DNA from: Candidatus Aenigmatarchaeota archaeon
GTDB lineage: Archaea > Aenigmatarchaeota > Aenigmatarchaeia > QMZP01
Assembly: GCA_038999435.1 (NCBI GenBank)
Contig: JAVZYR010000001.1
Span: forward strand, 12,708 to 76,707
Direction: 5' to 3'
DNA: 64,000 nt
Shown: one piece after another, positions 1-64,000 of the stretch
Layout: the number at the start of each line of letters is the position of its first letter
Position numbering within the stretch: position 1 is the stretch's first letter
Notes under the pieces: generated by a model
The model's database searches: none
Seen by the model: the letters and a program-made list of their open reading frames with translations, nothing else
What the model was told of the DNA's origin: nothing
Program-made: the position numbers and the translations under genes

Positions 1-859
1 GCTGGCATGGGAAACCAGCTGCCCTTACGCATGAAATTGCGCCAGGAGAGATTGATAATGAAACACCTGATGGTGCGTCAGATAATGTAATCTTAAATTT
101 CGCTTCATTGTGTTTTGCAGGTGGAATCACTACAGCACTGAAACTGCTTGGTTCTGACTTACATATCCCTGTTGATTTTTGACCACCTTTGACATCACAA
201 TATTGCCCCTCTGAGCAAGGACAATCGCAGCAACAATTATTAACACTTTCGCCAAGTTCTGTTTGGCATTGCCCATCTCCACATATCCAGGAAGATATGC
301 TGATGTCTGAAAATCCAGCCGAGATATTATAAATGGTCTCATTTATTGCATAATCTGGTATGCTGAGGTTAAATGCAATTTTATTTGATGTCAATGTGTA
401 TTGGCCCTCACCACATCCAGCAAGCGCAGGTATTTCAATTGTGCAATTTATCTTGTTATCCCAAACTGCGCATTTTGATGTATCAATGTTGCGTGTCAGG
501 TTGCCAAGCGTGTAGGAAGCAGAACTGATGTATGCACCTGTTGGCATATTAACAATCTTTACTGTAACATTCGCTTCATGTCTATTGTTACAGCCAATAA
601 AAGATGTTGGTGTGGTTTGAATATGCTGAAGGCTTATGTCACTGAGTTGTTTGCATGTTTGTGTTCCTGTGTCGCAGTACCATCCAGTAGGACATGGATT
701 ATTAGGATCGCATGACTCAAATTGCGCTCTTGCGCTTGGTATGATTTGTGCTGGTTTCCACTCAGCCATTAGTGCAGATGATACCCACGTCCAGCTAAAG
801 ATAAGCCATGCTACCAAAATCGCGCCAATTTCAATTACAAGGAGCCTTTTGTTCAACAT
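1..859 (-). CDS. Partial (C-terminus beyond window start) Cys-rich secreted/membrane-anchored protein. N-terminus MLNKRLLVIEIGAILVAWLIFSWTWVSSALMAEW...; ORF is open to position 1.
   Basis: Manual minus-strand translation from ATG at 859..857 shows no stop down to position 2. It was missed by the ORF track because it has no in-window stop. Hydrophobic signal/TM follows the start; many Cys (CDPNNPC, CCCDCPC). Its start overlaps the stop of the upstream gene (ATGTTGA). The listed 130..342 ORF is an out-of-frame artifact inside it. Confidence 0.55.
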   Translation of the reverse strand, partial: MLNKRLLVIEIGAILVAWLIFSWTWVSSALMAEWKPAQIIPSARAQFESCDPNNPCPTGWYCDTGTQTCKQLSDISLQHIQTTPTSFIGCNNRHEANVTVKIVNMPTGAYISSASYTLGNLTRNIDTSKCAVWDNKINCTIEIPALAGCGEGQYTLTSNKIAFNLSIPDYAINETIYNISAGFSDISISSWICGDGQCQTELGESVNNCCCDCPCSEGQYCDVKGGQKSTGICKSEPSSFSAVVIPPAKHNEAKFKITLSDAPSGVSLSISPGAISCVRAAGFPCQ

Positions 860-3165
860 ATCTGAAGGCTGCAAAGCGCTATTTGTTTATAGTCAAAGCA
901 TGCCATTATTTTTAAACATTCTGGTGGAAGGTTATAGGTTGGTTTCCATGGTAAATTTGGAAATATAGCAGCTTTGTAGGACTCTTGTATGCAGAATGGT
1001 ATAAGGGTAGACTTACCATATACACAATCATTAAGTATGGCAAAATTATTTATTTCATCATAGCAACCCATATAAACCATGCATGTTGCATTACACGGAT
1101 CACATGGATTTGTGGTACTTCCTGGGATACAACCAGGTGGAGTGTTTTTGTAAAAACCTCCACATGCCCTGAATTCATTCTGACATTGCTTAAGTATGCC
1201 ATTTTGTGCTGAATTTTCACTGCATCTGTCTGATACCTGAAGAACAGCAATTGATTTGGTCCCACATCCTAAAAGCCAATCTATCGCCTCTCCTATGGCT
1301 ACCCCTCTACATTTATCATGGTCGCTTTCAGAATCGCATCCTCCCATATCCTCACAGCAATCATCTTTTGCAGAATCCCTCACATCATCAGCCATGTCCA
1401 TAATATTTTTCATATCCGGCACAGTTACTATAAGATTTGCATCATATGGTGGTATGTTAATTTGCGTGCTTGATGTCTCAATGGGTGTTGCTCTGTGCTG
1501 ATATTTACCCATTGTCTTACCTTCGTATGTGAATATTTCAGCTCCAGCCGTCTGTAGTCCTTCTTTACTCATTACCCTGGCATAGACATTATATAGCCCA
1601 GGCGGTATATAGTCAACTGTCACGCTATGTTTTATAATCAATGCATCACCAGTCTGTTTGATGCAATCCAGTTCGCTTAAATTGTTGCAATCGATAATCT
1701 TTGATAAATTGTAATTCATAACATAATATTGTCTGCTGCCATCAGTTGAATTGAAAATCAGCGTGACTGCCTCAACATCCACAGGTGCATATGCATCATG
1801 GCATGAACCTGTGTCCTTATAGAAGCTGAATTTTATTTTTGATGGCTTGAGCAGCACTACAGTCAGACCTACAAGCTCAGAGACAGACTTTCTCTCTCTG
1901 TATATTGAATATCCAGGGGCTGATACGGTCAGATTTCCAATCGAAGCTGTGACAGCACCTTTTACATTTCCATTTGCATCTGTTGTGAATGCACAGCCCT
2001 CATAATATACAGTTGCGCCGGGTATGGGTGCCCCTGATTGGTCAATCACAGTTATATTAATCGGATTTGTTGGGTTTTCGCAAGATATGGCAGGTGTAAG
2101 TGTTGCAGCACAATCATTGGCAGGCCTCATATTATCTACAGCAACATTTATTGCAAATTTGAAAAAATTGTCAGCCAGCTCATCATACACAGAGACAATA
2201 GCAGGATATCTAAATGAATATCGAATGTTATACCATTGAATGCAGATTTGCACAGTATAAGAAAATACACCAGAGAGCCTTAATATCGGCTCTGCAGGCC
2301 CAATAAATATCATCCCGCTCTGTGTGGCATAAAGAAGTGGCAGCCCAAGCTGTGGATTAAGGTCTGTATATTTCTTGCCATCAAGGTCAGGGATGTTCAA
2401 CACAGGGCTATGCTTTGTGTTTACAGGTTTCCACCATTGAATATTGCTCAACGTGTACTCAAAAACACCCCTCATTAGGGCACTTGTCTCCTCAGGCATA
2501 AGAAGTATTGTCTGCCCACATTCTGTCAGCCATCCAAATGTTGGTAGCTGAGAATAATACAGATTTTTGATTGTTGCCCATTCAAGTGCTCTTGTGTTTG
2601 CCTGAAAATTTGTGAAGTCCTTGGCAAATTTATATATATAGCCAAACCTTGTCGGAACCGTGACAACGTAAGGCTGTTCAAGCTCTTCTCCTCCCACTTT
2701 TGTAGGAAGCCATAGTGCAAAATTTATCTTGTCTTCCTCAATCTTTATTTCAGCCTTTACATCTGTCTTATCAAATGAAACCTGCTTGCCATCGATTGTC
2801 ATGGTATTATTTAGAGATGCAAGAACATCGCCCATTGTTTTATTTTTCAGATTGTTTTCTATCTCTTGCAGGGTAGGGTAGGTTTTGTTTCCACAGGCAG
2901 ACCAATATGCAACAGGCGTGTCTATGTAAAGCGGGCTGTCTGCTGGTGGGCTGAACAAACCTCCCTGTGCTTCTATTATCTCAAGATTTTCAGTGAGCCT
3001 CTCCTTTATGATACTTAATATCTGGCTGTGTACATGCTTTAGATGCTCTGGAATTGCTGGAGAGACAGGGAACGCAGGTGCAGCAAGAAATAGATAATAT
3101 ATTGCAATTATAGCAATGATAACAATACCAATAATAGCAATAAATTCCAGCTGCCCTTTAGCCAT
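853..3165 (-). CDS. Large (770 aa) N-terminally membrane-anchored extracellular protein with a Cys-rich C-terminal region; function unknown.
   Basis: Long ORF. N-terminal TM (FIAIIGIVIIAIIAIYYLFLAAP). C-terminal third rich in Cys pairs (CCEDMGGCD, CDPCNATC). Confidence 0.6.
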   Translation of the reverse strand: MAKGQLEFIAIIGIVIIAIIAIYYLFLAAPAFPVSPAIPEHLKHVHSQILSIIKERLTENLEIIEAQGGLFSPPADSPLYIDTPVAYWSACGNKTYPTLQEIENNLKNKTMGDVLASLNNTMTIDGKQVSFDKTDVKAEIKIEEDKINFALWLPTKVGGEELEQPYVVTVPTRFGYIYKFAKDFTNFQANTRALEWATIKNLYYSQLPTFGWLTECGQTILLMPEETSALMRGVFEYTLSNIQWWKPVNTKHSPVLNIPDLDGKKYTDLNPQLGLPLLYATQSGMIFIGPAEPILRLSGVFSYTVQICIQWYNIRYSFRYPAIVSVYDELADNFFKFAINVAVDNMRPANDCAATLTPAISCENPTNPINITVIDQSGAPIPGATVYYEGCAFTTDANGNVKGAVTASIGNLTVSAPGYSIYRERKSVSELVGLTVVLLKPSKIKFSFYKDTGSCHDAYAPVDVEAVTLIFNSTDGSRQYYVMNYNLSKIIDCNNLSELDCIKQTGDALIIKHSVTVDYIPPGLYNVYARVMSKEGLQTAGAEIFTYEGKTMGKYQHRATPIETSSTQINIPPYDANLIVTVPDMKNIMDMADDVRDSAKDDCCEDMGGCDSESDHDKCRGVAIGEAIDWLLGCGTKSIAVLQVSDRCSENSAQNGILKQCQNEFRACGGFYKNTPPGCIPGSTTNPCDPCNATCMVYMGCYDEINNFAILNDCVYGKSTLIPFCIQESYKAAIFPNLPWKPTYNLPPECLKIMACFDYKQIALCSLQIC

Positions 3166-3239
3166 AAAAATAATTGGCTGTGTAAATTTAAATTAACCTT
3201 CTTTGCTCAATTTTAAATTGTTTCAATCCGTTTTTACAT

Positions 3240-5969
3240 ATGCATCCTGTGTTTAAACTGCTTGGTAGCGAAGTTGGGGATTTGGCTAGCAGACGATTTG
3301 GCCAACCAACACCTGTTCAGGAAGATGTCATTCCACACATCCTTGATGGCAAGGATTGTCTTGTGGTAGCAGAGACAGGCAGTGGAAAAACAGAGGCATG
3401 TCTTCTACCCATATTTAGCAAGTGGCTTTGTCAGCAACCAAAGGCAACAGCCATACTCTACATAACACCATTAAGGGCATTGAACCGTGATTTGTTAAAA
3501 AGGCTTCTTTGGTGGGGAGAAAACATAGGTATAGATATATCAGTGCGGCATGGTGATACGAGTACATATGAAAGGGCGATGCAGGCAGAAAATCCTGCTG
3601 ATATGCTGATATCAACACCTGAAAGCCTTCAGGCAATCCTACTTGGCAAAAAACTCAGAAAGGCGTTAGAAAACATAAAATGGATAATTATTGATGAGTT
3701 GCACGAGCTGTTTCCAAACAAAAGAGGTGCACAACTCCTCATTGCCCTTGCAAGGCTTTCAGCATTTCTCAAGCAAGGGCCACAAATCATCGCGCTTTCA
3801 GCAACACTTGGAAATCCACAAGAAGCAGCAGAATGGCTCGCTTCGCCATTTGGCAAGCAATGCAATGTGATAAACACTGTGCCAGCAAGGAAACAAAAGA
3901 TATGCATTGAGATGCCAAGGCCTGGCCCACAAGATGTTGAATTTGCAGAGAGAATGGCAACATCACCAGAGCTTGCAGCGCGACTGAGAAGGATAAAGGA
4001 GATATTCAGCGAGAAAAGGTCTCTGCTGATATTCACAAATACGCGTGAATGGGCAGAGATACTTGCATCGAGGCTGAGGGCAGCCGGGCTTGCACTTGAT
4101 ATACATCATTCCTCGCTCTCCAGAGAGGCAAGGATAAAGGCAGAGAATGAGCTGAAGGAAGGAAATATAAAGGCAATTGTGTGCACATCAAGCCTTGAGC
4201 TTGGTATAGACATAGGGCATATAGATTTCATTCTGCAATATGGCTCGCCGAGGCAGGTTGGAAAATTGATTCAGCGTATAGGCCGTTCAGGTCATAGGAT
4301 TGACAAGATAGCAGAAGGAATCATACTCACCACAGATATTGATGATATGCTCGAGGCAAGGGCGATAGTCAGCTTGGCTGAAAAGGGCTGGACAGAGCCC
4401 ATAAGACCATATAACAAGCCATTGGATGTGCTCTGTCATCAAATTGCAGGCATACTTTTAGAAAGATACAAAATAAGGGCAAATGATGTCTACAACCTCT
4501 TTAAAAAGACAAAAACATTTGAGGGCCTTAGTTGGGAAGAATTTATCGAAATGTGCAATTTTATGCAAAAGCTGGGATATCTTTGGATTGATAGCATAGG
4601 AGATGATTTCTTGCTGAAAAGGAGAAAGGCAACATTCGGATATTACTACTCAAATCTTTCGACGATACCTGATGTTAAAAATTATCGTGTGATTGATATC
4701 GTGAGCCAGCAGCCAATAGGAACCCTTGATGCAGAGTTTGTTGCGCTGCATGGCAATCCTGACCAGGTTATCATATTCAAGGGCAGGTCATGGCGCATCA
4801 TTGAGGTTGGAGAAAGGATACTCGTTGAGCCAACCGATGATATCACAGGTGCAATACCTGCATGGGAAGGTGAGCTAATACCTGTTCCAAAAGAGGTTGC
4901 AGAGAATGTTGGTAAATTAAGAAAGGAAATAAAGATGGATGGACAGCCCATTGTACCTGACAATGAAACAGTACTTTTTGAATGGGGAAAGGAAAGGGTG
5001 CAGGGCCTGGGCCCGAGCATAAACTATGCCATCATCCACATATGCAGTGGCTCTCAGGCAAACGAGGCAATAGGTCAGGCCCTTGCATACAAGCTCTCAC
5101 AGCGGTTTGGCTCTGTAGCGCTCAGAACAGACCCATATAGAATATTAATAAGATGGTCAGGTGGAAGTTGGAGAGATGCTTACGAAGCATTCTTGGATAT
5201 AAAGGAAGGGGGAAATCTGAAAGAGATTTTGACAGAGGCATTGCCACATACAGAGTTGTTTGCATGGCGCTTCTATCAAGTCTGTCAAAGATTTGGTATC
5301 ATATCAAGGGATGCACAGCTATCAAAATTCTACCTTAAAAAGCTAATGGAAAGTTACAGAGATAGCCCTGCATGGCGTGAGACAATGAATGAAATAGAGC
5401 AGGGCAAGATTGACATCACAGGCGCAGCAGAGGTATTGACAAAGATAAAAAGGATAGAGGTCATAGAAGGCCTAACAGCCCTTGGAAGGGCCATTGCGCA
5501 CAAAGGCTTTGAACTTGTTGGGCTTGCAAGACCAGAGCATGAGATATTTTCAGCATTCAAGGAAAGGCTGTTAGCAACAAAGATTGGGCTTGTCTGCTGT
5601 TATTGTGCAAAATGGGCAAGGGTAACAGAGGTGAGAGAAATACCAGAACTTATATGTCCTGTTTGCAGTTCAAAGTTGATTGCTGTTGTGCCATGGAGAA
5701 GGGTTGATGAGGCAAAAAAACTAATCGAGGCAGCAAACAAAAAGAAAAGGATGAAAAAAGCTGAAGAGGAAAGGGTAGAAAGGATACTTGCAGGTGCATA
5801 CCTTGTGATTTCTCATGGCAGGGATGCTGTGCTCTGTCTCGCAGGCCATGGCATTGGACCACAGACAGCCTCGCGGATACTTTCAACAATGCCAAAGGAT
5901 GATGAGTTGTTCAGGGCAATACTAAAGGCTGAAAAGGAATTTTTGAGAACAAGAGTCTATTGGAGATGA
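3240..5969 (+). CDS. lhr: Lhr-type ATP-dependent DEAD/DEAH-box helicase (Lhr-core) with a C-terminal Cys4 zinc ribbon.
   Basis: Walker A AETGSGKTEA, DEAD-like DELHEL, SAT motif SATLGN, helicase C motif QRIGRSGH, C-terminal CCYC...CPVC. Confidence 0.85.
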   Translation: MHPVFKLLGSEVGDLASRRFGQPTPVQEDVIPHILDGKDCLVVAETGSGKTEACLLPIFSKWLCQQPKATAILYITPLRALNRDLLKRLLWWGENIGIDISVRHGDTSTYERAMQAENPADMLISTPESLQAILLGKKLRKALENIKWIIIDELHELFPNKRGAQLLIALARLSAFLKQGPQIIALSATLGNPQEAAEWLASPFGKQCNVINTVPARKQKICIEMPRPGPQDVEFAERMATSPELAARLRRIKEIFSEKRSLLIFTNTREWAEILASRLRAAGLALDIHHSSLSREARIKAENELKEGNIKAIVCTSSLELGIDIGHIDFILQYGSPRQVGKLIQRIGRSGHRIDKIAEGIILTTDIDDMLEARAIVSLAEKGWTEPIRPYNKPLDVLCHQIAGILLERYKIRANDVYNLFKKTKTFEGLSWEEFIEMCNFMQKLGYLWIDSIGDDFLLKRRKATFGYYYSNLSTIPDVKNYRVIDIVSQQPIGTLDAEFVALHGNPDQVIIFKGRSWRIIEVGERILVEPTDDITGAIPAWEGELIPVPKEVAENVGKLRKEIKMDGQPIVPDNETVLFEWGKERVQGLGPSINYAIIHICSGSQANEAIGQALAYKLSQRFGSVALRTDPYRILIRWSGGSWRDAYEAFLDIKEGGNLKEILTEALPHTELFAWRFYQVCQRFGIISRDAQLSKFYLKKLMESYRDSPAWRETMNEIEQGKIDITGAAEVLTKIKRIEVIEGLTALGRAIAHKGFELVGLARPEHEIFSAFKERLLATKIGLVCCYCAKWARVTEVREIPELICPVCSSKLIAVVPWRRVDEAKKLIEAANKKKRMKKAEEERVERILAGAYLVISHGRDAVLCLAGHGIGPQTASRILSTMPKDDELFRAILKAEKEFLRTRVYWR

Positions 5970-6631
5970 GGTCTAAATCTGCCTAATAACGTCCCATCGA
6001 GAAGATAAAGTTCAAAACTTTTTATCCTTTTTGCAACAGGGCCAAGCAGCGCCTTCTTGTTTACTGCAAGGCCACCAGCCCAGTGATTAAATGCAGGTAT
6101 GATTACAATCTCTGGCCTCTGTCTTGCAATAACCCACACAGGCTCTGTCCAGGTATAGCCAAGCGTATCTTTGAATTCAAAAACAGGATGCGAATGTGCA
6201 ATCACAATCCTTTTCATTGTCCATGCCTTTTTGTCAGGTTTGGCATGCCCATGGCAAAACCATGTATCTCCGCTTTCTATCCCTTTTGTTGGTAATATCT
6301 CAAGATTTTGTTCTGTAATCCTTTTTATTCCACCATCATGATTGCCTGGGATTAGCCGGATAGGACATTTTATATCAGAGATGAAGCGAGAAATCTCTGC
6401 AAGTTCCCTTTTGCTCATCCCAGGTATTTTATGTTTAAGGTCTCCTAAAATCAGCAAATCCTTGCAGCCAGTCATGTTAAGAATTTCTCTTATCTTTTCA
6501 GCCATTTCTCTTCTCTGTGACGGTATCCTTATCCCTGCTTCCCTCGGTTCAAGCTCTATGCCAAGATGCAGGTCTGCTATAATAAGCGTCTTACCAATCT
6601 TCAGGGCTGGTTTGCCTAAAACAAATCTCAT
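5957..6631 (-). CDS. Calcineurin-like metallophosphoesterase (MPE).
   Basis: Motifs IADLHLG, GDLKH, GNHD, and HSHP in order, as in the Mre11/SbcD-like phosphoesterase fold. Confidence 0.75.
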   Translation of the reverse strand: MRFVLGKPALKIGKTLIIADLHLGIELEPREAGIRIPSQRREMAEKIREILNMTGCKDLLILGDLKHKIPGMSKRELAEISRFISDIKCPIRLIPGNHDGGIKRITEQNLEILPTKGIESGDTWFCHGHAKPDKKAWTMKRIVIAHSHPVFEFKDTLGYTWTEPVWVIARQRPEIVIIPAFNHWAGGLAVNKKALLGPVAKRIKSFELYLLDGTLLGRFRPHLQ

Positions 6632-6662
6632 AAGAATTTAAATTTTTATTTTATTAAAAAAT

Positions 6663-6881
6663 ATGGACTTTGATGAAGAGGAGTTTAAGGAGTTCAAGGC
6701 AATGCTTTTAAGTCAGGCAGGTGTATATTCGGTTGGGCTTGGTGAAAATGAGAAAGGAGAATATACAATAACAATCTATGCTGAAAAAGATGTTCCTGTT
6801 GAAATTCCAATAAGACCGCGTTCGCTTAAAAAATATCCTGTGAAAATCATTAGGGGAGAGCCAATAGAGGCAAAGAAATAA
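6663..6881 (+). CDS. Small (72 aa) protein; appears to be a stand-alone paralog of the N-terminal domain of the downstream protease.
   Basis: GVYSVGLGENEKGEYTITIYAEKDVP...VKIIRGEPIEA resembles NVEGVGIGYKIVKGEKTDEICIVVN...LP...KILTDVYETGEIRA in the 6906 ORF. Confidence 0.45.
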   Translation: MDFDEEEFKEFKAMLLSQAGVYSVGLGENEKGEYTITIYAEKDVPVEIPIRPRSLKKYPVKIIRGEPIEAKK

Positions 6882-6905
6882 AAAATTTTCGTCTAATTTT
6901 AGAAA

Positions 6906-7946
6906 ATGAGATATTCAAAAGATATCGATGAAATTAAAAATGTTTTGGACGCCTGGAGATACACATTATTTTGTAAGCCCAATGTTGAAGGTGTAGGTAT
7001 TGGATATAAAATTGTGAAAGGGGAGAAAACAGACGAAATATGTATTGTTGTAAATGTAAAAAAGAAATTACCAGAGCTCCCTGAAGAAGATATGATACCC
7101 AAAGAGGTTGGAGTTGGCACAAAAATTTTGACTGATGTCTATGAGACAGGAGAGATAAGAGCGCTTTATAAAGAAGCTAAAAGTGCAGAAAATTTAAGAA
7201 CAAAGAAAACAAGGCCTGCATCTGCTGGGGTTTCAATAGGACATTACAAAATTACTGCAGGCACGCTTGGATGTCTTGTGAGAAAAGATGGAAAGATAAA
7301 AATCCTTAGTAATAACCACGTGCTGGCAAATGAGAACAGGGCAAAAATAGGAGATATGATACTCCAACCAGGCCCTTATGACATTAATGATGCAAATTAT
7401 GAGCAGTACAAAATTGCACTGCTCTCTGATTATGTACCAATCTATATTATGGATGAGATACCAACATGCAAAATCAAAAACGTTGCAAAAAATTTCTTGA
7501 GATATATAAAGAAGCAATATTCAAACATTCTTGCGGCTAAAACGAATCGCTTTGATTGCGCTGTTGCTGAAGTATTCAAGCCTGATGATGTCTCAAGCAC
7601 ACTTTATGAGCTTGGTGAACCAGCAACAAAGCCAAGAGATGCAGGGCTTGATATGAAGGTTTGCAAATCAGGACGGACAACAGGCGTAACACAGGGAGAG
7701 ATAACGCAATTACACGTAACAACAAAAGTTAGGTTCTCACGTGGCTATGCAGTTTTTGAAGAACAGATAGCTACAGGACCCATGTGCAAAGGTGGTGATT
7801 CAGGCTCTTTGCTTGTTTCTCAGAGCGGGCTTGAACCTGTTGGACTACTTTTTGCAGGCTCTGATGCCATAACAATATACAATCCAATAAAAGATGTTCT
7901 GAACAAATTAGGGGTTGAAATAGTTTCAAAGCATAATCCATTATAG
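6906..7946 (+). CDS. Trypsin/chymotrypsin-fold serine peptidase-like protein with an N-terminal accessory domain.
   Basis: Ordered candidate catalytic triad: His in SNNHVLAN, Asp in FDCAVAEV, Ser in CKGGDSGSLLV (GDSG-type motif). Confidence 0.55.
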   Translation: MRYSKDIDEIKNVLDAWRYTLFCKPNVEGVGIGYKIVKGEKTDEICIVVNVKKKLPELPEEDMIPKEVGVGTKILTDVYETGEIRALYKEAKSAENLRTKKTRPASAGVSIGHYKITAGTLGCLVRKDGKIKILSNNHVLANENRAKIGDMILQPGPYDINDANYEQYKIALLSDYVPIYIMDEIPTCKIKNVAKNFLRYIKKQYSNILAAKTNRFDCAVAEVFKPDDVSSTLYELGEPATKPRDAGLDMKVCKSGRTTGVTQGEITQLHVTTKVRFSRGYAVFEEQIATGPMCKGGDSGSLLVSQSGLEPVGLLFAGSDAITIYNPIKDVLNKLGVEIVSKHNPL

Positions 7947-8162
7947 ACTGATTTCAATACCTTTATATCTGATTTTAATTTTATAACCAGTTCTTGCCCA
8001 TCTCAATATTTTGAAAAGGCCAAATGTATTTTTAAAGAGATATTTTATGGCAATAAAAAATACAGAGACAACACTTCTTATCTCTATGGTAATGTTATTT
8101 TCATCAAAATTTATATCAATTGCCTTCATTCGATATTTTATACTCAGTTTATAATATTAAAA

Positions 8163-9455
8163 ATGGCAGTTGAGAAGATTGTGATAGGCCGAGATAGAGA
8201 AGATATAAAGAGATATGGCAGTGAGGGTACTGCATACATCGGCAAGCATATTGTTGGAAAGGGCGAGGAGGCACACCTTACAAACCCAATACACATGGAT
8301 TTGATAAGACCACATGTTGTGCTTGTTGCTGGAAAAAGGGGAACTGGAAAAAGCTACAGCGCAGGCGTGATTGCAGAGGAGATTGCAATGCTTCCAAAAG
8401 AAATTAGAGAGAATCTATCTGTGATAATGATTGACACAATGGGCATATACTGGTCAATGAAGATGGGAAATGAGAAGGACAGAGAACTTCTGAAGAATTG
8501 GGGACTCAAGCCACAGGGCCTGCCGATAAAGCTTTATGTGCCAAAAGGGTATGTGAAGGACTATGAGGATGTTGGAGTAAAGGTTGATGGCGCATTCACA
8601 ATTGCTTGCTCTGAGCTCACAGCATTAGATTGGATTATGACATTTGGCTTTTCTATGCTTGACCCACACGGCATAGCAATAGAGCGGGCAATAAAGGCTG
8701 TCACAGACAGATTTGGCACAGAATATTCTATATCAGACATCATAAAGGCCATAGAAGATGATAAAAGGACAGACAAATCAATAAAGGATGCACTTGTGAA
8801 TAGATTTCTTGCTGCAGAGGATTGGGGGCTTTTCGAGATTCATGGTACGACTGTTAGGGAGATGATCGAGCCAGGTGTTATCTCAGTTATTGATGTCAGC
8901 CATTATATGCGTGTCTCGGCTGGATGGTCTGTTCGCTCAATGATAGTTGGATTGTTATCAAGGAAGATTTTCCAAGAGCGGCTGATGGCAAGAAAGGCAG
9001 AAGAATTTGAGATTATGGCAGGGGAAAGGAGAAAAACAATACCAATGGTATGGCTTATGATGGACGAGGCGCATCAGTTTGTTGGCACAGAGCCAACTGC
9101 AGCAACAGAACCATTACTTACGCTTATTAAAGAAGGCAGAGAGCCGGGTATATCTGTGTTGATGATAACGCAAAGGCCTGGAAAACTACATGAGGATGCA
9201 CTGGCACAGGCAGACCTTATAATTGCACACAGGTTGACAGCTGAGGCAGACATCCGTGCGTTAAGGTCAATCATGCAGACATATGTTCTTGAAGATATAC
9301 AGGACCTGATGAATGCATTACCACGCCTCAAGGGCTCAGCGCTCATACTCGATGATAATTCAGAGAGGATATATACAGTTCAGGTCAGACCGCGTTTTTC
9401 TTGGCATGCAGGCGGTTCACCTGCTGCAATAAAGCCAAAAGGGATATTTGGATAG
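8163..9455 (+). CDS. HerA/FtsK-superfamily P-loop ATPase (DUF87-like).
   Basis: Walker A VAGKRGTGKSYS, Walker B/DEAH-like LMMDEAHQF, and the HerA-type ITQRP motif. Confidence 0.7.
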   Translation: MAVEKIVIGRDREDIKRYGSEGTAYIGKHIVGKGEEAHLTNPIHMDLIRPHVVLVAGKRGTGKSYSAGVIAEEIAMLPKEIRENLSVIMIDTMGIYWSMKMGNEKDRELLKNWGLKPQGLPIKLYVPKGYVKDYEDVGVKVDGAFTIACSELTALDWIMTFGFSMLDPHGIAIERAIKAVTDRFGTEYSISDIIKAIEDDKRTDKSIKDALVNRFLAAEDWGLFEIHGTTVREMIEPGVISVIDVSHYMRVSAGWSVRSMIVGLLSRKIFQERLMARKAEEFEIMAGERRKTIPMVWLMMDEAHQFVGTEPTAATEPLLTLIKEGREPGISVLMITQRPGKLHEDALAQADLIIAHRLTAEADIRALRSIMQTYVLEDIQDLMNALPRLKGSALILDDNSERIYTVQVRPRFSWHAGGSPAAIKPKGIFG

Positions 9456-9485
9456 TTTTATAAACTTTTTTAACAAAATTAAAAA

Positions 9486-11999
9486 ATGAATATTCCTAAA
9501 CTATTATTATTAATTATAACAATATCTGCTATTCTAATCATTTTTATCAGATTCACAGGTCTATTTATTCCTCCTGCTGGCCCTCCTACTGTCTACACAG
9601 TCTGCTCTTCTGGTTGTGATTATGACAGCCTGACAGCATGCCTTTTTACTATAAATAATACACAGAATATTTGCAACATAACGGGCCCTGGCTTTTGGTC
9701 AATAAATGATAGCTATTATTTTATTAGCAATGCCGGTGAAATAGTTGAAATAGCATCAGATGATGTTATTTTTGATTGTAATAATTCAATTTTAAGAACT
9801 ACCCTCATCAATTCTTTTGTAATACGAATGAAAAAAGTTGATAACACAACAATAAGAAATTGCATTTTTAATACAATTGATAACACAATAGATTTACAGG
9901 GAAATAACATAAAAATATACAACAATTCATTTTATGGCGATTGGTATTCTTTGCGGGCTTATGACTGGGTTTACAATATATCAATTTATGATAACAATAT
10001 ATCAACAGGATTTGATCCCTGGTTTAGGGTAGTTAATTGTACCATAGAAAATAATAACATATCTAACGGTTTAAGAGGAGATTTTAACGATAGTATAATA
10101 AGAAATAATAACATTAGTTGCGTGTATATAGTTATCAATGGTAAAAACACAATTTTTGAAAATCATCAGCAAATCTGCGAATCAGGAGACGCTTTACAAT
10201 ATTTTGGTGGTATAAACATAACAATAAGAAATAATAGTTTTATAAACAAAACAACAGGAATAATTATAAATTCAGCTAATGAAACGAATATATATAATAA
10301 TACAATCGTAACATATATTCCAACTGATTATGGAGGGATAAATTCATCAGGCACAAATTTTAATGTTACAATAATCAATAACACCATCACAGGCCCATAT
10401 AAAACTTCAATTGGAATTTTAGGTAGTGGCAATAAAATCATAAATAATACAATAAGCAATACAACACAAGGGATTTATATTAATGGAAGTAATCATAACA
10501 TATCTAGAAATGTAATAAAAAATGCAAGCCAAGAATGTTTATACACAGATTCTTTCACCGAGTCTAGCATAATCTCAAACAACACATTCGAGGATTGCGG
10601 TGCTGTTTCTGGTCCATACGAAGCGTATCTAAGCTCATACTCTCCACTGCAGTATAATGGCAACAACTACACTATTGTTTTTTATGCAAATTCAGATATA
10701 ATCGACACTGTGCAAGTTTCAGAAGATAACACAAATGTTTCTGACATAGTCACAGGTGAAAATAACTTCAGCCTATGGTTAGGTACATGTGAGGATGGCT
10801 CAAGATGGACAGTTTATGTCGAAGAGCCAGAGAGTATGTCGTGCTCAGATGTATTTAATTTAGGTTGTAATGGCATATGTGACTTTGAACAGGATGGCTA
10901 CTGGATTGCAAATGGCTATGGTCAAAACTACACATTAAATCAATCACCGCAGGTCTCTGTCATTCCCGGCTACACAGACCCTGCATGGCTGAGATACAGC
11001 TCATGGTATGTCCAGGATTACTATCCAATTGTTCTTTATGGCTCCTCTGGAAACAACATAACAAAGAATTGGATAAAGGATGTGAACAAAAAGAACAACT
11101 ATTCTATCTACTCAGATACAAATGCACAGGACAGGATATGGCTAAACATGCTTCTCTCAGGTGGCATAAACATCACAGGCACTGAGCCAATCTTATGCGT
11201 GAATGGTGAAGGAAACTTTTATGGCGAGGGCAGTTTAGGCGTGCCTGAGAACGATTGTGGTCCTGCAAGCATCACCGCACCAACAGCAGGTGCATACACA
11301 GGTAGCATAACAATTCAATGGACTGCCCAATCCTCACCAGAGCCTGTAACATATGATGTCTATGCAAAGAATTTAGCAACAGGCGAGATGACAAAACTTA
11401 CAGAAACAACAAGCCTTTCATATTTATGGAACCTATCAGGATACTTAGGAAATTATAAAGCAATCATTATTCCATGGATCTCTGGCTCAAGGATTAATGC
11501 AACATGGGCAGAGTCAGGCATACTTCAGCTTGGTCAGGGTACAGGTGGAGGCAATGTCACTGTTACAATCCTTACATCCATCACAATATCCCTACCTGTA
11601 GATACAGTCAACTTTGGCACAATGCAACTTGGCCAATCTGACAACACAACAGATAACAGCCCACCACCATTCATCCTTCAAAATGATGGTTCTGTGCCCG
11701 TCAACATTACAATAAATGCAACTCAGCTTTGGTACAGCAGCCTTGGTTCAGGCACAAGCAGTTATTATCAATTCAAAACAGAATGTAATGAGTCATCATG
11801 TGTGCCAGACCCAGATAATGACCTCGTTACATCCTGGACAAACATACCAATAAATGAACAAGCAATCCTTGCCTGTTCAAATCTTCGCTTCATAGACAAC
11901 CAAGATACGGTTAAGATTCACATAAAGGTTACAGTTCCGGTTGATGAGCCAGCAGGTTCAAAGAACAGCACAGTCACATTCACAGCAAGCCAAGCATAA
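9486..11999 (+). CDS. Giant Asn-rich cell-surface protein with an N-terminal signal/anchor, right-handed parallel beta-helix repeats, and a C-terminal about 145 aa module shared with downstream small proteins.
   Basis: N-terminal hydrophobic segment; many IxNNxI/NNTI PbH1-like repeats; very dense N-x-S/T sequons. C-terminal region from about 11550 is homologous to the 12251 ORF. Confidence 0.7.
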   Translation: MNIPKLLLLIITISAILIIFIRFTGLFIPPAGPPTVYTVCSSGCDYDSLTACLFTINNTQNICNITGPGFWSINDSYYFISNAGEIVEIASDDVIFDCNNSILRTTLINSFVIRMKKVDNTTIRNCIFNTIDNTIDLQGNNIKIYNNSFYGDWYSLRAYDWVYNISIYDNNISTGFDPWFRVVNCTIENNNISNGLRGDFNDSIIRNNNISCVYIVINGKNTIFENHQQICESGDALQYFGGINITIRNNSFINKTTGIIINSANETNIYNNTIVTYIPTDYGGINSSGTNFNVTIINNTITGPYKTSIGILGSGNKIINNTISNTTQGIYINGSNHNISRNVIKNASQECLYTDSFTESSIISNNTFEDCGAVSGPYEAYLSSYSPLQYNGNNYTIVFYANSDIIDTVQVSEDNTNVSDIVTGENNFSLWLGTCEDGSRWTVYVEEPESMSCSDVFNLGCNGICDFEQDGYWIANGYGQNYTLNQSPQVSVIPGYTDPAWLRYSSWYVQDYYPIVLYGSSGNNITKNWIKDVNKKNNYSIYSDTNAQDRIWLNMLLSGGINITGTEPILCVNGEGNFYGEGSLGVPENDCGPASITAPTAGAYTGSITIQWTAQSSPEPVTYDVYAKNLATGEMTKLTETTSLSYLWNLSGYLGNYKAIIIPWISGSRINATWAESGILQLGQGTGGGNVTVTILTSITISLPVDTVNFGTMQLGQSDNTTDNSPPPFILQNDGSVPVNITINATQLWYSSLGSGTSSYYQFKTECNESSCVPDPDNDLVTSWTNIPINEQAILACSNLRFIDNQDTVKIHIKVTVPVDEPAGSKNSTVTFTASQA

Positions 12000-12044
12000 A
12001 AGCTTATAAGGTTTTTAATACCAATAATTAAAATAGGAGGTAAA

Positions 12045-12239
12045 ATGGCATCCAACAAATTGCTGGCTGCATTGATTTTAGTGCTACTTGTAGCATCGCT
12101 TGTTGGTATGTATATTTTGATTGCACCGCTAATTCCAGTCGCGCCAGCCATAGCAACAGAGACAGGAGTTGTTAGCCTTTATGTTGCACCACAGCCATAC
12201 TCTACAGGAGGTATGGTTTCTGTGGTCGTAATAGGATAA
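12045..12239 (+). CDS. Small secreted or pilin-like protein (64 aa); a truncated paralog of the N-terminal part of the next gene.
   Basis: Strong SD (TAGGAGGTAAAATG); N-terminus MASNKLLAALILVLLVASLV parallels MVSNNTLAALILVAIVISLV of the 12251 ORF. Confidence 0.5.
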   Translation: MASNKLLAALILVLLVASLVGMYILIAPLIPVAPAIATETGVVSLYVAPQPYSTGGMVSVVVIG

Positions 12240-12250
12240 GGAGGTAAAAG

Positions 12251-12832
12251 ATGGTAAGCAATAATACACTTGCAGCCCTTATCTTGGTAGCAATAGTGAT
12301 ATCCCTGGTAAGCATAGCAACAACCCTAAACATTGCCTCAAGGATACCCATAACCCTAACAGGAGGCATATCAGGCACAACACAAGTATCAGTCGCAACA
12401 GCAATCACAATCACCCTGCCAGTAAGTACAGTAAACTTTGGCTCAATGTCCCTTAATGCAGAGGATGATACAACGGACAACAGCCCAGGCCCGTTCATTG
12501 TTCAAAATGACGGTTCTGTGTGTGTCAATGTGACAGTTAATGCAACACAACTTTGGTCAGGAACAGGCGCAACAGGTACATCGACATACTACAGATTTAA
12601 ATCAGAATGCAATGAGGCAAATTGCGTTAACAACGAAACAGAAGATCTTGTGAGCTCATGGACAAACATGCCAATTGCATCTGCTGCAACAAAGCTTGTC
12701 AACAGACTAAGATACACTGATTCACAGGATACTGTGAAGGCGCACATTTATCTAAAGGTCCCTGCAGATGAGCCAGCAGGTCCAAAGAGCAGTACTGTGA
12801 CATTTACATCAGAAGACGCAGGCGGCTGCTAA
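12251..12832 (+). CDS. Secreted protein (193 aa) made of a signal/anchor plus the beta-rich module shared with the C-terminus of the 9486 protein.
   Basis: SD AAGGAGGTAAAAGATG; roughly 60% identity by eye to 9486 residues about 690-837 (ITITLPVSTVNFG...DNSPGPFIVQNDGSV...NATQLW...YYRFKSECNE...VTFT). Confidence 0.65.
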   Translation: MVSNNTLAALILVAIVISLVSIATTLNIASRIPITLTGGISGTTQVSVATAITITLPVSTVNFGSMSLNAEDDTTDNSPGPFIVQNDGSVCVNVTVNATQLWSGTGATGTSTYYRFKSECNEANCVNNETEDLVSSWTNMPIASAATKLVNRLRYTDSQDTVKAHIYLKVPADEPAGPKSSTVTFTSEDAGGC

Positions 12833-12889
12833 AATAAAAAACTTTTCATTTTTTCTTTTTTTTAAATATTTTCACAGATATCTATAAAG

Positions 12890-14059
12890 ATGAAAAGGAT
12901 TTTCTCAATCATCTTGTTATTGACACTGGTTTTAATTTTACCATCAGCATTAGCCATTGGCATGTCACCTGCAAGGATAGAGATAGATTTTCAGCCAGGT
13001 GCAAACCTAACTTACGATTTCTGGGTTCTAAATAATCTTAATGAAACGCGTTCTATAGAGCTATATCCAACAGGCGAGCTTGCTGACAGGATAACCATTT
13101 ATGGTGATAAACAATTCGAACTTGAAGGACAAAAGGTTAGGCAATTTTCATTTTCCATACTACTACCTGAAGAACTTGAGCCAGGGCTTCACAAGTCAGG
13201 GATAGGTGCAATAGAAGGCCTGCCAAGTGGCAGGGAAGGCGGGACACAACTTGCTGCACGCGCAGCAGTTATAATGCAGGTATGGATAAGGGTACCATAT
13301 CCAGGAAAGTATGCAGAGATTAGTATAGAGGCAAAAGATGTTGAACTTGGTCAGCCAACACCATTCACAATCCATGTCAAAAACCTTGGCTCTGAAGACA
13401 TCACAGCAGAGGATGAGATAGAAATATGGAATGGTGATAAGAAAGTTGCAGAGCTGAGCGCAGGTTCTGTTTCAGTAGCTGCAAAAGGCACAGAAAATCT
13501 TTATGCAAGCTGGAAAGCAGACAGTGCAGGTGTATACAAAGCAATAGCAAATGTGAAATATGATGGCAAAAATGCATCAGCTTCAACATTTTTCAGGGTT
13601 GGGGCTCTTGACATAGAAATATTAGACCTCTCAAAAGAGATTGTGCAGGCCGGAGAGATAGCAAAGTTTAAGGTTAAACTAAAAAGCAAATGGAATGCAG
13701 AGATTAGAAACATTTATGCCGATGTTGAAATACTGAAAGATGGAAATGTTTTAAAAACAGGGCGCTCAGCGCCATTCATGTTGGGTGTATGGGAAGAAAG
13801 GGAAATCCCCATTTATGTTGAAACACAGGGCCTTGAGCTTGGTGTCTATGATGCAAAAGTTAAAGTATATTTTGATAATAGGACAAAGGAAAAAGATTTC
13901 TCTTCTAGATTGGAGATTGTTGCATACAAACCTTTTGAGATATCCCTACCTTATATCATCATTTTGATATTCTTCATATTCGTACTACTCTTGATAACCT
14001 TATTATTATTAAAAAGGAGGAAGGAATCGCATGAAAAAAGGTCAAGAAGAAAAAAATAA
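12890..14059 (+). CDS. Surface protein with a signal peptide, a beta-sandwich (CARDB-like) ectodomain, and a C-terminal TM plus polybasic tail.
   Basis: N-terminal signal MKRIFSIILLLTLVLILPSALA; C-terminal LPYIIILIFFIFVLLLITLLLLKRRKESHEKRSRRKK. Confidence 0.6.
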   Translation: MKRIFSIILLLTLVLILPSALAIGMSPARIEIDFQPGANLTYDFWVLNNLNETRSIELYPTGELADRITIYGDKQFELEGQKVRQFSFSILLPEELEPGLHKSGIGAIEGLPSGREGGTQLAARAAVIMQVWIRVPYPGKYAEISIEAKDVELGQPTPFTIHVKNLGSEDITAEDEIEIWNGDKKVAELSAGSVSVAAKGTENLYASWKADSAGVYKAIANVKYDGKNASASTFFRVGALDIEILDLSKEIVQAGEIAKFKVKLKSKWNAEIRNIYADVEILKDGNVLKTGRSAPFMLGVWEEREIPIYVETQGLELGVYDAKVKVYFDNRTKEKDFSSRLEIVAYKPFEISLPYIIILIFFIFVLLLITLLLLKRRKESHEKRSRRKK

Positions 14060-14480
14060 AATCAAGCTAAAACTAACAAAAAAACTGTGCATTTTGGTTA
14101 TAGTTTTAGTTGCATTTGCATCTGTACTTGGCACTATTTTATGGTCATCACCTGAAATAAAAAACATTGATATCTATCTTACAGTTGGCAATTACACAGG
14201 CATAAACGTAAACTCATCCGCACTTTGGTTTGGTACAATCCCGCAGAATGCTGTTGCACAGCGTAATATCATAATAAATAATGGTGATGCATGGCCAAGG
14301 CGAGTCTGGATAAAGGCGCAAGGAGAAATTGCAAAATGGATATCTGTTACGGATAATGGCTTTTTGCTAAAGCCAAATGAAGGAATGCAGGTAGGTGTTG
14401 TTGTGAGCATACCACCTGATGCTGCCCAAAAAAATTATACATCTCAACTCGAGATTGTGCTTATCAGGACAATATTTTAA
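14031..14480 (+). CDS. Small membrane-anchored or secreted protein distantly related to the shared module.
   Basis: N-terminal TM; LWFGTIPQNA...IIINNGDAWPRRVWIKAQGEIAKW parallels VNFGTMQLG...FILQNDGSVPVNITINATQLW. Confidence 0.45.
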   Translation: MKKGQEEKNKIKLKLTKKLCILVIVLVAFASVLGTILWSSPEIKNIDIYLTVGNYTGINVNSSALWFGTIPQNAVAQRNIIINNGDAWPRRVWIKAQGEIAKWISVTDNGFLLKPNEGMQVGVVVSIPPDAAQKNYTSQLEIVLIRTIF

Positions 14481-14613
14481 AGATTTATATATTACTAAAC
14501 AATAATAAATATATTTAGATTTTCATATCCCATTTTGTGTCCTTAAGACCACAAAAAAACAATGAAAATCGATATCTTGAGAACAAATTTAAAGAGAAAA
14601 ATGCAATATTAAT

Positions 14614-16209
14614 ATGGCAGAAAAAACAACTGAAGGCATAGAATATAATGGGGCTGTCAAGTCAGCAGAAGAACTCGCACGGGAACAAAGGGAGATATCA
14701 ATATCAGAATTTTTTGAAAAAAACAGGCATCTTTTAGGCTATGACAACAAAACAAAAGCGCTGATGATTATTGTAAAAGAGGCGGTTGATAATGCACTCG
14801 ATGCATGTGAAGAAGCAAGGATACTCCCAGAGATTTATGTTAAGGTTGAAGAGGTTGAAGAAGAGAAATACAAGATTGTTGTAAGGGATAATGGCCCTGG
14901 CATAGTTAAAAAGAATATACCAAAAATATTTGGAACGCTTCTTTATGGTTCGAAGTTTCACAGGCTGAGGCAGAGCCGTGGTGCGCAAGGCCTTGGCATA
15001 TCCTGCGCAGTGCTCTATTCACAGCTAACAACAGGCATGCCAACAGAAATACTCAGCTCAACAGGTGATGGTGTAACGCATCGCTACAAACTTAAAATAA
15101 ATGTAAAAAAGAATGAGGCAGATGTGCTCGAGGAAGAAAGCATAGACATGGGAAAATGGCATGGTGTACAGATAACATTTTTTGCTGAAGGTGTATACAA
15201 AGAGCATAAGCAATCAATTTTGGAATATCTCAAACAAACAGCCATGACAAATCCCTATGCATACATCATTTTCGATGCACCGACAGGCAGAATAGAATTT
15301 ACAAGGGCTGTGGACAGCTTACCAGTTGAGGCAAAAGAGATAAATCCACATTTGCATGGTGTAGAGATTGGCATGCTTGAGAGGATGCTTCACGATACAA
15401 AGGCAAGAAGTCTTCAGTCATTCTTTGTTACAGAATTTACAAGGGTCGGGAGTACAACTGCAAAACAGATATGCGAGAAGGCAGGTATTGACCCGAGAAC
15501 ATCTCCAAGACGCGTGACTGATGAACAATTAAGACAACTGATGAAAGCGATAAAAGAGACGAAACTTCTTGCACCACCTACTGATGTATTATCCCCACTT
15601 GGAGAAGAGCTTATAGAAAAAGGCATGAAAAAAGAACTTGCACCTGAATTTGTAGTTGCTGTTTCAAGGTCTCCTGCTGTTTATAGAGGTTGGCCATTCC
15701 AGATAGAGGTTGGACTGGCATATGGTGGACAAATTCAAGAAGCAAGGCTTTATAGATTTGCAAACAGGGTTCCATTACTTTACAAACAAGGTGATTGTGC
15801 AATAACCCATGCTGTCGAGGAAATAGACTGGAAAAGATATGGTATTGAAGGTGAGATGCAGATTGGAAAGGCAGGAAGCCCACCAATTGCGATATTTGTG
15901 CATATATGTTCTGTTTGGGTTCCATTTACATCTGAATCAAAGGAGGCTGTTGCATCATATCCTATAATAATAAAAGAAACAAAACTTGCAATACAGGATG
16001 CGGCAAGAAAGCTTTCTCTTTATCTTTCAGGAAAGAGAAAAGCAGAGTGGCAGAGTCAGAGGCTCAAGACATTCGAGAAGTATGCAGATGAGACTGCCCG
16101 GGCCCTTGCAGAGCTTGTGGCAAAGCCAAAGGAAGAAATAAAAGCAATGATACTTGAAATAATAAAGAAAGGTGAATTTGTAGAGGATGAGGAAAATGGA
16201 AAAGGATAG
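14614..16209 (+). CDS. top6B: DNA topoisomerase VI subunit B.
   Basis: GHKL/Bergerat ATPase motifs (KEAVDNALDA, VRDNGPGI); typical size. Confidence 0.9.
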   Translation: MAEKTTEGIEYNGAVKSAEELAREQREISISEFFEKNRHLLGYDNKTKALMIIVKEAVDNALDACEEARILPEIYVKVEEVEEEKYKIVVRDNGPGIVKKNIPKIFGTLLYGSKFHRLRQSRGAQGLGISCAVLYSQLTTGMPTEILSSTGDGVTHRYKLKINVKKNEADVLEEESIDMGKWHGVQITFFAEGVYKEHKQSILEYLKQTAMTNPYAYIIFDAPTGRIEFTRAVDSLPVEAKEINPHLHGVEIGMLERMLHDTKARSLQSFFVTEFTRVGSTTAKQICEKAGIDPRTSPRRVTDEQLRQLMKAIKETKLLAPPTDVLSPLGEELIEKGMKKELAPEFVVAVSRSPAVYRGWPFQIEVGLAYGGQIQEARLYRFANRVPLLYKQGDCAITHAVEEIDWKRYGIEGEMQIGKAGSPPIAIFVHICSVWVPFTSESKEAVASYPIIIKETKLAIQDAARKLSLYLSGKRKAEWQSQRLKTFEKYADETARALAELVAKPKEEIKAMILEIIKKGEFVEDEENGKG

Positions 16210-17293
16210 TGTGGAAAAACCAAATGAGAAGTTGAAGAGCCTTGGCTTAGATGTGCTGAGCCAGCTTCAAGCAAAGAAAAATCCTGACATAGTCCTACCA
16301 ATAAGGACACTTGGTAACATATATTTTGATGAAAAATCAAGGCTCATCATGCTTGGTGATAAAAAAGCGCACAGAACATATCTGAACGTTGCACACACAA
16401 GAAAATTTATGCAAACATTAATGGTAGCGGCTGAGTGTAAAAAAATCATTGAGCAAGGCGTCACAACTTCGATTAGAGACCTTTATTATGCACTAAAGAG
16501 GACAATACCTGGAACACAAGAAAATACATTCGAGGAGCAGGATGAAAGTGACCCTATCATAGAAGATTTAGAAGCAGCACTTGATGTGCTCAGGGAAACA
16601 TTGCATTTGCGTGCTGATAGAAAGGGATATGCTGCAGGCCCAATAAAAATAAACGATGGAGGAGATGTCATAGATTGTACAAAGATGGGCACATCTGGTT
16701 GGGCAATACCATCAAATGTGGAACCAGAGATTATAAAGTTTATTGAAAATAAAGCAAAATTTGTGCTTGTTATAGAGAAAGATGCAGTGTGGCAAAGGTT
16801 GAATGAGGACAAGTTTTGGCAAAAGCATAATTGCATAATAGTTACAGGAAAGGGACAGCCTGATAGAGGAACAAGAAGGCTTATCAATAGGTTGCATAAC
16901 GAGCTTGGTTTACCTATCTATGTGCTTACAGATGCAGATCCATGGGGATATTATATATATTCTGTTATCAAGCAAGGTAGTATAAATCTCAGCTTCTTAT
17001 CAGACAGACTTGGAACACCTGATGCAAAATTCATAGGTCTGACAACTACTGATGTAGAAGAATTTAACATACCAAAGAATGTTACAATAAAGCTTGACCA
17101 AGGAGATATAAAAAGAACTCAAGAGATGTTAAATTATATCTGGTTCAAACCAAAAGAGTGGCAGGAGGAGTTGAAAAATATGCTAAAAATTGGATATAAG
17201 TTAGAGCTTGAAGCACTATCAGCAAAAGGAATAAAATTTATATCTGAGGTCTATCTTCCTAAAAAGATAAAAGAACAAAGATTTTTGCCTTAA
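16187..17293 (+). CDS. top6A: DNA topoisomerase VI subunit A (Spo11-like).
   Basis: Toprim motif VLTDADPWGYYI; overlaps top6B as usual. Confidence 0.9.
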   Translation: MRKMEKDSVEKPNEKLKSLGLDVLSQLQAKKNPDIVLPIRTLGNIYFDEKSRLIMLGDKKAHRTYLNVAHTRKFMQTLMVAAECKKIIEQGVTTSIRDLYYALKRTIPGTQENTFEEQDESDPIIEDLEAALDVLRETLHLRADRKGYAAGPIKINDGGDVIDCTKMGTSGWAIPSNVEPEIIKFIENKAKFVLVIEKDAVWQRLNEDKFWQKHNCIIVTGKGQPDRGTRRLINRLHNELGLPIYVLTDADPWGYYIYSVIKQGSINLSFLSDRLGTPDAKFIGLTTTDVEEFNIPKNVTIKLDQGDIKRTQEMLNYIWFKPKEWQEELKNMLKIGYKLELEALSAKGIKFISEVYLPKKIKEQRFLP

Positions 17294-17341
17294 ATATTTT
17301 GAGAGCTGCACAAACTAATTAATAACAATTAAAAATATTTT

Positions 17342-19333
17342 ATGGCGCACACACTTGTGATTGCTGAAAAGCCAAGTGCAGCAAAAAAGATTGCTGAGGC
17401 AATAGGAAAGGCAAAAGCAGAAAGAATAGGAAAAGTGACATATTGGAGGATAAAAGGGAAAAAAGAGATAGTTGTTGTGCCTGCAGTTGGCCATCTATTC
17501 ACTCTGGTTGAAACAGGAAATCAATGGACATATCCTGTTTTTGATTTAAAATGGAGACCGATATTTGAGGCTGAAAAGGGTGCTGCTTGGACAAAACAAT
17601 ATTTTAATGTTATTAAACAGCTTGCAAAAGATGCCGATGAGTTTGTTGCAGCAACAGATTTTGATATCGAGGGTTCAGTGATCGCCTTTAACATTTTGCG
17701 ATTTTTATGTCAGGCTAACGATGCAAAAAGAATGAAATTTTCAACTCTAACCAAAGAAGAGCTTAACAATGCCTTTAAAAGACCAATGCCGCATCTTGAT
17801 TGGCCACAGATATGGGCTGGGCTTACAAGGCATGAGATGGATTTCTATTGGGGTATAAATCTCTCTCGGGCACTTAGCCTTTCTGTAAAAGCAGCAGGAG
17901 GCTACAAAACATTATCTATAGGTAGGGTACAAGGGCCAACCCTGAATATACTTGAAAAGCGAGAAAGAGAAATTGCAAACTTTGTTTCAAAGCCATATTG
18001 GCAGATTTTTTTGATAGCAGATGGTATAAAGGCAATGCATACAGGTGGCAACATAACATCAAAAACAAAAGCAGATGAGATTTTTAAAAAATGCAAAGGA
18101 AAGCAAGCAATTGTATCCAAAATAAAGGAAAAAAAGGTCAGCGTAGCACAGCCATGTCCTTTTAATTTAACAGATCTGCAAAGAGAGGCATATGCAATTT
18201 TTGGTTTTTCTCCAAAAATGACACTTGATATTGCACAAGCCCTGTATGAGCAGGCACTTATCAGCTATCCAAGAACCTCAAGCCAAAAATTACCTGATAA
18301 GATAGGATACAAAGGTATAATAGAAAACATATCAAAAATACCAGAATACAAAAAGGATGCATTAGATTTGTTAACAAAAAGGCTTAAACCAAGAGAGGGG
18401 CCAAAGACAGACCCTGCACATCCTGCAATATATCCAACAGGTTTGATACCTCATACCCTTACAACACAACAGAAAAAACTATATGACTTAATTGTCAGAA
18501 GATTTCTCTCAACATTCACAGACCCTGCAACAGCACTTTCAACTGACATTGAAATAAAAATAGACGATGAGACGTTTAAAGCAAAAGGATATAAAATAGT
18601 AGAAAAGGGATGGTTGGATGTATACAAATACACAAAGATAAAAGAGATTGAGCTACCAAAATTAAGAGAAGGTCAAATCATAACAGCCAAGATTGAGATT
18701 GTTGAAAAGCAGACACAACCACCACCAAGATATACACAGGCATCAATATTAAAAGAAATGGAATCTTTGAGTTTGGGTACAAAAGGAACCCGTGCACTAA
18801 TACTGCAAACCCTTTATGACAGGGGATATGTTGCTGAGGGCTCAATATATGTTACAGAGCTTGGAAAGGCAATAGTTTCGGCATTGGAAAAATACTGCCC
18901 TGATATACTTTCTGTTGACCTCACAAGACATTTTGAATCTGCCATGGAGCACATACAGGAAGGTAAAGAGAGTCCAGAAAAAATTTTAAAAGAGGCAAAG
19001 GATAAACTTGAGGAGATATTGAAAGATATTAAAAAAAGGGAAAAAGAGATAGGTCTTGTGATTATAGATGCGATAAAAAAGCTTGCAAGGACCCAGGCAT
19101 ATGTTGGGCAATGTGATTGCGGAGGAGAGATGGTAATAAGGAAATCGAAAAATGGAAAACGTTTTGTTGCATGTACAAAATGGCCTGCTTGTAACAAAAC
19201 ATTCAATCTACCTGCCCAAGGGATGTTAACAGTAACAAAAGAAAAATGTAATTGTGGCCTTTTCATCATCAGAATTAAACAAAAAGGAAAAAGGGCCTGG
19301 AAATTATGTGTAAGATGTGGATTTAAAATATAA
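17342..19333 (+). CDS. topA: Type IA DNA topoisomerase (topo I/III) with C-terminal zinc ribbons.
   Basis: N-terminus LVIAEKPSAAKKIA (Toprim), EGS acidic motif, C-terminal CDCGG...CTKWPAC...CNCG. Confidence 0.9.
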   Translation: MAHTLVIAEKPSAAKKIAEAIGKAKAERIGKVTYWRIKGKKEIVVVPAVGHLFTLVETGNQWTYPVFDLKWRPIFEAEKGAAWTKQYFNVIKQLAKDADEFVAATDFDIEGSVIAFNILRFLCQANDAKRMKFSTLTKEELNNAFKRPMPHLDWPQIWAGLTRHEMDFYWGINLSRALSLSVKAAGGYKTLSIGRVQGPTLNILEKREREIANFVSKPYWQIFLIADGIKAMHTGGNITSKTKADEIFKKCKGKQAIVSKIKEKKVSVAQPCPFNLTDLQREAYAIFGFSPKMTLDIAQALYEQALISYPRTSSQKLPDKIGYKGIIENISKIPEYKKDALDLLTKRLKPREGPKTDPAHPAIYPTGLIPHTLTTQQKKLYDLIVRRFLSTFTDPATALSTDIEIKIDDETFKAKGYKIVEKGWLDVYKYTKIKEIELPKLREGQIITAKIEIVEKQTQPPPRYTQASILKEMESLSLGTKGTRALILQTLYDRGYVAEGSIYVTELGKAIVSALEKYCPDILSVDLTRHFESAMEHIQEGKESPEKILKEAKDKLEEILKDIKKREKEIGLVIIDAIKKLARTQAYVGQCDCGGEMVIRKSKNGKRFVACTKWPACNKTFNLPAQGMLTVTKEKCNCGLFIIRIKQKGKRAWKLCVRCGFKI

Positions 19334-19347
19334 ACCGTACAATAGAT

Positions 19348-19584
19348 ATGGGGATTAAAATTAAAAGGCCTATTTACGAATCAAAAGAAAAGTATTTCAA
19401 AAGGATAGAAAAATGGTTTGTAATATTGTTTTCAATACTAATTATACTAATCGTTTTGTATGGTATTAACTGGTCATTTCAAAAAAGTGCATGGGAACTT
19501 GGGATATTCTTTGTAATCCTTGTTGTAATATTAATACCTATAACTATTGTTGCTATTGATATGATTACCTGGGAAGGAGAGTAG
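19348..19584 (+). CDS. Small two-TM membrane protein, hypothetical.
   Basis: ORF with two hydrophobic helices; starts 15 nt after topA. Confidence 0.4.
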   Translation: MGIKIKRPIYESKEKYFKRIEKWFVILFSILIILIVLYGINWSFQKSAWELGIFFVILVVILIPITIVAIDMITWEGE

Positions 19585-19595
19585 AGCAGTTCAGT

Positions 19596-19739
19596 CTATG
19601 CTCCAGTTATCCTGAAAACGGTTGTTCCACACTTTGGACACTTTCCCTTTACTGCCTTTTTTCCTGTTTTCAGTTTTACTTCCTTTCCATCTGCTATTTC
19701 AACCTTTTTCTTGCACTTTACGCAATAACCTTGTACCAT
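19596..19739 (-). CDS. Small (47 aa) CxxC...CxxC zinc-ribbon protein (MVQGYCVKCKKKVEIADGKEVKLKTGKKAVKGKCPKCGTTVFRITGA).
   Basis: Not in the ORF track (under 60 aa); perfect SD GGAGGTCAAAATG; lysine-rich zinc ribbon. Confidence 0.5.
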   Translation of the reverse strand: MVQGYCVKCKKKVEIADGKEVKLKTGKKAVKGKCPKCGTTVFRITGA

Positions 19740-19790
19740 TTTGACCTCCTTTTTTTATTATTTTTATTTTATATCCCTTTATAAATAAAA

Positions 19791-20006
19791 ATGGCAAAGC
19801 TTGCATTCTCAACTTTTAAACAGATTCTGAAGGAGGCATCAAAAGGGATAAGGGTTTCAAAAAATGCAAACATTGCATTTATAGAACATATGGAATCTTA
19901 TGCAAAATCTATAGCAAAGGAAGCTGCAGAGCTTGCACGTCATGCTGGTCGAAAGACGATAACAGAGGATGACATAAAATTTATTCTAAAAAAGAGAAAG
20001 GAATAG
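19791..20006 (+). CDS. Archaeal histone (HMf-like histone fold).
   Basis: Aligns to HMfB across its length, including AKEAAELARHAGRKTITEDDI; AT-rich TATA-like element just upstream. Confidence 0.85.
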   Translation: MAKLAFSTFKQILKEASKGIRVSKNANIAFIEHMESYAKSIAKEAAELARHAGRKTITEDDIKFILKKRKE

Positions 20007-20007
20007 C

Positions 20008-20598
20008 TTATCTTGCACCCTCTGCTTCCTTTTCTATCCTTTGTCTTTCTCTTATCGCAAAACATTTTTGGTCATTTTGATATGCTGCAATTATTTCTTC
20101 TGCTATCGCCTCTGCAAGTGTTTTCTTCTTTCTGAAACAGCTTGAATATACACCTTGTGCAAGATGGCGAAGTGCTAAGTCGAGCCGTCTTTGTGGTGAT
20201 ACTACAACCGCCTTTCTCGCTATTATACCACCAAGCCTATATGCTGCTATTTCTTCAACAATGGCTGAATTCTCTATTGCTTTTATAAATATCTGAACAG
20301 GGTTTGCCTTTAACCTTTTTTCTATAATCTCAAATGCCTCTTTTGTTGAAAGGTAAATATTTTGGATATTTGCAGGGCAGTGCCCAGATGTAATTTTATG
20401 TTTCTTTCCACGATGGCCTGGGACCATAAGCTTATTCATAAATCTTTCAACAATATTAACCCTTTCTTTGTGTAGGTTAGGTATCCATCTCCCTCCAGTC
20501 CTTGGAACAATAATCGGCTTAAGATTTATGTATTTTTTCAATCCTAAATCTTCAACCTTAACATCCTTTGTATCCCATCTATTAAAAAGCAGAATCAT
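20008..20598 (-). CDS. rps7: Ribosomal protein uS7.
   Basis: Archaeal S7 N-terminus ([17 protein letters not shown]); sits after S12. Confidence 0.9.
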
Positions 20599-21023
20599 GC
20601 CCCACCTTTAGGTTTCTCTTTTTTACCTTTCAATATCTCAGAAAGAGCAACGCCATTGACCGCAATAACCTTATATTTCACACCATGCATCGAACCAACA
20701 GCCCCACCCTGTGATGCACCAAGGCCCTCAATGATGACCTCATCATGCTCATCTATATGTTGTATTGCACCTGTTTTTGGCACAACAGCCGTTACTTGTA
20801 TGCCATTTTTTAACAACTGACATCTTACAGCCTTAATTATACCTGAATGTGGCTGCTTTTGTTCTATACCTCTTTTTTTAAGAACGATTGCCCTTCCTTG
20901 TGGTGCACCTTCAAGAGGATCAAGGGCCCAGAGTTTGAGAAGCTTCTTCTTTTTTGCACGAGAGTTCCATCTAAACTTTTTCCTCTTTCTCTTCAGATTT
21001 CGTGCTGAAAACAGCCCGCTCAT
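20595..21023 (-). CDS. rps12: Ribosomal protein uS12.
   Basis: [28 protein letters not shown]...[10 protein letters not shown] signature. Confidence 0.9.
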
Positions 21024-21058
21024 ATATTCTTCTTATAAATTTATTTATTAATAATGTT

Positions 21059-21487
21059 ATGCAAGAACAAAAATATCCAGAACCAACCTGTGGGGCATTG
21101 ATTTTTAATCCAGAAGGCAGAATACTTTTGATAAAATCATATAAGTGGAAGAATAAATATACAATACCTGGCGGACATATTGAACTTGGAGAGAAGATTA
21201 AAGATACCCTAAAAAGAGAGATAAAAGAAGAGACTGGACTGAATATTCATGACATAAAATTCATCTGCTTTCATGAATTTATTTATGGTAAGGAATTTTG
21301 GAAGAAAAAGCATTTTATCTTTCTTGACTTTGCATGTAAAACAAAATCAAAAAATGTCAGGCTCAATTCAGAGGGACAGGGGTTTGTGTGGGTCACGCTG
21401 AGCAAAGCATTAAAAATGCCAATTGATTCTTATACAAGGAAAACAATAAAAGAATATTTAAAAAAAGCCAAATCTAAAATGCTATAA
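21059..21487 (+). CDS. NUDIX hydrolase.
   Basis: Nudix box GGHIELGEKIKDTLKREIKEETGL; start trimmed to the internal Met to avoid overlap with rps12. Confidence 0.8.
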   Translation: MQEQKYPEPTCGALIFNPEGRILLIKSYKWKNKYTIPGGHIELGEKIKDTLKREIKEETGLNIHDIKFICFHEFIYGKEFWKKKHFIFLDFACKTKSKNVRLNSEGQGFVWVTLSKALKMPIDSYTRKTIKEYLKKAKSKML

Positions 21488-21685
21488 CAACTTTCTTCTC
21501 GTTGCAACAGCAACAGATATCCAGCAAAGCCCTCCAAGTAATACGAGAAGGAATGCAATTGCCAAAGCAAGCATATACGAGGTTGTTGAAACACCAACTG
21601 TCATTTCAAGCCTCTGTGTAATCCATATCGCTGCCAGCAGAAATATTGAGCCAATAATCCATACAGCCACAAGTTTTCCTGACAT
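21482..21685 (-). CDS. Small two-TM membrane protein, hypothetical.
   Basis: ORF directly following rpoD on the same strand. Confidence 0.35.
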   Translation of the reverse strand: MSGKLVAVWIIGSIFLLAAIWITQRLEMTVGVSTTSYMLALAIAFLLVLLGGLCWISVAVATRRKLL

Positions 21686-21686
21686 A

Positions 21687-22451
21687 TTAAGCTTTGGAGA
21701 GAAGCTTTTTAAATTCTTCTGCCTTTCCTATCAGTATCTCAGCAGCCTTTTTCACTATGTAATCAGGCTCAAGCCCTGATACGGATTCTATCCTGAATAT
21801 GAATTTGCTCTCATCACCTTTTATGTTAATTTCTGGTTCGCATGCCCTACACATATCACATTTTACAGGGTCTTTTAACAAAACCTTTTTTCCACTAACT
21901 TCTAAAATATCTTTTGGACATTTCTTTGCAGCTTTATCTGCCCCCTCACCTGTTTTAGCAATCTCAGGCCAATACTGATATCCAACTATTGCTGCCTGAT
22001 GCCTAGCATGTTCTTTTCCTATACCAAGCCTTGCTACAGCTTCTAATCTTATACTTTGTCCTTCAAGAAGTTCAACAATTGGAAAATCTGGACTAAGTGG
22101 TTTAACTGTTTTGTTTGAAGATATCATATCACCAGAATAAACAGTGCAAGGGCCACGCTTTTCTATTATAAATGAAACCTGGCATAAACTACATCCTTTC
22201 CCACCACATTTACATTCTTCAGAAAAATTAAATTTTTCCGGATCTGCTATAAGAGGTATAAGGCCTATTCTATGCGCTATCATTTCATCAAAGAGTATTG
22301 AAGTATTTTCATGTACATCTATCCATTTCACAGCTAGCACAGGAATCTCAGATTGCATGATTCTTCTCAATGCATTTGCAAAGGCAGGACTTGACCCTTC
22401 TAAAATAAATGTCAGCTTCTTTCCATCCTTTTTAACCATTTTAATTTTCAT
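21687..22451 (-). CDS. rpoD: DNA-directed RNA polymerase subunit D (Rpo3) with a ferredoxin-like Cys cluster domain.
   Basis: N-terminus LTFILEGSSPAFANALRRIM; Cys clusters CKCGGKGCSLC and CDMCRAC. Confidence 0.85.
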   Translation of the reverse strand: MKIKMVKKDGKKLTFILEGSSPAFANALRRIMQSEIPVLAVKWIDVHENTSILFDEMIAHRIGLIPLIADPEKFNFSEECKCGGKGCSLCQVSFIIEKRGPCTVYSGDMISSNKTVKPLSPDFPIVELLEGQSIRLEAVARLGIGKEHARHQAAIVGYQYWPEIAKTGEGADKAAKKCPKDILEVSGKKVLLKDPVKCDMCRACEPEINIKGDESKFIFRIESVSGLEPDYIVKKAAEILIGKAEEFKKLLSKA

Positions 22452-22452
22452 A

Positions 22453-22845
22453 TCAATATCTTATCAATTTCAATTCAGCATTAAAATATTTTTCAACAAT
22501 CTCTTTTGCTATTTGTGCCCTTTTCCCGCTCACAGGATATTCAACATATGCAGTGATCACATTTTTATCCATCTCTAATTGTTTAACATAAGGTATCATA
22601 CCTTTTATTGTTTTCTCTACATCTTTTTCTATCCCAATAATTTGTACAGGTCTATTGATGATCTTTGATAAGGTTTTGATATTCATTCCATTTTTTCCTG
22701 TTATTGTGCCAATTTTTTTCCCATCAACCAGAAAATAGACACATTCATCTTTTGTTATGCAATCTATCGGGTGATTTTTGGTTATTTTTTCAAATGAAAC
22801 AATGTTTCTAAATTCTTCAGTTGAGAGCTTTTTTGCTACTTGCAT
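22453..22845 (-). CDS. nusA: KH-domain protein, probably archaeal NusA-like transcription factor.
   Basis: KH motif VDGKKIGTITGKNGMNIKTL; position immediately after L30e, as in the archaeal L30e-NusA-S12-S7 cluster. Confidence 0.55.
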   Translation of the reverse strand: MQVAKKLSTEEFRNIVSFEKITKNHPIDCITKDECVYFLVDGKKIGTITGKNGMNIKTLSKIINRPVQIIGIEKDVEKTIKGMIPYVKQLEMDKNVITAYVEYPVSGKRAQIAKEIVEKYFNAELKLIRY

Positions 22846-23099
22846 ATTCCCACCATTAATGTGCTGAATGGTTTTCCACAGATTTGACCTAATCTCTTTG
22901 AATCACCATCAAATGCAACAATTTTTATTTTTGATATTTTTGCATAATAATTTAAATTTTTAACAACATCCTCAGGGCAGTTTTTTGCATAAAATATCTC
23001 CTCTATCTTACCTCTTTTCGCCATTTTAAAAACTATTTTGCTGCCTATACATATATTTCCTTTTTTCACTGCTTGCAAAATCTCTTTTTCAATAGACAT
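22836..23099 (-). CDS. rpl30e: Ribosomal protein eL30 (L30e/L7Ae fold).
   Basis: GSKIVFKMAKRGKIEEIFYAKNCPEDVVKNLNYYAKISKIKIVAFDGDSKRLGQICGKPF; start set at MSIEKEI. Confidence 0.8.
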   Translation of the reverse strand: MSIEKEILQAVKKGNICIGSKIVFKMAKRGKIEEIFYAKNCPEDVVKNLNYYAKISKIKIVAFDGDSKRLGQICGKPFSTLMVGICK

Positions 23100-23475
23100 A
23101 ACCAAGTAGAACACCACCTGTACCTTTTTTCTTAGCATCATTATGGGTCATTACCCCATTCGGTGTACTTATTATGAGTATGCCTATGTTTGCTGCTGGC
23201 AGATATCTTTTTTCGAATTTTATTATTTCATTCTTAGAAGCAGAAAACCTTGGCCTTATTGCACCACAATTATTTATTTTTCCAGAAAGTTTTATCCTTA
23301 ACAGTCCACTTTTTCCGTCTTCTATGAATGTGACATCTGATATGTATTTTTCTTTTTGCATTATTTTCAGTATTGCTTTTGCAAGATTCGAAGCAGGGAT
23401 TATGCATTCCTTTTTACCCATCGCTTCCGCATTTCTTATTATTGTGAACATATCAGATATCAAATCGTGTTTCAT
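23089..23475 (-). CDS. rps8: Ribosomal protein uS8.
   Basis: DLISDMFTIIRNAEAMGKKE...GLLRIKL; start set at MKHD, 1 nt after the rps14 stop. Confidence 0.85.
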   Translation of the reverse strand: MKHDLISDMFTIIRNAEAMGKKECIIPASNLAKAILKIMQKEKYISDVTFIEDGKSGLLRIKLSGKINNCGAIRPRFSASKNEIIKFEKRYLPAANIGILIISTPNGVMTHNDAKKKGTGGVLLGYVY

Positions 23476-23476
23476 A

Positions 23477-23698
23477 TTACTGATATTTTTTAAACCCAAG
23501 TTTTTCTGCAACCTCCCTAAAGCATTGTCTACAATAATTAAGGCCGTATTTTCTCACAACACCTCTCGTTTTTCCACAAATCTTGCATGGATGTACAGAT
23601 TTTCCAAACTTCCTTTTTTTCGGTGAGCAAAATTTATCAAACCTTGCCAATTTTACCGGCTTCTCTTTTAACTGATTTCTTATTTCTTCTCTTGTCAT
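23477..23698 (-). CDS. rps14: Ribosomal protein uS14 (zinc-binding type).
   Basis: [25 protein letters not shown]. Confidence 0.85.
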
Positions 23699-24201
23699 AC
23701 TATTCTAACACCGAGATTTGTTTTAACCCAATTTATTGTATCCTCTTTTGTTATCATATGTCTTTTGCCTATTTTTTTCTTTTTAATTTTTCTCATTTTT
23801 ATTCTAAAACCCGGCCTTTTTAAAGTCACACAAACATCCATCCCAAGAAGGCCTATTTCAGGTATATATCGAACACCAGGTATGTGAACATATTCTTTAA
23901 CACCAAATGAAAAATTCCCAGCATCAAATTGCGTTGCAGAGAGTTTATTATCATTTGCTTGCAAGAATCTTTTTAACCATTCCATTGCTTCCTTTCCTCT
24001 CAATGTAACCTTTACACCTATTGGCCTTCCTTTAGCCATGCCAAATGTGGTTCTTTTTTTTGTTTTTGTTATAACAACTTTTTTACCTATTATTTTTTCA
24101 AGTAAGGTTTTTGCCTTCTCAAGTTTTGGCCCTGCCTCTCCTGCGCCTATGTTAATTGTTACCTTTTCCAGTCTTATCTCCCGCATCGGATTTTCTTCCA
24201 T
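23695..24201 (-). CDS. rpl5: Ribosomal protein uL5.
   Basis: [14 protein letters not shown]...; conserved position between S4e and S14. Confidence 0.9.
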
Positions 24202-24874
24202 GTTCGCCTCCTAAAACCAATACGTATTCCTTAAGCGTTTCTATACTTTCATTTTGGCTCTTTATTTTAACAGTAGAAACCTGAGTCAAGTCTTTCCTTT
24301 CTTTAATACTCTCTATTTTTCCTTTGGTTCCTATATTTTTACCAGATATGATAATTGCTGTCTGACCTTTTTCAAAAGGATAATGGTCTAATATCTTTTG
24401 TTCAGGTATTGATATGAGAAGGCTATCCCCTGTTTTGTATTTTTTGTCTTTAACTAAAATATTTCGACCATCATGTAGGTTAAGTTGGATAAGACCTCCC
24501 TTTACATTTTTCTTTCCTATTATTTTGCATATCTTTGTTTCAGCATCTTTCTTTCCTATTTTTTCAAGTTCATATCCTCTTTTCCCAGGTACTACGCGAT
24601 AAATACCAAAACCTTCTATATCAATTACATCCATAAGCCCAACAGGAAATGCTGGCTCTTTTCTAACCTTTCCATCAATCTTTACCTTGCCCTCTTTAAT
24701 GATTTTTTTTGCCTCTTTTGCTGTATCAGCAATACCAAATTTATCCCTTAATATAATCTGAAGAGGGAGACATGCATGGGCAGGATGGGGCCCTGGCTTA
24801 GGTCTTACGACCCAAGTATATGGCTTAACGGGTAATCTCCACTCAATCGGCATTGCATATCTTTTGAGTCTCAT
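24152..24874 (-). CDS. rps4e: Ribosomal protein eS4.
   Basis: HLKRL-like N-terminus MRLKRYAMPIEWRLPVK..W.VRPKPGPH; KOW-like middle region. Confidence 0.9.
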   Translation of the reverse strand: MRLKRYAMPIEWRLPVKPYTWVVRPKPGPHPAHACLPLQIILRDKFGIADTAKEAKKIIKEGKVKIDGKVRKEPAFPVGLMDVIDIEGFGIYRVVPGKRGYELEKIGKKDAETKICKIIGKKNVKGGLIQLNLHDGRNILVKDKKYKTGDSLLISIPEQKILDHYPFEKGQTAIIISGKNIGTKGKIESIKERKDLTQVSTVKIKSQNESIETLKEYVLVLGGEHGRKSDAGDKTGKGNN

Positions 24875-25251
24875 TTTTTGCTTAATACCTCCATTCTTTT
24901 CTTATCATCAAGATTTAGGCTTATTATTTTAAGATTAGATGCATTAATAGGTCTCAAAACCTCACTCCCATCTGCCTTTTTCATTTTAAGCCCTTCAATC
25001 CAGACCTTTGCATCTCTAAGGCTTATTCTTTCCACTTTTCCTTTAAATCCCTTTTTATCTCCAACCTCAATCTCAACCTCATCACCTTTTCTTAGTGGAA
25101 GTGACCTCCTGCCATATTTTTTTCTAAGTTCAGCTGAGAGATGCGCAGATACAAACTTTCTTCTCACATGCAATGGTGCGTTTGCTATATATTTTCTCTG
25201 CTTTCTTGGTTGTTTGCTACCCTTCCATTTATTTGACCATCTCCTTTTCAT
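24871..25251 (-). CDS. rpl24: Ribosomal protein uL24.
   Basis: KOW motif LRKGDEVEIEVGDKKGFKGKVERI. Confidence 0.9.
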   Translation of the reverse strand: MKRRWSNKWKGSKQPRKQRKYIANAPLHVRRKFVSAHLSAELRKKYGRRSLPLRKGDEVEIEVGDKKGFKGKVERISLRDAKVWIEGLKMKKADGSEVLRPINASNLKIISLNLDDKKRMEVLSKK

Positions 25252-25646
25252 ACTACTATACTTGCAATTTTGCCTATTGCTGTAAACCTCTCAACAACCT
25301 CCCTTGCAACAGGCCCTTTAATCATCGTTGCTTTTGGTTCAAACCTATCATCTACTAATACTGCTGCATTATCTTCAAATGAGATAGATATACCATTTGG
25401 TCTTTTCCATACCTTTTTCTGTCTTATTATCACAGCCTTTACAACTTGATGTCTTATATTTTCATTACCCTTACTGACCCTGCATGTTACCACATCCCCA
25501 ACACCTATTCTTTGTGCAAGCCTCCATCTTGTTTTTATAGTTTTAGCAGATATGATTTGAAGTTCTTTTGCCCCAGAATTATCAGCGCAAACAAGGTAGC
25601 TACCAACAGATAACCCACGAACCATTTTTGATGTCAAGGCTTTCAT
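25248..25646 (-). CDS. rpl14: Ribosomal protein uL14.
   Basis: YLVCADNSGAKELQIISAK signature. Confidence 0.9.
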   Translation of the reverse strand: MKALTSKMVRGLSVGSYLVCADNSGAKELQIISAKTIKTRWRLAQRIGVGDVVTCRVSKGNENIRHQVVKAVIIRQKKVWKRPNGISISFEDNAAVLVDDRFEPKATMIKGPVAREVVERFTAIGKIASIVV

Positions 25647-25981
25647 TTTTGTCCCTCCTTTTCAATTTTTGCAACTATAACAAAATTTTTTGTTTTTGAG
25701 AGTGGTCTGCATTCGGCTATTAGCACATTGTCGCCTTCTTTTGCTTTTATGCAATCAGGGTTATGTGCGGATACTTTTGACCTCTTTTTTTCAAACCTTT
25801 CATATTTTGGAACCCAATGATGATACTCCCATTCAACTACAGCAGTCCTCATCATTCTTACCGACTTTACCCTACCTTCAAATATCCTTCCTCTTACTGA
25901 TAGACTGCCATGCCAAGGACAGCGTGTATCCTTGCACACCTTTTCAGGCGGTTTGACATCTATACCTATCGATTTCTTCAT
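25643..25981 (-). CDS. rps17: Ribosomal protein uS17.
   Basis: GRVKSVRMMRTAVVE...NVLIAECRPLSKTKNFVIV. Confidence 0.9.
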   Translation of the reverse strand: MKKSIGIDVKPPEKVCKDTRCPWHGSLSVRGRIFEGRVKSVRMMRTAVVEWEYHHWVPKYERFEKKRSKVSAHNPDCIKAKEGDNVLIAECRPLSKTKNFVIVAKIEKEGQK

Positions 25982-26021
25982 AATGATTATGAATTTATTT
26001 TATATTTAAGTTTGTGTTTTA

Positions 26022-26294
26022 TCAAATTTTCAAAAACCTCTTTTTTATTCTATCCTCTGGCCTTATCAAAAGTACCTTTCCATTAATCTTTATCCATCTC
26101 TTTCCCACCTTAAATTCAAAAACACAATTTTCCTTTGGTATTTTTATAATTTTTCCTTTTGCATCTATACTAAACATATTTTTTGTTTCATCGACTATTC
26201 TACCTTCAATCCCAACCCATTGTGGATTTGTACTCTCAACAACTTTAATGGACATTCCAATAAATTCGGTCTTTGCAATCTTCTCTATATTCAT
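26022..26294 (-). CDS. rnp1: RNase P protein component 1 (Rpp29/Pop4).
   Basis: Sm-like GIEGRIVDETKNMF..IDAKGKIIKIPK; canonical position between SUI1/L29 and S17. Confidence 0.75.
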   Translation of the reverse strand: MNIEKIAKTEFIGMSIKVVESTNPQWVGIEGRIVDETKNMFSIDAKGKIIKIPKENCVFEFKVGKRWIKINGKVLLIRPEDRIKKRFLKI

Positions 26295-26596
26295 GTTATT
26301 TCAATTTGTTCTTCAGGAAAACCGAGTTTAATCAAAATACTCTTTATTTTTTCTTTATGATTTCCTTGTAACTCTATTGCATTATCCCTTATCGTGCCAC
26401 CACACGCAAGCCTGGTTTTAAGTTCCTTAAATATCGGTTTTATATCTATCTCTTCTGATATACCCTGCACGATTGTTGCAGTTTTTCCGTATCTTCTTTG
26501 TACAGTAAAAACCCGTATCTTTTCTCTTTCTTTTGCCAATATTTCACAAGTACAGAGCTCCTTAGGAAGCCCACATTTGGGACAAATTTCAGGCAT
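26291..26596 (-). CDS. eif1: Translation initiation factor SUI1 (aIF1).
   Basis: RRYGKTATIVQGI...LKTRLACGGTI. Confidence 0.85.
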   Translation of the reverse strand: MPEICPKCGLPKELCTCEILAKEREKIRVFTVQRRYGKTATIVQGISEEIDIKPIFKELKTRLACGGTIRDNAIELQGNHKEKIKSILIKLGFPEEQIEIT

Positions 26597-26792
26597 GTCT
26601 TTGTTGTGACATATGCATCTTTATCCTTGCTATCGTCTTTCTTATTTCTTTTATCTTCCCTGGAGAAGAAACAGATGCGCCTACTGCTATATTAGCCCTT
26701 TCTTTTGCTAACTCCATCTCAAATTCAGCTAATTTAGCTTCAAGCTCTTTTGCTCCAAGCTTTTTGATGTCTTTATATTTTAAAATAGCCAT
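26589..26792 (-). CDS. rpl29: Ribosomal protein uL29.
   Basis: LGAKELEAKLAEFEMELAKERANIAVG. Confidence 0.85.
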   Translation of the reverse strand: MAILKYKDIKKLGAKELEAKLAEFEMELAKERANIAVGASVSSPGKIKEIRKTIARIKMHMSQQRHA

Positions 26793-26818
26793 GGATATGA
26801 ATTTTATTTATTTTATAT

Positions 26819-27484
26819 TTAAATTTCTTCTACCTCCTCTTTCTCTGCCTTTTCAACAACATCAATTAACATCTCTGCCCTTTCTTTGATTTCTTTTGGC
26901 TTTATCCTTTTCCCTGTTATATCTTCATATTCACACATTATCCTTACTTTTATCCCAATTTTACCAGGTTTTGTTTGTGCCTCTTCATATGCTTCATCAA
27001 CAAGCCTATTTTTTGGCTCCCCACATATTTCAAGATGGCCCTTTCTGAATTTGGCAGTCATTGCTTTTGCCCCACCAAGTTTTCCTGAGAATGTTATCTC
27101 AACACCAATTGCACCAGCAGCCATAATCCTTTCAACTGCAAGGTTTCCAATCCTTTTGTAATTGAATCCTTTTTCTATTGCAGATGCTATCTGTTTTGCC
27201 ATAATCTTTGCATCAAGGTCAGGGTTTTGGACAAGTTTAACATCTATTTGAGGATTTTCTAACCCAAATTTTTGTTTTATTGCATCTGTTATCTCTGTAA
27301 TAGTTTTTCCACCTCTTCCTATAATCCTGCCTGGTTTGTCTGTCCATATCACAATCCTTATCCCAAGAGGGGTTCTTTGCAGCTCTGTTCGTGAATAGTC
27401 ACCAACAGGAAAATTTTCCTTTATAAATTTCTCAACCTCAAGTTCCTTTATACCCTGATTTACAAAAAATGAATCTGTTTTCAT
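26819..27484 (-). CDS. rps3: Ribosomal protein uS3.
   Basis: KH domain IVIWTDKPGRIIGRGGKTITEI. Confidence 0.9.
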   Translation of the reverse strand: MKTDSFFVNQGIKELEVEKFIKENFPVGDYSRTELQRTPLGIRIVIWTDKPGRIIGRGGKTITEITDAIKQKFGLENPQIDVKLVQNPDLDAKIMAKQIASAIEKGFNYKRIGNLAVERIMAAGAIGVEITFSGKLGGAKAMTAKFRKGHLEICGEPKNRLVDEAYEEAQTKPGKIGIKVRIMCEYEDITGKRIKPKEIKERAEMLIDVVEKAEKEEVEEI

Positions 27485-27864
27485 CTCTCCTCTAATACCA
27501 CCTGAATGTGTGTCATTCTTCTTGTTTGTCCTCTTAACTTAAATCTTCTTGGCCTTCTTGCGGTCCAACCACGATGTGCAGATGCATGAACGAATAGCCT
27601 TTCAGAATCAAGGCCTTTTGCTTCAGCATTTTTTTCAGCAGAATTTAAAAGCTCAAGTACAGAGCTTGCTGTTTTTGTGTAATATTTTCCGTTAAGCGAA
27701 GCCCTTTCGGATATCAGCTCATTGAGAAACTTCTTTGCTTTGTCAAGCCTGAGCCCAGTAATTGCCTTGCAGATAGCTACAGAATGTTTTGTTGATATAC
27801 TTAATCCTCTACCATACGCCTTTGCAAAGTTTTTCGATTTTGGGGTATAGGCATATCTTAGCAT
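27481..27864 (-). CDS. rpl22: Ribosomal protein uL22.
   Basis: KNFAKAYGRGLSISTKHSVAICKAI. Confidence 0.9.
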   Translation of the reverse strand: MLRYAYTPKSKNFAKAYGRGLSISTKHSVAICKAITGLRLDKAKKFLNELISERASLNGKYYTKTASSVLELLNSAEKNAEAKGLDSERLFVHASAHRGWTARRPRRFKLRGQTRRMTHIQVVLEER

Positions 27865-28361
27865 TACTTACCCTCCTTTTTCTGTGCTGTACTTGAACCA
27901 GGTTGTGCCTTTTTTCTTATCACACCAACACTTCTGCCTTTTCTAAAAGATGATCTGGTCCTCTGTCCCCTTACAGGCAGTCCTGCTGCATGTCTAACGC
28001 CACGATAGCATTTGATTCTTTTGAGTTCATTTATATCAAAACTTACAGCAAAATCGAGCTGTGAGCTTAAAAGATGTCTTGTTTGACCTGTTGGGTCTTT
28101 TCTTCTATTAAAAAGCCAAACAGGTATTCCATATTTTTCTGGTTGATGCAGCATATCCTCCAATTTTTTAATTTCAGCCTCATTTAGTTCAGAAAGCTTT
28201 TTCCCGTAAAAACCGCCTGCATGGGCTATAGCATTAGCAAATGAAAAAGATATACCTTTTATTTTCATTAAAGCCCGTGCTACATCTTTCTGTCCATCCA
28301 AATCCGTTTCGGCTAACCTTATTATTTCTTGCCCCTTTTCTTTACCAATCTGTTTTGCCAT
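27864..28361 (-). CDS. rps13: Ribosomal protein uS13.
   Basis: Ends ...HAAGLPVRGQRTRSSFRKG; KIKGIS...ANAIAHAGG; unexpectedly placed directly upstream of L22. Confidence 0.8.
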   Translation of the reverse strand: MAKQIGKEKGQEIIRLAETDLDGQKDVARALMKIKGISFSFANAIAHAGGFYGKKLSELNEAEIKKLEDMLHQPEKYGIPVWLFNRRKDPTGQTRHLLSSQLDFAVSFDINELKRIKCYRGVRHAAGLPVRGQRTRSSFRKGRSVGVIRKKAQPGSSTAQKKEGK

Positions 28362-28395
28362 ATTTGCTTATTATTTAAATTATTTTAAATAAATA

Positions 28396-29205
28396 GTGAC
28401 TATGAGATTTTCAGTTTACACCATTGATGGAAAGAGGACTGGCCATATAGATTTAGCCAGGCTTTTCTCAATACCCATTAGGGATGATGTCATAAAAAAG
28501 GCTGTTCTGGCAGAGAGGGCAGCTGCGCGTCAACCTTATGGCCGAGATGAACTAGCCGGAAAAAGGACATCTGCACATTATCATGGTTTGAGGCATTATA
28601 GATGGACTATGATGAACAGAGAGATGGCAAGAATGAAAAGGATACATCATCAAGGCTATCTTGAATGGACAGCCCGGTTTGTACCACAGGCCGTTAAAGG
28701 TAGACTTGCACACCCTCCACTCGTAGAAAAAGTATGGAAACAAAAAATAAACAAAAAGGAAAGGATTCTTGCATTGTTATCTGCAGCCAGCGCGACAGCT
28801 ATCCCTCAACTTGTAAAAAACAGAGGTCACAAATTAGAGAATGTTCAGCTACCAATTATAGTTGAGGATGACATTGAGGCTATAAAAAAGGCAAAAGAAC
28901 TTGAGGCTTTTCTTAAAAAGATAGGGCTTGAACATGAAATAGAAAGGATAAGAAAAACAAAACAAAGAGCAGGAAAGGGTAAAAGGAGAGGGAGAAGAAT
29001 CATAAAAAGAAAAGGGCCATTGATCGTCATAAAAAAGGATAGAGGGATAGGCCTAATTTCAAGTATTCCTGGTATTGACATAGTTAATGCAGAAAAGCTT
29101 ACGGTATCGCATCTTGCCCCTGGAACAACACCAGGTAGGCTATGTATATGGAGCAAGGGGGCATGCGAGTTTATAGACAAATTAGGTGAAAAAATAGGTG
29201 GTTGA
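28396..29205 (+). CDS. rpl4: Ribosomal protein uL4 (L1e-type).
   Basis: VYTIDGKRTGHIDL...QPYGRDELAGKRTSAHYHG. Confidence 0.85.
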   Translation: MTMRFSVYTIDGKRTGHIDLARLFSIPIRDDVIKKAVLAERAAARQPYGRDELAGKRTSAHYHGLRHYRWTMMNREMARMKRIHHQGYLEWTARFVPQAVKGRLAHPPLVEKVWKQKINKKERILALLSAASATAIPQLVKNRGHKLENVQLPIIVEDDIEAIKKAKELEAFLKKIGLEHEIERIRKTKQRAGKGKRRGRRIIKRKGPLIVIKKDRGIGLISSIPGIDIVNAEKLTVSHLAPGTTPGRLCIWSKGACEFIDKLGEKIGG

Positions 29206-29470
29206 TATGGCAGGATTTTGGGAGATAATAAAATATCCACATCTGGTTGAAAAGTCAATAAACCTTGTAGAAAAAGAGAACAAACTCGTTTTAATAATTA
29301 ATAGAAGATACAACAAAAAAGAGATTAAAAAGGCTGTTGAAGATGAGTTTAAGGTTAAGGTCCTCTCTGTTCGAGTCCAAAATACACCAAAAGGTGTTAA
29401 AAAGGCATATATAAAATTAAGCCCTGAGCATTCGGCATCAGAGATTGCATCAAGGCTTGGTATGGTGTAG
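29198..29470 (+). CDS. rpl23: Ribosomal protein uL23.
   Basis: IIKYPHLVEKSINLVEKENKLVLIINRRYNKKEIKKAVEDEFKVKV. Confidence 0.85.
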   Translation: MVDMAGFWEIIKYPHLVEKSINLVEKENKLVLIINRRYNKKEIKKAVEDEFKVKVLSVRVQNTPKGVKKAYIKLSPEHSASEIASRLGMV

Positions 29471-29480
29471 GTGAGATTGT

Positions 29481-30143
29481 ATGGGAAAAAAGATAATTGC
29501 ACAAAAAAGGGGAAAAGGAAGCCCAACATACAGGGTACCTTCTTATCATTTTCAGCCAAAGCTCGAATTTAGGGATATAAATGGCACTGTTACCGATATT
29601 GTAAATCATCCTGCAAAACTTGTCCCGCTTGTTCAAATCACATGGGATGATGCAAGAAAAGGATGGCTTCCTGCTCCAGAAGGGATTAAGGTTGGGGACA
29701 GGATTGGTGATTATGTTAAACAACTCAAAGACATCCCAGTTGGTAGTAAGATATTTGCCATAGAAATGAGGCCGAACAGTGGGCCAAAGCTTTGCCGGGC
29801 TTCTTCTGCATTGTTATTTTCAAAAGAAAAAGATAGCTGCATTATTAAGCTCCCATCAAGAAAGGATATATTTCTAAGCACATTGTGCAGGGCTATTATT
29901 GGAAATCCCGCTGCAGATGGAAGAAAAGAGAAGCCATGGATTAAGGCAGGAAAGAAGGCAATCGCAATGAGAAGAAGAGGAAAGTTCTATCCTGTTCCAA
30001 CAGCAAGCCGTATGAACGCGGTTGACCATCCATTTGGTGGAAAGTCTGGTGTTGGCCGTTCTAAAACAGTATCAAGAACTGCACCACCCGGGGCAAAGGT
30101 TGGTTCCATTGCAGCAAGGAGGACAGGAAAGAGGAAAAAGTAA
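29481..30143 (+). CDS. rpl2: Ribosomal protein uL2.
   Basis: MNAVDHPFGGKSGVGRSKTVSRTAPPGAKVG. Confidence 0.9.
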   Translation: MGKKIIAQKRGKGSPTYRVPSYHFQPKLEFRDINGTVTDIVNHPAKLVPLVQITWDDARKGWLPAPEGIKVGDRIGDYVKQLKDIPVGSKIFAIEMRPNSGPKLCRASSALLFSKEKDSCIIKLPSRKDIFLSTLCRAIIGNPAADGRKEKPWIKAGKKAIAMRRRGKFYPVPTASRMNAVDHPFGGKSGVGRSKTVSRTAPPGAKVGSIAARRTGKRKK

Positions 30144-30166
30144 TAAAAATATAATAAAAATGTCAG

Positions 30167-30556
30167 GTGGTTTATATGCCAAAATTTGAATGGAGAGGAA
30201 AAACGGAGGATGAAATTAAGAAGATATCATTAGAGGAATTTATGGCGCTAATCCCTGCACGCGAAAGAAGAAGGCTGAAAAGAGGATTTACATATCCAGA
30301 GAAAAAATTGCTTGAGAGGATGAGGAAAAAACCTGAAAAATTTTTCAGAACAAAATGCCGATCTATGCCAATTATACCTGAGATGATAGGCAAAAAAATA
30401 GGCGTATATAATGGTAAAGAATATGTACCGATTGAGATAAGACCTGATATGCTTGGCCACCGCCTTGGCGAGTTTGTGCTGACAAGAAAGCCTGTCAAGC
30501 ATTCTGCACCAGGTTTCGGTGCAACAAAATCTTCAAAGTTTGTACCTCTGAAATGA
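30167..30556 (+). CDS. rps19: Ribosomal protein uS19.
   Basis: [25 protein letters not shown]. Confidence 0.9.
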
Positions 30557-31008
30557 GAAGGATAAGGAATAAGTTCAGAAAACCAAAGAGAAGATGGGAC
30601 AAGAAAGCGATAGAGGAAGATAGAAAGATAATGAAAGAATTTGGTCTGAGAAGGAAGAAAGAATTATGGGCTGCAAAAGAAATGCTAAGAAAGTTTAGAC
30701 AGAGGGCAAGGGAACTAATTGCAGTAAAAGATAAGGAAAAAGAGAAGGCACTTCTTCACAAGCTTATAAAACTTGGCTTACTTAAAGAAGGGCAAGGGCT
30801 CGATGATGTCTTGGCTTTAACTGTGAGAGATTTGTTAGAAAGAAGACTCCAAACAATTGTATATAGAAAAGGCTTGGCAAACACACCAAAACAGGCAAGA
30901 CAAATTGTTGTTCATGGTCACATAACAATTGCTGAAAGAAGGACAAATATACCATCCTATATGGTCGCTGTAGATGAAGAGGGTTTGATAAAGAGGAGGG
31001 AGAGATGA
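30553..31008 (+). CDS. rps4: Ribosomal protein uS4 (S9e-type).
   Basis: S4 domain [40 protein letters not shown]. Confidence 0.85.
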
Positions 31009-31397
31009 CAAAAAAAGAAAGATGGGGGGTTGCACACATATTTTCTTCTGTGAATAATACAATCATACACATCACGGACCTGTCAGGTGCAGAGACAATC
31101 GCAAGATGCTCTGGTGGTATTATAACAGATAGAGATAAGGACAAGGGAACACCTTTTCCAGCAATACAAGCAGCAAAGCGTGTTGCAGAGGAAGCACTTT
31201 CAAAAGGGATAACAGGTGTGCACATAAAAGTTAGGGCCCCTGGTGGGATAAAGAAAAAGGTTCCGGGCCAAGGTGCACAACCTGCAATAAGGACGCTGAT
31301 AAGAATGGGGCTGAAGATAGGCAGGATAGAAGATGTTACACCAATACCTCACAATGGCTGTAGACCAAAAGGAGGAAGAAGAGGAAGGAGGGTATAA
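31005..31397 (+). CDS. rps11: Ribosomal protein uS11.
   Basis: [23 protein letters not shown]...VRAPGG...GAQPAIRTL. Confidence 0.9.
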
Positions 31398-31417
31398 TCT
31401 CTTTATAATATCAAAAA

Positions 31418-32398
31418 TTGGAGGGCTACATGGCAAAGAGAAACAGACCAAGAAGAGGTTCAACTGCATTTTGGCCCAAAGGTAGAGCAAAGAGGATTTA
31501 TCCAAGATTAAAATGCAAGATAGCAGAAGAAAAGGCAATACCACTTGGTTTTGCAGGATACAAAGCAGGCATGACCCGTGCAATCATCCTGGATATGAAA
31601 AAGGGCTCTGCAACACACGGGCAAGAGGTTGTTAAGCCAGTTACGATTTTAGATATCCCATCATTAAATGTCATAGGGCTAAAATGTTACAAAAAAACAA
31701 CAGATGGCCTGTCTGATAAGGGCATTATTTGGTGCGAAAAGATTGATGCTGAGGTGAAGAGGAAAATGTCAATCCCAAAAAATCCTAAGCCCGATTTTAG
31801 CAGGCTTGAAGGCATTGATGATGTACGGCTCCTTGTTCAAACACAACCAAAAAATGCAGGAATTGGAAAGAAAAGGCCAGAGGTTTTTGAGATACCGCTC
31901 GGCGGTAAGCTTGAACAAAAAATTGCATTTGCAAAGGAAAAGCTCGGAAAGGAGATAAGGCTTGATGAAATATTTCAGCCAGGCGAGTATGTAGATGTGA
32001 TTGCAGTGACAAAAGGCAAAGGTTTAGAGGGCCCTGTAAGGCGGTTTGGTGTAAAGATAAGACCAAGAAAGCATCAAGGCAAGCGAAGGCATGGTGGTGT
32101 ACTTGGTGCAGAAAATCAGGGAAAGGTACTACCGGTTGTAATTCCAATGGCAGGTCAACTTGGTTTTCAGACAAGGACGGAATACAATAAACAGATACTT
32201 CAGATAGGTAAAGGAGGTATTCAACCAAAAGGAGGATGGCTTGGCTATTCTCCTGTTCCTGGAGATTATTTAGTTCTTGCCGGCTCTGTGCCAGGGCCAA
32301 AAAAGAGATTGGTTTTGCTTAGGAAGGCATACCGTGCCAAGGCCCCAGCAGCATTTGAATTAAAGAAAATCATTTTAGACAGCTTACAAGGGAAGTAG
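31418..32398 (+). CDS. rpl3: Ribosomal protein uL3.
   Basis: RPRRGSTAFWPKGRA...AGMTR; archaeal L3 length. Confidence 0.9.
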   Translation: MEGYMAKRNRPRRGSTAFWPKGRAKRIYPRLKCKIAEEKAIPLGFAGYKAGMTRAIILDMKKGSATHGQEVVKPVTILDIPSLNVIGLKCYKKTTDGLSDKGIIWCEKIDAEVKRKMSIPKNPKPDFSRLEGIDDVRLLVQTQPKNAGIGKKRPEVFEIPLGGKLEQKIAFAKEKLGKEIRLDEIFQPGEYVDVIAVTKGKGLEGPVRRFGVKIRPRKHQGKRRHGGVLGAENQGKVLPVVIPMAGQLGFQTRTEYNKQILQIGKGGIQPKGGWLGYSPVPGDYLVLAGSVPGPKKRLVLLRKAYRAKAPAAFELKKIILDSLQGK

Positions 32399-32434
32399 GT
32401 TCTTTTTATGAATTTTTTAAAAGGAGGTGATAAG

Positions 32435-32668
32435 ATGGTAGAGAAAAAAATTGACAAATACCACGATGTCGATATTTTAAGCATTAAATACACAAAGCTT
32501 GTAGACCATAAAACCGGCGAAAGGCTTTCTATAGGATCTGGTTGGACATACGAAGAATCTGATGAAAAGGCACTAGAAAATCTGTATAACAAACTTCACG
32601 AAAAATTAAAAAATAATTTATTAGTTTCTTTGATACTTTCTTTTTATCCAAAGCCTATTGCCCAATAA
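32435..32668 (+). CDS. Small hypothetical protein (about 77 aa).
   Basis: Strong SD AAAGGAGGTGATAAGATG; start set at MVEKK; no recognisable motif. Confidence 0.45.
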   Translation: MVEKKIDKYHDVDILSIKYTKLVDHKTGERLSIGSGWTYEESDEKALENLYNKLHEKLKNNLLVSLILSFYPKPIAQ

Positions 32669-33429
32669 CTCACGACAGAGCCCATATCACCTGTGACATC
32701 ACCTGATGTACTAGAATGCAGGATTTTTGCCTTTAACCCGAGCCGTTTTGCAAATGCAATCACAACAGCAATGCCCGCATAACCACAAACCGAGGCATCG
32801 ATTTCCTCAAGTACATCGAAAAGGCCTTTTGCATCAAGCCCTTTTATTTTTTCTATTGTTTTATTATCCTTTTCTGTCGCAATGTCAATAGGTAGATAAT
32901 GGCTAAAATCAGATGATGCGATAAGCCCAACATCATATCTTGCAAGCATCCTACCAAGTTCGATACACTGCTCTAGAAGCTCATCAGAATAGTCGATATT
33001 TATTATAGATATCGGCACAATCCTAAAATTTTCAAATCTATATTTCAAAAATGGCAACTGTACCTCAATTGAATGTTCATTTGCATGTGCGCTCTTTTCA
33101 TCCTTCAAAAATTTCAGTCCTAGTAATTTTTTAATCAAATCCTCATCAGCCTCAACCTTGCCAAGTGGAGTTTCCCATGCATCACTACATGTGCTAAAAT
33201 CAGGTCCAATGCCCTGATGGTTTGGACCAATAATAACATATGTGTTACTTTTTTTAAGAGCAGCAATTGCATGCGCACATGTCTTCCCAGAATATACATA
33301 GCCTGCATGTGGGCTTATAACAGCACGACATGCTGCAGGCTTTGTATCAGAAAAAAATTCCTTTAGCTGTGCCTTTAACAAAGATGGTTGGGCAGGATAG
33401 AATGCACCAGAAAATACAGCCTTCCTCAT
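32644..33429 (-). CDS. Memo1/AmmeMemoRadiSam system protein B family.
   Basis: VISPHAGYVYSG, GPNH, and SSDFSHY motifs. Confidence 0.8.
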   Translation of the reverse strand: MRKAVFSGAFYPAQPSLLKAQLKEFFSDTKPAACRAVISPHAGYVYSGKTCAHAIAALKKSNTYVIIGPNHQGIGPDFSTCSDAWETPLGKVEADEDLIKKLLGLKFLKDEKSAHANEHSIEVQLPFLKYRFENFRIVPISIINIDYSDELLEQCIELGRMLARYDVGLIASSDFSHYLPIDIATEKDNKTIEKIKGLDAKGLFDVLEEIDASVCGYAGIAVVIAFAKRLGLKAKILHSSTSGDVTGDMGSVVSYWAIGFG

Positions 33430-33454
33430 ATTAATAATTAACTCAGGATAAAAA

Positions 33455-35743
33455 TCAACCTATATATTTTACCTCTTCAGGCGGTTTTTCTGTTGTTACA
33501 GGAGCTTTAAACTGTTCTGCAATCTTCTGATAAAATGTATTGAGCTTTGGTGTGACTGATGGTTTTACTTTGTTCATCGCTTCAGCAAAATCACTCTTTT
33601 TCACGTTCGCTGCTTTTATATCTTTTCTTAATGCATTCATTGCTGCCTCTCTGCATAGTGCTTCTATATCAGCACCAGTATAACCTTCTGTCTGTTTTGC
33701 AAGCGCCTCAATGCTTACATCCTTTGCAAGTGGCATGTGCTTTGTGTGAATCTTGAAAATTTCAAGTCGACCTTTGTAATCTGGTGCAGGCACATATACC
33801 TGTCTGTCAAATCTCCCTGGTCTTAGTAATGCAGGGTCAAGGATGTCTGGTCTGTTTGTAGCAGCAATCACAACAACATTGTGCATTTCTTCGAGCCCTG
33901 ACATCTCTGTCAATATTTGTGAGACAACCGTTTCTGAAACCCTTGTACCAACCTCAAGCCCTCTTCTTGGTGCAATGGCATCTATCTCATCAAAAAATAT
34001 GATAGCGGGTGCAACCTGTTTTGCCCTTCTGAATATTTCCCTGATTTTTCTTTCAGATTCACCAACCCACATTGTGTATATCTCAGGACCCTTCACAGAT
34101 ATAAAATTGGCACCAGATTCATTTGCAACAGCCTTTGCAAGCAGCGTCTTTCCTGTACCTGGCGGGCCATAGAGCAAAATACCACTTGGTGGCTTGATAC
34201 CCATTCTTTTGAAAATCCCCGGATATTTCAATGGCCATTCTACCACTTCTTTAAGTTTCTGCTTTACATCATCTAAATCACCAATATCAGACCATCTTAT
34301 GTTTGGAACTTCAACAAGCACTTCACGCATTGCTGATGGGCTAACAAGCTTTAATGCAGTTTTAAAGTCTTGCATTGTAACTTGCAGCTTTTCCAAAATC
34401 TCTTTTGGCAATTCACCTTCTTTTTTCCAGCTTATACCAGGCATCACCCTTCTCAGCGCAGCCATTGCTGCCTCTTTGCATAATGCTTCAAGGTCAGCAC
34501 CTACAAATCCATAAGTAACTGATGCAAGCCAATCGATATCAACATCTTTTGCAAGCGGCATGTTCCTTGTGTGTATCTGCAATATCTCCTTTCTGCCCTT
34601 TTGGTCAGGCACGCCTATTTCAACCTCCCTATCAAATCGTCCAGGCCTTCTCAGCGCAGGATCGAGTGCATCTGGCCTGTTTGTAGCGGCAATGACAATA
34701 ACCTTTCCTCGCGTTTTCATACCATCCATGAGTGCAAGAAGCTGTGCAACAACCCTTCTTTCAACTTCACCTGTCACCTCTTCACGCTTTGGTGCAATTG
34801 CATCTATTTCATCTATGAATATGATACTTGGTGCGTTCTTTTCTGCATCTGCAAAAATATCTCTCAACCTTTTTTCAGATTCGCCATACCATTTGCTCAT
34901 AATCTCTGGCCCTGATATTGCTGTGAATGAAGCACCAGACTCATTTGCAACAGCCTTTGCAAGCAGCGTCTTTCCTGTACCTGGTGGGCCATAGAGCAGC
35001 ACGCCTTTTGGCGGTTCTATACCAAGCCTTGTGAATAGCTCGGGATGTCTCAATGGCAACTCAACCATCTCTCTTATCTTTTCTATTGCCTGCGCAAGCC
35101 CGCCCACATCTTCGTATGTTATCGTTGGTATCTTTCTCTCTTCTATCTCGACTGCTTCTGGTTTTAGTTCTATCTCTGTGATGTCTGTTATCTTTACAAT
35201 ATCTTCTGGGTTTGTTGAAACCACAACAAGCTTTGTCTCACCAGGCAATGGTGTGAAAAATATCTCTTCAATTGGTATGCCAAATATCTCTCCGAATGAT
35301 GGTCCATATCTTTTTACAATCGGAAACGGCGCAAGTATGTCACCTTTTGTAACTGGTCTCATATACAGATTTTTCTTTAGCATCTCAGATGGAACTTGAA
35401 TCACAACACCTTTTTGTGCAGGTGCAAGTACAACCCTTTTTGCCTCTTTGACATCAGCCTTTTTTATTTTTATCATATCACCCACACCTACACCTGCATT
35501 TTTTCTTGTTAATCCATCCATCCTTACAATAGAAAGCCCAATGTCAGCAGGATATGAACGGACAGCTATTGCACCCGTTTTTCTTTTTCCTATAAGCTCA
35601 ACAATATCACCCTCTTTTATGCCAAGTTCCTTCATTGTTTGTGAATCGAGCCTTATAATACCTCGGCCAAATTCATCTCTTGATGTCAACTCGCCAACCT
35701 TCAGGGTTATGATTTTCCTTTCGTCATGTTTTCCATCTGACAT
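33455..35743 (-). CDS. cdc48: Cdc48/VCP-like AAA+ ATPase (two AAA domains).
   Basis: Two Walker A GPPGTGKT plus DEID modules; N-terminal double-psi barrel region. Confidence 0.9.
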
Positions 35744-35754
35744 ATTATTAGATA

Positions 35755-35964
35755 TTACCTCCTCACCCTTAATATAACTGAGTGTTTTGTCTTTATTATT
35801 TCTATCTCCGGCTCATTTCGTATGAATTCTATGAGCCTTACATACTTTTTGATTGTTATGTTGTGAATACCTGTCTGTTTGGCAAGCTCATTCATCGAAC
35901 ATACCCTAGCTTTTTCTATAGCTCTAAACATGTCTTCAATGATTTCAAGTGGGTCTCTTTTCAT
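35755..35964 (-). CDS. Small winged-helix/HTH transcriptional regulator.
   Basis: [23 protein letters not shown] helix-turn-helix. Confidence 0.5.
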
Positions 35965-36054
35965 ATTATATATTTTTTTATATTGTAATATTAATATTTA
36001 AATATTTTGGTTGAAAATTTAAATTAAGATATTTTAAATAACGCAATAATTAAA

Positions 36055-37323
36055 ATGGATGTTATCTTAATACTTTCCTATATTGGTGTTCTGCTTGGTT
36101 TAGGTATTATAATTGCAAATCTAATGAAAAAAATAAGAATACCTGATGCCTTAGCTTTAATCTTGCTTGGTTTGTTCCTTGGTCCTACAATTTATAGGAA
36201 CCCTCTTATCAGCTCTAACATTCAGCTAAAGCTAATAGATGTTGCAGCGATGGGTATAGTACCAGATATAGTGAGAATGACTGCTATCATACTTATAGTT
36301 TTTATAAGCACATTTTCGATGCCTATTAGCATGTTTAAAAGATTTTCCGATGTTTCTTTGAGGCTTGCTTTTTTTATTCCTATACTAAATACAGCAATCC
36401 TTGGTATAGTTGCGCATTTTCTTTTTAATCTCGAATGGATTTACGCATTCCTGCTTTCTTCAATCTTATGTGGTACATCTGTAGGTGTTTTATACACATT
36501 TGAAAAATATTTTTCTGAAAAAAAGATTATAAACACATTGAAGATGGAATCTATATTCAACTCGCCTCTAAGTGTTCTCTTGCCCTTGATGTTTTTGGGA
36601 ATTGTAACAAATCCAAGCATATTTGAGCCGATAAAGCATATATCACAATTTTGGCTTCTCATAGCCGCAGGTGTCGGTACAGGTTTGGTTGTTGGTTTTG
36701 GTATGACAAAAATCCTAAAAACCATTCTAAAGGAATATACACCTCTCCTACTTTTTGCAACAGCCCTGATAACATTTACACTTGCTGAAAATGTGGGTGG
36801 CTCTGGTATGCTTGCAGTTGCAATATGTGGGCTCATTGTTGGTAACTATTCATCAGGTATAAGGGAGGAGGCGTTGAAATTTGAGGACCAGATATCAGAG
36901 CTGCTAAGGATAGCAGTTTTTACTCTACTCGGTGCACAAATATACTTCAGCATAACAGCTGAACAATTCCTACTTGCTCTTGTTTTCTTTTTCGTAATTG
37001 TGATTTTAAGACCATTGATGCTTATCTTGTTTATGAGAAAGGAGAGAAAAGAGATGTCAAGGGAAGACTTTCTCATGTTATCTTTCATTGCACCAAAAGG
37101 TGCGGTTGAGGCGGCAATGGCACCGGTTGTGGCATCTGCTTTGCTCATTGCAGGCATGTCAGCAATGGCAGATTCAATAATGAACATAGTCTTCTGCATC
37201 ATCGTATTTTCAATTCTTTTGAGCACCATAATATGTGAGATTGCATATAAAAAGAGCGAAAAGGAAAAATCCATCAAAAAGATTTACAAAAATTATGAAA
37301 AGCTCAGATTACCTAAGAGCTAG
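36055..37323 (+). CDS. Cation:proton antiporter (CPA1/NhaP-like) membrane protein.
   Basis: About 12 TM helices; N-terminus GLGIIIANLMKKIRIPDALALILLGLFLGP is typical of Na+/H+ exchangers. Confidence 0.6.
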   Translation: MDVILILSYIGVLLGLGIIIANLMKKIRIPDALALILLGLFLGPTIYRNPLISSNIQLKLIDVAAMGIVPDIVRMTAIILIVFISTFSMPISMFKRFSDVSLRLAFFIPILNTAILGIVAHFLFNLEWIYAFLLSSILCGTSVGVLYTFEKYFSEKKIINTLKMESIFNSPLSVLLPLMFLGIVTNPSIFEPIKHISQFWLLIAAGVGTGLVVGFGMTKILKTILKEYTPLLLFATALITFTLAENVGGSGMLAVAICGLIVGNYSSGIREEALKFEDQISELLRIAVFTLLGAQIYFSITAEQFLLALVFFFVIVILRPLMLILFMRKERKEMSREDFLMLSFIAPKGAVEAAMAPVVASALLIAGMSAMADSIMNIVFCIIVFSILLSTIICEIAYKKSEKEKSIKKIYKNYEKLRLPKS

Positions 37324-37540
37324 TTTTGCACATCTTTTCAGCCCTTTTTATCATCTCTGATTTGAGTGCAATAAAAGCACCACCTCTCTTACCTCGAATA
37401 AAAGTTACCTCTCCTGGCTTAATGATATCCTCAATTGGGCCCTCGATATCAATATGGGTTATTCTTGCCTTACTCTTACCTTTTATATGTATGTAGATTG
37501 TTCCATTGATTTTATACTTTCCTTCCCCAGGGCCTGACAT
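37313..37540 (-). CDS. Small hypothetical protein.
   Basis: ORF only; no motif recognised. Confidence 0.3.
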   Translation of the reverse strand: MSGPGEGKYKINGTIYIHIKGKSKARITHIDIEGPIEDIIKPGEVTFIRGKRGGAFIALKSEMIKRAEKMCKTSS

Positions 37541-37565
37541 AATTTAAAATTTAGAATGAGATAAT

Positions 37566-39023
37566 TTATTCATCTATGATTACAATATCATGGGGCCCAA
37601 GCATTCTTTTAGATGCCTCAGAAAGTCTTTCTAAAACAGCCTTTTTTCTATATTCTTCCAAATTTTTTGCACCCACGTGACTCATTGTGATTTTCAAAGC
37701 CATCGAATATTTTTCTACCCCTGGTTTCAGATAGCCTTGGTAAAGTACGAGCCCATCAACACCTTGATATATCAATGTTTGCCTTTCCCCAGGTATTTCA
37801 TATCTTTTCATATCGCCCGTTGTCTCAGCAGCCCTTTTTGAACCTTCACCCCAATATTCCTTGAATTTTTTCCCATTTTTTTCAACAAGTTTTCCTGCTG
37901 ATTCCTCAAAACATGCGAACAATTTTCCTGACATAATAGCATCAGCATGTGTTAATGCAATGCATATATCATGCGTATCTTCCATTCCACCATCGGCAAT
38001 TATTGGTATATATCTTTTATCCGCATATCTATCCCTTTCTTTTGCTATTCTTACAAGCGATGAAAATGGTGGTGCGCCGACACCAAGGACAGCACTTGTG
38101 ATGCATATTGAGCCAGGGCCCATACCGATTTTTATAGCATCAGCACCAGCTTCTGCAAGATATCTAAAGCCTTCTGGAGTTACGATGTTGCCTGCACAAA
38201 TCTGCCTTTCATATTTTTCTTTAAATCTTTTTACAACATCACTTGCCCACTCTGTATAGGCATCAGATGTGTCTATAAAAATTATATCTGCTCCTGCCTC
38301 TACAAGCGCTTTTGCCCTTTCTTCCCAACCAGGATGTGTATCTATTGCACCACCGATTCTATATCCTTCATTTTCTTGTCTAAAAACAAGTTTTCTTAAC
38401 CTGTACTCTTTACCTTTTTTTGTTTCTATTTCTTCAAGAACAGGTACAAGCCTTAAATCATATTTTTTCATAAACTCCTTTATCTCTTTTTCGCTCATGT
38501 TATCGCTTACCCACAGATCCTTTTTGCAATCAAAAGGCTTCATTATTTTTTGGATTGGTGTATTTGGTTCCATTCTATCATGATACAGGGGCTCATATTT
38601 GAACATGCCTTTGTATCTACCTAATCTATCTTTTACAGGCATGTTGGAATGTCCATACTTGCTTACATTTTCAATTGCATCTGCAATTGTATTATCATCT
38701 AAAAGGGTTACGGGATTTTCAATAGATTCTATCTCACCCTTTTTCACCTCATTTTCTTTTACGTATCTAACAATATCCACTTGTTTTTGTATGCTAAGCC
38801 CTCTTGGCGCAACTGCCATTAATCCTATCTTTGCTGCTTCTAATGCAAATCTTTCATCAACGATAGACCTCATTGCAGCAGGCAAAAATGGTTTTATTAC
38901 AATATCTCCAATCTTTGTATTGATATCTATATTCGAAGGAATATGTTCGCTTGTAGTGTAACCTGGATGTATCACAAAATCTTTATAGGTTGTTCCTGTA
39001 ATACTACCTATTATCTTTGCCAT
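37566..39023 (-). CDS. guaB: IMP dehydrogenase / GMP reductase family.
   Basis: Catalytic loop IGMGPGSICIT, N-terminus LPAAMRSIVDERFALEAAKIGLMAV; CBS-containing length (485 aa). Confidence 0.8.
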   Translation of the reverse strand: MAKIIGSITGTTYKDFVIHPGYTTSEHIPSNIDINTKIGDIVIKPFLPAAMRSIVDERFALEAAKIGLMAVAPRGLSIQKQVDIVRYVKENEVKKGEIESIENPVTLLDDNTIADAIENVSKYGHSNMPVKDRLGRYKGMFKYEPLYHDRMEPNTPIQKIMKPFDCKKDLWVSDNMSEKEIKEFMKKYDLRLVPVLEEIETKKGKEYRLRKLVFRQENEGYRIGGAIDTHPGWEERAKALVEAGADIIFIDTSDAYTEWASDVVKRFKEKYERQICAGNIVTPEGFRYLAEAGADAIKIGMGPGSICITSAVLGVGAPPFSSLVRIAKERDRYADKRYIPIIADGGMEDTHDICIALTHADAIMSGKLFACFEESAGKLVEKNGKKFKEYWGEGSKRAAETTGDMKRYEIPGERQTLIYQGVDGLVLYQGYLKPGVEKYSMALKITMSHVGAKNLEEYRKKAVLERLSEASKRMLGPHDIVIIDE

Positions 39024-39057
39024 AGAAAATATTAATAAAAAATTTTAAAAATCGCCA

Positions 39058-41028
39058 TCAAACTTTTTGCAAAAATTTCGGGCTTGGCTCAAACAGGGTA
39101 CCGTCTCTTTTTAGCTTCTCTATCGCTTCTTCTGCCTTATCCTTATCTATACCTTCTTTTTCTGCATTTTCTATAACCTCATGTACAGGTATCTCTTTCT
39201 TTTTCTTGCTGAGGTTGTTAATTATATCAAGTATGACCCTTATTGCAGCGCGCTCAGTTGATGTTGTTATACCTTCGGTCCTATCAACATCAATTACATT
39301 TGTTCCAGGTTCACAACCAAGTTGCTTTAGTGAAAATTCCATAAGCCTTATTGCCCTTAGCGCATCTTCCTTTCTTACATAATCTTGAAGCTGAATTTTT
39401 GCTGATGCCTCTGACAATCTAAGTAAAGCCTCAAATTGTCTTAATGTAATTGGTATGGGTGCGCCAAGGCTTTGTGCTTTCCTTCTCGTCTCAACGTAAA
39501 AATTTTTCAGCAATTCTTGTGTCTCTTTTGTATGCTCTGGCTTGCATCTCTCTCTTGTATAGGCAATATATTTCCGTATCAGTGATGGTTCAAGAATTGG
39601 AAGGGTTTCTTTAGATTCTGTTCTTGCTTTGAATATGTGTTCAACAACCTTTGCATCTTCTTCAGGATTTGGGATATCTTTTAGAACAAATTTTAAATCA
39701 AATCTACCAAGAAGCGTGTCTGGTATAGTTATTTGTTTTGCTATTGGCATGTACGGGTCAAATCTACCAAATTTAGGATTACCACCTGCAAGTACAGAGG
39801 TTTGCGCAGGTAATGTCGTGACTATTGATGCCTTTGCTATAGAAACGCTTCCTTGTTCAAGTGCCTCGTGCATTGCAACCTGGTCATCTGCAGACATCTT
39901 TTCGAATTCATCCACTGAAAGAAGGCCTTTGTTTGCAAGTACAATTGCACCAGCCTCTACAACCCACCCTCCCATGAATTGTTCATCTTTTGAAACGGTT
40001 GCGGTCAGACCTGCAGTAGTCACACCCTTTCCAGATACATATCTCCCTCTCGGTACAATCGATGGTACAAGCTTCATTAGTTGTGATTTCCCTGATGCAG
40101 GATCACCTATCAGCAGGATGTGTATATTTCCTCTGAATTTTGTACCATCAGGTAATGTCCTTGGTACGCCTCCAAAAAGTTGAAGTATGACAGCCTCCTT
40201 TATTTCTCTCATACCATACAGGCTTGGTGCAAGAGAATCAATAAGCATATCATAGATTTGCGGATTTTTTGCAAGCTCTTTGATCAACATTTCATCTTCA
40301 GGTGTTATCTCAACCTTCTCATATCCAATTTCAGTTGGTTCAATCCAATTTACATCAAGGTAGAAATCAAGTTTGACTGTAGATTTTGTTTTTGGTATTT
40401 CTCTGAGTATACCTGTTACTTTTATCCTATTTCCAGGATCGGTGAGATTTCTAAGGCCTTTTTTAACAAGGTCCCCCTTCAGCCATATTGTCAATTGTGA
40501 TGGCCTTTCCCCTTCTGTTAGTTCAAATGGTTCTTCTATTACTGCCCATCTGCTATCTATTAATTTTTTGCTAACCTGCCTTATTCCTCTTCTATTTCCA
40601 CAATCGCATTGCGTAGGTTTTGGGAGCCAATTTGCTATCCTTTCTGTAATCATTATTTTACCACAATCAGGACATTTCCACTCAGCATACATTATTTCAG
40701 GTCTTATCTCAGATGATTTTCTTACAATGCCTTCTGTGCATATAAATTTTCCTATATGTCTTGACCTAAGGTCTCTTATATTCGTTATGTCAACGTTAAT
40801 GATACCAGGTCTTTTTTGAAAGTTTAATTCTTTGAGTGCCTCGTCAGCTATCTCAAACCATTCCTCAGGATTTTCTAAGAGCAATTCTGCAAGCTGTGGA
40901 TTAAATCGATGCATCAAACCAAAATCAACAACAAAAACATCTTCTGCTTCGACAATATTTTTAAGTAGCCCTTTTTCAAAAAAATCTTTTAGCTCAAATA
41001 CAAGCCTTTCTCTTTTTTCTTCAGGCAT
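39058..41028 (-). CDS. mcm: MCM replicative helicase.
   Basis: Walker A ILLIGDPASGKSQL, Walker B VDEFEKM, zinc finger CPDCG...CDCG. Confidence 0.9.
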   Translation of the reverse strand: MPEEKRERLVFELKDFFEKGLLKNIVEAEDVFVVDFGLMHRFNPQLAELLLENPEEWFEIADEALKELNFQKRPGIINVDITNIRDLRSRHIGKFICTEGIVRKSSEIRPEIMYAEWKCPDCGKIMITERIANWLPKPTQCDCGNRRGIRQVSKKLIDSRWAVIEEPFELTEGERPSQLTIWLKGDLVKKGLRNLTDPGNRIKVTGILREIPKTKSTVKLDFYLDVNWIEPTEIGYEKVEITPEDEMLIKELAKNPQIYDMLIDSLAPSLYGMREIKEAVILQLFGGVPRTLPDGTKFRGNIHILLIGDPASGKSQLMKLVPSIVPRGRYVSGKGVTTAGLTATVSKDEQFMGGWVVEAGAIVLANKGLLSVDEFEKMSADDQVAMHEALEQGSVSIAKASIVTTLPAQTSVLAGGNPKFGRFDPYMPIAKQITIPDTLLGRFDLKFVLKDIPNPEEDAKVVEHIFKARTESKETLPILEPSLIRKYIAYTRERCKPEHTKETQELLKNFYVETRRKAQSLGAPIPITLRQFEALLRLSEASAKIQLQDYVRKEDALRAIRLMEFSLKQLGCEPGTNVIDVDRTEGITTSTERAAIRVILDIINNLSKKKKEIPVHEVIENAEKEGIDKDKAEEAIEKLKRDGTLFEPSPKFLQKV

Positions 41029-41065
41029 GTTTTACTTTTGGCAGATAGAAATTTTAATCTTTGTG

Positions 41066-41818
41066 CTACTTAGACATTTGTGCTAATCTAGACCTTACCT
41101 CTTCAAGTTCTTTAACTGTATTAACAGGAATCCACATTTCTACAGGGAGAAAACATGAGTATATTTTTTTCTTTTTTGCAAGAAAAGGAAAAACTGTTTT
41201 TTCCCATTCAACAGGTATTTTGCTATTGAGTGGAATGTATTTTTCGATTGCATCAAAAAATTCTGGCTCTGCGATGAATATGCCCGTATTTGTAGGTATT
41301 CGGATTATTGGCTTCTCTTCAAATCCTTGCACAATACCATTATTTCTAATTTTTGCTGCACCAAAAGGATATTTCTGACCCTTTGTGAAAAGCACCGTAA
41401 TGGCTGTATTAAATCTTTTAATCCCGATTAGGTGTGCCTTGAGCAATACCTCAGGATATTTGTCATCAAGTATAACATCATCAGGAAAGACAAAGATAGA
41501 GCGTTTTCTTTCAACTGCCCCATCTTTCAATGCATGTCTTAGGGCAAGGCCTTTTCCTGGTGCAATACCAGGCTTAAAAGGTGGATCAGGGTAAAATTTT
41601 ATATCAAGCCTTTTATATTTTCTGCTAACATGTTTTACGATTTCCTTATGTTTTCCATAGAGAATTATAAAATTTTTTGCTCCATATTTCAAAAGCTGTT
41701 TAATAGTTCTATCAAGAAGTGTATTTTTGTCTATTTTAATAAGGGCTTTTGGTTTTTTGATGCCCATCCTTTTAGCCATGCCACCAGCAAGTATAACAAT
41801 TTGAATATCCTTTAACAT
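41066..41818 (-). CDS. Sugar-phosphate nucleotidyltransferase.
   Basis: N-terminus ILAGGMAKRMG (G-x-G-x-R NTP-transferase motif). Confidence 0.8.
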   Translation of the reverse strand: MLKDIQIVILAGGMAKRMGIKKPKALIKIDKNTLLDRTIKQLLKYGAKNFIILYGKHKEIVKHVSRKYKRLDIKFYPDPPFKPGIAPGKGLALRHALKDGAVERKRSIFVFPDDVILDDKYPEVLLKAHLIGIKRFNTAITVLFTKGQKYPFGAAKIRNNGIVQGFEEKPIIRIPTNTGIFIAEPEFFDAIEKYIPLNSKIPVEWEKTVFPFLAKKKKIYSCFLPVEMWIPVNTVKELEEVRSRLAQMSK

Positions 41819-41913
41819 AAAATTGATTGTATGCTTGTTTTAAAAATATGTAGAAGAATCTAAAGCTTTTAAATAACCAAAAACAATTTTAACATTAAAA
41901 ATGGAGGTTTGAA

Positions 41914-42141
41914 ATGGTAGAATTTGAAACACTGAAAACAGAAGAAGTAAAATTTGGGAAAAATAACTTCATAGAGATAGCAAGGAAAAAAGCAATAGCG
42001 ACAGACAATGAAAATGAGTTTATTGCAATAAGCCGAGGGTTTTTCCTTCCTGATGGCACGAGGCGATACAAGAGATCGATAGCGATACCTGATGAAAAAG
42101 AAATAAAAGAGTTTATATCTGAAAAATTAAAAGAAATCTAA
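41914..42141 (+). CDS. Small hypothetical protein (75 aa).
   Basis: SD TGGAGGTTTGAAATG; no motif recognised. Confidence 0.45.
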   Translation: MVEFETLKTEEVKFGKNNFIEIARKKAIATDNENEFIAISRGFFLPDGTRRYKRSIAIPDEKEIKEFISEKLKEI

Positions 42142-42164
42142 TATAATTCTGGCAAATATTTAAT

Positions 42165-43817
42165 ATGTTAAGCCAGAAAGACAAAGATGTAGTTTTAAGG
42201 TTCTGTCTACAAAATGCAATTTTACATAATGGAAAGGCTGATGAAAAGGCAGTTCTTAGTAAAGTATTAGGTACAAGGCCAGAGCTTAGAGTAAAAATAG
42301 ATGAACTTAGAAAAGAGATAAACAAAATCATTAAAGATATAAATAAACTTGACATATCTAAACAAAAAGAAAAACTTGAAAAAATAGCACCAGAACTTCT
42401 TGAAAAAGAAAAAGAAAAATTTGAACTTCCAGATATCAAAACAAAAGAGAAGTTTGTCACAAGGTTTGCACCATCACCAACAGGCCCTTTAAATATATTT
42501 CATTTTCTCAGACCAGTATACATACCATATTATTATGCAAAAAAATATCATGGAATATGGATATTGAGATTCGATGATACTGACCCGGCAAGAATAGAAA
42601 GGCAATTTTACGATTTTATAATTGAAGATTTGAGAAATTTTGGTATAATCCCAGATAAAATCATATATCAATCTGATAGCATTGAAGATTGTTATTCAAA
42701 GGCAAAAAAACTTTTAGATGAGAAAAAGGCATACATATGCACATGCCCTGTCGAAAAATTTAAGGAATTAAAAGAAAGAAAAATCAATTGCCCATGCAGG
42801 GATGGAAGGCATGCAAAGCTCTGGTCAGAAATCCTTACAGGAAAAATAAAAGAAGGTCATGCAGTTGTCAGGCTTAAAACAAGCATGCAGAGTCCAAATC
42901 CGGCTATAAGGGACCCACCTCTGCTTAGAATCATAGAGGCAGAGCATCCGAGAAAAGGTAAAAAATATAAATTGTGGCCTGTGTATAACTTTGCTTCAGT
43001 TATATGTGACCATAATGAAGGCATAACCCACATTTTTAGAGGAAAGGAGCATGAACATAATACAGAAATTCAGAAAATGATATATTCTGCATTAGGATGG
43101 GATACCCCTTCTGTGATAAATTTTGGCATGATATACTTTCCAACTGAAAAGATGCACACAAGGGACATAAAAAGGGCAATAAAGGAAGGTAAGCTGAAAG
43201 GATGGGATGATCCACGGTTACCAACATTAAGAGCATTATTAAGAAGAGGTTTTGACCCTGAAGCATTGAAACAACTTTCTTTAAAAATTGGCCTGACAAA
43301 AACAGACATCAAACTTGGCTGGGAAAATATAGAAGCATTTAACCGAAAGATTATAGACCCAAAATCTAATAGATATTTTTTCGTTCCAAACCCTGTCAGA
43401 ATATCCATTGATGGGATAAAAACAAAAGAGGTCAAACTTAAATTACATCCTGATTTTGGTGAAAGAGGTGAGAGGGTAATACCAGTAGAACGAGATAGGA
43501 TATATATAGATAGGAGCGATTGGGAAAAGATGCAGGGAAAGGAGGTAAGGCTTATTGGTTTGTGCAATATAAGGCTAAAAGGTGATAAAGGTGAATGTAC
43601 AGGTTTGGAGATCAAAAAGGAGATTCAAAAGATTCAATGGGTCTCAGAACCTCATTTAAATCTAAGGCTCATCAGGCCAGAAGGAGAAATTAGCGGTTTT
43701 TGCGAGCCTGATTTGGTTAAGGTTGAAATAGGGAAAACTGTGCAGTTAGAGCGGATAGGTTTTGGCAGGGTCGATGCGAAAAATTCTGAGATTGTGATAT
43801 ATTGGGCACATCAATAA
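42165..43817 (+). CDS. gltX: Glutamyl-tRNA synthetase, archaeal type.
   Basis: HIGH-like FAPSPTGPLNIFH; archaeal-type N-terminal helical domain. Confidence 0.85.
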   Translation: MLSQKDKDVVLRFCLQNAILHNGKADEKAVLSKVLGTRPELRVKIDELRKEINKIIKDINKLDISKQKEKLEKIAPELLEKEKEKFELPDIKTKEKFVTRFAPSPTGPLNIFHFLRPVYIPYYYAKKYHGIWILRFDDTDPARIERQFYDFIIEDLRNFGIIPDKIIYQSDSIEDCYSKAKKLLDEKKAYICTCPVEKFKELKERKINCPCRDGRHAKLWSEILTGKIKEGHAVVRLKTSMQSPNPAIRDPPLLRIIEAEHPRKGKKYKLWPVYNFASVICDHNEGITHIFRGKEHEHNTEIQKMIYSALGWDTPSVINFGMIYFPTEKMHTRDIKRAIKEGKLKGWDDPRLPTLRALLRRGFDPEALKQLSLKIGLTKTDIKLGWENIEAFNRKIIDPKSNRYFFVPNPVRISIDGIKTKEVKLKLHPDFGERGERVIPVERDRIYIDRSDWEKMQGKEVRLIGLCNIRLKGDKGECTGLEIKKEIQKIQWVSEPHLNLRLIRPEGEISGFCEPDLVKVEIGKTVQLERIGFGRVDAKNSEIVIYWAHQ

Positions 43818-43818
43818 A

Positions 43819-45876
43819 TCATATTATCCCAAGCCCAGCTAATGCCTCTTTAATAAGGCTGCCGAACATAGAACTTGTTGCAATAGCAATGAGCATGTAG
43901 AATATGAGGGCGATTAAAATCATCTGGCCAGCTGTCGCTTTTAGAGAGACAGGATCTTCTCCCTTATCAATCTTTATCAGGAAGAGTGCAAGCACAAAAA
44001 CAATTTCAAGCAGATATATACCTACTATCAGTTGAAACATAGATGCTGTGATGGATGGTGCACCCATGCTGATAAGACTAAAATTTAATCCACCTATCGG
44101 TCCACCAGCCCCTGCAACACTTTGTAGATAATCTCCTAATTTGATTAAAACCTGAACTATCACATCTGTCATTGCAACAATGAGCCCTGATATCATTGGC
44201 GTAAGAAAGTATGCCTGAAATTTCATCGAACTTGTTGTATCAGAGAGGATCTCCCTTATATATTCTTGCGTCTCCTTTATTGATTTGAGATAATTTGCAA
44301 TTCTAAGCATACTTTCAGATGCATATCTCACACCTTTCTTTGCAGTATCTATAACCGTGTACATGATATTCTCGATGAGTCTTGATGGATAGTATTTTAT
44401 TGCACCCCATTGTTTGTCAAACAACGCTTGCTCAAATGTCATGCCAAGTGTTCTCATATTCTTTAATGTATGTTTGAAAAGGCCTGCTATTTCCATATCT
44501 TTCAGCTCACCTATTGCATATTCCATTGCAACCTCTGTCGGAATTCCACCAGCAACTCTATTTCCGAGCTGGAAGAGTGCAAGTTCAAATTCTGATTCAA
44601 TCTTTTGGATGGAATTCTGTATTTTTATCATCTGATGTGATGAGAGGAAGAAATAGGCACCAACAGCAAAACCAACAGCCATGACAATCAAACCGGACAT
44701 GGTCATCGAAAGTATAGGGTTTGGATCATATACTGCTTTTGGTTGTTGTGTTTCAGGGTCAAATGGAGGGATGAGAAAATCAGGGTTTGTTATAAAATAT
44801 ATAAATCCAGGGGTAGCAAGGATGATAAAGACGCAAAGGGATATTGGCCATATCGGCATATCCTTTTTCCCAATCCTAAGATGTCCAGGTTTTGGTAGTT
44901 CGGGATGTCGAGAGATGTCAATCTGGGAAAAAGTTGCAGGCCTTTTGTTAAGTGTATTTGTAATAAACCATATTATCACAATAGGAAGGATAATATTATA
45001 ACCCAAAACAAAATGAACAGGTGATACAAGGTTTGCAAGAAAAACAGCAGCTAATGGCGCCATGATTGTGCCGAGTACTGGGAGTATAATCCCCATCATG
45101 TGTATGACCATAACAGGCATCTTTAGATCCTGTGCATAATGTTTCATTCTCGTCTTTGTCCCTTCGAGCACAACATTTAGTGCTTGGTCTAGAACCTCTT
45201 TTGCCCTTTCAGGTGGTTGGAATTGAGAATCCTTAATGAGTCGTAAAGATTCCGCAAATTCTTCATTTTCGAATTTCCATTTTTTGATATATGCATCGAT
45301 TGCCTCATTTGCAGATGGGTATATCCGCATTTCTATATCCCAGAGGAGTTTTCTCATATCCCATGCAAGTTCGCCTGATACATTAAGTGCTGCAAATTTC
45401 AATGCCCTTTCTAGATTTGGTGAAACCCTCATCGACACGACCATATAAAGGATTGCCAGCACAATCTGCGCCGATGCCTTTATTCGATAGTTTTTAACGA
45501 GATTTAATGGATATTTCAAGAAATAATACGAAACAAGAAAACCCATTGCCATAATGAGCATCCCGCCTATTATAGGGACACCGAATGCAACTATTGCAAT
45601 CACACCAAGGACCACAAATGAAATTATCGTCAAAATCATCAATGCCATAACAGATTCTGGTGTAACTCTTAGTCCAGTAAAAGCAACAGCAGATTCTATA
45701 TTTCTTTTAACATCATCACTTGGCTTGACTTTGATAAGTGATGCTGCAATGTCATTCAATCTTTCATACCAGTTTTTCTTTCTTTCAGCAACCTCTTTGA
45801 AAATTTTGTATTCTCTTGTGACAAGTTCAGGTTCCTTTTTAATCTCTGGCTCTTTTTTCTTTCCAAATAAAACCAT
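43819..45876 (-). CDS. Polytopic membrane protein with two T2SS-F-like cytoplasmic domains (TadC/FlaJ/PilC-like pilus platform protein).
   Basis: Two repeats of [cytoplasmic helical domain + TM cluster]; GE.sG.L-like motifs (SGELAWDMRKLL; GMTFEQALF...YP). Confidence 0.55.
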   Translation of the reverse strand: MVLFGKKKEPEIKKEPELVTREYKIFKEVAERKKNWYERLNDIAASLIKVKPSDDVKRNIESAVAFTGLRVTPESVMALMILTIISFVVLGVIAIVAFGVPIIGGMLIMAMGFLVSYYFLKYPLNLVKNYRIKASAQIVLAILYMVVSMRVSPNLERALKFAALNVSGELAWDMRKLLWDIEMRIYPSANEAIDAYIKKWKFENEEFAESLRLIKDSQFQPPERAKEVLDQALNVVLEGTKTRMKHYAQDLKMPVMVIHMMGIILPVLGTIMAPLAAVFLANLVSPVHFVLGYNIILPIVIIWFITNTLNKRPATFSQIDISRHPELPKPGHLRIGKKDMPIWPISLCVFIILATPGFIYFITNPDFLIPPFDPETQQPKAVYDPNPILSMTMSGLIVMAVGFAVGAYFFLSSHQMIKIQNSIQKIESEFELALFQLGNRVAGGIPTEVAMEYAIGELKDMEIAGLFKHTLKNMRTLGMTFEQALFDKQWGAIKYYPSRLIENIMYTVIDTAKKGVRYASESMLRIANYLKSIKETQEYIREILSDTTSSMKFQAYFLTPMISGLIVAMTDVIVQVLIKLGDYLQSVAGAGGPIGGLNFSLISMGAPSITASMFQLIVGIYLLEIVFVLALFLIKIDKGEDPVSLKATAGQMILIALIFYMLIAIATSSMFGSLIKEALAGLGII

Positions 45877-45878
45877 AT

Positions 45879-46484
45879 TTAAATTTTATTTTTTCGAATA
45901 TAAGAGAGGATTGCTGGAAGCTCTGATACATTGTTTATACTGAAATCAGCATCTATTCCAACACCAACCACAATACAACCTGCTCTATGACCTGCATCCA
46001 CATCTGCTTTTGTATCACCAACCAACAATGCCTCTTTTGGTTTTATACCTAATGCTTTGCATGCTTTAGTTATTGCTTCAGGGTTTGGTTTACCATCATT
46101 CACATCATCTCCGGTTATGATTGCATCAAACTTCCATTTTGTCATTTTCACAATCTCCATAACCTCATTTTTAGGAGAGTTCGTCACAAGGGCAATTCTA
46201 AACATTTTGCTAATTTTTTCCAAAACAGGTCCCGATGCCTTTAAAATTTTTATTTTATCCAAATAACCAAAATGTTTTTCATTGCAGTATTTTACTGCAT
46301 CATTACCAAGCCCAAACTTTTTGAGATTAGATTTCACATCATATCCCCAAAAGTTTTTTCTAAAATTTTCCTTGCTAATTTTTTCAAGTCCATATTTTTC
46401 AAGCGTTGCATTTATTGCTTCAAACCAGCTTTCAAATGAATCAATCAATACACCATCAAGGTCAAAAAGCACGGCCTTTATCAT
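45879..46484 (-). CDS. HAD-superfamily hydrolase (beta-phosphoglucomutase-like phosphatase).
   Basis: Motif I AVLFDLDGVLIDS; start trimmed to MIKAV. Confidence 0.8.
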   Translation of the reverse strand: MIKAVLFDLDGVLIDSFESWFEAINATLEKYGLEKISKENFRKNFWGYDVKSNLKKFGLGNDAVKYCNEKHFGYLDKIKILKASGPVLEKISKMFRIALVTNSPKNEVMEIVKMTKWKFDAIITGDDVNDGKPNPEAITKACKALGIKPKEALLVGDTKADVDAGHRAGCIVVGVGIDADFSINNVSELPAILSYIRKNKI

Positions 46485-46510
46485 TTTAATTTTTGTTTTA
46501 TAATTAAGAT

Positions 46511-47251
46511 ATGATTGAATTCGTAATAGCATTTTTAGCCTATCTCGTTGCAGGTCTTTTGGATTTGAAAACAACAGAATTTCCAAATTGGATACCATAT
46601 TCTCTCATTGCATCCATACTTGCTATAAACATCATCCGTTCATTTTCAATCCCTGATATATCAATTTTCATTGGCTCACTTACATTCGGTATGATTTTTC
46701 TTGCAGCAGGTTTATTGCTTTATGCAGCAAGGGCATGGGGTGATGGTGATGCTTGGCTTTTTGGTTCGTTGGGGTTCATTTTTTATTTTTCTCCTCTAAA
46801 AATCCTCATTGTTTTCTCGATAACTGCACTAATATACACAATTTTGTACTCTTTCTATATTGGCCTTCGCAATGATAAAGTCTTGAAGGCATTTAAAAAA
46901 GAAATCAGAACAAAGAGAAATGTTTTATGCATCATTTTTTCGGTATTTACACTTTTTTCTATTTTTACATACAATCTTTTAAAACAGCCAATTATTATTT
47001 TCTTACCTCTTTTCATCCTTTTTATCTTATTTTATATACCTTTTGCATTACATGTTGAAAGAATATGTTTTAGAAAAAGAATACATGTTTCAGAGCTAAC
47101 CATGAATCATATTCCCATAAAAAGTCTGTTAAGAAATATGAAACCTGAGGAACTCGAGAGATTGAAAAAAAGGAATGGGTACATATGGGTTAAAGAAGGT
47201 ATCAGATTTAGTCCGGTCTTTTTTTTGACACTACTCTTTACATTGGTTTAA
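46511..47251 (+). CDS. Archaeal class III (prepilin/preflagellin) signal peptidase, A24 family (PibD/FlaK-like).
   Basis: Polytopic; first catalytic Asp context LLDLKTTEFPN (compare YxDLKxRE); second Asp motif AWGDGDAWLFG (compare GGxDxKL). Confidence 0.6.
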   Translation: MIEFVIAFLAYLVAGLLDLKTTEFPNWIPYSLIASILAINIIRSFSIPDISIFIGSLTFGMIFLAAGLLLYAARAWGDGDAWLFGSLGFIFYFSPLKILIVFSITALIYTILYSFYIGLRNDKVLKAFKKEIRTKRNVLCIIFSVFTLFSIFTYNLLKQPIIIFLPLFILFILFYIPFALHVERICFRKRIHVSELTMNHIPIKSLLRNMKPEELERLKKRNGYIWVKEGIRFSPVFFLTLLFTLV

Positions 47252-47274
47252 AAATAAAAAGAAGGGCAAGAAGT

Positions 47275-47571
47275 TTATATCTTTTTGACTCTTTCTATGC
47301 CAACCTTTGACACAATTGGCTTTTTGACTTTTGCAGGAAGCCATGATGGTCTGTTTTCAGGTGCTGGCACAACCTTCACAGAACCCTTGAAGACGTGTAT
47401 AGTGTATGTTTTGTCTTTATTCCTTCTTCCTCTTTCCCTTAGCCTTATGTCCTTGTAGCCTCTTGTTGCTGCTTTAAGTGCTGCCTGTCGAGGTGATCTG
47501 CCGGTAAAAATAGCCACTTTCTTGCCCGTTTTCATTATATAATACTTTTTAGCTTTCTTTGCTTTTGCCAT
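47275..47571 (-). CDS. Chromosomal protein MC1.
   Basis: Aligns along its length to Methanosarcina MC1 (FTGRSPRQAALKAATRGY..IRLRERG...HVFKG...APENRPSWLPAKVKKP.V.K). Confidence 0.8.
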   Translation of the reverse strand: MAKAKKAKKYYIMKTGKKVAIFTGRSPRQAALKAATRGYKDIRLRERGRRNKDKTYTIHVFKGSVKVVPAPENRPSWLPAKVKKPIVSKVGIERVKKI

Positions 47572-47647
47572 GTATCCACCTCTTTTTGATTTTTGTCAAA
47601 AGGATTTATAAATCTTTCTTTAAATAGGTTCTTAGAATGCTCAGATA

Positions 47648-48265
47648 CTATCTTGTCTTACTCATGAGAGGGCTATTTAAATGATCTGTATTATTTATAA
47701 GCTCGATCTGTGATGTCCCATCTTTATTTATTTTAATAATATTCAGAGCTGTTTTGTCCTGTTCTAATTTTCTATATTCATTTCTAGGTAATTTGGTTAA
47801 ATAAAACAATAATTCCATAATTACTGCACCATGAGTTACGATCAAGACTGTTTTATCAGAATATTTTTTAGCAATTTTTTTAAAAAAATTCACAACTCTT
47901 TTTTGTACTTCAAGACAACTTTCTCCATCTTTTGGTTTATATTTATGAAACTCTATATTGCTTTTCTTTACAGCATCAAATAATTTCTCTTTGGGTTTGC
48001 CTTGAAAAATTCCGAAATTTCTTTCCCTTAATTCTCTTTTAAACTCTATTTTCACATGATGATATTTGTTAATTATTTCTGCAGTTTCCTTTGCTCTTTT
48101 CAAATCACTTGAAAAAATTATATCTATATTAATATTTTTCAATCGTTTAGCAATTTTTTCTGCTTGTAAAATACCATTTTGATTTAAGCTTTCATCTATC
48201 CATCCAAGAAAAATTCCTTTATTATTATAGTCTGTTTCAGCGTGTCTAACCAATAATAACCTCAT
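47648..48265 (-). CDS. Histidine phosphatase (phosphoglycerate mutase-like) family.
   Basis: N-terminal LLLVRHAETDYN (RHG motif). Confidence 0.8.
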   Translation of the reverse strand: MRLLLVRHAETDYNNKGIFLGWIDESLNQNGILQAEKIAKRLKNINIDIIFSSDLKRAKETAEIINKYHHVKIEFKRELRERNFGIFQGKPKEKLFDAVKKSNIEFHKYKPKDGESCLEVQKRVVNFFKKIAKKYSDKTVLIVTHGAVIMELLFYLTKLPRNEYRKLEQDKTALNIIKINKDGTSQIELINNTDHLNSPLMSKTR

Positions 48266-48382
48266 ATTATTAATTCCACATATTTTCTCATTCTATAACC
48301 TTCAGCTATTCTATTCAATTTTTGCATCTACTTTCTGAGTATCTTACATCTGACTTTTCCAAGTTTTGGCCATCAAGACCCA

Positions 48383-49522
48383 TCATTTTTTTAGTTTATA
48401 TTTCCTTTTTCTGAAAAACCAATATCCAAGCCCAGCTAATAAAAACATCCCTATGATTACAAACAACCCTTGGTTTTCCTTCTTCTCAAAATTCAACACA
48501 ATATCCTTTGATTCATGAACATCCTCAAGCTCAGGTCCTATGTATGTCAGATTAAGATGACCACTTCCTTGTAAAATAAGTGGGTAAGAAAAGGTCACTT
48601 TTTTATTTGGTTTAAGAGAGCTTGTGTAATCTATGCCTATGACTTTTCCATCAATTATTAGTTCTGCTGTTATTGCTTTTGCTTCAGCAGTACCTTTATT
48701 TGCAACTTCTATATCTAATTTCTGCCTTTCGAGGTTTGGTTTTATGTCAATTATCATAAGTGACACAGAACCCTTAATTGGAATACCAATCGAAAAGGAA
48801 TTTGTCCAACCCTGCCCTGATTCATCAACATAGAACACAGTTAGGTTTGACAAATATGTTTTGTATTCTGCTTCAGGGCTCACAGAAAGATTTATTTCAG
48901 CTATTTTGCTTTGACCTGGTTTTAGCTCATCCAAATATTTTGAGACCGAAAATATCGGCGTGATTTCAGACACTGATATAAAATTTGTCCTTATCTGTCT
49001 TGCGTCTCCAGTCCCAACATTGCTTAAATTTATTTTCATTGTTATTTGCCCACCAGGTTCTGCAACCCCTTCCATATCCACATCCTGAATAACAAGTTCT
49101 GGTTTACCTTGCACAGCAACAAAGACCTTATACAAAACCCATATCTTTGGATCATTTCTATACACTTTAAATCCTATCTCGTAATCTCCGCTTACAGCTT
49201 TTGAATCAACTATCAATTTCCAACTTGCCTTTACAGAGCTTCTTGGAGAAATCTTGGAAAATGTCTTTACTTTCTCCTCTCCAGGTAAAACTTTGAATGG
49301 GAGATTTTCTATTATTTCAATGCTATAATTTTCTGCTGCTTCAAAACCATTATTTTGTACCTCAATCTCTATGCTAAGGTTTTGACCAGGCTGAACAGGG
49401 TATGGTAGTTGTTTTGTTAAGATTATATTTAGGGATGATGCTTCAAAATACTCTGCTTTAGCAACTGTAAACATAGCAATGAAAATAAGCATCCCAATGC
49501 AAATATAACCATTTATTTTCAT
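48383..49522 (-). CDS. Cell-surface protein with signal peptide, CARDB-like beta domains, and a C-terminal TM plus polybasic tail.
   Basis: Signal MKINGYICIGMLIFIAMFTVAKA; C-terminal LFVIIGMFLLAGLGYWFFRKRKYKLKK; upstream of and co-oriented with the ABC transporter. Confidence 0.6.
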   Translation of the reverse strand: MKINGYICIGMLIFIAMFTVAKAEYFEASSLNIILTKQLPYPVQPGQNLSIEIEVQNNGFEAAENYSIEIIENLPFKVLPGEEKVKTFSKISPRSSVKASWKLIVDSKAVSGDYEIGFKVYRNDPKIWVLYKVFVAVQGKPELVIQDVDMEGVAEPGGQITMKINLSNVGTGDARQIRTNFISVSEITPIFSVSKYLDELKPGQSKIAEINLSVSPEAEYKTYLSNLTVFYVDESGQGWTNSFSIGIPIKGSVSLMIIDIKPNLERQKLDIEVANKGTAEAKAITAELIIDGKVIGIDYTSSLKPNKKVTFSYPLILQGSGHLNLTYIGPELEDVHESKDIVLNFEKKENQGLFVIIGMFLLAGLGYWFFRKRKYKLKK

Positions 49523-50247
49523 TTTATCACCTTATCGAGCTTTACAATCTTGTGGTCCTTCTTTACTATTTCTTTTATTATCGTTCCATCCTTTAAATAT
49601 ACAACCCTATTTGCATATCTTGTGATTTCAGGGTCATGTGTGACGACTACAAAAGTATAGCCCTTTTCTATGTTTAGCCATTCAAGCAAGGTCAAGATCT
49701 GTTTTCCTGTTTTTGTATCAAGATTTCCTGTCGGCTCATCAGCAAGTATGATTTTTGGCTGGTTCGCAAGGGCCCGGGCAATAGCAACCCTTTGCTGCTC
49801 ACCACCTGAGAGAAGACCTGACATGTGATTCATTCTATGACCAAGTCCGACCATGTCAAGCAGCTTTTTAGCTTCTTCGATTGCCATCTTTTTGCTTTTT
49901 CCTGCAATCCTTAAAGCAAGCTCAACATTTTCAACAGGCGTAAATGTTCTAATGAGATTGTATTCCTGAAAAACGAAGCCTAATTTTTCTTTTCTTATTT
50001 TTGCCAGTTGATCATCATCAAGCTTTGATACATCTTTGCCATCTATCCACACACAGCCTTCATCCGGTTTTAGAAGACAACCAATGATATCAAGCAGTGT
50101 TGTTTTTCCTGAACCAGAAGGCCCGACTATCGTTATAAAGTCACCTCTCATCACAGTAAGATTTATACCTTTTAATACCCTAACCTCATTTGGCATGCCT
50201 TTATTGTATGTTTTTTTCACACCCTTTAGCTCTATTATTTTATTCAT
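49519..50247 (-). CDS. ABC transporter ATP-binding protein (MacB/LolD-like).
   Basis: Walker A GPSGSGKTTLL, signature LSGGEQQRVAIARAL, Walker B ILADEPTGNLD. Confidence 0.9.
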   Translation of the reverse strand: MNKIIELKGVKKTYNKGMPNEVRVLKGINLTVMRGDFITIVGPSGSGKTTLLDIIGCLLKPDEGCVWIDGKDVSKLDDDQLAKIRKEKLGFVFQEYNLIRTFTPVENVELALRIAGKSKKMAIEEAKKLLDMVGLGHRMNHMSGLLSGGEQQRVAIARALANQPKIILADEPTGNLDTKTGKQILTLLEWLNIEKGYTFVVVTHDPEITRYANRVVYLKDGTIIKEIVKKDHKIVKLDKVIK

Positions 50248-51367
50248 ATCTCAATGCTGCCACAGGATCGAGTTTTGAAGCGCGCCACGCAGGCCATGCA
50301 CCTCCAATTAAACCTAAAAACAGGGCAAACACAAAACTGAATACAGCAAGTCCTGGGGTCACAACAGGTCTTATCATAAAACCAGAATAAAATGATATGA
50401 TTTCAGATGCAAAAAAGCCGAATGCTATTCCTGCAATCCCACCTATTGCAGATAGCATGATTGCTTCAAGCATAAATTGAATTAAAACCCTTTTATTTGT
50501 CGCGCCTATTGCCTTCAACACACCAATTTCTCTTCTTCTTTCCATCACTGTCATTACCATCGTATTCATAACACCAAGACCACCCACAACTGCTGCTATT
50601 GCACCTATACCTAATGTGAAGAACCTTATCTGGCTTATCATCTGTTCTGCTTGTCTTGCTGTCTCTTTAGGTGTTATTACATCAACATTTTCTATTGTAT
50701 TTTTTATCTCATCTGCTAACAACTCCACTTTTCCTATATCTTCAGGTATGGCATAAATCATCTGAAATGTATCTACTTTTAAGATTTCCTGAAGATCGGA
50801 AAGCGGGATTATTATTGCATTGTCTATGTCCATTATATGTGTCTTTTCAAGTATACCTACAATCTCAAATGATTGGCCAGCTATCTCAAAATTATCACCT
50901 ACTTCTAAACCAAAAAGGTCTGCTGTATCCTTTCCTGCTAATGCTACCTGATAATCTCCAGATTCAATCTGTCTTCCGTCGTACAGTTCTATCCTTTCAC
51001 CCTTGAAATATTCGATCTTCTCAGGATCTATACCAATTGCCCACCATTGTGGTATTCCTAAACCCATACCTCTTTCAAAATAAACCATAACAGGTACAGC
51101 GTCTTTTATTCCACTAAATGTCTTAATAGACTCTAACTCTGTTTCTGTTAGTTTGCTTGACAATGAAGTAAAAATACCACTTGCACCCGATTCAACTATT
51201 ATCAGCTTCCCACTTGTAAGTTCAAGATTCCTTTGCACAGTTACATTCAGTCCATCTGCAATTGCTCCAAGTGCAACGATTGCAGCAATCCCGATTAATA
51301 TACCTAAAGCAGTTAAAAATGATCTTGTCCGCACTCGGGTTATGTTTTTCAATGCAATATCAAGCAT
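50240..51367 (-). CDS. ABC transporter permease, FtsX/MacB family.
   Basis: N-terminal TM, large extracytoplasmic domain, then three C-terminal TM helices. Confidence 0.8.
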   Translation of the reverse strand: MLDIALKNITRVRTRSFLTALGILIGIAAIVALGAIADGLNVTVQRNLELTSGKLIIVESGASGIFTSLSSKLTETELESIKTFSGIKDAVPVMVYFERGMGLGIPQWWAIGIDPEKIEYFKGERIELYDGRQIESGDYQVALAGKDTADLFGLEVGDNFEIAGQSFEIVGILEKTHIMDIDNAIIIPLSDLQEILKVDTFQMIYAIPEDIGKVELLADEIKNTIENVDVITPKETARQAEQMISQIRFFTLGIGAIAAVVGGLGVMNTMVMTVMERRREIGVLKAIGATNKRVLIQFMLEAIMLSAIGGIAGIAFGFFASEIISFYSGFMIRPVVTPGLAVFSFVFALFLGLIGGAWPAWRASKLDPVAALRYE

Positions 51368-51398
51368 ATTATAAATACCATTTCAATATAAAATTGCT

Positions 51399-51842
51399 AT
51401 GCACAAAACAGTAGCAATACTTATAGAAAAAAACGGAAAAGTACTTTTGGCAAAAAGGGCAAACAAGACATGGCATGGCTTTTGGTGTGTGCCTGGTGGT
51501 CATGTTGAGGAAGGAGAAAGTATACATGAGGCTGCATTGAGAGAGGCACAGGAAGAAGTTGGCAGTGTTATAATTGAACCAAAGCCATTTATGATTTTTG
51601 TGCATAGTTTGCCTGCTGGCGAGCGTAGAAATCCAGGTCCACACAAACACACATGTCATGTTTTTAAGGGTGTTGTTGAAAAAGTTAGAGCAGGTGGAGA
51701 TGTTGCTGAAGTAAAATGGTTTAAAATACAACAAATAAAAAAGTTAAAACTGACCTCATACACTAAAAAAATTTTAAATATACTTCAGCAAAGACAAAAA
51801 TATTTAAATACTAAAATCCCTTTAATTAAACAATTAAAATAG
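51399..51842 (+). CDS. NUDIX hydrolase.
   Basis: Nudix box GGHVEEGESIHEAALREAQEEVG. Confidence 0.8.
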   Translation: MHKTVAILIEKNGKVLLAKRANKTWHGFWCVPGGHVEEGESIHEAALREAQEEVGSVIIEPKPFMIFVHSLPAGERRNPGPHKHTCHVFKGVVEKVRAGGDVAEVKWFKIQQIKKLKLTSYTKKILNILQQRQKYLNTKIPLIKQLK

Positions 51843-51851
51843 GAGGATGAA

Positions 51852-51908
51852 ATGATTTGGTTCGACGACGAAGAGGAATGGGAAGAAGAGGAAGAAGAGG
51901 AGTGGTAA
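51852..51908 (+). CDS. Micro-ORF encoding an 18-aa acidic Trp-containing peptide (MIWFDDEEEWEEEEEEEW).
   Basis: Perfect SD AGGAGG 5 nt upstream of ATG, overlapping the NUDIX stop; not in the ORF track because of its size. Confidence 0.3.
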   Translation: MIWFDDEEEWEEEEEEEW

Positions 51909-51917
51909 ACAAATTTT

Positions 51918-52298
51918 TTATTTTATAATTTTTCTGCTCGAATAGTTTCCATACTTTCTAATTCTAACAATTCTAACATTTTTTAATTTTTTTAGCCCAG
52001 GCCCTATTTTTTGGTCATATCCAATAGCTATAATATCAGGTTTGAATTTTTTTACAAATTTTTCTTCATTTTTTGGCCAAGCACCTATCACAACCTTATC
52101 AACAAATTTCAATGAGCTTAAAAGCCTTTTGCGTTCTGAAGCAGGAGAAAAAAGCTTTCCATTTTTTCTTGCTGTTTTGTCATTTGCAAGCACAACAATA
52201 AGTTCATCACCAAGCATTTTTGCCTTTTTAAGGAAAAATATATGTCCAGGATGCAACACATTGAATGTTCCACCTACAAGAACCCTTTTCTTTTTCAT
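51918..52298 (-). CDS. Cytidylyltransferase-fold nucleotidyltransferase (RibL/FAD synthase or PPAT-like).
   Basis: GGTFNVLHPGH (HxGH motif) near the N-terminus. Confidence 0.65.
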   Translation of the reverse strand: MKKKRVLVGGTFNVLHPGHIFFLKKAKMLGDELIVVLANDKTARKNGKLFSPASERKRLLSSLKFVDKVVIGAWPKNEEKFVKKFKPDIIAIGYDQKIGPGLKKLKNVRIVRIRKYGNYSSRKIIK

Positions 52299-52660
52299 TC
52301 CTGTCTTATTATTATCTGTGGCTTTCCACCAACTGTTCCATTGTTTTCAATAATAATTCGATGATATCCTCTTTCAAGCAATAAAAATCCTTCTATGTCG
52401 ATGTTGTCATAATGGGCCAAGAGTTTTAAAGGATGCGTAACACCAAGACCAAATGCAAAAGAGGGGCTTATGTAGCGCAAAAATTTCCCTGCTGTTATCA
52501 AAGGCATTCTATTGGCTATTGTCTGCTGATCGCCTTTGCTAAAGATGAGAAATGCCCTCGCACCTTCAATACCTTGGCTCAATTTAAATATAAATTCAGG
52601 TTCTGCATCTGCAATTGGCAAAAAAACAAGCATCGCTACAATTACATAAACCCATTTCAT
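52295..52660 (-). CDS. Small secreted protein, hypothetical.
   Basis: Signal peptide MKWVYVIVAMLVFLPIADA; 4-nt overlap with the downstream gene. Confidence 0.45.
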   Translation of the reverse strand: MKWVYVIVAMLVFLPIADAEPEFIFKLSQGIEGARAFLIFSKGDQQTIANRMPLITAGKFLRYISPSFAFGLGVTHPLKLLAHYDNIDIEGFLLLERGYHRIIIENNGTVGGKPQIIIRQE

Positions 52661-52744
52661 ATTAAATTTAGGTTTATCTTCCTTAAAACCATAAAGCTTT
52701 TAAATACCCTGTTCTAAATAGCATTATAAAGCTAAGGAGTTGTT

Positions 52745-54019
52745 ATGGCAGAAAAGCCTCACATTAACATTATAACATCAGGACATGTAGACCATGGCAA
52801 ATCAACATTAATCGGAAGATTACTTTTTGATTCAGGTGCTATTTCTGAGCAAGAATTGAGAAAGCTTAAAGAGATTGCAAAAGAGGTTAAGAAGGAAACA
52901 TTCGAGTTTGCCTTCGTGATGGACCAACTGAAAGAGGAGAGGCTTAGAGGTCTTACAATAGACCTGATGTACAGGTCATTCACAACCGACAAATATTATT
53001 TCACACTCATTGATTGTCCAGGTCATAGGGATTTTGTCAAGAATATGATTACAGGCGCATCGCAGGCAGATGCTGCAATACTCGTTGTATCTGCAAAAGA
53101 TGGGATACAAGAGCAAACAAGGGAGCATGTATATCTCTGCAAGGTTCTTGGTATAAAGCAGATTGTATGTGTAATAAACAAGATGGATGCAGTAAATTAC
53201 GATGAGAAAAAATTCAATGAAGTCAAAGCAGATGTATCAAAGCTTTTGCAAGGAGTTGGTTATGATGTTTCTAAGATACCATTCGTGCCTGTCTCTGCAT
53301 ATGTTGGAGATAATGTTGTAAAGAAATCAGATAAGATGCCATGGTATAAGGGTCCTGTTTTCATAAAGGCATTGGATGAAGCAATCGTTCCGCCTGAAAA
53401 GCCAGTAGACAAGCCATTGAGAATCCCAATACAAGATGTCTATTCAATAACAGGCGTTGGTACAGTGCCTGTTGGTCGGGTTGAATCAGGTGTACTAAAA
53501 CCAGGAGATAAGGTCATATTTATGCCTTCTGGAGCAACAGGGGAAGTGAAATCCATAGAGATGCATCACAAAGCGCTTGAAAAGGCATTGCCAGGTGATA
53601 ATATAGGATTTAATGTTAGAGGCGTTGGAAAGACAGATATAAAGAAAGGTGATGTAGCAGGAAAACCAGAGAATCCACCAACAGTTGCAAAAGAATTTAC
53701 AGCTCAAATAATTGTTCTTCAACACCCAACTGTCATAACACGTGGTTATACACCAGTATTTCATGTTCACACAACACATGTTGCAGGTAAGATTGTTGAC
53801 ATACTTAAGAAAATGGACCCAAAAACAGGTGCTGTTGTTGAAGAAAAGCCAGAAATGCTCAAACCAGGTGATGCAGCAATTATAAAAGTCGAGCCATTAC
53901 AGCCAATTGCAATAGAGAAACAAGCAGATTTCCCAGGTCTTGCAAAATTTGCAGTTAGGGATATGGGCAAGACGATTGCAGCAGGTATTTGTATTGATTT
54001 GGTTCCGCTGAAAAAGTAA
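52745..54019 (+). CDS. tuf: Translation elongation factor 1-alpha.
   Basis: [23 protein letters not shown]-domain motifs. Confidence 0.95.
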
Positions 54020-54052
54020 ATTCTAATTTTCTGAAAGTTTAATTTATTTTTA

Positions 54053-54184
54053 CGCCGGGGCTGGGATTTTCTTTGCACGAAGCGGTAGCTCTAAAGAGCG
54101 GTGATTCGAACCCAGACGGGGCAGAGCCCCACCAGCTTACTGAACTTCTCCAGGCTGGCCCTTTTACCATTCAGGCACCCCGGC
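54053..54184 (-). tRNA. tRNA-Ser (anticodon GGA proposed), 132 nt. It carries a long variable arm, an about 38-nt insertion in the T-arm, and about 10 extra nt in the anticodon loop.
   Basis: Minus strand: acceptor GCCGGGG/CCCCGGC with discriminator G; variable arm GGGGC-TCT-GCCCC; T-arm CTGGG-TTCGAAT-[insert]-CCCAG; anticodon stem CCAGC/GCTGG enclosing 17 nt. Confidence 0.6.
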
Positions 54185-54231
54185 TATATAATTAAATTTA
54201 AGCAAATAGGTTTATTTTTCTACTCTTTTTC

Positions 54232-54378
54232 CTATCTTCTCATTTTTGCAGCACAGCGTGCACAAAGCCCAACTTCAGGCCTGTAACAACCTTGACAAAC
54301 AACTGCACCACAAAAGTTGCATGTATATGGCATTCTAACAACTGCACCACATATGCTGCATACAGCTGACTTTTGCAT
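54232..54378 (-). CDS. Small Cys-rich zinc-ribbon protein (about 48 aa; 4x CxxC).
   Basis: CSICG...CNFCG...CQGC...CARC; start placed at the internal Met. Confidence 0.4.
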   Translation of the reverse strand: MQKSAVCSICGAVVRMPYTCNFCGAVVCQGCYRPEVGLCARCAAKMRR

Positions 54379-54404
54379 TAATAATAATTGGATTAAATAT
54401 AAAA

Positions 54405-55394
54405 ATGAAGAATTTGATACTGTGCCATGCCGATGCTGATGGCATGTGTTCTGGTGCAATTGCTCTTTCAAAATTCCCAGGTTCTGAGATATTTTTCACA
54501 AAGCCGGTATCTCTGCTTGCTGATTTAAAAGATGTACGGGCTGATAGGATTATAATAACAGACATTGCTATCACAAAACGCGATGCTCCAGCCATACTTA
54601 ACATGTTACGAGAAAAAGCAAAGAGCAGTGAAATATGGTATTTTGACCACCACCCATTACCATCTAACATAAATGAAGGTGATATTGCAAAGGTGGTAAA
54701 ATGGTATCATAGGCTTGATGTTTCTTCATCTGAGATTATATATGAAAATTTTAAAACAGAAATACCTCGGGAACGTGTCTGGGTAGCAATATATGGTGCT
54801 ATTTCTGATTACGCAGAGTATACACCATTTATACAAAAGGTGCTGAAAAATTGGGAAAAAAGGGCGCTGTATTTCGAGGTCAGCACCCTTGTGCTCGGAA
54901 CAAAAGTAGAGGAATTTTCAACATATGACATAAAAAGGGATATTGTTAAGTTGCTTGCAAGAGGGGGCAACCCATCTGATTTTTATGGTCTTGTAAATGC
55001 TGCAAAGGCTGCAGTAGGGCTTGAATTTGACCTGTATAATGATGTTAAGGCACAAGCAAAGCAAAATGGGAATGTTGCATGGGTTGAAAATCTTCACACT
55101 TTTGGTTTTAGAGGCGCAGCAGCCCTTTTTTCAGCGACTGTAAAAAATACGCCTGTAGGGCTTTGCGTACATAGCAGAAAGGGCCATCTTGACATAACAG
55201 TCCGAGCAAGGGATCCAAAAATAGACCTAAGAAGGATTATTGAGGATTCTGCAGAAAAGATTGGAGGTTCTGGTGGTGGGCTTTCTGATGCAGCAGGCGC
55301 AAGGATAGCTGAAGGTAGGCTTGATGATTTTATAAACCTAATAAATCAGCATCTTAAAACATATCGTGGAGAAATACCAATATTCGAAGGCTAA
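54405..55394 (+). CDS. DHH-family phosphoesterase (NrnA/RecJ-like).
   Basis: Motifs HADADGMCSGA, ITDIA, and FDHHPLP (DHH). Confidence 0.75.
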   Translation: MKNLILCHADADGMCSGAIALSKFPGSEIFFTKPVSLLADLKDVRADRIIITDIAITKRDAPAILNMLREKAKSSEIWYFDHHPLPSNINEGDIAKVVKWYHRLDVSSSEIIYENFKTEIPRERVWVAIYGAISDYAEYTPFIQKVLKNWEKRALYFEVSTLVLGTKVEEFSTYDIKRDIVKLLARGGNPSDFYGLVNAAKAAVGLEFDLYNDVKAQAKQNGNVAWVENLHTFGFRGAAALFSATVKNTPVGLCVHSRKGHLDITVRARDPKIDLRRIIEDSAEKIGGSGGGLSDAAGARIAEGRLDDFINLINQHLKTYRGEIPIFEG

Positions 55395-55463
55395 TGTCGA
55401 GATTTATTCATAGATTCGATATCAATAACCAAAAGTTTAAAAATCTTAATTTCATCTAAAATT

Positions 55464-55961
55464 ATGGCCAAGAGCAATTCAAATAAAAATTTGCAATTAA
55501 GTTTTTATGAAAAAAGGGCTTCTGGTTTTTCTGACAAAGTTTGTACTATTGATGTAAATCCGAATAACCTTAAGCCATACAGCCTACCATCATGTGAATA
55601 TAATACACAATTTTCGAAGGCTGTTAAAAAAACTGAAAATTTAGGTGAAATAGGGGATGCAATTCCAACAGTATCTTTTACTGCTAGGACCTATGATAAT
55701 TATGAGGATGTAAACTTGTATTGGATTAAGAAAATGGGTTGCTGGGTTGGGATTTCTAAATATATTACAAGAGAACATGACCACAGCGATCCTTTGTCAG
55801 AGGTTCACAATGGACCGTACAGAGTAGAAGGCATTTTAGCCCAAAAATTACTCGAAGCCTATGGCTTAGATGAACAATGTATTGAAAGAGGTATCGATAT
55901 TGCAAAAATATCACCAAAGAAATTAGAGATACTAAGAAAAAAACAGAAACGCTATCGCTAG
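55464..55961 (+). CDS. Hypothetical protein (165 aa).
   Basis: ORF only; no motif recognised. Confidence 0.4.
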   Translation: MAKSNSNKNLQLSFYEKRASGFSDKVCTIDVNPNNLKPYSLPSCEYNTQFSKAVKKTENLGEIGDAIPTVSFTARTYDNYEDVNLYWIKKMGCWVGISKYITREHDHSDPLSEVHNGPYRVEGILAQKLLEAYGLDEQCIERGIDIAKISPKKLEILRKKQKRYR

Positions 55962-57766
55962 CCAATCACAATACCTTTTCCTGATGGAATTTTGTTTGCA
56001 AATTCATCAAGAGGTATGCTTTCTATTGCCTTTTTATCTTCTGGACTCGATTTTATAAGGATGCGGTTCTTTATCTCAGCTGCAAGTTCTTGTGCTGAAA
56101 ATGTACCGGGTTTTATAGTTACAAAATATTTTGTGTATTTTCTAACTGCCATCACAGGTCCTGCAAGCACATTAGGTTCTGGGGCAATTGAAACACCAAT
56201 CGCAAGCTTCACCTCAATATCTCTATACCATATCCTGCTCCCATGCACTGTGAATGCACCTTTTGGCAATCCAGGTTCTTTTGAAAGCTGTTCAGGTTTA
56301 ACTGCAAAAACATCAACAGAGCCAAGACCTTCTGACCATGCCTTTGAGTGTGCAGCAGCAAATTCAGCTGCCTCTTTCATGCTTATTTCTGTTATACCCT
56401 TTTCAGAAGATTTTAGTATAACAAACGCAGCGCCAGGTATGTCGGCATGATATACAAGGTCACCATGTTGTACCCTTTTTGTTATCAGCTCTTCATTCTG
56501 CTTTGCATCCTTTCCAGCAACAACAAGGATACCATCAGATGTCACAAACCATCTGAACTTTTCCCACCATTTCCTTCTAATTTTCAATTTTGGTCTCTCA
56601 ATTTTCTTCTCTTTGATGCTTATTTCTGCTTTTACTGCCCCTTCTGCCTTTTTTCTTGCCTTTTTCGCTTTTTCAAAATATTCAGCAGCTATATGCATTA
56701 TCGGCTTTCTTATATCTATCTCAAGCTCTCTTCCGTCAATTTCAAGAACCACAACACCTTCTTTTTCTCTTATTTCTTTTACAGGTTTTGTTACTTTTGC
56801 TTTTATATCATCCCATGTTAGTCCCTCTTTTCTTTGAGAAAGAATACCTTCTATAGCTGATTTAATTTCATCATAATTGAGATATATCGCCTCTGCTTTT
56901 TTTCTTTCAGCTTCTTCTACAGCCTTCCATTTCTCTATCGCCTTTTCTTTCATTTTTTCTATAACTTCGAGTTTTTCTTTTTTCTTTTCTTCCACTTTTT
57001 CCCATTCTTTTGCAAACAGCCTATCAAGCCCTTCAGACAGGCTTGATAAAAATTCTAATGGCTTTTTGTCTGGCAGAGGAAATGGGCTCACCCTTTCTTC
57101 ATACATGCAAGGCCTTTCAGGCAAGCTATGTAAAAAATCTAATATCCTTTTTGCATTATCAATACTAATTTGTTTATTTGGGTCAATGCCAACAGCTCTG
57201 CATATCACATCAGACCAAAAAGGTCCAAAACCAAATTTTACCGCAAGCGCTGCACCGATGCTTTTTTCCTTTGATGCGATATCAAAAAACAGATATTCAT
57301 CAATTTTAAAAGGATCAGGATGTTCTGGAGGATATTGATACCGCCTTTTTGGTTTTATTTCCCTTGCAGCCCATATGATTGTTTTCAGCGGCATAATGAT
57401 GTTATATAATTTGTCACATAACACAACATTACCACCGCCGAATAGCTCTATAATAAGTATGTTTTCATCTGTGTGTATTTCAAGAACCCTGTCAAAATCA
57501 TGCTGCTTGATATCAACAATCCTTTTTTCCTGAAGATATTTTCTTAAAAGCATGCAAAATGAAGGAGGGCTTTGCGGGGCTTCAAATCTATGATTTGTTA
57601 AAAATGCAACGTTTTTATCAAAATATAACCATCTTTCTCCCAACCCCGGTTTATAGATAATGAATACAAAAGAGCTTTCAAATTGGTATATTCGTTTTAT
57701 GAAGCTTCCAACCAAAGAGCCAAATTCTTTTGCAAGAAATCTCAACTCAAGTGCGCTAATCTCCAT
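55958..57766 (-). CDS. NFACT-family protein (Rqc2/NEMF/FbpA homolog).
   Basis: NFACT-N N-terminus MEISALELRFLAKEFGSLVGSFIKRIYQ, central K/E-rich coiled coil, NFACT-R-like region (HADIPGAAFVIL). Confidence 0.8.
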   Translation of the reverse strand: MEISALELRFLAKEFGSLVGSFIKRIYQFESSFVFIIYKPGLGERWLYFDKNVAFLTNHRFEAPQSPPSFCMLLRKYLQEKRIVDIKQHDFDRVLEIHTDENILIIELFGGGNVVLCDKLYNIIMPLKTIIWAAREIKPKRRYQYPPEHPDPFKIDEYLFFDIASKEKSIGAALAVKFGFGPFWSDVICRAVGIDPNKQISIDNAKRILDFLHSLPERPCMYEERVSPFPLPDKKPLEFLSSLSEGLDRLFAKEWEKVEEKKKEKLEVIEKMKEKAIEKWKAVEEAERKKAEAIYLNYDEIKSAIEGILSQRKEGLTWDDIKAKVTKPVKEIREKEGVVVLEIDGRELEIDIRKPIMHIAAEYFEKAKKARKKAEGAVKAEISIKEKKIERPKLKIRRKWWEKFRWFVTSDGILVVAGKDAKQNEELITKRVQHGDLVYHADIPGAAFVILKSSEKGITEISMKEAAEFAAAHSKAWSEGLGSVDVFAVKPEQLSKEPGLPKGAFTVHGSRIWYRDIEVKLAIGVSIAPEPNVLAGPVMAVRKYTKYFVTIKPGTFSAQELAAEIKNRILIKSSPEDKKAIESIPLDEFANKIPSGKGIVIG

Positions 57767-57797
57767 AAATTATTATTTACAAAATCAAAAATAAAAT

Positions 57798-59111
57798 ATG
57801 TATTCTGCAAAAGTGAAAGTTGCGCTCCGTGGAATAAAGCCAGGGGAATGGGTTCATATAGAAACAAAAGGCGCATCGTACGAAGGCATTCTCATGCCAA
57901 GGCCAGAGACAGGAGATCCAGATTGTATTGTTTTAAAGTTGCAGTCAGGATACAATATAGGACTCAAATTCGAACGTGGAATGAAAATAAAGAAATTGAG
58001 GAAAAGTCCTCCAAAAATTTCAGGTGCAAAGCCTTTGGCATTCAATCCAAAGGCACCTGCAATCTCTTTGATTGCTGTTGGAGGAACAATTGGTTCAAGG
58101 ATTGATTACAGAACAGGAGGCGTACATGCACTCATGAAGCCAGAAGAATTTCTTTTCAATATCCCAGAACTAAAAGACATTGTAAGAATAAAGCGTGTTT
58201 GTAGACCTTTCACAAAAATGTCAGAAGATATGGACCCAAATGATTGGCAGATATTAGCAAAGACAGTTGCAAAAGAGATAAAGGATGTTGAGGGTGTTAT
58301 TATTACACACGGCACAGACACCATGCACTATACATCAGCTGCGCTTTCATTTATGTTGAGAAATCTCTCAAAGCCTGTTGTACTTACTGGTTCGCAAAGG
58401 TCATCAGACAGAGGGAGTTCTGATGCAGGTATGAATATTATATGTTCTGCTTGGATTAGCCGTTCAGACATTGCAGAGGTTGGAATATGCATGCATGAAG
58501 GCATGTCAGATGACTGTTGTATTTTTATACATGGGACAAAGGCAAGAAAGATGCATTCGAGCAGAAGGGATGCATTTAGGTCGATAAATGATGTGCCGAT
58601 TGCAAAGGTTTGGCCTGATGGCAGGATGCAGATTTTAAAAGGATATAAAAAAAGGTCTGATGAAGATGTAATAGCAGATACAAAGTTTGAGCCAAGGGTT
58701 GCTTTGCTAAAGGTATATCCGGGTTCTGACCCAAGCATACTTGAGTTTCTCATATCAAAAGGCTATAAGGGATTTGTAATTGAGGGCACAGGGCTTGGGC
58801 ATGTTCCCACACAGGCAAGGTGTAGTTGGATACCTGCGATAAAAAAGGCGATCAAGGCTGGTATACCTGTTATTGTGACAACACAAACATTGTATGGAAG
58901 GGTCAATCCACATGTCTATACAAATCTTAGGATTCTTTTTTCTGATGCTAAAGCGATACCAGGCGAGGACATGCTTCCTGAAACTGCATATGTTAAGTTA
59001 GGATGGGTTTTAGGCCATACAAAAGATATGGATGAGGTAAGGAAGGCCATGCTACAAAATATTGCAGGAGAGATAAATAACCGAAGTATACCGGAGGCAT
59101 ATCTATGGTAG
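57798..59111 (+). CDS. gatD: Glu-tRNA(Gln) amidotransferase subunit D.
   Basis: Asparaginase-like motifs VGGTIGS and HGTDTMHYTSAA. Confidence 0.9.
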   Translation: MYSAKVKVALRGIKPGEWVHIETKGASYEGILMPRPETGDPDCIVLKLQSGYNIGLKFERGMKIKKLRKSPPKISGAKPLAFNPKAPAISLIAVGGTIGSRIDYRTGGVHALMKPEEFLFNIPELKDIVRIKRVCRPFTKMSEDMDPNDWQILAKTVAKEIKDVEGVIITHGTDTMHYTSAALSFMLRNLSKPVVLTGSQRSSDRGSSDAGMNIICSAWISRSDIAEVGICMHEGMSDDCCIFIHGTKARKMHSSRRDAFRSINDVPIAKVWPDGRMQILKGYKKRSDEDVIADTKFEPRVALLKVYPGSDPSILEFLISKGYKGFVIEGTGLGHVPTQARCSWIPAIKKAIKAGIPVIVTTQTLYGRVNPHVYTNLRILFSDAKAIPGEDMLPETAYVKLGWVLGHTKDMDEVRKAMLQNIAGEINNRSIPEAYLW

Positions 59112-60547
59112 AAATAAAATGTGGTATCGAGATACATCAACAGTTGCTAACTCATAAACTTTTTTGTCCATGCAGTTCAGAAATGGTTGAAAGTGCAGAG
59201 GCTGAGTTTGCAAGAAGGCTAAGGCCTGTACCTGGTGAACTTGGCGATGTCGATGTTGCAGCACAATACGAATTTTTAAGGAACAGGCTCTTCATCTATA
59301 AAACATATCCAAAAGAGAGCTGCCTGGTTGAACTTGATGAAGAACCACCACATGCCATAAATTTTGAAGCTTTGGAAACAGCTATCATGGTCGCCTTGAT
59401 GCTAAAATGCAAAATACCAGATGAGATACATGTTATGAGAAAGATTGTAATTGACGGCTCGGATACAACAGGATTCCAGAGGACAGCACTCGTTGGGATG
59501 GATGGCTGGATAGAAACATCATTTGGAAAGGTTGGGATTACAAATGTCTGTCTCGAGGAAGAATCAGCACAAATATTAGGTAAAGAAGAAGGGGGAAAGA
59601 TTGTTTATGGTTTAAACAGATATGGCATACCACTCATAGAGATAGGCACAAGTGCTGAGATTAAAAACCCTGAACAGGCAAGAGAGGTTGCTGAGAAGAT
59701 TGGTATGATTTTGAGGTCAACGGGAAGGGTGAAAACAGGGCTTGGTACAATAAGACAAGATTTGAACATCTCCATAGATGGTGGTGAAAGGGTTGAGATA
59801 AAAGGTGTGCAATCGCTCAGTGCAATACCAATTGTGCTCGAGCTTGAGGCAAAAAGACAAGAAGCGATCATAAAATCAGGGCAAAAAGTTAAGCCAGAGG
59901 TGAGAAGGGCAAAACCTGATGGCACAACAGAATATCTCAGGCCATTACCTGGCTCAGCGAGGATGTATCCAGAGACAGATTGTCCGCCAATTGTGATAAA
60001 CAGGCAATGGCTTTCTGAAATAGAGCTAAGGCTTCCTGAAATGATTGATGAAAAAGTGAAAAGATATGTAAAGGAATACAAACTAAGTTGGGAGATTGCA
60101 TCACAACTTGTGCATTCTGATATGATTAATCTATTTGAATATCTTGCACAATGGGCAGATCCTCGCCTTGTTGCCTCTGTGCTTACAGGTGTGGTAAAAA
60201 ATCTGAAAAGGGAGGGTATTGCTGTTGAGAGACTTGAGCAAAGGCACTATCAGGTGATATTTGAAGCGGTTAAAGAAGGAAAGATAGCAAAAGAGGCAAT
60301 ACCAGATGTCATTCGCAAGCTTGCGGAAAGGCCTGAAAAGATGGATGAAGTAATAAAAAGTGTATCGGTTTTGGTTGGAGAAGAGGATGTAAGAAATGTT
60401 ATTAAGGATATAATAAAAAGCAAACCAGAGCTAAAATCTATGCCAAATCCATTTCAAGCCTATATGGGCATAATCATGGAAAGATTGAGAGGGAAGGTGC
60501 CAGGTAGTACAATAGCAAAGATATTAAAAGAAGAGCTGGCTTGCTGA
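59105..60547 (+). CDS. gatE: Glu-tRNA(Gln) amidotransferase subunit E (short form lacking the AspRS-like insertion domain).
   Basis: N-terminus aligns with archaeal GatE (IEIHQQL...KLFCPC; RPVPGELGDVDVAA; VIDGSDTTGFQRT; GTIRQDLNIS); overlaps gatD by 7 nt. Confidence 0.8.
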   Translation: MVEIKCGIEIHQQLLTHKLFCPCSSEMVESAEAEFARRLRPVPGELGDVDVAAQYEFLRNRLFIYKTYPKESCLVELDEEPPHAINFEALETAIMVALMLKCKIPDEIHVMRKIVIDGSDTTGFQRTALVGMDGWIETSFGKVGITNVCLEEESAQILGKEEGGKIVYGLNRYGIPLIEIGTSAEIKNPEQAREVAEKIGMILRSTGRVKTGLGTIRQDLNISIDGGERVEIKGVQSLSAIPIVLELEAKRQEAIIKSGQKVKPEVRRAKPDGTTEYLRPLPGSARMYPETDCPPIVINRQWLSEIELRLPEMIDEKVKRYVKEYKLSWEIASQLVHSDMINLFEYLAQWADPRLVASVLTGVVKNLKREGIAVERLEQRHYQVIFEAVKEGKIAKEAIPDVIRKLAERPEKMDEVIKSVSVLVGEEDVRNVIKDIIKSKPELKSMPNPFQAYMGIIMERLRGKVPGSTIAKILKEELAC

Positions 60548-60802
60548 TTTTGTAGGTCTTATTGAGGTAAAGAAAATGTATAAAGTTGCTATATCAACAA
60601 GCACGAATCCTATTATCATTGCAATGCCTTCGACAAATCTGCTTCCTGTTGCTAAGCATTCCTTCCCAAAAACAAAAGAAATACCAGGGCTACTATGAGC
60701 CAAGCAAAGGATGTGTGGTTTGATTGCCGAATCATAGATAAATAGCATAAAGAATACTGAAATGAAAACAATTGCCATTGTACATACAAGCACTATTTTC
60801 AT
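60524..60802 (-). CDS. Small membrane protein, hypothetical.
   Basis: ORF with hydrophobic helices; low support. Confidence 0.25.
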   Translation of the reverse strand: MKIVLVCTMAIVFISVFFMLFIYDSAIKPHILCLAHSSPGISFVFGKECLATGSRFVEGIAMIIGFVLVDIATLYIFFTSIRPTKSASQLFF

Positions 60803-60814
60803 TTTATCAAATCA

Positions 60815-60935
60815 TAGCCCCGGGCGGATTCGAATTCGGCAAGGGATACACCTTTCCGCCGTCTGTGGGTCCAGAGCCCACTATGCTTGACCAATATGTG
60901 CTTGCAATTTGTTGCAAGCTCTACACCACGGGGCT
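60815..60935 (-). tRNA. tRNA-Gln (CTG), 121 nt, with a 27-nt D-loop insertion and a 21-nt T-arm insertion.
   Basis: After removing AGCTTGCAACAAATTGCAAGCACATAT and AAAGGTGTATCCCTTGCCGAA, the 73-nt product AGCCCCGTGGTGTAGTGGTCAAGCATAGTGGGCTCTGGACCCACAGACGGCGGTTCGAATCCGCCCGGGGCTA closely matches archaeal tRNA-Gln. Confidence 0.75.
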
Positions 60936-60968
60936 ATATAATAAATTTAAAGAGAAGAAAAATAAAAT

Positions 60969-62864
60969 ATGAAGATTCTCTTTATACATGCTGATGGGAT
61001 AAAATGGGAATTGAAGAAAAAGGCAATAAAACAGGCAGAAGATGTTTCCAAAACAGAAAAGGCAAAGAATGTAAAAGATTGCCTTGTTTCTTTTATTGCA
61101 GTTGAGGCAGCTGATGAAAGACAACCAAAGGGTGTTTCGCAGAAGGCTGTAAATGAGATTTTAGATGTGTGCAAACAGGTAAAGGCAAAAACAGTTGTGG
61201 TATATCCTTATGCCCATCTCTCTTCAAATCTCGCAACCCCAACCCATGCCTTAAATATTTTAAAAGAGATTGAAACGCAACTCAAAGACAAAAAAGTAAA
61301 AGTATACAGGGCACCTTTTGGATGGTATAAGGGCTTTGAATTAAAATGCAAAGGTCATCCTTTATCAGAGTTGAGCAGGGAATTTGGACCTGCTGAGGTT
61401 GAAGCACTTGTGTCTGAATCACTAAAACAGGAAGAGAAGGTTAAATCAGAATGGTATATTTTAGAACCAAATGGAAAGCTTAATCCCATACAATTGATAG
61501 ATAAAAAGACAGGAAAGATAGAAGGTTTTGATTTTAGCAAATTTCAGAATCTTGAAAAATTCGCTGCATATGAGATGGCAAAATCCAGAATTGTCACACA
61601 GGAACCACCTCACATCAAACTGATGAAAAAATTAGAGATAGCTGACTACGAACCGGGCTCTGACCCAGGCAACATGCGCTGGTATCCAAAAGGCCGTTTG
61701 ATAAAATCCTTGCTTGAAGAATGGGTGACCCAAAAGGTGAAAAAATACGGCGCAATGGAGATTGAAAGCCCTGTGATGTACGATTTTGAACACCCTGCGC
61801 TGAAGGACTATCTGAACAGATTTCCTGCCCGTCAATACATCGTTGAATCAGCAAAGAAGAAATTTTTCTTGCGGTTTTCTGCATGCTTTGGCCAGTTTTT
61901 GATGAATGCAAGTATGAATCTCTCATATCGCCATCTTCCATTAAAGATGTATGAGCTAACAAGATATTCATTCAGATTAGAGAAGGCAGGTGAGCTGACA
62001 GGCTTGAGGAGGCTTCGTGCATTCACAATGCCTGATATGCATACAATATGTACAGACCTTGAGCAAGCAAAGGAGGAATATATAAATCAATTTCAGCTTT
62101 GCATGGAATGCCTTGCTGACTTGGGCTTTTCAGATGGTAGCTATGAAACGGCGATAAGATTTACAAAGGATTTCTGGAGTAAAAACAGAGATTTTGTGCT
62201 AAAATTGGTCAAGCTGCTAAAAAGGCCAGTGCTGATTGAGATGTGGAATTTCAGATATGCATATTTTGACCCAAAATTTGAGTTCAATTTTGTTGATGCG
62301 CTTGATAAGGCTTCTGCCCTCTCAACTGTGCAAATAGATCATGAAAATGCGCAAAGATATGGTGTGAAATATACTGATGCAGATGGCAAGGAGAGATTTC
62401 CAACAATTCTTCATTGTAGCCCATCTGGTGGTCTTGAAAGATGCATATATGCAATGCTTGAGAAGGCATGGAAAACAAACCCAGAAAGGGCTACATTACC
62501 ATTTTGGCTTTCACCTGTACAGATAAGGATATGTCCTGTAAATGACAAATTTGTCAAATTTGCCGAAGAGCTTGCAGAGAGATTTGAAAAAGATAGATTG
62601 AGGGTTGATATAGATGATAGAGCAGAAACCGTTGAGAAAAAAATACGGGATGCAGAGATGGAATGGATACCATTGATAATCGTTGTTGGCGAAAAAGAAA
62701 AAAAGAGCGGAAAGTTGGCTGTAAGATTTAGGGAAACAGGTAAGGTTGAACAGATGGAAGTTGATGATGTTTTAAAATGGGCAAAATCAAAAATCGAAGG
62801 CAAACCATTTAAAACTTTATCTCTACCTAAAATGCTTACAAAACGTCCGATATTTTTTGGATAA
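60969..62864 (+). CDS. thrS: Threonyl-tRNA synthetase, archaeal type with N-terminal editing domain.
   Basis: Archaeal ThrRS N-terminus MKILFIHADGIKWELKKKA; class II core; C-terminal anticodon-binding domain. Confidence 0.9.
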   Translation: MKILFIHADGIKWELKKKAIKQAEDVSKTEKAKNVKDCLVSFIAVEAADERQPKGVSQKAVNEILDVCKQVKAKTVVVYPYAHLSSNLATPTHALNILKEIETQLKDKKVKVYRAPFGWYKGFELKCKGHPLSELSREFGPAEVEALVSESLKQEEKVKSEWYILEPNGKLNPIQLIDKKTGKIEGFDFSKFQNLEKFAAYEMAKSRIVTQEPPHIKLMKKLEIADYEPGSDPGNMRWYPKGRLIKSLLEEWVTQKVKKYGAMEIESPVMYDFEHPALKDYLNRFPARQYIVESAKKKFFLRFSACFGQFLMNASMNLSYRHLPLKMYELTRYSFRLEKAGELTGLRRLRAFTMPDMHTICTDLEQAKEEYINQFQLCMECLADLGFSDGSYETAIRFTKDFWSKNRDFVLKLVKLLKRPVLIEMWNFRYAYFDPKFEFNFVDALDKASALSTVQIDHENAQRYGVKYTDADGKERFPTILHCSPSGGLERCIYAMLEKAWKTNPERATLPFWLSPVQIRICPVNDKFVKFAEELAERFEKDRLRVDIDDRAETVEKKIRDAEMEWIPLIIVVGEKEKKSGKLAVRFRETGKVEQMEVDDVLKWAKSKIEGKPFKTLSLPKMLTKRPIFFG

Positions 62865-62913
62865 ATATTTTAGCACTTTTTCTTCTTTTTCTTTTGCATA
62901 TCATCACCTCTGC

Positions 62914-64000
62914 TTATCTTTCTAATATGAAGACTTTTTTATGTCTCTCTTCAGGTATCTTTGCAAGTAGCATACTCTGCCTCTCGGCAATGCCCATTAC
63001 ATTGAGTTCTTCGGTTAGCTTAAGGGACCTTTCTAACTTATAGTTCTTCTCAGCATAGATTTCAAACAGCACATCACCTTCTTTCACATCATCACCAAGC
63101 TTTTTTCTCAAAATTATACCTGCACCCTTATCAGCAGGGGCACCTGCCTCTCTTGCTATGGTTGCAATTGCATGATTATTTATCCACAGAACCCTCCCTT
63201 TAGCAACAGATTTTATTTTTGCGCACTTGTCACCGATCGGTATTTCGTCAGGTTTTATCTTAGAATCACCACCTTGTGCTTCTATTATTTCTCTTAGCTT
63301 TTTTTCTGCTTTACCAGACTTTATTATTTGTCTCACTTTTTCTCTCGCATTTCTTATACCTTTGAATTCTAATAAAGCAGAAGCAATTTCTGTTACTTTA
63401 TCGATAAGGTCGAATGGTTGTTTTCCGATATTCATCAATGTTTCAAGTGCCTCTCTTGCTTCAAGGGCAGGTCCTATACAATATCCAAGAGGTTGCTCTC
63501 CAAAGGTTGAGATGCATTTCGTGTTTATATCAAGACGTTTTCCAAGTTCTATGAATTGGCCTGCAAGCTCGTTTGCTTCGCCAATGGTTTTTATTTTTGC
63601 GCCCCTTCCTGTTGGGATGTCAATCACAAGATATTTTGCTTGTACAGCCTTTTTTTTCGACATCACAGATGGCAAAAGTAAAGGGTCTATTGCAAGAGGA
63701 TATTCTATCTGTATCAGTATATCATCAGCAGGTGCAAGCTCAACAGCACCACCCCATACAAGGCAACCATTTGTATGCTCAACAACCCGTTTTATCTCTT
63801 CCATTTCAAGTTCAACCGGTGCCAAGCATTCCATTCTATCTGCAGTACCTGCTGCAGATGTGATTGAACGGGATGATGTTTTAGGGATAATAAGGCCTGC
63901 TGATGCAATGATTGGAACTAACAATATTGATGTTTTGTCCCCAGGCACACCCCCGATGCTATGCTTGTCAAAAACAGGACCTGTTTTAAGCTTCAATACC
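62914..64000 (-). CDS. AMP phosphorylase / thymidine phosphorylase family (partial; N-terminus beyond window end).
   Basis: DKHSIGGVPGDKTSIL phosphate-binding motif; frame stays open to position 64000. Confidence 0.8.
   Translation of the reverse strand, partial: VLKLKTGPVFDKHSIGGVPGDKTSILLVPIIASAGLIIPKTSSRSITSAAGTADRMECLAPVELEMEEIKRVVEHTNGCLVWGGAVELAPADDILIQIEYPLAIDPLLLPSVMSKKKAVQAKYLVIDIPTGRGAKIKTIGEANELAGQFIELGKRLDINTKCISTFGEQPLGYCIGPALEAREALETLMNIGKQPFDLIDKVTEIASALLEFKGIRNAREKVRQIIKSGKAEKKLREIIEAQGGDSKIKPDEIPIGDKCAKIKSVAKGRVLWINNHAIATIAREAGAPADKGAGIILRKKLGDDVKEGDVLFEIYAEKNYKLERSLKLTEELNVMGIAERQSMLLAKIPEERHKKVFILER

What the first reader, a model, noticed from the sequence alone, without database searches (positions are those of the whole stretch)
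6663..9455. Three-gene module: small domain protein, trypsin-fold protease with the same N-domain, and a HerA/FtsK-type ATPase
The 72-aa product of 6663 appears to be a free-standing copy of the N-terminal domain of the adjacent 346-aa protein. That protein's C-terminal half shows an ordered His/Asp/Ser (GDSGS) chymotrypsin-fold triad. Co-oriented 216 nt downstream is a 430-aa P-loop NTPase with Walker A GTGKS, DEAH-like Walker B, and the HerA-type TQRP motif. HerA-family ATPases paired with an effector (SIR2, DUF4297, nuclease) are known defence modules, but I do not recall a HerA plus serine-protease pairing being described. A duplicated adaptor domain plus protease plus ring ATPase is suggestive of a regulated-proteolysis or defence system. 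There is no NurA nearby, so this is not the canonical HerA-NurA repair pair.
Basis: partly seen in the sequence, partly recalled or inferred. Interest (0 to 1): 0.7.

Follow-up and report, generated by a model that had tools for sequence, protein, structure and literature searches.

The report
Split NAL1-like protease beside unrelated ATPase
The proposed three-gene protease-plus-HerA system is really two separate things: an ordinary but uncharacterised NAL1-type serine protease with a free-standing extra copy of its own N-terminal domain (a pairing that recurs widely in microbes), and next to it an unrelated, very strongly conserved HerA-type ATPase of this archaeal lineage.

Summary
The window comes from a Candidatus Aenigmatarchaeota genome.

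The 346-aa protein is a prokaryotic NAL1-like S1 protease. Its catalytic residues H138, D217 and S299 are invariant in the family. Foldseek's 34 best PDB matches are all rice NAL1, and the protein matches PHROG 20754 over its full length.

The 72-aa protein is a divergent free-standing copy of the protease's N-domain, which is homologous to the NAL1 ATP-binding domain. Direct similarity is weak, but an iterative search links them. In 48 of the 79 closest metagenomic loci where a protease ORF was called, a small N-domain gene sits next to the protease. Half of the top homologues carry a second copy fused to the protease.

The three-gene module is not supported:
- The 216-nt gap holds a conserved 62-aa gene on the opposite strand.
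- Five other Aenigmatarchaeota loci with the ATPase have no protease.
- None of 160 scanned protease loci has a HerA-like gene.
- The ATPase is 90% identical between two genomes whose neighbouring genes are 35-69% identical, so it looks like a core gene, probably of DNA metabolism.

Interest is low to moderate. The split second-domain arrangement is the only new point.

The parts
6663..6881 (+). 72-aa free-standing, divergent copy of the NAL1_N / ATP-binding-domain-like domain. It has no signal peptide and lies 24 nt upstream of the protease gene, in the same frame but with three in-frame stop codons between them.
   Evidence: ORF and spacer. (hhalign P = 2.7e-4, rank 1 of 606, 0 of 300 shuffles). 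(jackhmmer chain to the protease N-domains, and alignment). (AlphaFold pLDDT 83.5; H5-17, E21-28, E34-41, E60-65). Its orthologue in L001 (63 aa, 35% identity) is in the same position.
6906..7946 (+). 346-aa NAL1-like S1 (chymotrypsin-fold) serine protease. N-domain at about residues 5-86, a low-confidence linker at 90-119, and the protease domain at about 120-346. Catalytic residues H138, D217 and S299. No signal peptide.
   Evidence: weak NAL1_N, Trypsin_2 and Nal1_C matches. (streptogrisin, alpha-lytic protease and NAL1). (invariant residues). (pLDDT 81.7). (Foldseek ranks 1-34 are all rice NAL1, E about 1e-15). (the N-domain profile hits only NAL1 residues 107-165, E = 5e-5). (PHROG 20754 'protease', 8e-68, full length). 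(large family).
7941..8129 (-). 62-aa conserved small ORF of unknown function. It is convergent with the protease gene (6-nt overlap) and divergent from the ATPase gene (33 nt apart). It belongs with the ATPase, not with the protease.
   Evidence: It is homologous to the 88-aa minus-strand gene upstream of the ATPase in L001/L002/L009 (36.5% over 63 aa). That gene is in turn conserved next to the ATPase in L012 (42%). No Pfam or PHROG match.
8163..9455 (+). 430-aa HerA/FtsK-superfamily P-loop ATPase without a HAS-barrel. Walker A at residues 57-64, Walker B at D301-E302, TQRP at 336-339. It is a slowly evolving gene conserved across the lineage and is not part of the protease unit.
   Evidence: DUF87 32.2 bits, HerA_C 34.5 bits, both above cut-off; no HAS-barrel match. 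(mad8 full length, 4.5e-21; only partial HerA model matches). (far below every NCBIfam equivalog cut-off). (PDB HerA matches to the C-terminal half only). (more than 120 clusters at 64-90% identity; one carries an intein). (90% identity to the L001 orthologue, against 35-69% for the neighbouring genes).

Best explanation
The region holds two independent units.

(1) Genes 6663-6881 and 6906-7946 form a two-gene unit for a cytoplasmic NAL1-like serine protease.
- The protease has an N-terminal domain homologous to the ATP-binding, trimer-forming domain of rice NAL1, followed by a chymotrypsin-fold catalytic domain.
- The 72-aa product is a second, degenerate copy of that N-domain, made as a separate polypeptide.
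- By analogy with NAL1, I infer that the protease assembles into a self-compartmentalising oligomer through contacts between the N-domain and the protease domain.
- I also infer that the small protein joins this assembly as an extra subunit that tunes assembly or substrate access. This is the role played by the fused second copy in about half of the family.
- It has probably lost nucleotide binding, because the K-x-x-K-G-x-x-T-D loop and the T-D-V motif are missing.

(2) Gene 8163-9455, together with the divergent small gene 7941-8129, is a separate unit conserved across the lineage. It is a HerA/FtsK-type ring ATPase and most probably acts on DNA (repair, recombination or translocation).

What is shown: the homologies, the domain duplication, the recurrence of the small-gene-plus-protease pair, and the lack of any protease-ATPase linkage. 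What is inferred: the oligomeric state, co-assembly, the role of the small protein and the ATPase substrate.
For: Protease identity.

NAL1 domain roles: the ATP-binding domain (aa 89-172) binds structural ATP and forms the trimer interface with the protease domain (PMC12012508). In the alignment, NAL1 R120, K123 and K139 align with window K35, K38 and the family-invariant K54.

Second copy of the N-domain:
- 59 of 118 top homologues carry two fused copies, either in tandem at the N terminus or at the C terminus.
- 48 of the 79 closest metagenomic loci have an adjacent same-strand small ORF with the domain (31 downstream, often with an ATGA overlap; 17 upstream). Two more are fused.
- The small copy is the only widely conserved neighbour of the protease (31 loci by BLAST clustering).
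- The window small protein joins this family by jackhmmer.
- It has an orthologue in the same position in L001.

Independence of the ATPase: the opposite-strand gene, and the 90% versus 57% versus 35% identity contrast.

DNA-related context of ATPase orthologues:
- Lhr helicase and an MPE/SbcD-related phosphoesterase lie 1.5 kb upstream in the window and in L001.
- An Mre11-like gene is adjacent in L012.
- A Holliday-junction-endonuclease family gene (PF10107) is adjacent in L014.
Against: - Direct sequence similarity between the small protein and the N-domain is weak. The link rests on intermediate sequences and on a database enriched for protease loci.
- No experiment or multimer prediction shows that the small protein binds the protease.
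- No prokaryotic NAL1-like protease has a known substrate.
- In the one syntenic relative, a HAS-barrel HerA (479 aa) follows the protease after 40 nt. A lineage-specific protease-HerA link is therefore not fully excluded.
- The DNA-repair context of the ATPase is seen in only three of six lineages.
Confidence: 0.72

Rival explanations
1. The small protein, the protease and the HerA-type ATPase form one regulated-proteolysis or anti-virus defence module. The ring ATPase would sense or unfold a target, and the protease would be the effector.
For: - The three genes are co-oriented within 2.8 kb.
- The ATPase matches PADLOC HerA models and mad8.
- A distant homologue (32% identity) lies beside a BREX-type ATPase gene on a Haloplanus plasmid.
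- In relative L001, a HAS-barrel HerA starts 40 nt after the protease.
Against: - No protease lies near the ATPase in five other Aenigmatarchaeota loci.
- No HerA-like gene was found in 160 scanned protease loci or in nine looked-up loci.
- A conserved opposite-strand gene lies between protease and ATPase.
- The ATPase is conserved like a housekeeping gene: 90% identity against 35-69% for its neighbours, an intein-containing orthologue, and more than 120 clusters at 64% identity or above.
- PADLOC finds nothing for the protease or the small protein.
- The surrounding genes are ordinary chromosomal genes (Lhr, MPE, topoisomerase VI B).
Confidence: 0.06
2. The small protein, and the N-domain itself, acts like the pro region of alpha-lytic protease. 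It would be a foldase and/or tight inhibitor supplied in trans. Its C-terminal tail would occupy the active site until it is removed.
For: - After NAL1, the catalytic domain is closest to the S1E enzymes (streptogrisin, alpha-lytic protease), which depend on pro regions.
- Foldseek with the small-protein model lists alpha-lytic protease pro-region chains at ranks 6, 8-10 and 26 (E = 0.06-0.3, TM about 0.5).
- Free-standing and C-terminally fused copies all end at the same conserved position...G-x-I-[RK]-A-[LQ].
- From my own knowledge, the alpha-lytic pro region has two alpha/beta domains and works in trans. This was not checked here.
Against: - The fold matches are not significant, and many unrelated alpha/beta domains score higher.
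- The N-domain profile finds NAL1 but no pro region in the PDB, even at E = 10.
- In the NAL1 structures the homologous domain stays attached and builds the oligomer interface. It does not block the active site (PMC12012508).
- The window small protein carries two extra residues after the conserved terminal Ala.
Confidence: 0.15
3. The 72-aa ORF is a decaying remnant of a formerly fused second domain and no longer has a function.
For: - It evolves fast, at 35% identity to its orthologue against 57% for the protease.
- It has lost the conserved nucleotide-binding positions.
- It has no database homologues beyond the related locus.
Against: - The ORF is intact in two genomes whose typical proteins are only 65-69% identical, and it keeps the domain's hydrophobic core pattern.
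- AlphaFold folds it confidently from a single sequence (pLDDT 83.5).
- The same short, loop-less subclass (71-75 aa) recurs next to proteases in at least six metagenomic contigs spanning 41-67% GC.
Confidence: 0.07

Closest known systems
Rice NARROW LEAF 1 (NAL1) protease (PDB 7Y77, 8HAS/8HAT/8HAU, 8PME-8PN2; Pfam NAL1_N PF25608 and Nal1_C PF25819)
   Same: - Same two-domain core: a small alpha/beta domain, which binds ATP in NAL1, followed by a chymotrypsin-fold His/Asp/Ser protease.
- The full-length Foldseek matches at ranks 1-34 are all NAL1.
- The N-domain profile hits NAL1 residues 107-165 only.
- The basic residues that contact ATP phosphates in NAL1 align with conserved Lys residues here.
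   Different: - Only 16-19% sequence identity.
- It lacks the NAL1 N-terminal extension (aa 1-88) that stacks trimers into the hexamer, and lacks the long C-terminal tail.
- It is archaeal.
- It has an additional free-standing copy of the N-domain, which NAL1 does not have.
- Single-sequence Pfam scores are below the gathering cut-offs.
- ATP binding and oligomeric state are untested.
PHROG 20754 'protease' and the putative serine protease of Aeropyrum coil-shaped virus (Alphaspiravirus yamagawaense)
   Same: - Full-length match to the PHROG profile (8e-68).
- 32% identity over 85% of the query to the ACV gene.
- At least 101 IMG/VR contigs encode relatives.
   Different: - The viral copies are almost always single-domain genes without an adjacent small copy (74 of 79).
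- They have no conserved neighbour.
- The window copy sits in ordinary chromosomal synteny, not in a provirus.
S1E bacterial proteases (alpha-lytic protease, streptogrisin A/B) with their pro regions
   Same: - Best PDB sequence matches to the C-terminal half.
- TM-score (normalised to target length) about 0.7 to the catalytic domain.
- An N-terminal accessory alpha/beta domain, or two of them.
   Different: - Those enzymes are secreted, disulphide-bonded, and cleaved from their pro region.
- This protein has no signal peptide.
- Its accessory domain is related to the NAL1 ATP-binding domain, with no detectable sequence relation to pro regions.
HerA family ATPases (archaeal HerA-NurA; the defence pairs SIR2-HerA and DUF4297-HerA; MADS mad8)
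   Same: - The ATPase has the DUF87 and HerA_C cores, Walker A and B, and the TQRP motif.
- It matches the PADLOC mad8 profile over its full length.
   Different: - No HAS-barrel.
- It is 430 aa, against 480-700 aa for those proteins.
- It scores far below every NCBIfam HerA equivalog cut-off.
- No NurA, SIR2, DUF4297 or other effector partner is conserved next to it.
- It is conserved like a core gene across Aenigmatarchaeota.

Membership tests
NAL1-like S1 serine proteases | Chymotrypsin (PA-clan) fold with an ordered His-Asp-Ser triad | tested here: met
   H138, D217 and S299 are invariant in 28 of 28 homologues. Foldseek matches NAL1 at E about 1e-15 and S1E proteases with target-normalised TM-score about 0.7. 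phmmer matches streptogrisin B at 2e-4.
NAL1-like S1 serine proteases | NAL1_N / ATP-binding-domain-like alpha/beta domain directly upstream of the protease domain | tested here: met
   A profile of 28 N-domains hits only NAL1 residues 107-165 in the PDB (E = 5e-5). The AlphaFold N-domain has pLDDT above 90. Most homologues carry a precomputed PF25608 hit.
NAL1-like S1 serine proteases | Score above the Pfam gathering thresholds for NAL1_N and Nal1_C | tested here: not met
   Window protein alone: NAL1_N 17.5 bits (cut-off 27) and Nal1_C 15.0 bits (cut-off 26.1). Membership therefore rests on profile and fold evidence, not on the curated threshold.
NAL1-like S1 serine proteases | Structural ATP bound by the N-domain, and a trimer/hexamer cage | not testable with these tools
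   There is only an alignment of NAL1 R120, K123 and K139 with window K35, K38 and K54 (alignment, plus PMC12012508). No ligand or multimer prediction was available.
NAL1_N / ABD-like domain family (for the 72-aa protein) | Significant sequence relationship to the domain | tested here: inconclusive
   Direct tests are weak: no Pfam hit, hmmsearch 6.4 bits, hhalign P = 2.7e-4 to 1.9e-3. Indirect tests are strong: jackhmmer reaches a two-copy protease at 8e-11 in round 2 and 209 domain-bearing ORFs in round 3. The secondary-structure order is the same. The genomic position is the same as in 48 related loci.
Canonical archaeal HerA (HerA-NurA end-resection helicase) | N-terminal HAS-barrel domain | tested here: not met
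   No PF09378 match for the window ATPase, and only about 50 residues precede Walker A. The separate 479-aa HerA of locus L001 does have one.
Canonical archaeal HerA (HerA-NurA end-resection helicase) | RecA-like core with Walker A/B and the HerA-type C-terminal region | tested here: met
   DUF87 32.2 bits (cut-off 23.2) and HerA_C 34.5 bits (cut-off 22). PDB HerA chains match down to 1e-9 over residues 208-401.
Canonical archaeal HerA (HerA-NurA end-resection helicase) | Adjacent NurA nuclease, or a score above the NCBIfam HerA equivalog cut-off | tested here: not met
   The flanking genes are a 62-aa ORF and a NosD-like protein. The best NCBIfam HerA scores are 32-50 bits against cut-offs of 800-970. 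NurA was not searched for across the whole window.
HerA-plus-effector anti-phage systems (SIR2-HerA, DUF4297-HerA, MADS) | Conserved adjacency of the HerA-type ATPase to its effector or partner genes | tested here: not met
   The protease is absent next to five orthologous ATPases. HerA is absent from 160 scanned protease loci. PADLOC finds nothing for the protease or the small protein. Other mad genes were not looked for.
Alpha-lytic-protease-type pro region (for the 72-aa protein) | Fold or sequence match to the pro region | tested here: inconclusive

The most novel reading that the evidence does not exclude
The arrangement in the sister genome (L001: small domain protein, then protease, then a HAS-barrel HerA only 40 nt downstream) would be the ancestral state of an ATPase-coupled proteolysis or defence module specific to this Aenigmatarchaeota lineage. 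The window would then hold a reduced form in which the neighbouring conserved HerA-type ATPase, or no ATPase, serves the protease. A milder version of this reading is that prokaryotic NAL1-like proteases are two-component cages whose second, free-standing ABD-like subunit gates substrate entry.
Probability: 0.07. Interest if true: 0.65.

Novelty: new variant of a known kind. Interest (0 to 1): 0.3.

Why it matters
NAL1 is an agronomically important rice protease whose cage architecture was solved only recently. Its prokaryotic and viral relatives form a large family: 883 clusters at 50% identity score E <= 1e-30, and about 9,800 score E <= 1e-3. None has a known substrate or role.

The second copy of the ATP-binding-like domain recurs in three forms: fused at the N terminus, fused at the C terminus, or encoded by a separate adjacent gene. 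The window has the separate-gene form. This gives a concrete and testable handle on how these proteases assemble and are regulated.

It also removes a false lead. There is no HerA-protease defence system here, so the locus should not be added to defence-system catalogues.

Tried and rejected
- Direct BLASTP of the small protein against the protease gave only chance-level local matches.
- hmmsearch of the N-domain HMM against the small protein gave 6.4 bits and was outranked by one random segment. Taken alone it is not evidence.
- The database search with the 72-aa protein found only itself.
- The single genome-contig scan, run with the ATPase as a single sequence, returned only three loci. ATPase neighbourhoods had to come from individual look-ups instead.
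- Small genes upstream of protease homologues in three virus-like contigs and one bacterial contig (DUF6485) were checked. They are unrelated to the window small protein.
- I looked for a conserved partner of the protease in 80 viral loci and found none.
- The idea that the region is a provirus or defence island was considered and rejected. The flanking genes are syntenic chromosomal genes in a relative, and Rfam and tRNA scans of the window found nothing.
- The sigma-70 promoter and terminator scan is not informative for an archaeon.
- Literature searches found no description of prokaryotic NAL1 homologues or of a HerA-protease pair.
Full report
**Source and anatomy**

The protease and ATPase are 100% identical to proteins of a Candidatus Aenigmatarchaeota MAG, on an 82.9-kb contig. 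The region reads as follows:
- Lhr helicase, 3240-5969 (+)
- MPE/SbcD-related phosphoesterase, 5957-6631 (-)
- 72-aa ORF, 6663-6881 (+)
- 346-aa ORF, 6906-7946 (+)
- 62-aa ORF, 7941-8129 (-)
- 430-aa ATPase, 8163-9455 (+)
- NosD/beta-helix protein, 9486-11999 (+)

The 216-nt 'gap' is not empty, however. It is filled by the minus-strand 62-aa ORF.

**The protease**

Single-sequence Pfam matches are weak: NAL1_N, Trypsin_2 and Nal1_C, all below cut-off. The rest of the evidence is consistent:
- phmmer finds streptogrisin B, alpha-lytic protease and rice NAL1.
- The family alignment shows H138, D217 and S299 invariant.
- The AlphaFold model built on 28 sequences has pLDDT 81.7 and pTM 0.83.
- Foldseek against the PDB returns rice NAL1 chains at ranks 1-34 (E about 1e-15, full length), then S1E proteases.
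- A profile of the N-domain alone hits only NAL1 residues 107-165 (E = 5e-5).

NAL1 residues 107-165 lie in the ATP-binding domain (aa 89-172). That domain binds a structural ATP and forms the trimer interface with the protease domain (PMC12012508). In the alignment, the NAL1 phosphate-binding residues R120, K123 and K139 align with window K35, K38 and the family-invariant K54.

The family is large. There are 7,993 clusters in the capped word-index search. The exhaustive search finds 883, 5,406 and 9,815 representatives at 50% identity with E <= 1e-30, 1e-10 and 1e-3. The family is already recognised in viruses:
- PHROG 20754 'protease' matches at 8e-68 over the full length.
- The 'putative serine protease' of Aeropyrum coil-shaped virus is a homologue.
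- At least 101 IMG/VR contigs encode relatives.

**The small protein**

Direct comparison with the protease is not significant. The N-domain HMM scores it at only 6.4 bits. Several other lines of evidence agree that it is a copy of the N-domain.

1. Profile comparison. hhalign of the small protein plus its L001 orthologue against 177 N-domain instances aligns residues 8-47 to domain positions 7-51, with P = 2.7e-4. Alone, it is the best of 606 small window segments, and 0 of 300 shuffles reach its score.
2. Structure. AlphaFold folds it from a single sequence (pLDDT 83.5) into helix-strand-strand-strand. This is the same order as residues 7-80 of the protease.
3. Fused second copies. 59 of the 118 best protease homologues contain a second copy of the domain, in tandem at the N terminus (P0005, P0008, P0036) or at the C terminus (P0003, P0019, P0026).
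4. Split second copies. Among the 79 closest metagenomic loci where a protease ORF was called (80 returned), 48 have a same-strand small ORF of 71-124 aa carrying the domain directly next to a protease of 331-340 aa. Of these, 31 are downstream, often with an ATGA overlap, and 17 are upstream. Two more are fused, 16 are single-copy with adequate flanks, and 13 are cut by contig ends.
5. Iterative search. jackhmmer started from the window protein finds three of these small ORFs (L146, L120, L098) and the L001 orthologue in round 1. In round 2 it finds a two-copy protease at 8e-11, and in round 3 it finds 209 domain-bearing ORFs. The alignment is shown.

The window protein belongs to a short subclass of 71-75 aa. 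This subclass lacks the K-x-x-K-G-x-x-T-D loop and the T-D-V motif, so it has probably lost nucleotide binding.

The small copy is the only widely conserved neighbour of the protease. Viral copies are nearly all single-domain (74 of 79). The two window ORFs are in the same frame but are separated by three stop codons, so this is a genuine split and not a recent nonsense mutation.

**The ATPase and the proposed three-gene module**

The ATPase passes the Pfam cut-offs for DUF87 and HerA_C but has no HAS-barrel. It is far below every NCBIfam HerA cut-off. It matches solved HerA structures only over its C-terminal half. Its only full-length profile match is PADLOC mad8.

It is unusually conserved. 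More than 120 database clusters are 64-90% identical, and one carries an intein. Between the window and the syntenic relative L001, orthologue identities are as follows:

| Gene | Identity |
|---|---|
| ATPase | 90% |
| Lhr | 69% |
| MPE | 65% |
| Protease | 57% |
| NosD-like | 39% |
| 62/88-aa ORF | 37% |
| Small protein | 35% |

Neighbourhood tests:
- The ATPase orthologues in L010-L014 (49-75% identity) have no protease in the sequence available around them, up to 8-10 kb each side (L011 is a 5.5-kb contig).
- The protease loci have no tblastn match to this ATPase or to the L001 HerA479. This holds for 80 viral loci, 80 metagenomic loci (45 of them 6 kb or longer) and nine look-ups.
- In L001, the protease and the ATPase are separated by a 479-aa HAS-barrel HerA and two minus-strand small genes.
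- Those small genes travel with the ATPase: the 88-aa and 62-aa genes recur in L012, and the 62-aa gene recurs in L014. The window keeps one of them, at 7941-8129.

For the ATPase, a DNA-repair or recombination role is the best guess. It rests on superfamily membership and on its neighbours: Lhr and MPE in the window and L001, an Mre11-like gene in L012, and a PF10107 Holliday-junction-endonuclease gene in L014. This is inference from three of six lineages.

**Mechanism proposed**

By homology to NAL1, the protease should form an oligomer through contacts between the N-domain and the protease domain, probably a trimer or a higher-order cage. The small protein would add a second ABD-like module in trans, as the fused copies do in cis, and so modulate assembly or access to the active sites.

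The main rival is that it acts like an alpha-lytic-protease pro region, as a foldase or inhibitor. This rests on non-significant fold matches and on the strictly conserved C-terminal end of the second copies. It runs against what the NAL1 structures show. A decaying remnant is unlikely, given the conservation and the confident fold.

**Verdict**

- The three-gene interpretation is wrong.
- The protease is a member of a known but functionally unexplored family.
- The ATPase is a separate gene conserved across the lineage.
- The residual novelty is the recurrent split or fused second ABD-like domain. I found no description of it in the literature.

Interest is about 0.3.

Noticed in passing
window 7941-8129 (-): A 62-aa ORF fills the supposed intergenic gap. 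It is homologous to an 88-aa gene that, together with a 62-aa gene, sits divergently upstream of the ATPase in L001 and L012 (only the 62-aa gene matches in L014). It has no family match and its function is unknown. It is probably the true partner of the ATPase.
   Followed up: partly
L001 7096-8535 (+), also L002 and L009; L010 3615-5702 (-): The sister genome has an extra 479-aa HAS-barrel HerA starting 40 nt after the protease. It is absent from the window, with no remnant. A 695-aa relative (35% identity) lies 2.2 kb from the ATPase in L010, with no protease present. The two HerA-type paralogues may therefore be linked to each other.
   Followed up: partly
L012 9603-10988 (-); L014 9301-9639 (-): ATPase orthologues are convergent with an Mre11-like phosphoesterase in L012 and with a PF10107 (Holliday-junction endonuclease family) gene in L014. 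This hints at a DNA-repair role.
   Followed up: partly
P0181 (ATPase homologue, 627 aa): One orthologue of the ATPase carries an intein (PF14890). This is typical of slowly evolving, essential ATPases.
   Followed up: no
L130 8993-9277, L174 2808-3107, L106 2537-2821, L139 7259-7597: Several downstream free-standing N-domain ORFs have hydrophobic, signal-peptide-like N-terminal extensions if the upstream ATG (the one with the ATGA overlap) is used. The 72-aa class starts at the internal Met. It is unclear which start is real.
   Followed up: no
L018-L097 (IMG/VR); H2/H3 Aeropyrum coil-shaped virus 10511-11446: NAL1-like proteases are common in viral contigs, but there they are single-domain genes with no conserved neighbour. 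Cellular contigs usually carry a second N-domain copy.
   Followed up: partly
window 9486-11999 (+), 12045-12239 (+), 12251-12832 (+): The C-terminal 150 aa or so of the 837-aa NosD/beta-helix protein is repeated in the 193-aa protein that follows. That protein, and a 64-aa neighbour, begin with archaeal pilin-like (class III) signal sequences.
   Followed up: no
window 3240-5969 (+) and 5957-6631 (-): An Lhr-type helicase and an MPE/SbcD-related phosphoesterase overlap tail to tail. The pair is conserved in L001, where two further genes are inserted between them.
   Followed up: no
L178 (Haloplanus sp. HW8-1 plasmid NZ_CP098519.1) 4841-7149: A 32%-identical homologue of the ATPase overlaps a 380-aa hypothetical gene by 4 nt. 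It lies beside a gene annotated 'BREX system ATP-binding domain-containing protein'. Distant members of this HAS-less HerA clade may therefore sit in defence-like islands.
   Followed up: no

What the first reader, a model, noticed from the sequence alone, without database searches (positions are those of the whole stretch)
9486..14480. Cell-surface locus: giant beta-helix protein whose C-terminal module is duplicated as tandem small secreted proteins
The 837-aa Asn-rich beta-helix protein ends in an about 145-aa module (about 11550-11996). That module recurs at roughly 60% identity as the body of the 193-aa protein at 12251, and more distantly in the 14031 protein. Between them, 12045 is a 64-aa truncated paralog of the 12251 N-terminus. 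The two paralogs have near-identical SD/start contexts (GGAGGTAAAA) and MxSNxxLAALILV N-termini that could be class III (pilin-like) signal peptides. The next gene is a CARDB-like surface protein with a C-terminal TM plus polybasic tail. This resembles a surface filament or adhesin system whose tip protein and minor subunits share one domain. A class III signal peptidase and a TadC-like platform are encoded 30 kb away.
Basis: seen in the sequence. Interest (0 to 1): 0.6.

Follow-up and report, generated by a model that had tools for sequence, protein, structure and literature searches.

The report
Archaeal WxL-like adhesin display locus
This five-gene locus of a tiny symbiotic (DPANN) archaeon looks like the archaeal counterpart of the "WxL" surface-protein clusters of lactic acid bacteria: a sugar-coated beta-helix adhesin and a small protein share an unannotated docking domain and sit next to a membrane-anchored partner protein, which may be how these archaea attach their adhesins to the cell surface.

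Summary
The core observation holds. The last 152 aa of the 837-aa beta-helix protein are 60% identical (E 2e-59) to the body of the 193-aa protein. Two details fail. The 14031 protein does not carry this module. The 64-aa ORF is a conserved gene family, not a decayed fragment.

The pilin reading is not supported. Only 3 of 82 module proteins have a [KR][GA] site near the hydrophobic segment. The module also works at the extreme C-terminus of large proteins that have no adjacent helix.

The module is an unannotated domain (no Pfam or NCBIfam hit). It has 2,264 clusters at 50% identity in the representative library, and named members and loci are DPANN archaea. It occurs either alone after an N-terminal TM segment or as the last domain of proteins up to 5,817 aa.

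The 389-aa neighbour is a homologue of WxLIP (DUF916-DUF3324-TM) of Firmicutes WxL clusters (hhalign 97%, E 1e-10; Foldseek hits to PDB 9i1y and 9i25). The 149-aa protein is a TM-anchored copy of the WxLIP first domain. Synteny holds across 68 loci.

Best reading: a WxL-cluster-like surface display complex with a new docking module, probably held together by beta-strand complementation. It is a new variant of a known kind.

The parts
9486..11999 (+). W_837: large surface adhesin-like protein. It has an N-terminal hydrophobic signal/anchor (aa 1-31), a right-handed beta-helix, and the C-terminal docking module. It carries 42 N-x-S/T sequons and 20 Cys.
   Evidence: Pfam Beta_helix aa 244-384 E 2.9e-9 and NosD E 1.8e-5. 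Sequon and TM scan. Homologue L1_832 has the same architecture.
11541..11996 (+). C-terminal docking module of W_837 (aa 686-837). It ends at the last residue of the protein.
   Evidence: 60% identity to W_193, E 2e-59. Module HMM E 3e-67. In 35/35 large homologues the module ends within 14 aa of the C-terminus.
12036..12045 (+). GGAGGTAAAA ribosome-binding-like motif before the W_64 start codon.
   Evidence: One of only two copies in the window. Sequence read.
12045..12239 (+). W_64: small conserved protein. It has an N-terminal TM segment with the 'SNxxLAALI' motif, followed by a short extracellular beta-hairpin (GVVSLYV...GMVSVVV). It is a homologue of the first ~50 aa of the module proteins.
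   Evidence: Family of about 40 ORFs of 63-85 aa (E to 3e-24). 34/70 stand-alone module genes have one within 300 bp upstream. Alignment of small/module pairs.
12240..12249 (+). GGAGGTAAAA ribosome-binding-like motif before the W_193 start codon.
12251..12832 (+). W_193: module-only protein. It has an N-terminal TM/signal segment (aa 1-30), a linker, a conserved 'TG-x3-GTTQVxV' strand, and a beta-sandwich (aa ~54-190).
   Evidence: AF2 model pLDDT 86: helix 4-29, low-confidence 31-50, sandwich above 90. 25 close homologues, no Pfam. Profile search finds 2,264 clusters.
12890..14059 (+). W_389: WxLIP homologue. It has a Sec-type signal peptide, three Ig-like beta-sandwich domains (aa 23-135, 142-238, 242-344), a C-terminal TM helix (353-378) and a polybasic tail. 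A flexible loop spans aa 110-126 in domain 1.
   Evidence: AF2 pLDDT 94. Foldseek to PDB 9i1y and 9i25 (WxLIP) E 4.6e-10 and 1e-9. hhalign against the WxLIP family 97.0%, E 1.1e-10, 208 columns. 17/54 homologues hit Pfam WxLIP_HBD below threshold.
14031..14480 (+). W_149: N-terminal TM anchor plus a single Ig domain homologous to domain 1 of W_389 and to WxLIP PGBD (DUF916). It overlaps the W_389 stop by 29 nt.
   Evidence: hhalign p149 family against the W_389 family 96.3%, and against WxLIP 90.1% (E 1.6e-6). 28/37 p389 genes that follow a stand-alone module are followed by a p149 gene. No module similarity.

Best explanation
The locus encodes a cell-surface display complex of a DPANN (Aenigmatarchaeota-like) archaeon, built on the same plan as the WxL/Csc clusters of Lactobacillales and Bacillales.

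Shown:
- A large, heavily sequon-decorated beta-helix protein (W_837) and a small protein (W_193) carry the same ~150-aa beta-sandwich docking module.
- The next gene (W_389) is a homologue of WxLIP (DUF916-DUF3324-TM), the membrane-anchored protein that binds WxL domains.
- W_149 is a TM-anchored extra copy of the first WxLIP domain.
- W_64 is a TM helix carrying only a short beta-hairpin.
- This gene set is syntenic across DPANN.

Inferred:
- All five proteins are exported by Sec.
- W_389, W_149, W_64 and probably W_193 stay in the membrane through their TM segments.
- The module has an open beta-sandwich edge, which is why it resembles donor-strand pilins.
- That edge is completed by a strand from a partner: the flexible loop of W_389 domain 1 (as in the WxLIP-WxL complex), and/or the W_64 hairpin, and/or the N-terminal strand of W_193.
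- This non-covalent strand complementation tethers the adhesin to the cell.
- Because DPANN archaea have no peptidoglycan, TM anchors replace the peptidoglycan binding of WxL.
- In relatives the payload in front of the module varies (beta-helix, LamG lectin, Gly-rich, Ig repeats, up to 5.8 kaa). This fits a role in host or substrate attachment.
For: Shared module:
- 60% identity, E 2e-59.
- Only two copies in the window.

Module family:
- 2,264 clusters at E<=1e-3 and 1,351 at E<=1e-10.
- It is either stand-alone (170-235 aa, with an N-terminal hydrophobic segment in 82 of 92 checked) or the last domain of proteins of 300-5,817 aa.
- Payload domains include LamG, Gly_rich_2 and Big_7.
- Source names and GTDB titles are Aenigmat-, Nano-, Woese-, Pace-, Undin- and Micr-archaeota and Nanobdellota.

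W_389 as a WxLIP homologue:
- hhalign against 24 verified WxLIP sequences gives 97.0%, E 1.1e-10, 208 columns. Controls score 0.2-3.8%.
- Foldseek E 4.6e-10 to 9i1y and 1e-9 to 9i25 'WxLIP bound to long WxL'.
- Pfam WxLIP_HBD hits in 17/54 homologues.
- Same order: signal peptide, Ig domains, C-terminal TM.

W_149:
- Homologous to the PGBD-like domain: 90.1% and 96.3%.

Synteny over 68 loci:
- 57/61 p389 genes have a module gene within 1 kb upstream.
- 26/33 large module genes are followed by p389.
- 34/70 stand-alone modules are preceded by the small gene.
- p149 follows only the p389 that follows a stand-alone module (28/37 against 0/23).

Strand-complementation hints:
- The top PDB matches of the module model are mostly donor-strand-complemented subunits: CsuA/B, FimA/I/G, PapE/A, TLP-1a, cannulae and AbpA, interleaved with GH123-type glycosidases (16 of the top 50).
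- The AF2 model leaves the conserved strand at aa 42-53 at low confidence.
- W_64 is homologous to exactly the TM-plus-first-strand part of the module proteins.
- The published AF2 model has a WxLIP hairpin completing the WxL sandwich (PMC10599100).

Extracellular location and operon structure:
- 42 sequons in W_837 against 1 in the neighbouring ATPase.
- Gene gaps of 45, 11, 57 and -29 nt.
Against: - The module itself is not detectably homologous to the WxL domain. There is no PF13731 hit, hhalign gives 1.3%, there is no dual W-x-L motif, and no WxL chain is among the top 50 Foldseek matches.
- Foldseek matches of the module to pilins are weak (E 1e-3 to 5e-2, TM 0.3-0.5).
- W_389 scores higher against generic multi-Ig ciliary proteins than against WxLIP.
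- Its Pfam WxLIP hits are below the gathering score.
- No complex could be modelled here, so the contact between W_389/W_149/W_64 and the module rests on synteny and analogy.
- Many large proteins retain the first strand too (HMM start 3-19). A simple 'donor strand only in stand-alone subunits' scheme therefore does not hold.
- In this window one W_389 serves two module proteins, whereas many relatives have one p389 per module gene.
Confidence: 0.55

Rival explanations
1. A donor-strand-exchange fibre, of the chaperone-usher / TasA / thread / cannula type. W_193 polymerises head-to-tail through its N-terminal strand. W_837 is the tip adhesin, with a C-terminal pilin domain like FimH or PapG. 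W_64 (TM plus strand only) is the membrane-proximal terminator or anchor. W_389 and W_149 act as membrane-bound chaperones that cap the groove before assembly.
For: - Donor-strand filament subunits from five systems dominate the top PDB structural matches of the W_193 model.
- Stand-alone proteins have a conserved 'TG-x3-GTxxVxV' strand that AF2 does not dock onto its own domain.
- W_64 is homologous to exactly the TM-plus-strand part.
- P0081 has a clean Sec signal peptide whose predicted mature N-terminus would be that strand.
- The architecture (adhesin with a C-terminal pilin-like domain) matches two-domain adhesins of chaperone-usher pili (established knowledge).
- Loci with 2-4 tandem module genes exist, e.g. 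L005.
Against: - Foldseek scores are marginal.
- No usher or PapD-type chaperone was found in Pfam or NCBIfam scans.
- The partner protein is homologous to WxLIP, which forms discrete complexes, not fibres.
- The TM segment of module proteins is conserved in sequence. This suggests it is retained rather than cleaved.
- The near 1:1 pairing of module genes with p389 genes in many loci fits docking better than homopolymerisation.
Confidence: 0.22
2. The module is a C-terminal sorting or envelope-attachment domain, functionally like SLH, the T9SS CTD or S-layer anchors. It binds a non-protein envelope component (S-layer glycan or lipid) or is recognised by an export machine. The neighbouring Ig/TM proteins would be independent surface proteins or processing factors, not direct partners.
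For: - The module lies strictly at the extreme C-terminus of hundreds of unrelated large secreted proteins.
- In Firmicutes the analogous WxL domain is reported to bind a cell-wall polymer (PMC9772566).
- There is no direct evidence here for a protein-protein contact.
Against: - This reading does not explain the stand-alone module proteins with their own TM segment.
- It does not explain the very tight synteny with WxLIP homologues (57/61).
- It does not explain the strand-only W_64 family.
- WxLIP is solved in complex with a WxL domain (PDB 9i25).
Confidence: 0.15
3. One reading: a type IV pilus-like filament. W_193 and W_64 would be pilins with class III signal peptides processed by the A24 peptidase encoded 32 kb away.
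For: - N-terminal hydrophobic helix followed by a beta-sandwich.
- The hydrophobic segment is conserved in sequence and shared by W_64 and W_193.
- A Peptidase_A24 gene is present in the window.
Against: - [KR][GA] lies next to the hydrophobic segment in only 3/82 family members. The residue before the conserved 'ISN' is mostly E, K or V.
- The module functions without any adjacent helix at the C-terminus of large proteins.
- No PilB/FlaI or T2SSF gene was found in or near the 68 loci examined by the cassette HMMs, nor among the window ORFs scanned.
- No type IV pilin is among the top 50 fold matches.
Confidence: 0.04

Closest known systems
WxL / Csc cell-surface protein clusters of Lactobacillales and Bacillales (small WxL, large WxL, WxLIP = DUF916-DUF3324-TM, often a small LPxTG protein). 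Sources: PMC1534035, PMC9772566, PMC10599100; PDB 9i1y and 9i25.
   Same: - One ~150-190-aa beta-rich domain is found alone in a small secreted protein and as the strictly C-terminal domain of large multi-domain adhesins, including beta-helix adhesins.
- The domain genes are clustered with a signal-peptide / Ig-domains / C-terminal-TM protein.
- Here that protein is a true homologue of WxLIP (hhalign 97%; Foldseek).
- An extra small anchored protein sits in the cluster.
- A partner strand is predicted to complete the docking domain.
   Different: - The docking module is not WxL: no dual W-x-L motif, no PF13731 hit, hhalign 1.3%.
- The host is an archaeon without peptidoglycan.
- The small module protein, W_64 and W_149 carry their own N-terminal TM segments, instead of relying on peptidoglycan binding or a sortase LPxTG anchor.
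- W_389 has three Ig domains rather than two.
- There is an additional TM-anchored single-PGBD-like protein (p149).
- Many loci carry one WxLIP-like gene per module gene.
Donor-strand-complemented filaments: chaperone-usher pili (Fim, Pap, Csu), TasA fibres, Sulfolobus threads (Saci_0406), Pyrobaculum AbpA bundling pili, Pyrodictium cannulae, TLP-1.
   Same: - These give the best structural matches of the module model.
- Stand-alone subunits have an N-terminal conserved amphipathic strand.
- The adhesin carries the subunit-like domain at its C-terminus, as in FimH and PapG.
- The subunits are exported independently of class III signals, as for threads (PMC9715654).
   Different: - No usher or PapD-like chaperone.
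- No sequence similarity.
- The hydrophobic N-terminus is conserved and may be retained.
- The partner protein is WxLIP-like.
- Polymerisation is not shown.
Archaeal type IV pilins and archaellins (class III signal peptides, PibD/FlaK/EppA).
   Same: - N-terminal hydrophobic helix followed by an Ig-like beta-sandwich.
- An A24 peptidase is encoded in the genome.
   Different: - No [KR][GA] cleavage motif.
- No assembly ATPase or platform in the locus.
- The module occurs without a helix at the C-terminus of large proteins.

Membership tests
WxL protein cluster (Csc) | A WxLIP protein: signal peptide, DUF916 (PGBD), DUF3324 (HBD), C-terminal TM. | tested here: met
   W_389 family against 24 Pfam-verified WxLIP sequences: hhalign 97.0%, E 1.1e-10, 208 columns spanning PGBD and HBD. 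Foldseek to 9i1y and 9i25 at E 4.6e-10 and 1e-9. Pfam hits are only below threshold. W_389 has an additional third Ig domain.
WxL protein cluster (Csc) | At least two proteins with a WxL domain (PF13731, two conserved W-x-L motifs). | tested here: not met
   No PF13731 hit for W_193, for W_837, for 64 family members scanned at E<=1 or for 10 large members scanned at E<=0.001. hhalign of the module against 40 small WxL proteins gives 1.3%. The conserved motifs are 'LW' and 'TVTFTA', not W-x-L.
WxL protein cluster (Csc) | The same docking domain is present alone in a small protein and as the C-terminal domain of a large adhesin in one gene cluster. | tested here: met
   The module ends within 14 aa of the C-terminus in 35/35 large proteins.
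WxL protein cluster (Csc) | The docking domain binds peptidoglycan. | not testable with these tools
   DPANN archaea are not known to make peptidoglycan (established knowledge). TM segments are present instead.
Type IV pilin / class III signal peptide | A short charged leader ending in [KR][GA], cleaved before the hydrophobic helix. | tested here: not met
   Found in 3/82 stand-alone family members. W_193 starts MVSNN, W_64 starts MASNK.
Type IV pilin / class III signal peptide | Genes clustered with, or dependent on, a PilB/FlaI ATPase and a PilC/FlaJ platform. | tested here: not met
   None was found among the locus genes. The A24 peptidase lies 32 kb away. The 684-aa ORF next to it has no T2SSF hit.
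Donor-strand-complemented pilins | An incomplete Ig-like fold resembling known donor-strand subunits. | tested here: inconclusive
   The top Foldseek PDB hits are mostly such subunits, but with E 1e-3 to 5e-2 and TM 0.3-0.5. Model coordinates could not be inspected.
Donor-strand-complemented pilins | The N-terminal strand of one subunit completes the fold of the next, giving a polymer. | not testable with these tools
   No multimer prediction was available. A conserved low-confidence strand exists at aa 42-53.
Donor-strand-complemented pilins | A periplasmic PapD-like chaperone and an usher (for chaperone-usher pili). | tested here: not met
   There are no such Pfam or NCBIfam hits. One of 54 p389 homologues has a chance-level chaperone hit, E 0.006.

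The most novel reading that the evidence does not exclude
The module is the subunit domain of a previously unseen, DPANN-wide class of strand-exchange surface assembly. Stand-alone module proteins would chain together through their N-terminal strand. A membrane-anchored 'strand-only' mini-protein (the W_64 family) would plug the base. WxLIP-like proteins would chaperone or dock the subunits. Giant, variable adhesins would be mounted through the same C-terminal domain. This would be the attachment organelle by which these ultra-small archaea hold on to their hosts. It would also tie archaeal fibres, Gram-positive WxL complexes and chaperone-usher pili to one assembly principle.
Probability: 0.2. 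Interest if true: 0.85.

Novelty: new variant of a known kind. Interest (0 to 1): 0.6.

Why it matters
- DPANN archaea are mostly uncultured episymbionts, and how they attach to hosts is an open question. Their genomes are full of giant, unannotated surface proteins.
- This analysis gives those proteins a common handle. It is a ~150-aa C-terminal module with no Pfam or NCBIfam hit, with more than 2,000 clusters at 50% identity.
- The analysis also defines a small conserved cassette around the module: a WxLIP homologue, a TM-anchored PGBD-like protein and a strand-only mini-protein.
- That makes surface display in DPANN directly testable by pull-downs, multimer modelling and cryo-ET of enrichments.
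- It provides a search key for cataloguing candidate adhesins.
- It extends WxLIP, described so far almost only from Lactobacillales and Bacillales, to archaea. There it works with a different docking domain and without peptidoglycan. This bears on what WxLIP really does.

Tried and rejected
- BLASTP and a module HMM against the 14031 protein found no module similarity.
- Sequence searches of the module against the PDB, as a single sequence and as a profile, returned only chance hits to antibodies and a prenyltransferase.
- Pfam and NCBIfam scans of the module family found nothing. The best result was DUF4402, E 0.016, in 3/64 members.
- Sequence and profile searches of the W_389 family, or of its domain 3, against PDB sequences did not reach 9i1y. 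The link needed profile-profile comparison with WxLIP sequences fished from metagenomes.
- The HerA-like ATPase directly upstream was tested as a possible assembly motor. It neighbours the cassette only here and in L014, another Aenigmatarchaeota contig, so it is not counted as part of the system.
- Two-way clustering of p389 paralogues by identity did not separate the 'after large' and 'after small' types.
- A first iterative HMM run for the small and p149 families drifted into the module and p389 families and was redone with length limits.
- The sigma-70 promoter and terminator scan was uninformative for an archaeon.
- Literature searches for DPANN plus WxL and for DPANN giant adhesins found no prior description.

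Full report
**Context.** The window is archaeal. It encodes topoisomerase VI A and B, MCM, an Lhr helicase and EF-1alpha. The closest homologues of the locus proteins come from Candidatus Aenigmatarchaeota MAGs, at 92-99% identity. Five genes lie head to tail on the + strand with gaps of 45, 11, 57 and -29 nt:
- W_837 (9486-11999)
- W_64 (12045-12239)
- W_193 (12251-12832)
- W_389 (12890-14059)
- W_149 (14031-14480)

**Checking the observation.**
- The central claim is correct. W_837 aa 686-837 and W_193 aa 37-190 share 92/154 identities, E 2e-59.
- A profile of the module finds exactly these two copies in a six-frame translation of the window.
- The GGAGGTAAAA motif occurs only twice in 64 kb, immediately before the W_64 and W_193 starts.
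- W_837 has a right-handed beta-helix, 12% Asn and 42 N-x-S/T sequons. The adjacent cytoplasmic ATPase has one.
- The claim that the 14031 protein carries the module is wrong. BLASTP gives E 0.077 and 1.1, and the module HMM gives no hit at E<=10.
- W_64 resembles W_193 only over the N-terminal hydrophobic segment by BLASTP. However, it is not a decayed fragment, as shown below.

**The module is a large, unannotated family.**
- The word-based search found only 25 close relatives, none with Pfam domains.
- A profile of the mature module (A2) was searched against 1.84 billion cluster representatives. It found 2,264 proteins at E<=1e-3 and 1,351 at E<=1e-10.
- Two architectures recur. One is a 170-235-aa protein, usually with an N-terminal hydrophobic segment (82 of 92 checked). 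The other has the module as the very last domain of proteins of 300 to 5,817 aa.
- In 35/35 large proteins in the fetched loci the module ends within 14 residues of the C-terminus.
- The payloads in front of it vary: beta-helix, LamG lectin-like, Gly_rich_2, Big_7, or nothing recognisable.
- Source names and a scan of GTDB species representatives place the family in Woese-, Aenigmat-, Nano-, Pace-, Undin- and Micr-archaeota, Norongarragalinales and Nanobdellota. A few records are labelled uncultured Methanosarcinales.
- Pfam and NCBIfam have no model for it.

**A conserved cassette.** Contigs carrying homologues show the same neighbours. I built HMMs for four families and scored all ORFs of 68 non-redundant loci.
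- 57 of 61 W_389-like genes have a module gene within 1 kb upstream.
- 26 of 33 large module genes are followed by a W_389-like gene within 1 kb.
- 34 of 70 stand-alone module genes are preceded within 300 bp by a member of the W_64 family.
- The W_149 family follows only those W_389-like genes that follow a stand-alone module (28/37 against 0/23).
- The W_64 family has about 40 ORFs of 63-85 aa. Each has the same '(E/K)(I/V)SNxxLAxL' hydrophobic segment as the module proteins, then one conserved amphipathic strand 'sG.V.L.V' and often a second one.
- The W_64-family HMM aligns to residues 2-49 of W_193, that is the TM segment plus the first strand.

**What the partners are.**
- AF2 gives a confident model of W_389 (pLDDT 94). 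It has three beta-sandwich domains, a C-terminal TM helix, and a lower-confidence loop at aa 110-126.
- Its Foldseek hits are led by generic multi-Ig ciliary proteins. The first hits of comparable size are PDB 9i1y 'WxLIP from Enterococcus faecium' and 9i25 'WxLIP bound to long WxL', at E 4.6e-10 and 1e-9.
- Seventeen of 54 homologues hit Pfam WxLIP_HBD (DUF3324) at E down to 2.4e-6, below the gathering score, mostly in the domain before the TM helix.
- To test homology properly I fished 29 Firmicutes-type WxL clusters out of metagenomes using the published PGBD motif NQIDKxxxYFDLK.
- I verified a sample of them with Pfam: WxLIP_PGBD and WxLIP_HBD at E 1e-40 to 1e-54, and five small WxL proteins at E 1e-63 to 1e-72. 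Of the two large proteins tested, one hit WxL at 1.4e-10 and the other had no hit.
- Profile-profile comparisons followed:
 - W_389 family against WxLIP: 97.0%, E 1.1e-10, 208 columns. W_389 domains 1-2 align to PGBD and HBD.
 - W_149 family against WxLIP: 90.1%, E 1.6e-6, over the PGBD part.
 - W_149 family against the W_389 family: 96.3%.
 - Controls (module against WxLIP, W_389 family against WxL): 0.2-3.8%.
- W_389 is therefore an archaeal WxLIP homologue. W_149 is a TM-anchored single PGBD-like domain.

**Is the module a WxL domain?** Not detectably.
- hhalign of the module against 40 small WxL proteins gives 1.3% (E 0.04).
- That alignment covers only the last 36 columns: module 'iTVP.DEpAG.KSSTVTFTA' against WxL 'V.L.VPg.t.K..Y.TtlTW.L'. 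This is suggestive in position but not significant.
- There is no PF13731 hit and no dual W-x-L motif.
- No WxL chain appears among the top 50 Foldseek matches of the W_193 model.
- Those top matches are mostly donor-strand-complemented filament subunits: CsuA/B, FimA/I/G/F, PapE/A, CupB6 and CsuE adhesin pilin domains, TLP-1a, Pyrodictium cannulae and AbpA. GH123-type glycosidases (16 of the top 50) are interleaved.
- The scores are weak (E 1e-3 to 5e-2, TM 0.3-0.5).
- In the W_193 model the conserved stretch TG-x3-GTTQVSV (aa 37-48) is left undocked at pLDDT about 50-65, while the sandwich is above 90.

**Comparison with the literature.**
- WxL clusters contain a small WxL protein (the domain only), a large WxL protein (C-terminal WxL behind adhesin domains, including beta-helical ones), a WxLIP, and often a small LPxTG protein (PMC9772566, PMC1534035).
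- AF2 predicts that a WxLIP hairpin becomes a strand that fills a gap in the WxL sandwich (PMC10599100). A WxLIP-WxL complex is now in the PDB (9i25).
- The DPANN locus reproduces this plan point for point with a homologous WxLIP. It differs in having another docking domain and TM anchors in place of peptidoglycan binding and sortase anchoring.
- Archaeal donor-strand fibres (threads, ABP, cannulae) are class-III-independent and Sec-exported (PMC9715654, PMC9245690, PMC12518558). They are the second-closest analogy.
- I found no paper linking DPANN to WxL or describing this module.

**Against the pilin reading.**
- Of 82 stand-alone module proteins with a detectable hydrophobic segment, only 3 have [KR][GA] next to it.
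- The residue before the conserved 'ISN' is usually E, K or V. In the Aenigmatarchaeota members the protein simply begins MVSNN.
- The module operates without a helix at the C-terminus of large proteins.
- The A24 peptidase at 46511-47251 is real. It lies among tRNA synthetase, HAD hydrolase and MCM genes, and its 684-aa neighbour has no T2SSF signature.

**Most likely mechanism.**
- Shown: shared module, WxLIP homology, PGBD-like W_149, strand-only W_64 family, synteny, extracellular hallmarks.
- Inferred: the proteins are Sec-exported.
- Inferred: W_389 (C-terminal TM), W_149, W_64 and probably W_193 (N-terminal TM) stay membrane-bound.
- Inferred: the module's open sandwich edge is completed by a partner strand. 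This would tether the glycosylated beta-helix adhesin, and in relatives giant lectin- or Ig-rich proteins, to the cell surface for host or substrate attachment.
- Candidate partner strands are the W_389 domain-1 loop by analogy with WxLIP, and/or the W_64 hairpin, and/or the W_193 N-terminal strand.
- I give this about 0.55. A true donor-strand fibre with tip adhesin gets about 0.22, a partner-independent envelope-anchoring or sorting domain about 0.15, and a type IV pilus about 0.04.

**Limits.**
- Model coordinates could not be inspected.
- Signal-peptide predictors could not be run.
- The WxLIP link rests on profile-profile and fold similarity, not on above-threshold Pfam hits.
- The physical contact between the module and its neighbours is inferred.

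**Verdict.** This is a real, conserved, previously unannotated DPANN surface system. It is best filed as a new variant of the WxL-cluster kind: homologous WxLIP, new docking module, membrane anchoring. It is not a type IV pilus.

Noticed in passing
window 8163-9455 (+): A HerA/FtsK-like P-loop ATPase (Pfam HerA_C and DUF87; weak NCBIfam hits to CedD and CedB) ends 30 nt before W_837. A 296-bit homologue also sits directly upstream of the cassette in another Aenigmatarchaeota contig (L014), but not in the other loci. Its link to the surface locus is unclear.
   Followed up: partly
window 46511-47251 (+) and 43819-45876 (-): A Peptidase_A24 (prepilin/preflagellin peptidase) gene is present (E 3.6e-8).
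   Followed up: partly
N-termini of the W_193 and W_64 families (window 12045-12130, 12251-12340; many loci): The hydrophobic segment is conserved in sequence ('(E/K)(I/V)SNxxLAxLxxxAIVxSxxG') and shared by the module proteins and the mini-proteins. It often has no positive charge before it. It is neither a classic Sec n-region nor a class III site. Its role (retained TM-TM contact, or an unknown processing signal) is unexplained.
   Followed up: partly
L099 (GCA_019428815.1, JAHYJW010000006.1): A contig labelled 'Patescibacteria group bacterium' carries a similar-looking cassette: large protein, p389-like, 72-aa and 205-aa pairs, p389-like, 161-aa. The neighbours are judged by gene size and order only; no family HMM was run on this contig. 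This is either mis-binning or the system also exists in CPR bacteria.
   Followed up: no
window 48383-51367 (-): A separate surface/transport set: a CARDB + NPCBM_assoc protein (378 aa) next to an ABC ATPase and a MacB/FtsX-type permease. It is unrelated to the module cassette.
   Followed up: no
window 853-3165 (-): Another large (769 aa) probable surface protein with a CarboxypepD_reg-like domain and no module. The module is therefore not the only way this organism equips surface proteins.
   Followed up: no
Loci L026, L032, L036, L048, L051, L053, L056, L061, L065, L068 (Woesearchaeota and relatives): The extended arrangement is [giant protein with C-terminal module][p389-like] ... [mini-protein][module][p389-like][p149]. 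Each module-bearing protein thus has its own WxLIP-like gene, whereas the window has a single W_389 for two module proteins.
   Followed up: yes
window 14031-14059: W_149 starts 29 nt before the W_389 stop codon, inside the region encoding the polybasic tail. This suggests translational coupling.
   Followed up: no
W_193 aa 118-125 and W_837 aa 766-773 (window ~12602-12625, ~11781-11804): A C-x6-C pair (CNEANCV / CNESSCV) sits in a variable loop of the module. It is present in the Aenigmatarchaeota members but replaced in many relatives, and may be a lineage-specific disulfide.
   Followed up: no

Follow-up and report, generated by a model that had tools for sequence, protein, structure and literature searches.

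Evidence for a tRNA-Gln(CUG) gene with two introns at non-canonical positions in an Aenigmatarchaeota archaeon

Overview

The stretch of Candidatus Aenigmatarchaeota DNA analysed here (64,000 nt, referred to below as the window) contains on its minus strand, at 60815..60935, what is very probably (probability about 0.92) a functional Aenigmatarchaeota tRNA-Gln(CUG) gene with two protein-spliced introns at the non-canonical positions 15/16 and 53/54. An earlier note on this DNA had described the two inserts and read them as introns; the analysis reported here confirms that observation and supports its interpretation. The evidence consists of the geometry of the splice motifs, the syntenic tRNA-Gln genes of related genomes, a set of metagenomic tRNA-Gln genes with an insert at the same T-arm site, and independent assemblies of the locus.

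Gene structure and spliced product

The gene and its parts are listed below, with insert sites in Sprinzl numbering (D-loop = A14 G15 U16 G18 G19 U20 C20a A20b A21).

60815..60935, minus strand: complete tRNA-Gln(CUG) precursor gene, 121 nt, with A1 at 60935 and discriminator A73 at 60815
60921..60935, minus strand: exon 1, tRNA positions 1-15 (acceptor 5' strand, U8, G9, D-stem 5' strand GUGU, A14, G15)
60894..60920, minus strand: intron 1, 27 nt, site 15/16 in the D-loop, relaxed HBh' motif
60856..60893, minus strand: exon 2, positions 16-53 (remaining D-arm, anticodon arm, variable loop of 4 nt, T-stem 5' strand GGCGG)
60872-60874, minus strand: anticodon CTG of the tRNA-Gln gene, inside exon 2
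60835..60855, minus strand: intron 2, 21 nt, site 53/54 at the T-stem/T-loop boundary, complete hBHBh' motif
60815..60834, minus strand: exon 3, positions 54-73 (T-loop UUCGAAU, T-stem 3' strand, acceptor 3' strand, A73)

The reverse complement of 60815..60935 reads, in order, AGCCCCGTGGTGTAG (exon 1), AGCTTGCAACAAATTGCAAGCACATAT (intron 1), TGGTCAAGCATAGTGGGCTCTGGACCCACAGACGGCGG (exon 2), AAAGGTGTATCCCTTGCCGAA (intron 2) and TTCGAATCCGCCCGGGGCTA (exon 3). Removal of both inserts leaves a 73-nt cloverleaf that ARAGORN calls as tRNA-Gln(ctg), 73 nt. The spliced product has the anticodon loop CUCUGGA (7 nt, with U33) in a standard cloverleaf, the discriminator A73 and the first pair A1-U72, which the literature on GatDE and tRNA(Gln) gives as the first pair of archaeal tRNA-Gln. 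The 3' end of the gene reads ...GGGGCUA and is followed by UGA; since CCA is not encoded, it would be added after transcription.

The particulars given in the earlier note hold at each of these points. A 27-nt insert after GTGTAG in the D-loop and a 21-nt insert between GGCGG and TTCGAAT both have exact coordinates in the sequence, the D-loop insert forms the hairpin GCTTGCAA-CAAA-TTGCAAGC as described, and the 73-nt outline predicted after insert removal is a normal cloverleaf according to ARAGORN. The identity as tRNA-Gln(CTG) follows both from ARAGORN on the spliced product and from the match to an intron-free syntenic ortholog (below).

Splice motifs

A bulge-helix-bulge (BHB) motif has two 3-nt bulges that hold the splice sites and a 4-bp helix between them, and its geometry is taken here from the canonical 37/38 case. 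For an intron located after exon position x, the 5' bulge is x-1, x ↓ i1 and the 3' bulge is iN-1, iN ↓ x+1 (the arrow marks the splice site), while exon positions x-5..x-2 pair with intron positions iN-5..iN-2 to form the central helix. Both junctions fit this rule exactly, each with its two bulges and its 4-bp helix. The earlier note had made its reading depend on BHB or relaxed structures at both proposed junctions, and such structures are found at both in exact register.

In intron 1 the bulges are AG↓A (5') and AU↓U (3'), and the central helix pairs GUGU of the D-stem 5' strand (G10-U13, 60923-60926) with ACAU (60896-60899), one G-U pair included. Its inner helix of 8 bp is perfect (GCUUGCAA/UUGCAAGC) and closes the loop CAAA, and the motif has no outer helix. 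In intron 2 the bulges are GG↓A and AA↓U, the central helix pairs CGGC (C48-C51, 60858-60861) with GCCG (60837-60840), the inner helix has 4 bp (AAGG/CCUU) around the loop UGUAUC, and an outer helix of 2 bp is present. When the intron sequences were shuffled with their junctions fixed (200,000 shuffles each), none of the shuffles of intron 1 and 0.015% of those of intron 2 gave a BHB as good, and chance falls far short of explaining the pattern.

Folded alone, the intron-1 junction has exactly the HBh' structure as its minimum free energy (MFE) structure, and the MFE structure of the full precursor combines both intron hairpins with the acceptor and anticodon stems. At the intron-2 junction the MFE favours a register slipped by one nucleotide, with a 5-bp helix that includes G52-U, and the local fold energies are unexceptional relative to shuffles (z -1.94 and -0.36). 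Thermodynamics alone therefore do not fix the splice site of intron 2; the 4-bp BHB rule and the orthologs do, and the case as a whole rests on geometry and comparative data.

Other kinds of interrupted or intron-encoded RNA were considered and set aside. A split or permuted tRNA gene is ruled out by the three exons being contiguous and collinear within 121 nt. Self-splicing group I or group II introns have a core of hundreds of nucleotides, compared with 27 and 21 nt here, and Rfam gives no match to them at gathering or permissive thresholds. A C/D-box guide RNA inside the introns is likewise rejected, as both are too short (27 and 21 nt) and no C box (RUGAUGA) is seen by inspection.

Detection by standard tools and window-wide control

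ARAGORN calls no tRNA in the raw 64-kb window, and the Rfam tRNA covariance model has no match in the window at either gathering or permissive thresholds. The earlier note had warned that standard tRNAscan covariance models may miss this gene; two other standard detectors, the Rfam tRNA model and ARAGORN, do miss it. Permissive Rfam matches to miRNA, snoRNA and sRNA families are sub-threshold and were dismissed as chance noise. With its intron options, ARAGORN returns three low-quality and implausible calls on the raw window, all of which were rejected; one is a 'tRNA-Ser' with a 98-nt intron that lies on the wrong strand and overlaps the tRNA-Gln locus.

As a control, candidate BHB introns were removed across both strands of the window (44,364 single removals and 1,072,345 removals of nearby pairs) and ARAGORN was run on each product. 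Single removals give zero tRNA calls. Double removals give six, all located at the tRNA-Gln locus, so no false positive arose in the rest of the window. The best of the six removes 60894-60920 and 60835-60855, the same two introns as proposed. No other hidden tRNA with up to two BHB introns is found in the 64-kb window. The tRNA-Gln gene is the sole tRNA detectable in these 64 kb, despite a large ribosomal-protein cluster (~20-32 kb) and many translation genes.

Genomic context

The tRNA-Gln gene is located between gatE and the divergent gene thrS.

57798-59111, plus strand: gatD (Pfam/NCBIfam)
59105-60547, plus strand: gatE (Pfam/NCBIfam)
60936..60968, no strand assigned: AT-rich spacer of 33 nt from the tRNA 5' end to the thrS start codon, read from the sequence
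60969..62864, plus strand: thrS (threonyl-tRNA synthetase), divergent neighbour and synteny anchor

The best named relatives of the threonyl-tRNA synthetase (ThrRS) are Candidatus Aenigmatarchaeota MAGs (DPANN), with identity up to 77%; some DPANN lineages are among the groups for which the earlier note gave multiple non-canonical introns as characteristic. GatD and GatE together form the Glu-tRNA(Gln) amidotransferase that acts on tRNA-Gln, which is context outside the gene itself. An archaeal GluRS is encoded at 42165-43817 (Pfam/NCBIfam), and the genes of the indirect Gln-tRNA(Gln) pathway (GluRS, gatD-gatE and tRNA-Gln) all fall inside about 19 kb. The order gatE, tRNA-Gln, thrS is kept in the nearest relative (L001), and a DAHP synthase gene is inserted in two others (L003 and L004).

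The 33-nt spacer presumably holds TATA-type promoter elements for both tRNA-Gln and thrS, judging from its sequence. With only 33 nt between the two genes, such elements must be shared or overlapping, and part of the thrS promoter may lie within the tRNA gene.

Several features of the surroundings are recorded as side observations. GatE has only 480 aa, relative to GatE equivalog profiles of 622-630 positions, and its best matching stretch ends near profile position 265; Pfam GatB_N and GatB_Yqey are matched, and no insertion (GAD-like) domain is. The syntenic homologues in L001, L003 and L004 are likewise short (479-489 aa), and the protein may be a lineage-specific minimal GatE. Directly 3' of the tRNA and on the same strand, a hydrophobic ORF of 92 aa (60524-60802, minus strand) overlaps the 3' end of gatE. 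Neither Pfam nor NCBIfam matches this ORF, and a small gene is called in the same place in L001 (104 aa) and L086 (84 aa). Farther away, 1-3165 and 9486-14480 encode large predicted secreted or surface proteins (291, 770, 837, 193, 389 and 149 aa) that are Cys-rich or Asn/Thr-rich, with no or weak Pfam matches (beta-helix, one Ig-like), and these may be DPANN cell-surface or host-attachment proteins.

Syntenic orthologs

The corresponding loci of relatives were fetched via ThrRS homologues, and in many of them a tRNA-Gln occupies the same divergent position. A permissive acceptor-pairing scan of these loci returned mostly false positives in coding sequence and was replaced; the junctions reported here come from a stricter filter combined with splice-aware alignment. 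All 17 syntenic orthologs splice to exactly 73 nt, and their introns are distributed over the following sites.

Site 15/16 (8 of 17): window, L003, L004, L005, L012, L015, L016, L018
Site about 20/21: L062 (Micrarchaeota)
Site about 21/22: L010, L014
Site 37/38: L005, L010, L020, L021, L031
Site 53/54, among the 17 syntenic orthologs: window only
Site 59/60: L007, L010, L020, L031
No intron: L001/L002/L006, L022

The nearest relative (L001/L002/L006, ThrRS 77% identical) has an intron-free syntenic tRNA-Gln, AGCCCCGTGGTGTAGCGGTCAAGCATGGCGGGCTCTGGACCCGCAGACGGCGGTTCGAATCCGCCCGGGGCTA, which shares 69 of its 73 positions with the predicted spliced product and differs from it by U16C, A26G and the two substitutions of a compensatory 28-42 pair. 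This match fixes both splice junctions independently of the motif.

The introns at site 15/16 span 11-27 nt and have unrelated inner sequences, while exon and intron strands of the central helix co-vary in four combinations (GTGT/ACAT, GTGT/GCAC, GTCT/GGAC and GTCT/GGAT); in L005 this helix pairs at three of four positions. Elsewhere in the collection, an Aenigmatarchaeota-related locus (L010, 1256-1442, anticodon TTG) carries a 186-nt gene with three introns at ~21/22, 37/38 and 59/60. By eye and with unrefined junctions, L088 seems to carry inserts in the D-loop and at 37/38, and L089 has the 14-nt T-loop insert of L007.

Metagenomic homologues and covariation

Metagenomes were scanned for tRNA-Gln-like 3' halves with an insert at 53/54, using a pattern that did not demand pairing of the central helix. 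The scan returned 47 loci, 43 of them with a perfect T-stem, and all 43 have a fully paired 4-bp central helix in exact register. This set comprises 35 distinct genes, in which 13 distinct exon strands are matched by 12 distinct complementary intron strands. Intron lengths are 14-34 nt, and the bulges are mostly GG↓A and AA↓U, like those of intron 2 in the window.

Many of these genes also have introns in the D-arm. One of them, L136, combines 53/54 with a clean 15/16 intron (GTGT/GCAC, 7-bp inner helix) and a third intron at about 28. The D-loop inserts of two others (L095 and L135) give no clean BHB at 15/16 and were left out of the evidence.

Intron removal restores a cloverleaf, and the pairing of the central helix is kept by covariation among homologues. 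Across 31 distinct spliced sequences, 99.1% of cells are paired in the cloverleaf and compensatory changes occur at 12 of 21 pairs. The covariation score is 0.51; shuffles give 0.135 and slid partners no more than 0.09. Because the searches had required pairing in the acceptor stem and the T-stem, the covariation in those two stems is partly circular. The anticodon stem played no part in selection; it is 100% paired and co-varies at five of five pairs.

In two further metagenome contigs (L101 and L128), an intron-free tRNA-Gln(TTG) has directly behind it a duplicate, 22 nt long, of a tRNA 3' end (GGTTCGAATCCGACCGGGGCTA), which looks like the att-site remnant of an element integrated into tRNA-Gln.

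Independent assemblies and alternative readings

Two Logan assemblies from other runs contain the locus at 99.4-99.5% identity. The first (L086, SRR27730043) includes both introns, and within the gene it differs solely in that the terminal loop of intron 1 lacks 3 nt, which gives the loop AATT on a 6-bp stem in place of CAAA on an 8-bp stem. The second (L087, SRR27730040) ends inside the gene with intron 1 included and is identical over the part present. In the AT-rich spacer 5' of the tRNA, L087 also shows an indel of 1 nt (TTTAAATTT vs TTTAATTT). Variation within the gene thus lies in the intron 1 loop, where the splicing model sets no constraint.

The same data bear on three other readings of the locus. 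The inserts could be two random insertions that disrupted a tRNA-Gln, leaving a decaying pseudogene and a lost functional tRNA, and both the failure of ARAGORN and Rfam to recognise the gene and its uninterrupted form in the closest relative would agree with this. There is nonetheless only a slim chance that it is correct: BHB geometry in exact register at both inserts is very unlikely to arise by chance, and BHB introns at the same two sites occur in many other lineages. The exons, moreover, carry just four differences from the intron-free ortholog over 73 positions, a compensatory pair accounting for two of them, and the only difference in the gene between populations is the intron-loop indel.

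Slimmer still is the chance that the inserts are retained as extra hairpins of an expanded, tRNA-like RNA with another role. Both inserts do form stable hairpins, as such a role would have it, but with the inserts present the D-stem and T-stem strands are sequestered and a cloverleaf is impossible. An added structural element would also sit poorly with inserts whose length and sequence are unconstrained (11-27 nt at 15/16 and 14-34 nt at 53/54) and in which only the BHB elements are conserved, with an intron-free ortholog in the same position, and with the lack of any Rfam match to another RNA family at the locus. Finally, although the source is a metagenome-type assembly of an uncultivated organism and misassembly can yield short hairpin-forming inserts, spurious insertions into a normal tRNA gene through an assembly artefact or chimera are ruled out by the independent assemblies SRR27730043 and SRR27730040, which reproduce the locus with both introns and with intron 1, respectively.

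Proposed maturation and intron history

The archaeal pathway of tRNA splicing is established: EndA cleaves at the BHB, RtcB ligates, and RNase P and RNase Z trim the ends. Applied to this gene, the pathway would have EndA cutting both bulges of each motif, RtcB ligase joining the three exons, and RNase P and RNase Z trimming the precursor ends. An archaeal GluRS would then charge the tRNA-Gln with Glu, and the GatDE encoded by the neighbouring genes would convert the product to Gln-tRNA(Gln).

As long as the introns are in place, they tie up the D-stem 5' strand and part of the T-stem 5' strand. The L-shaped core can therefore fold only after splicing, in keeping with an archaeal EndA that recognises the BHB alone. 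Since intron 1 is of the HBh' type without an outer helix, its removal should need a broad-specificity EndA, as reported for DPANN. HBh' introns need such an enzyme in the form of (alpha-beta)2, epsilon2, or alpha4 with an L3 loop, and alpha4 EndA with the L3 loop is associated with increased tRNA gene disruption in DPANN (PMC5829648). In the window, a Pfam scan for EndA (PF01974/PF02778) and RtcB over all 61 ORFs of at least 90 aa except thrS (precomputed ThrRS domains) found neither.

The distribution among relatives would make the 15/16 intron old in the clade and lost in the closest sampled relative. The 53/54 intron is present in no sampled close relative, which suggests a later gain in the lineage of the window, though the site recurs widely in environmental tRNA-Gln genes.

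Comparison with known systems

DPANN and other archaea are already known to have non-canonical and multiple BHB introns, those at 53/54 and HBh' introns of the D-loop among them. The pre-tRNA-Pro of ARMAN-2 has an intron at 53/54 (PMC3239211). It resembles the gene described here in coming from DPANN, in carrying two non-canonical introns in one tRNA, one of them at 53/54 with a strict hBHBh' motif, and in that its introns were likewise found only by manual or BHB-aware searching. Unlike the window's gene, it is of the Pro isotype with its second intron at 59/60 in the T-loop (15/16 in the D-loop here), and it belongs to Micrarchaeota, with a characterised EndA of the epsilon2 type.

A D-loop HBh' intron beside a second intron is also seen in the pre-tRNA-Glu(UUC) of Methanopyrus kandleri, which combines it with a canonical intron and whose HBh' intron is cleaved in a manner dependent on the specificity of the EndA (Kaneta et al. 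2018, PMC5829648). Its D-loop position appears to differ from that in the window (a fragment A21-G37 is mentioned in PMC5829648), its second intron is the canonical 37/38 one, and the organism is a euryarchaeon, whereas neither intron of the window's DPANN gene is canonical.

For Thermoproteales, work by Sugahara et al. 2008 and Fujishima et al. 2010, reviewed in PMC4033280 and PMC8450103, describes tRNAs in which as many as three BHB introns occupy 'seemingly random' non-canonical positions, and rapid intron gain and loss among relatives. The tRNA-Gln genes described here share the multiple non-canonical BHB introns and their gain and loss among relatives. Thermoproteales differ in being Crenarchaeota and in having an (alpha-beta)2 EndA with a Crenarchaea-specific loop and documented intron transposition among tRNAs.

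Further counterparts are the tRNA-Gln genes of the syntenic relatives and metagenomic contigs (L003-L020 and L088-L136), which are unannotated and share the isotype, the 73-nt mature form and the BHB sites 15/16 and 53/54. No sampled syntenic relative combines exactly the two introns of the window, and the intron sequences outside the BHB elements are unrelated.

Discussion

The main value of the finding is for annotation, and the understanding of the archaeal tRNA splicing mechanism is unchanged by it. When the gene is missed, annotation of the ARAGORN or Rfam type would make the genome look as if it had no tRNA for CAG codons. Missed tRNAs of this kind would lower completeness estimates for DPANN and could invite wrong conclusions about missing tRNAs or host dependence. 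Kaneta et al. 2018 noted that incomplete DPANN tRNA sets point to unidentified disrupted tRNA genes, in a survey without Aenigmatarchaeota (PMC5829648), and the gene described here is a concrete and well-supported Aenigmatarchaeota case of the disrupted genes predicted there.

The comparative set, with 17 syntenic orthologs, 2 further relatives and 43 metagenomic genes, documents recurrent use of sites 15/16 and 53/54 with clear covariation between exon and intron. The intron models of tRNAscan-SE 2.0 were built from Crenarchaeota, Euryarchaeota and Thaumarchaeota, and for this reason the set could be used to train BHB models for DPANN.

A further interest is in intron turnover. Insertion sites in tRNA-Gln number at least six (15/16, about 20/21, about 21/22, 37/38, 53/54 and 59/60), and with the absence of both introns in the nearest genome and the intron-loop indel between samples they are the basis for a tentative and rather doubtful proposal, that in Aenigmatarchaeota and in uncultivated archaea neighbouring them tRNA-Gln is a hotspot for the turnover of BHB introns. 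If tRNA-Gln were enriched for such introns relative to other tRNAs, it would offer a natural system in which to date and dissect the gain and loss of archaeal tRNA introns. If true, it could also serve to test whether introns protect tRNA genes from integrating elements, given the att-like duplicates in L101 and L128.
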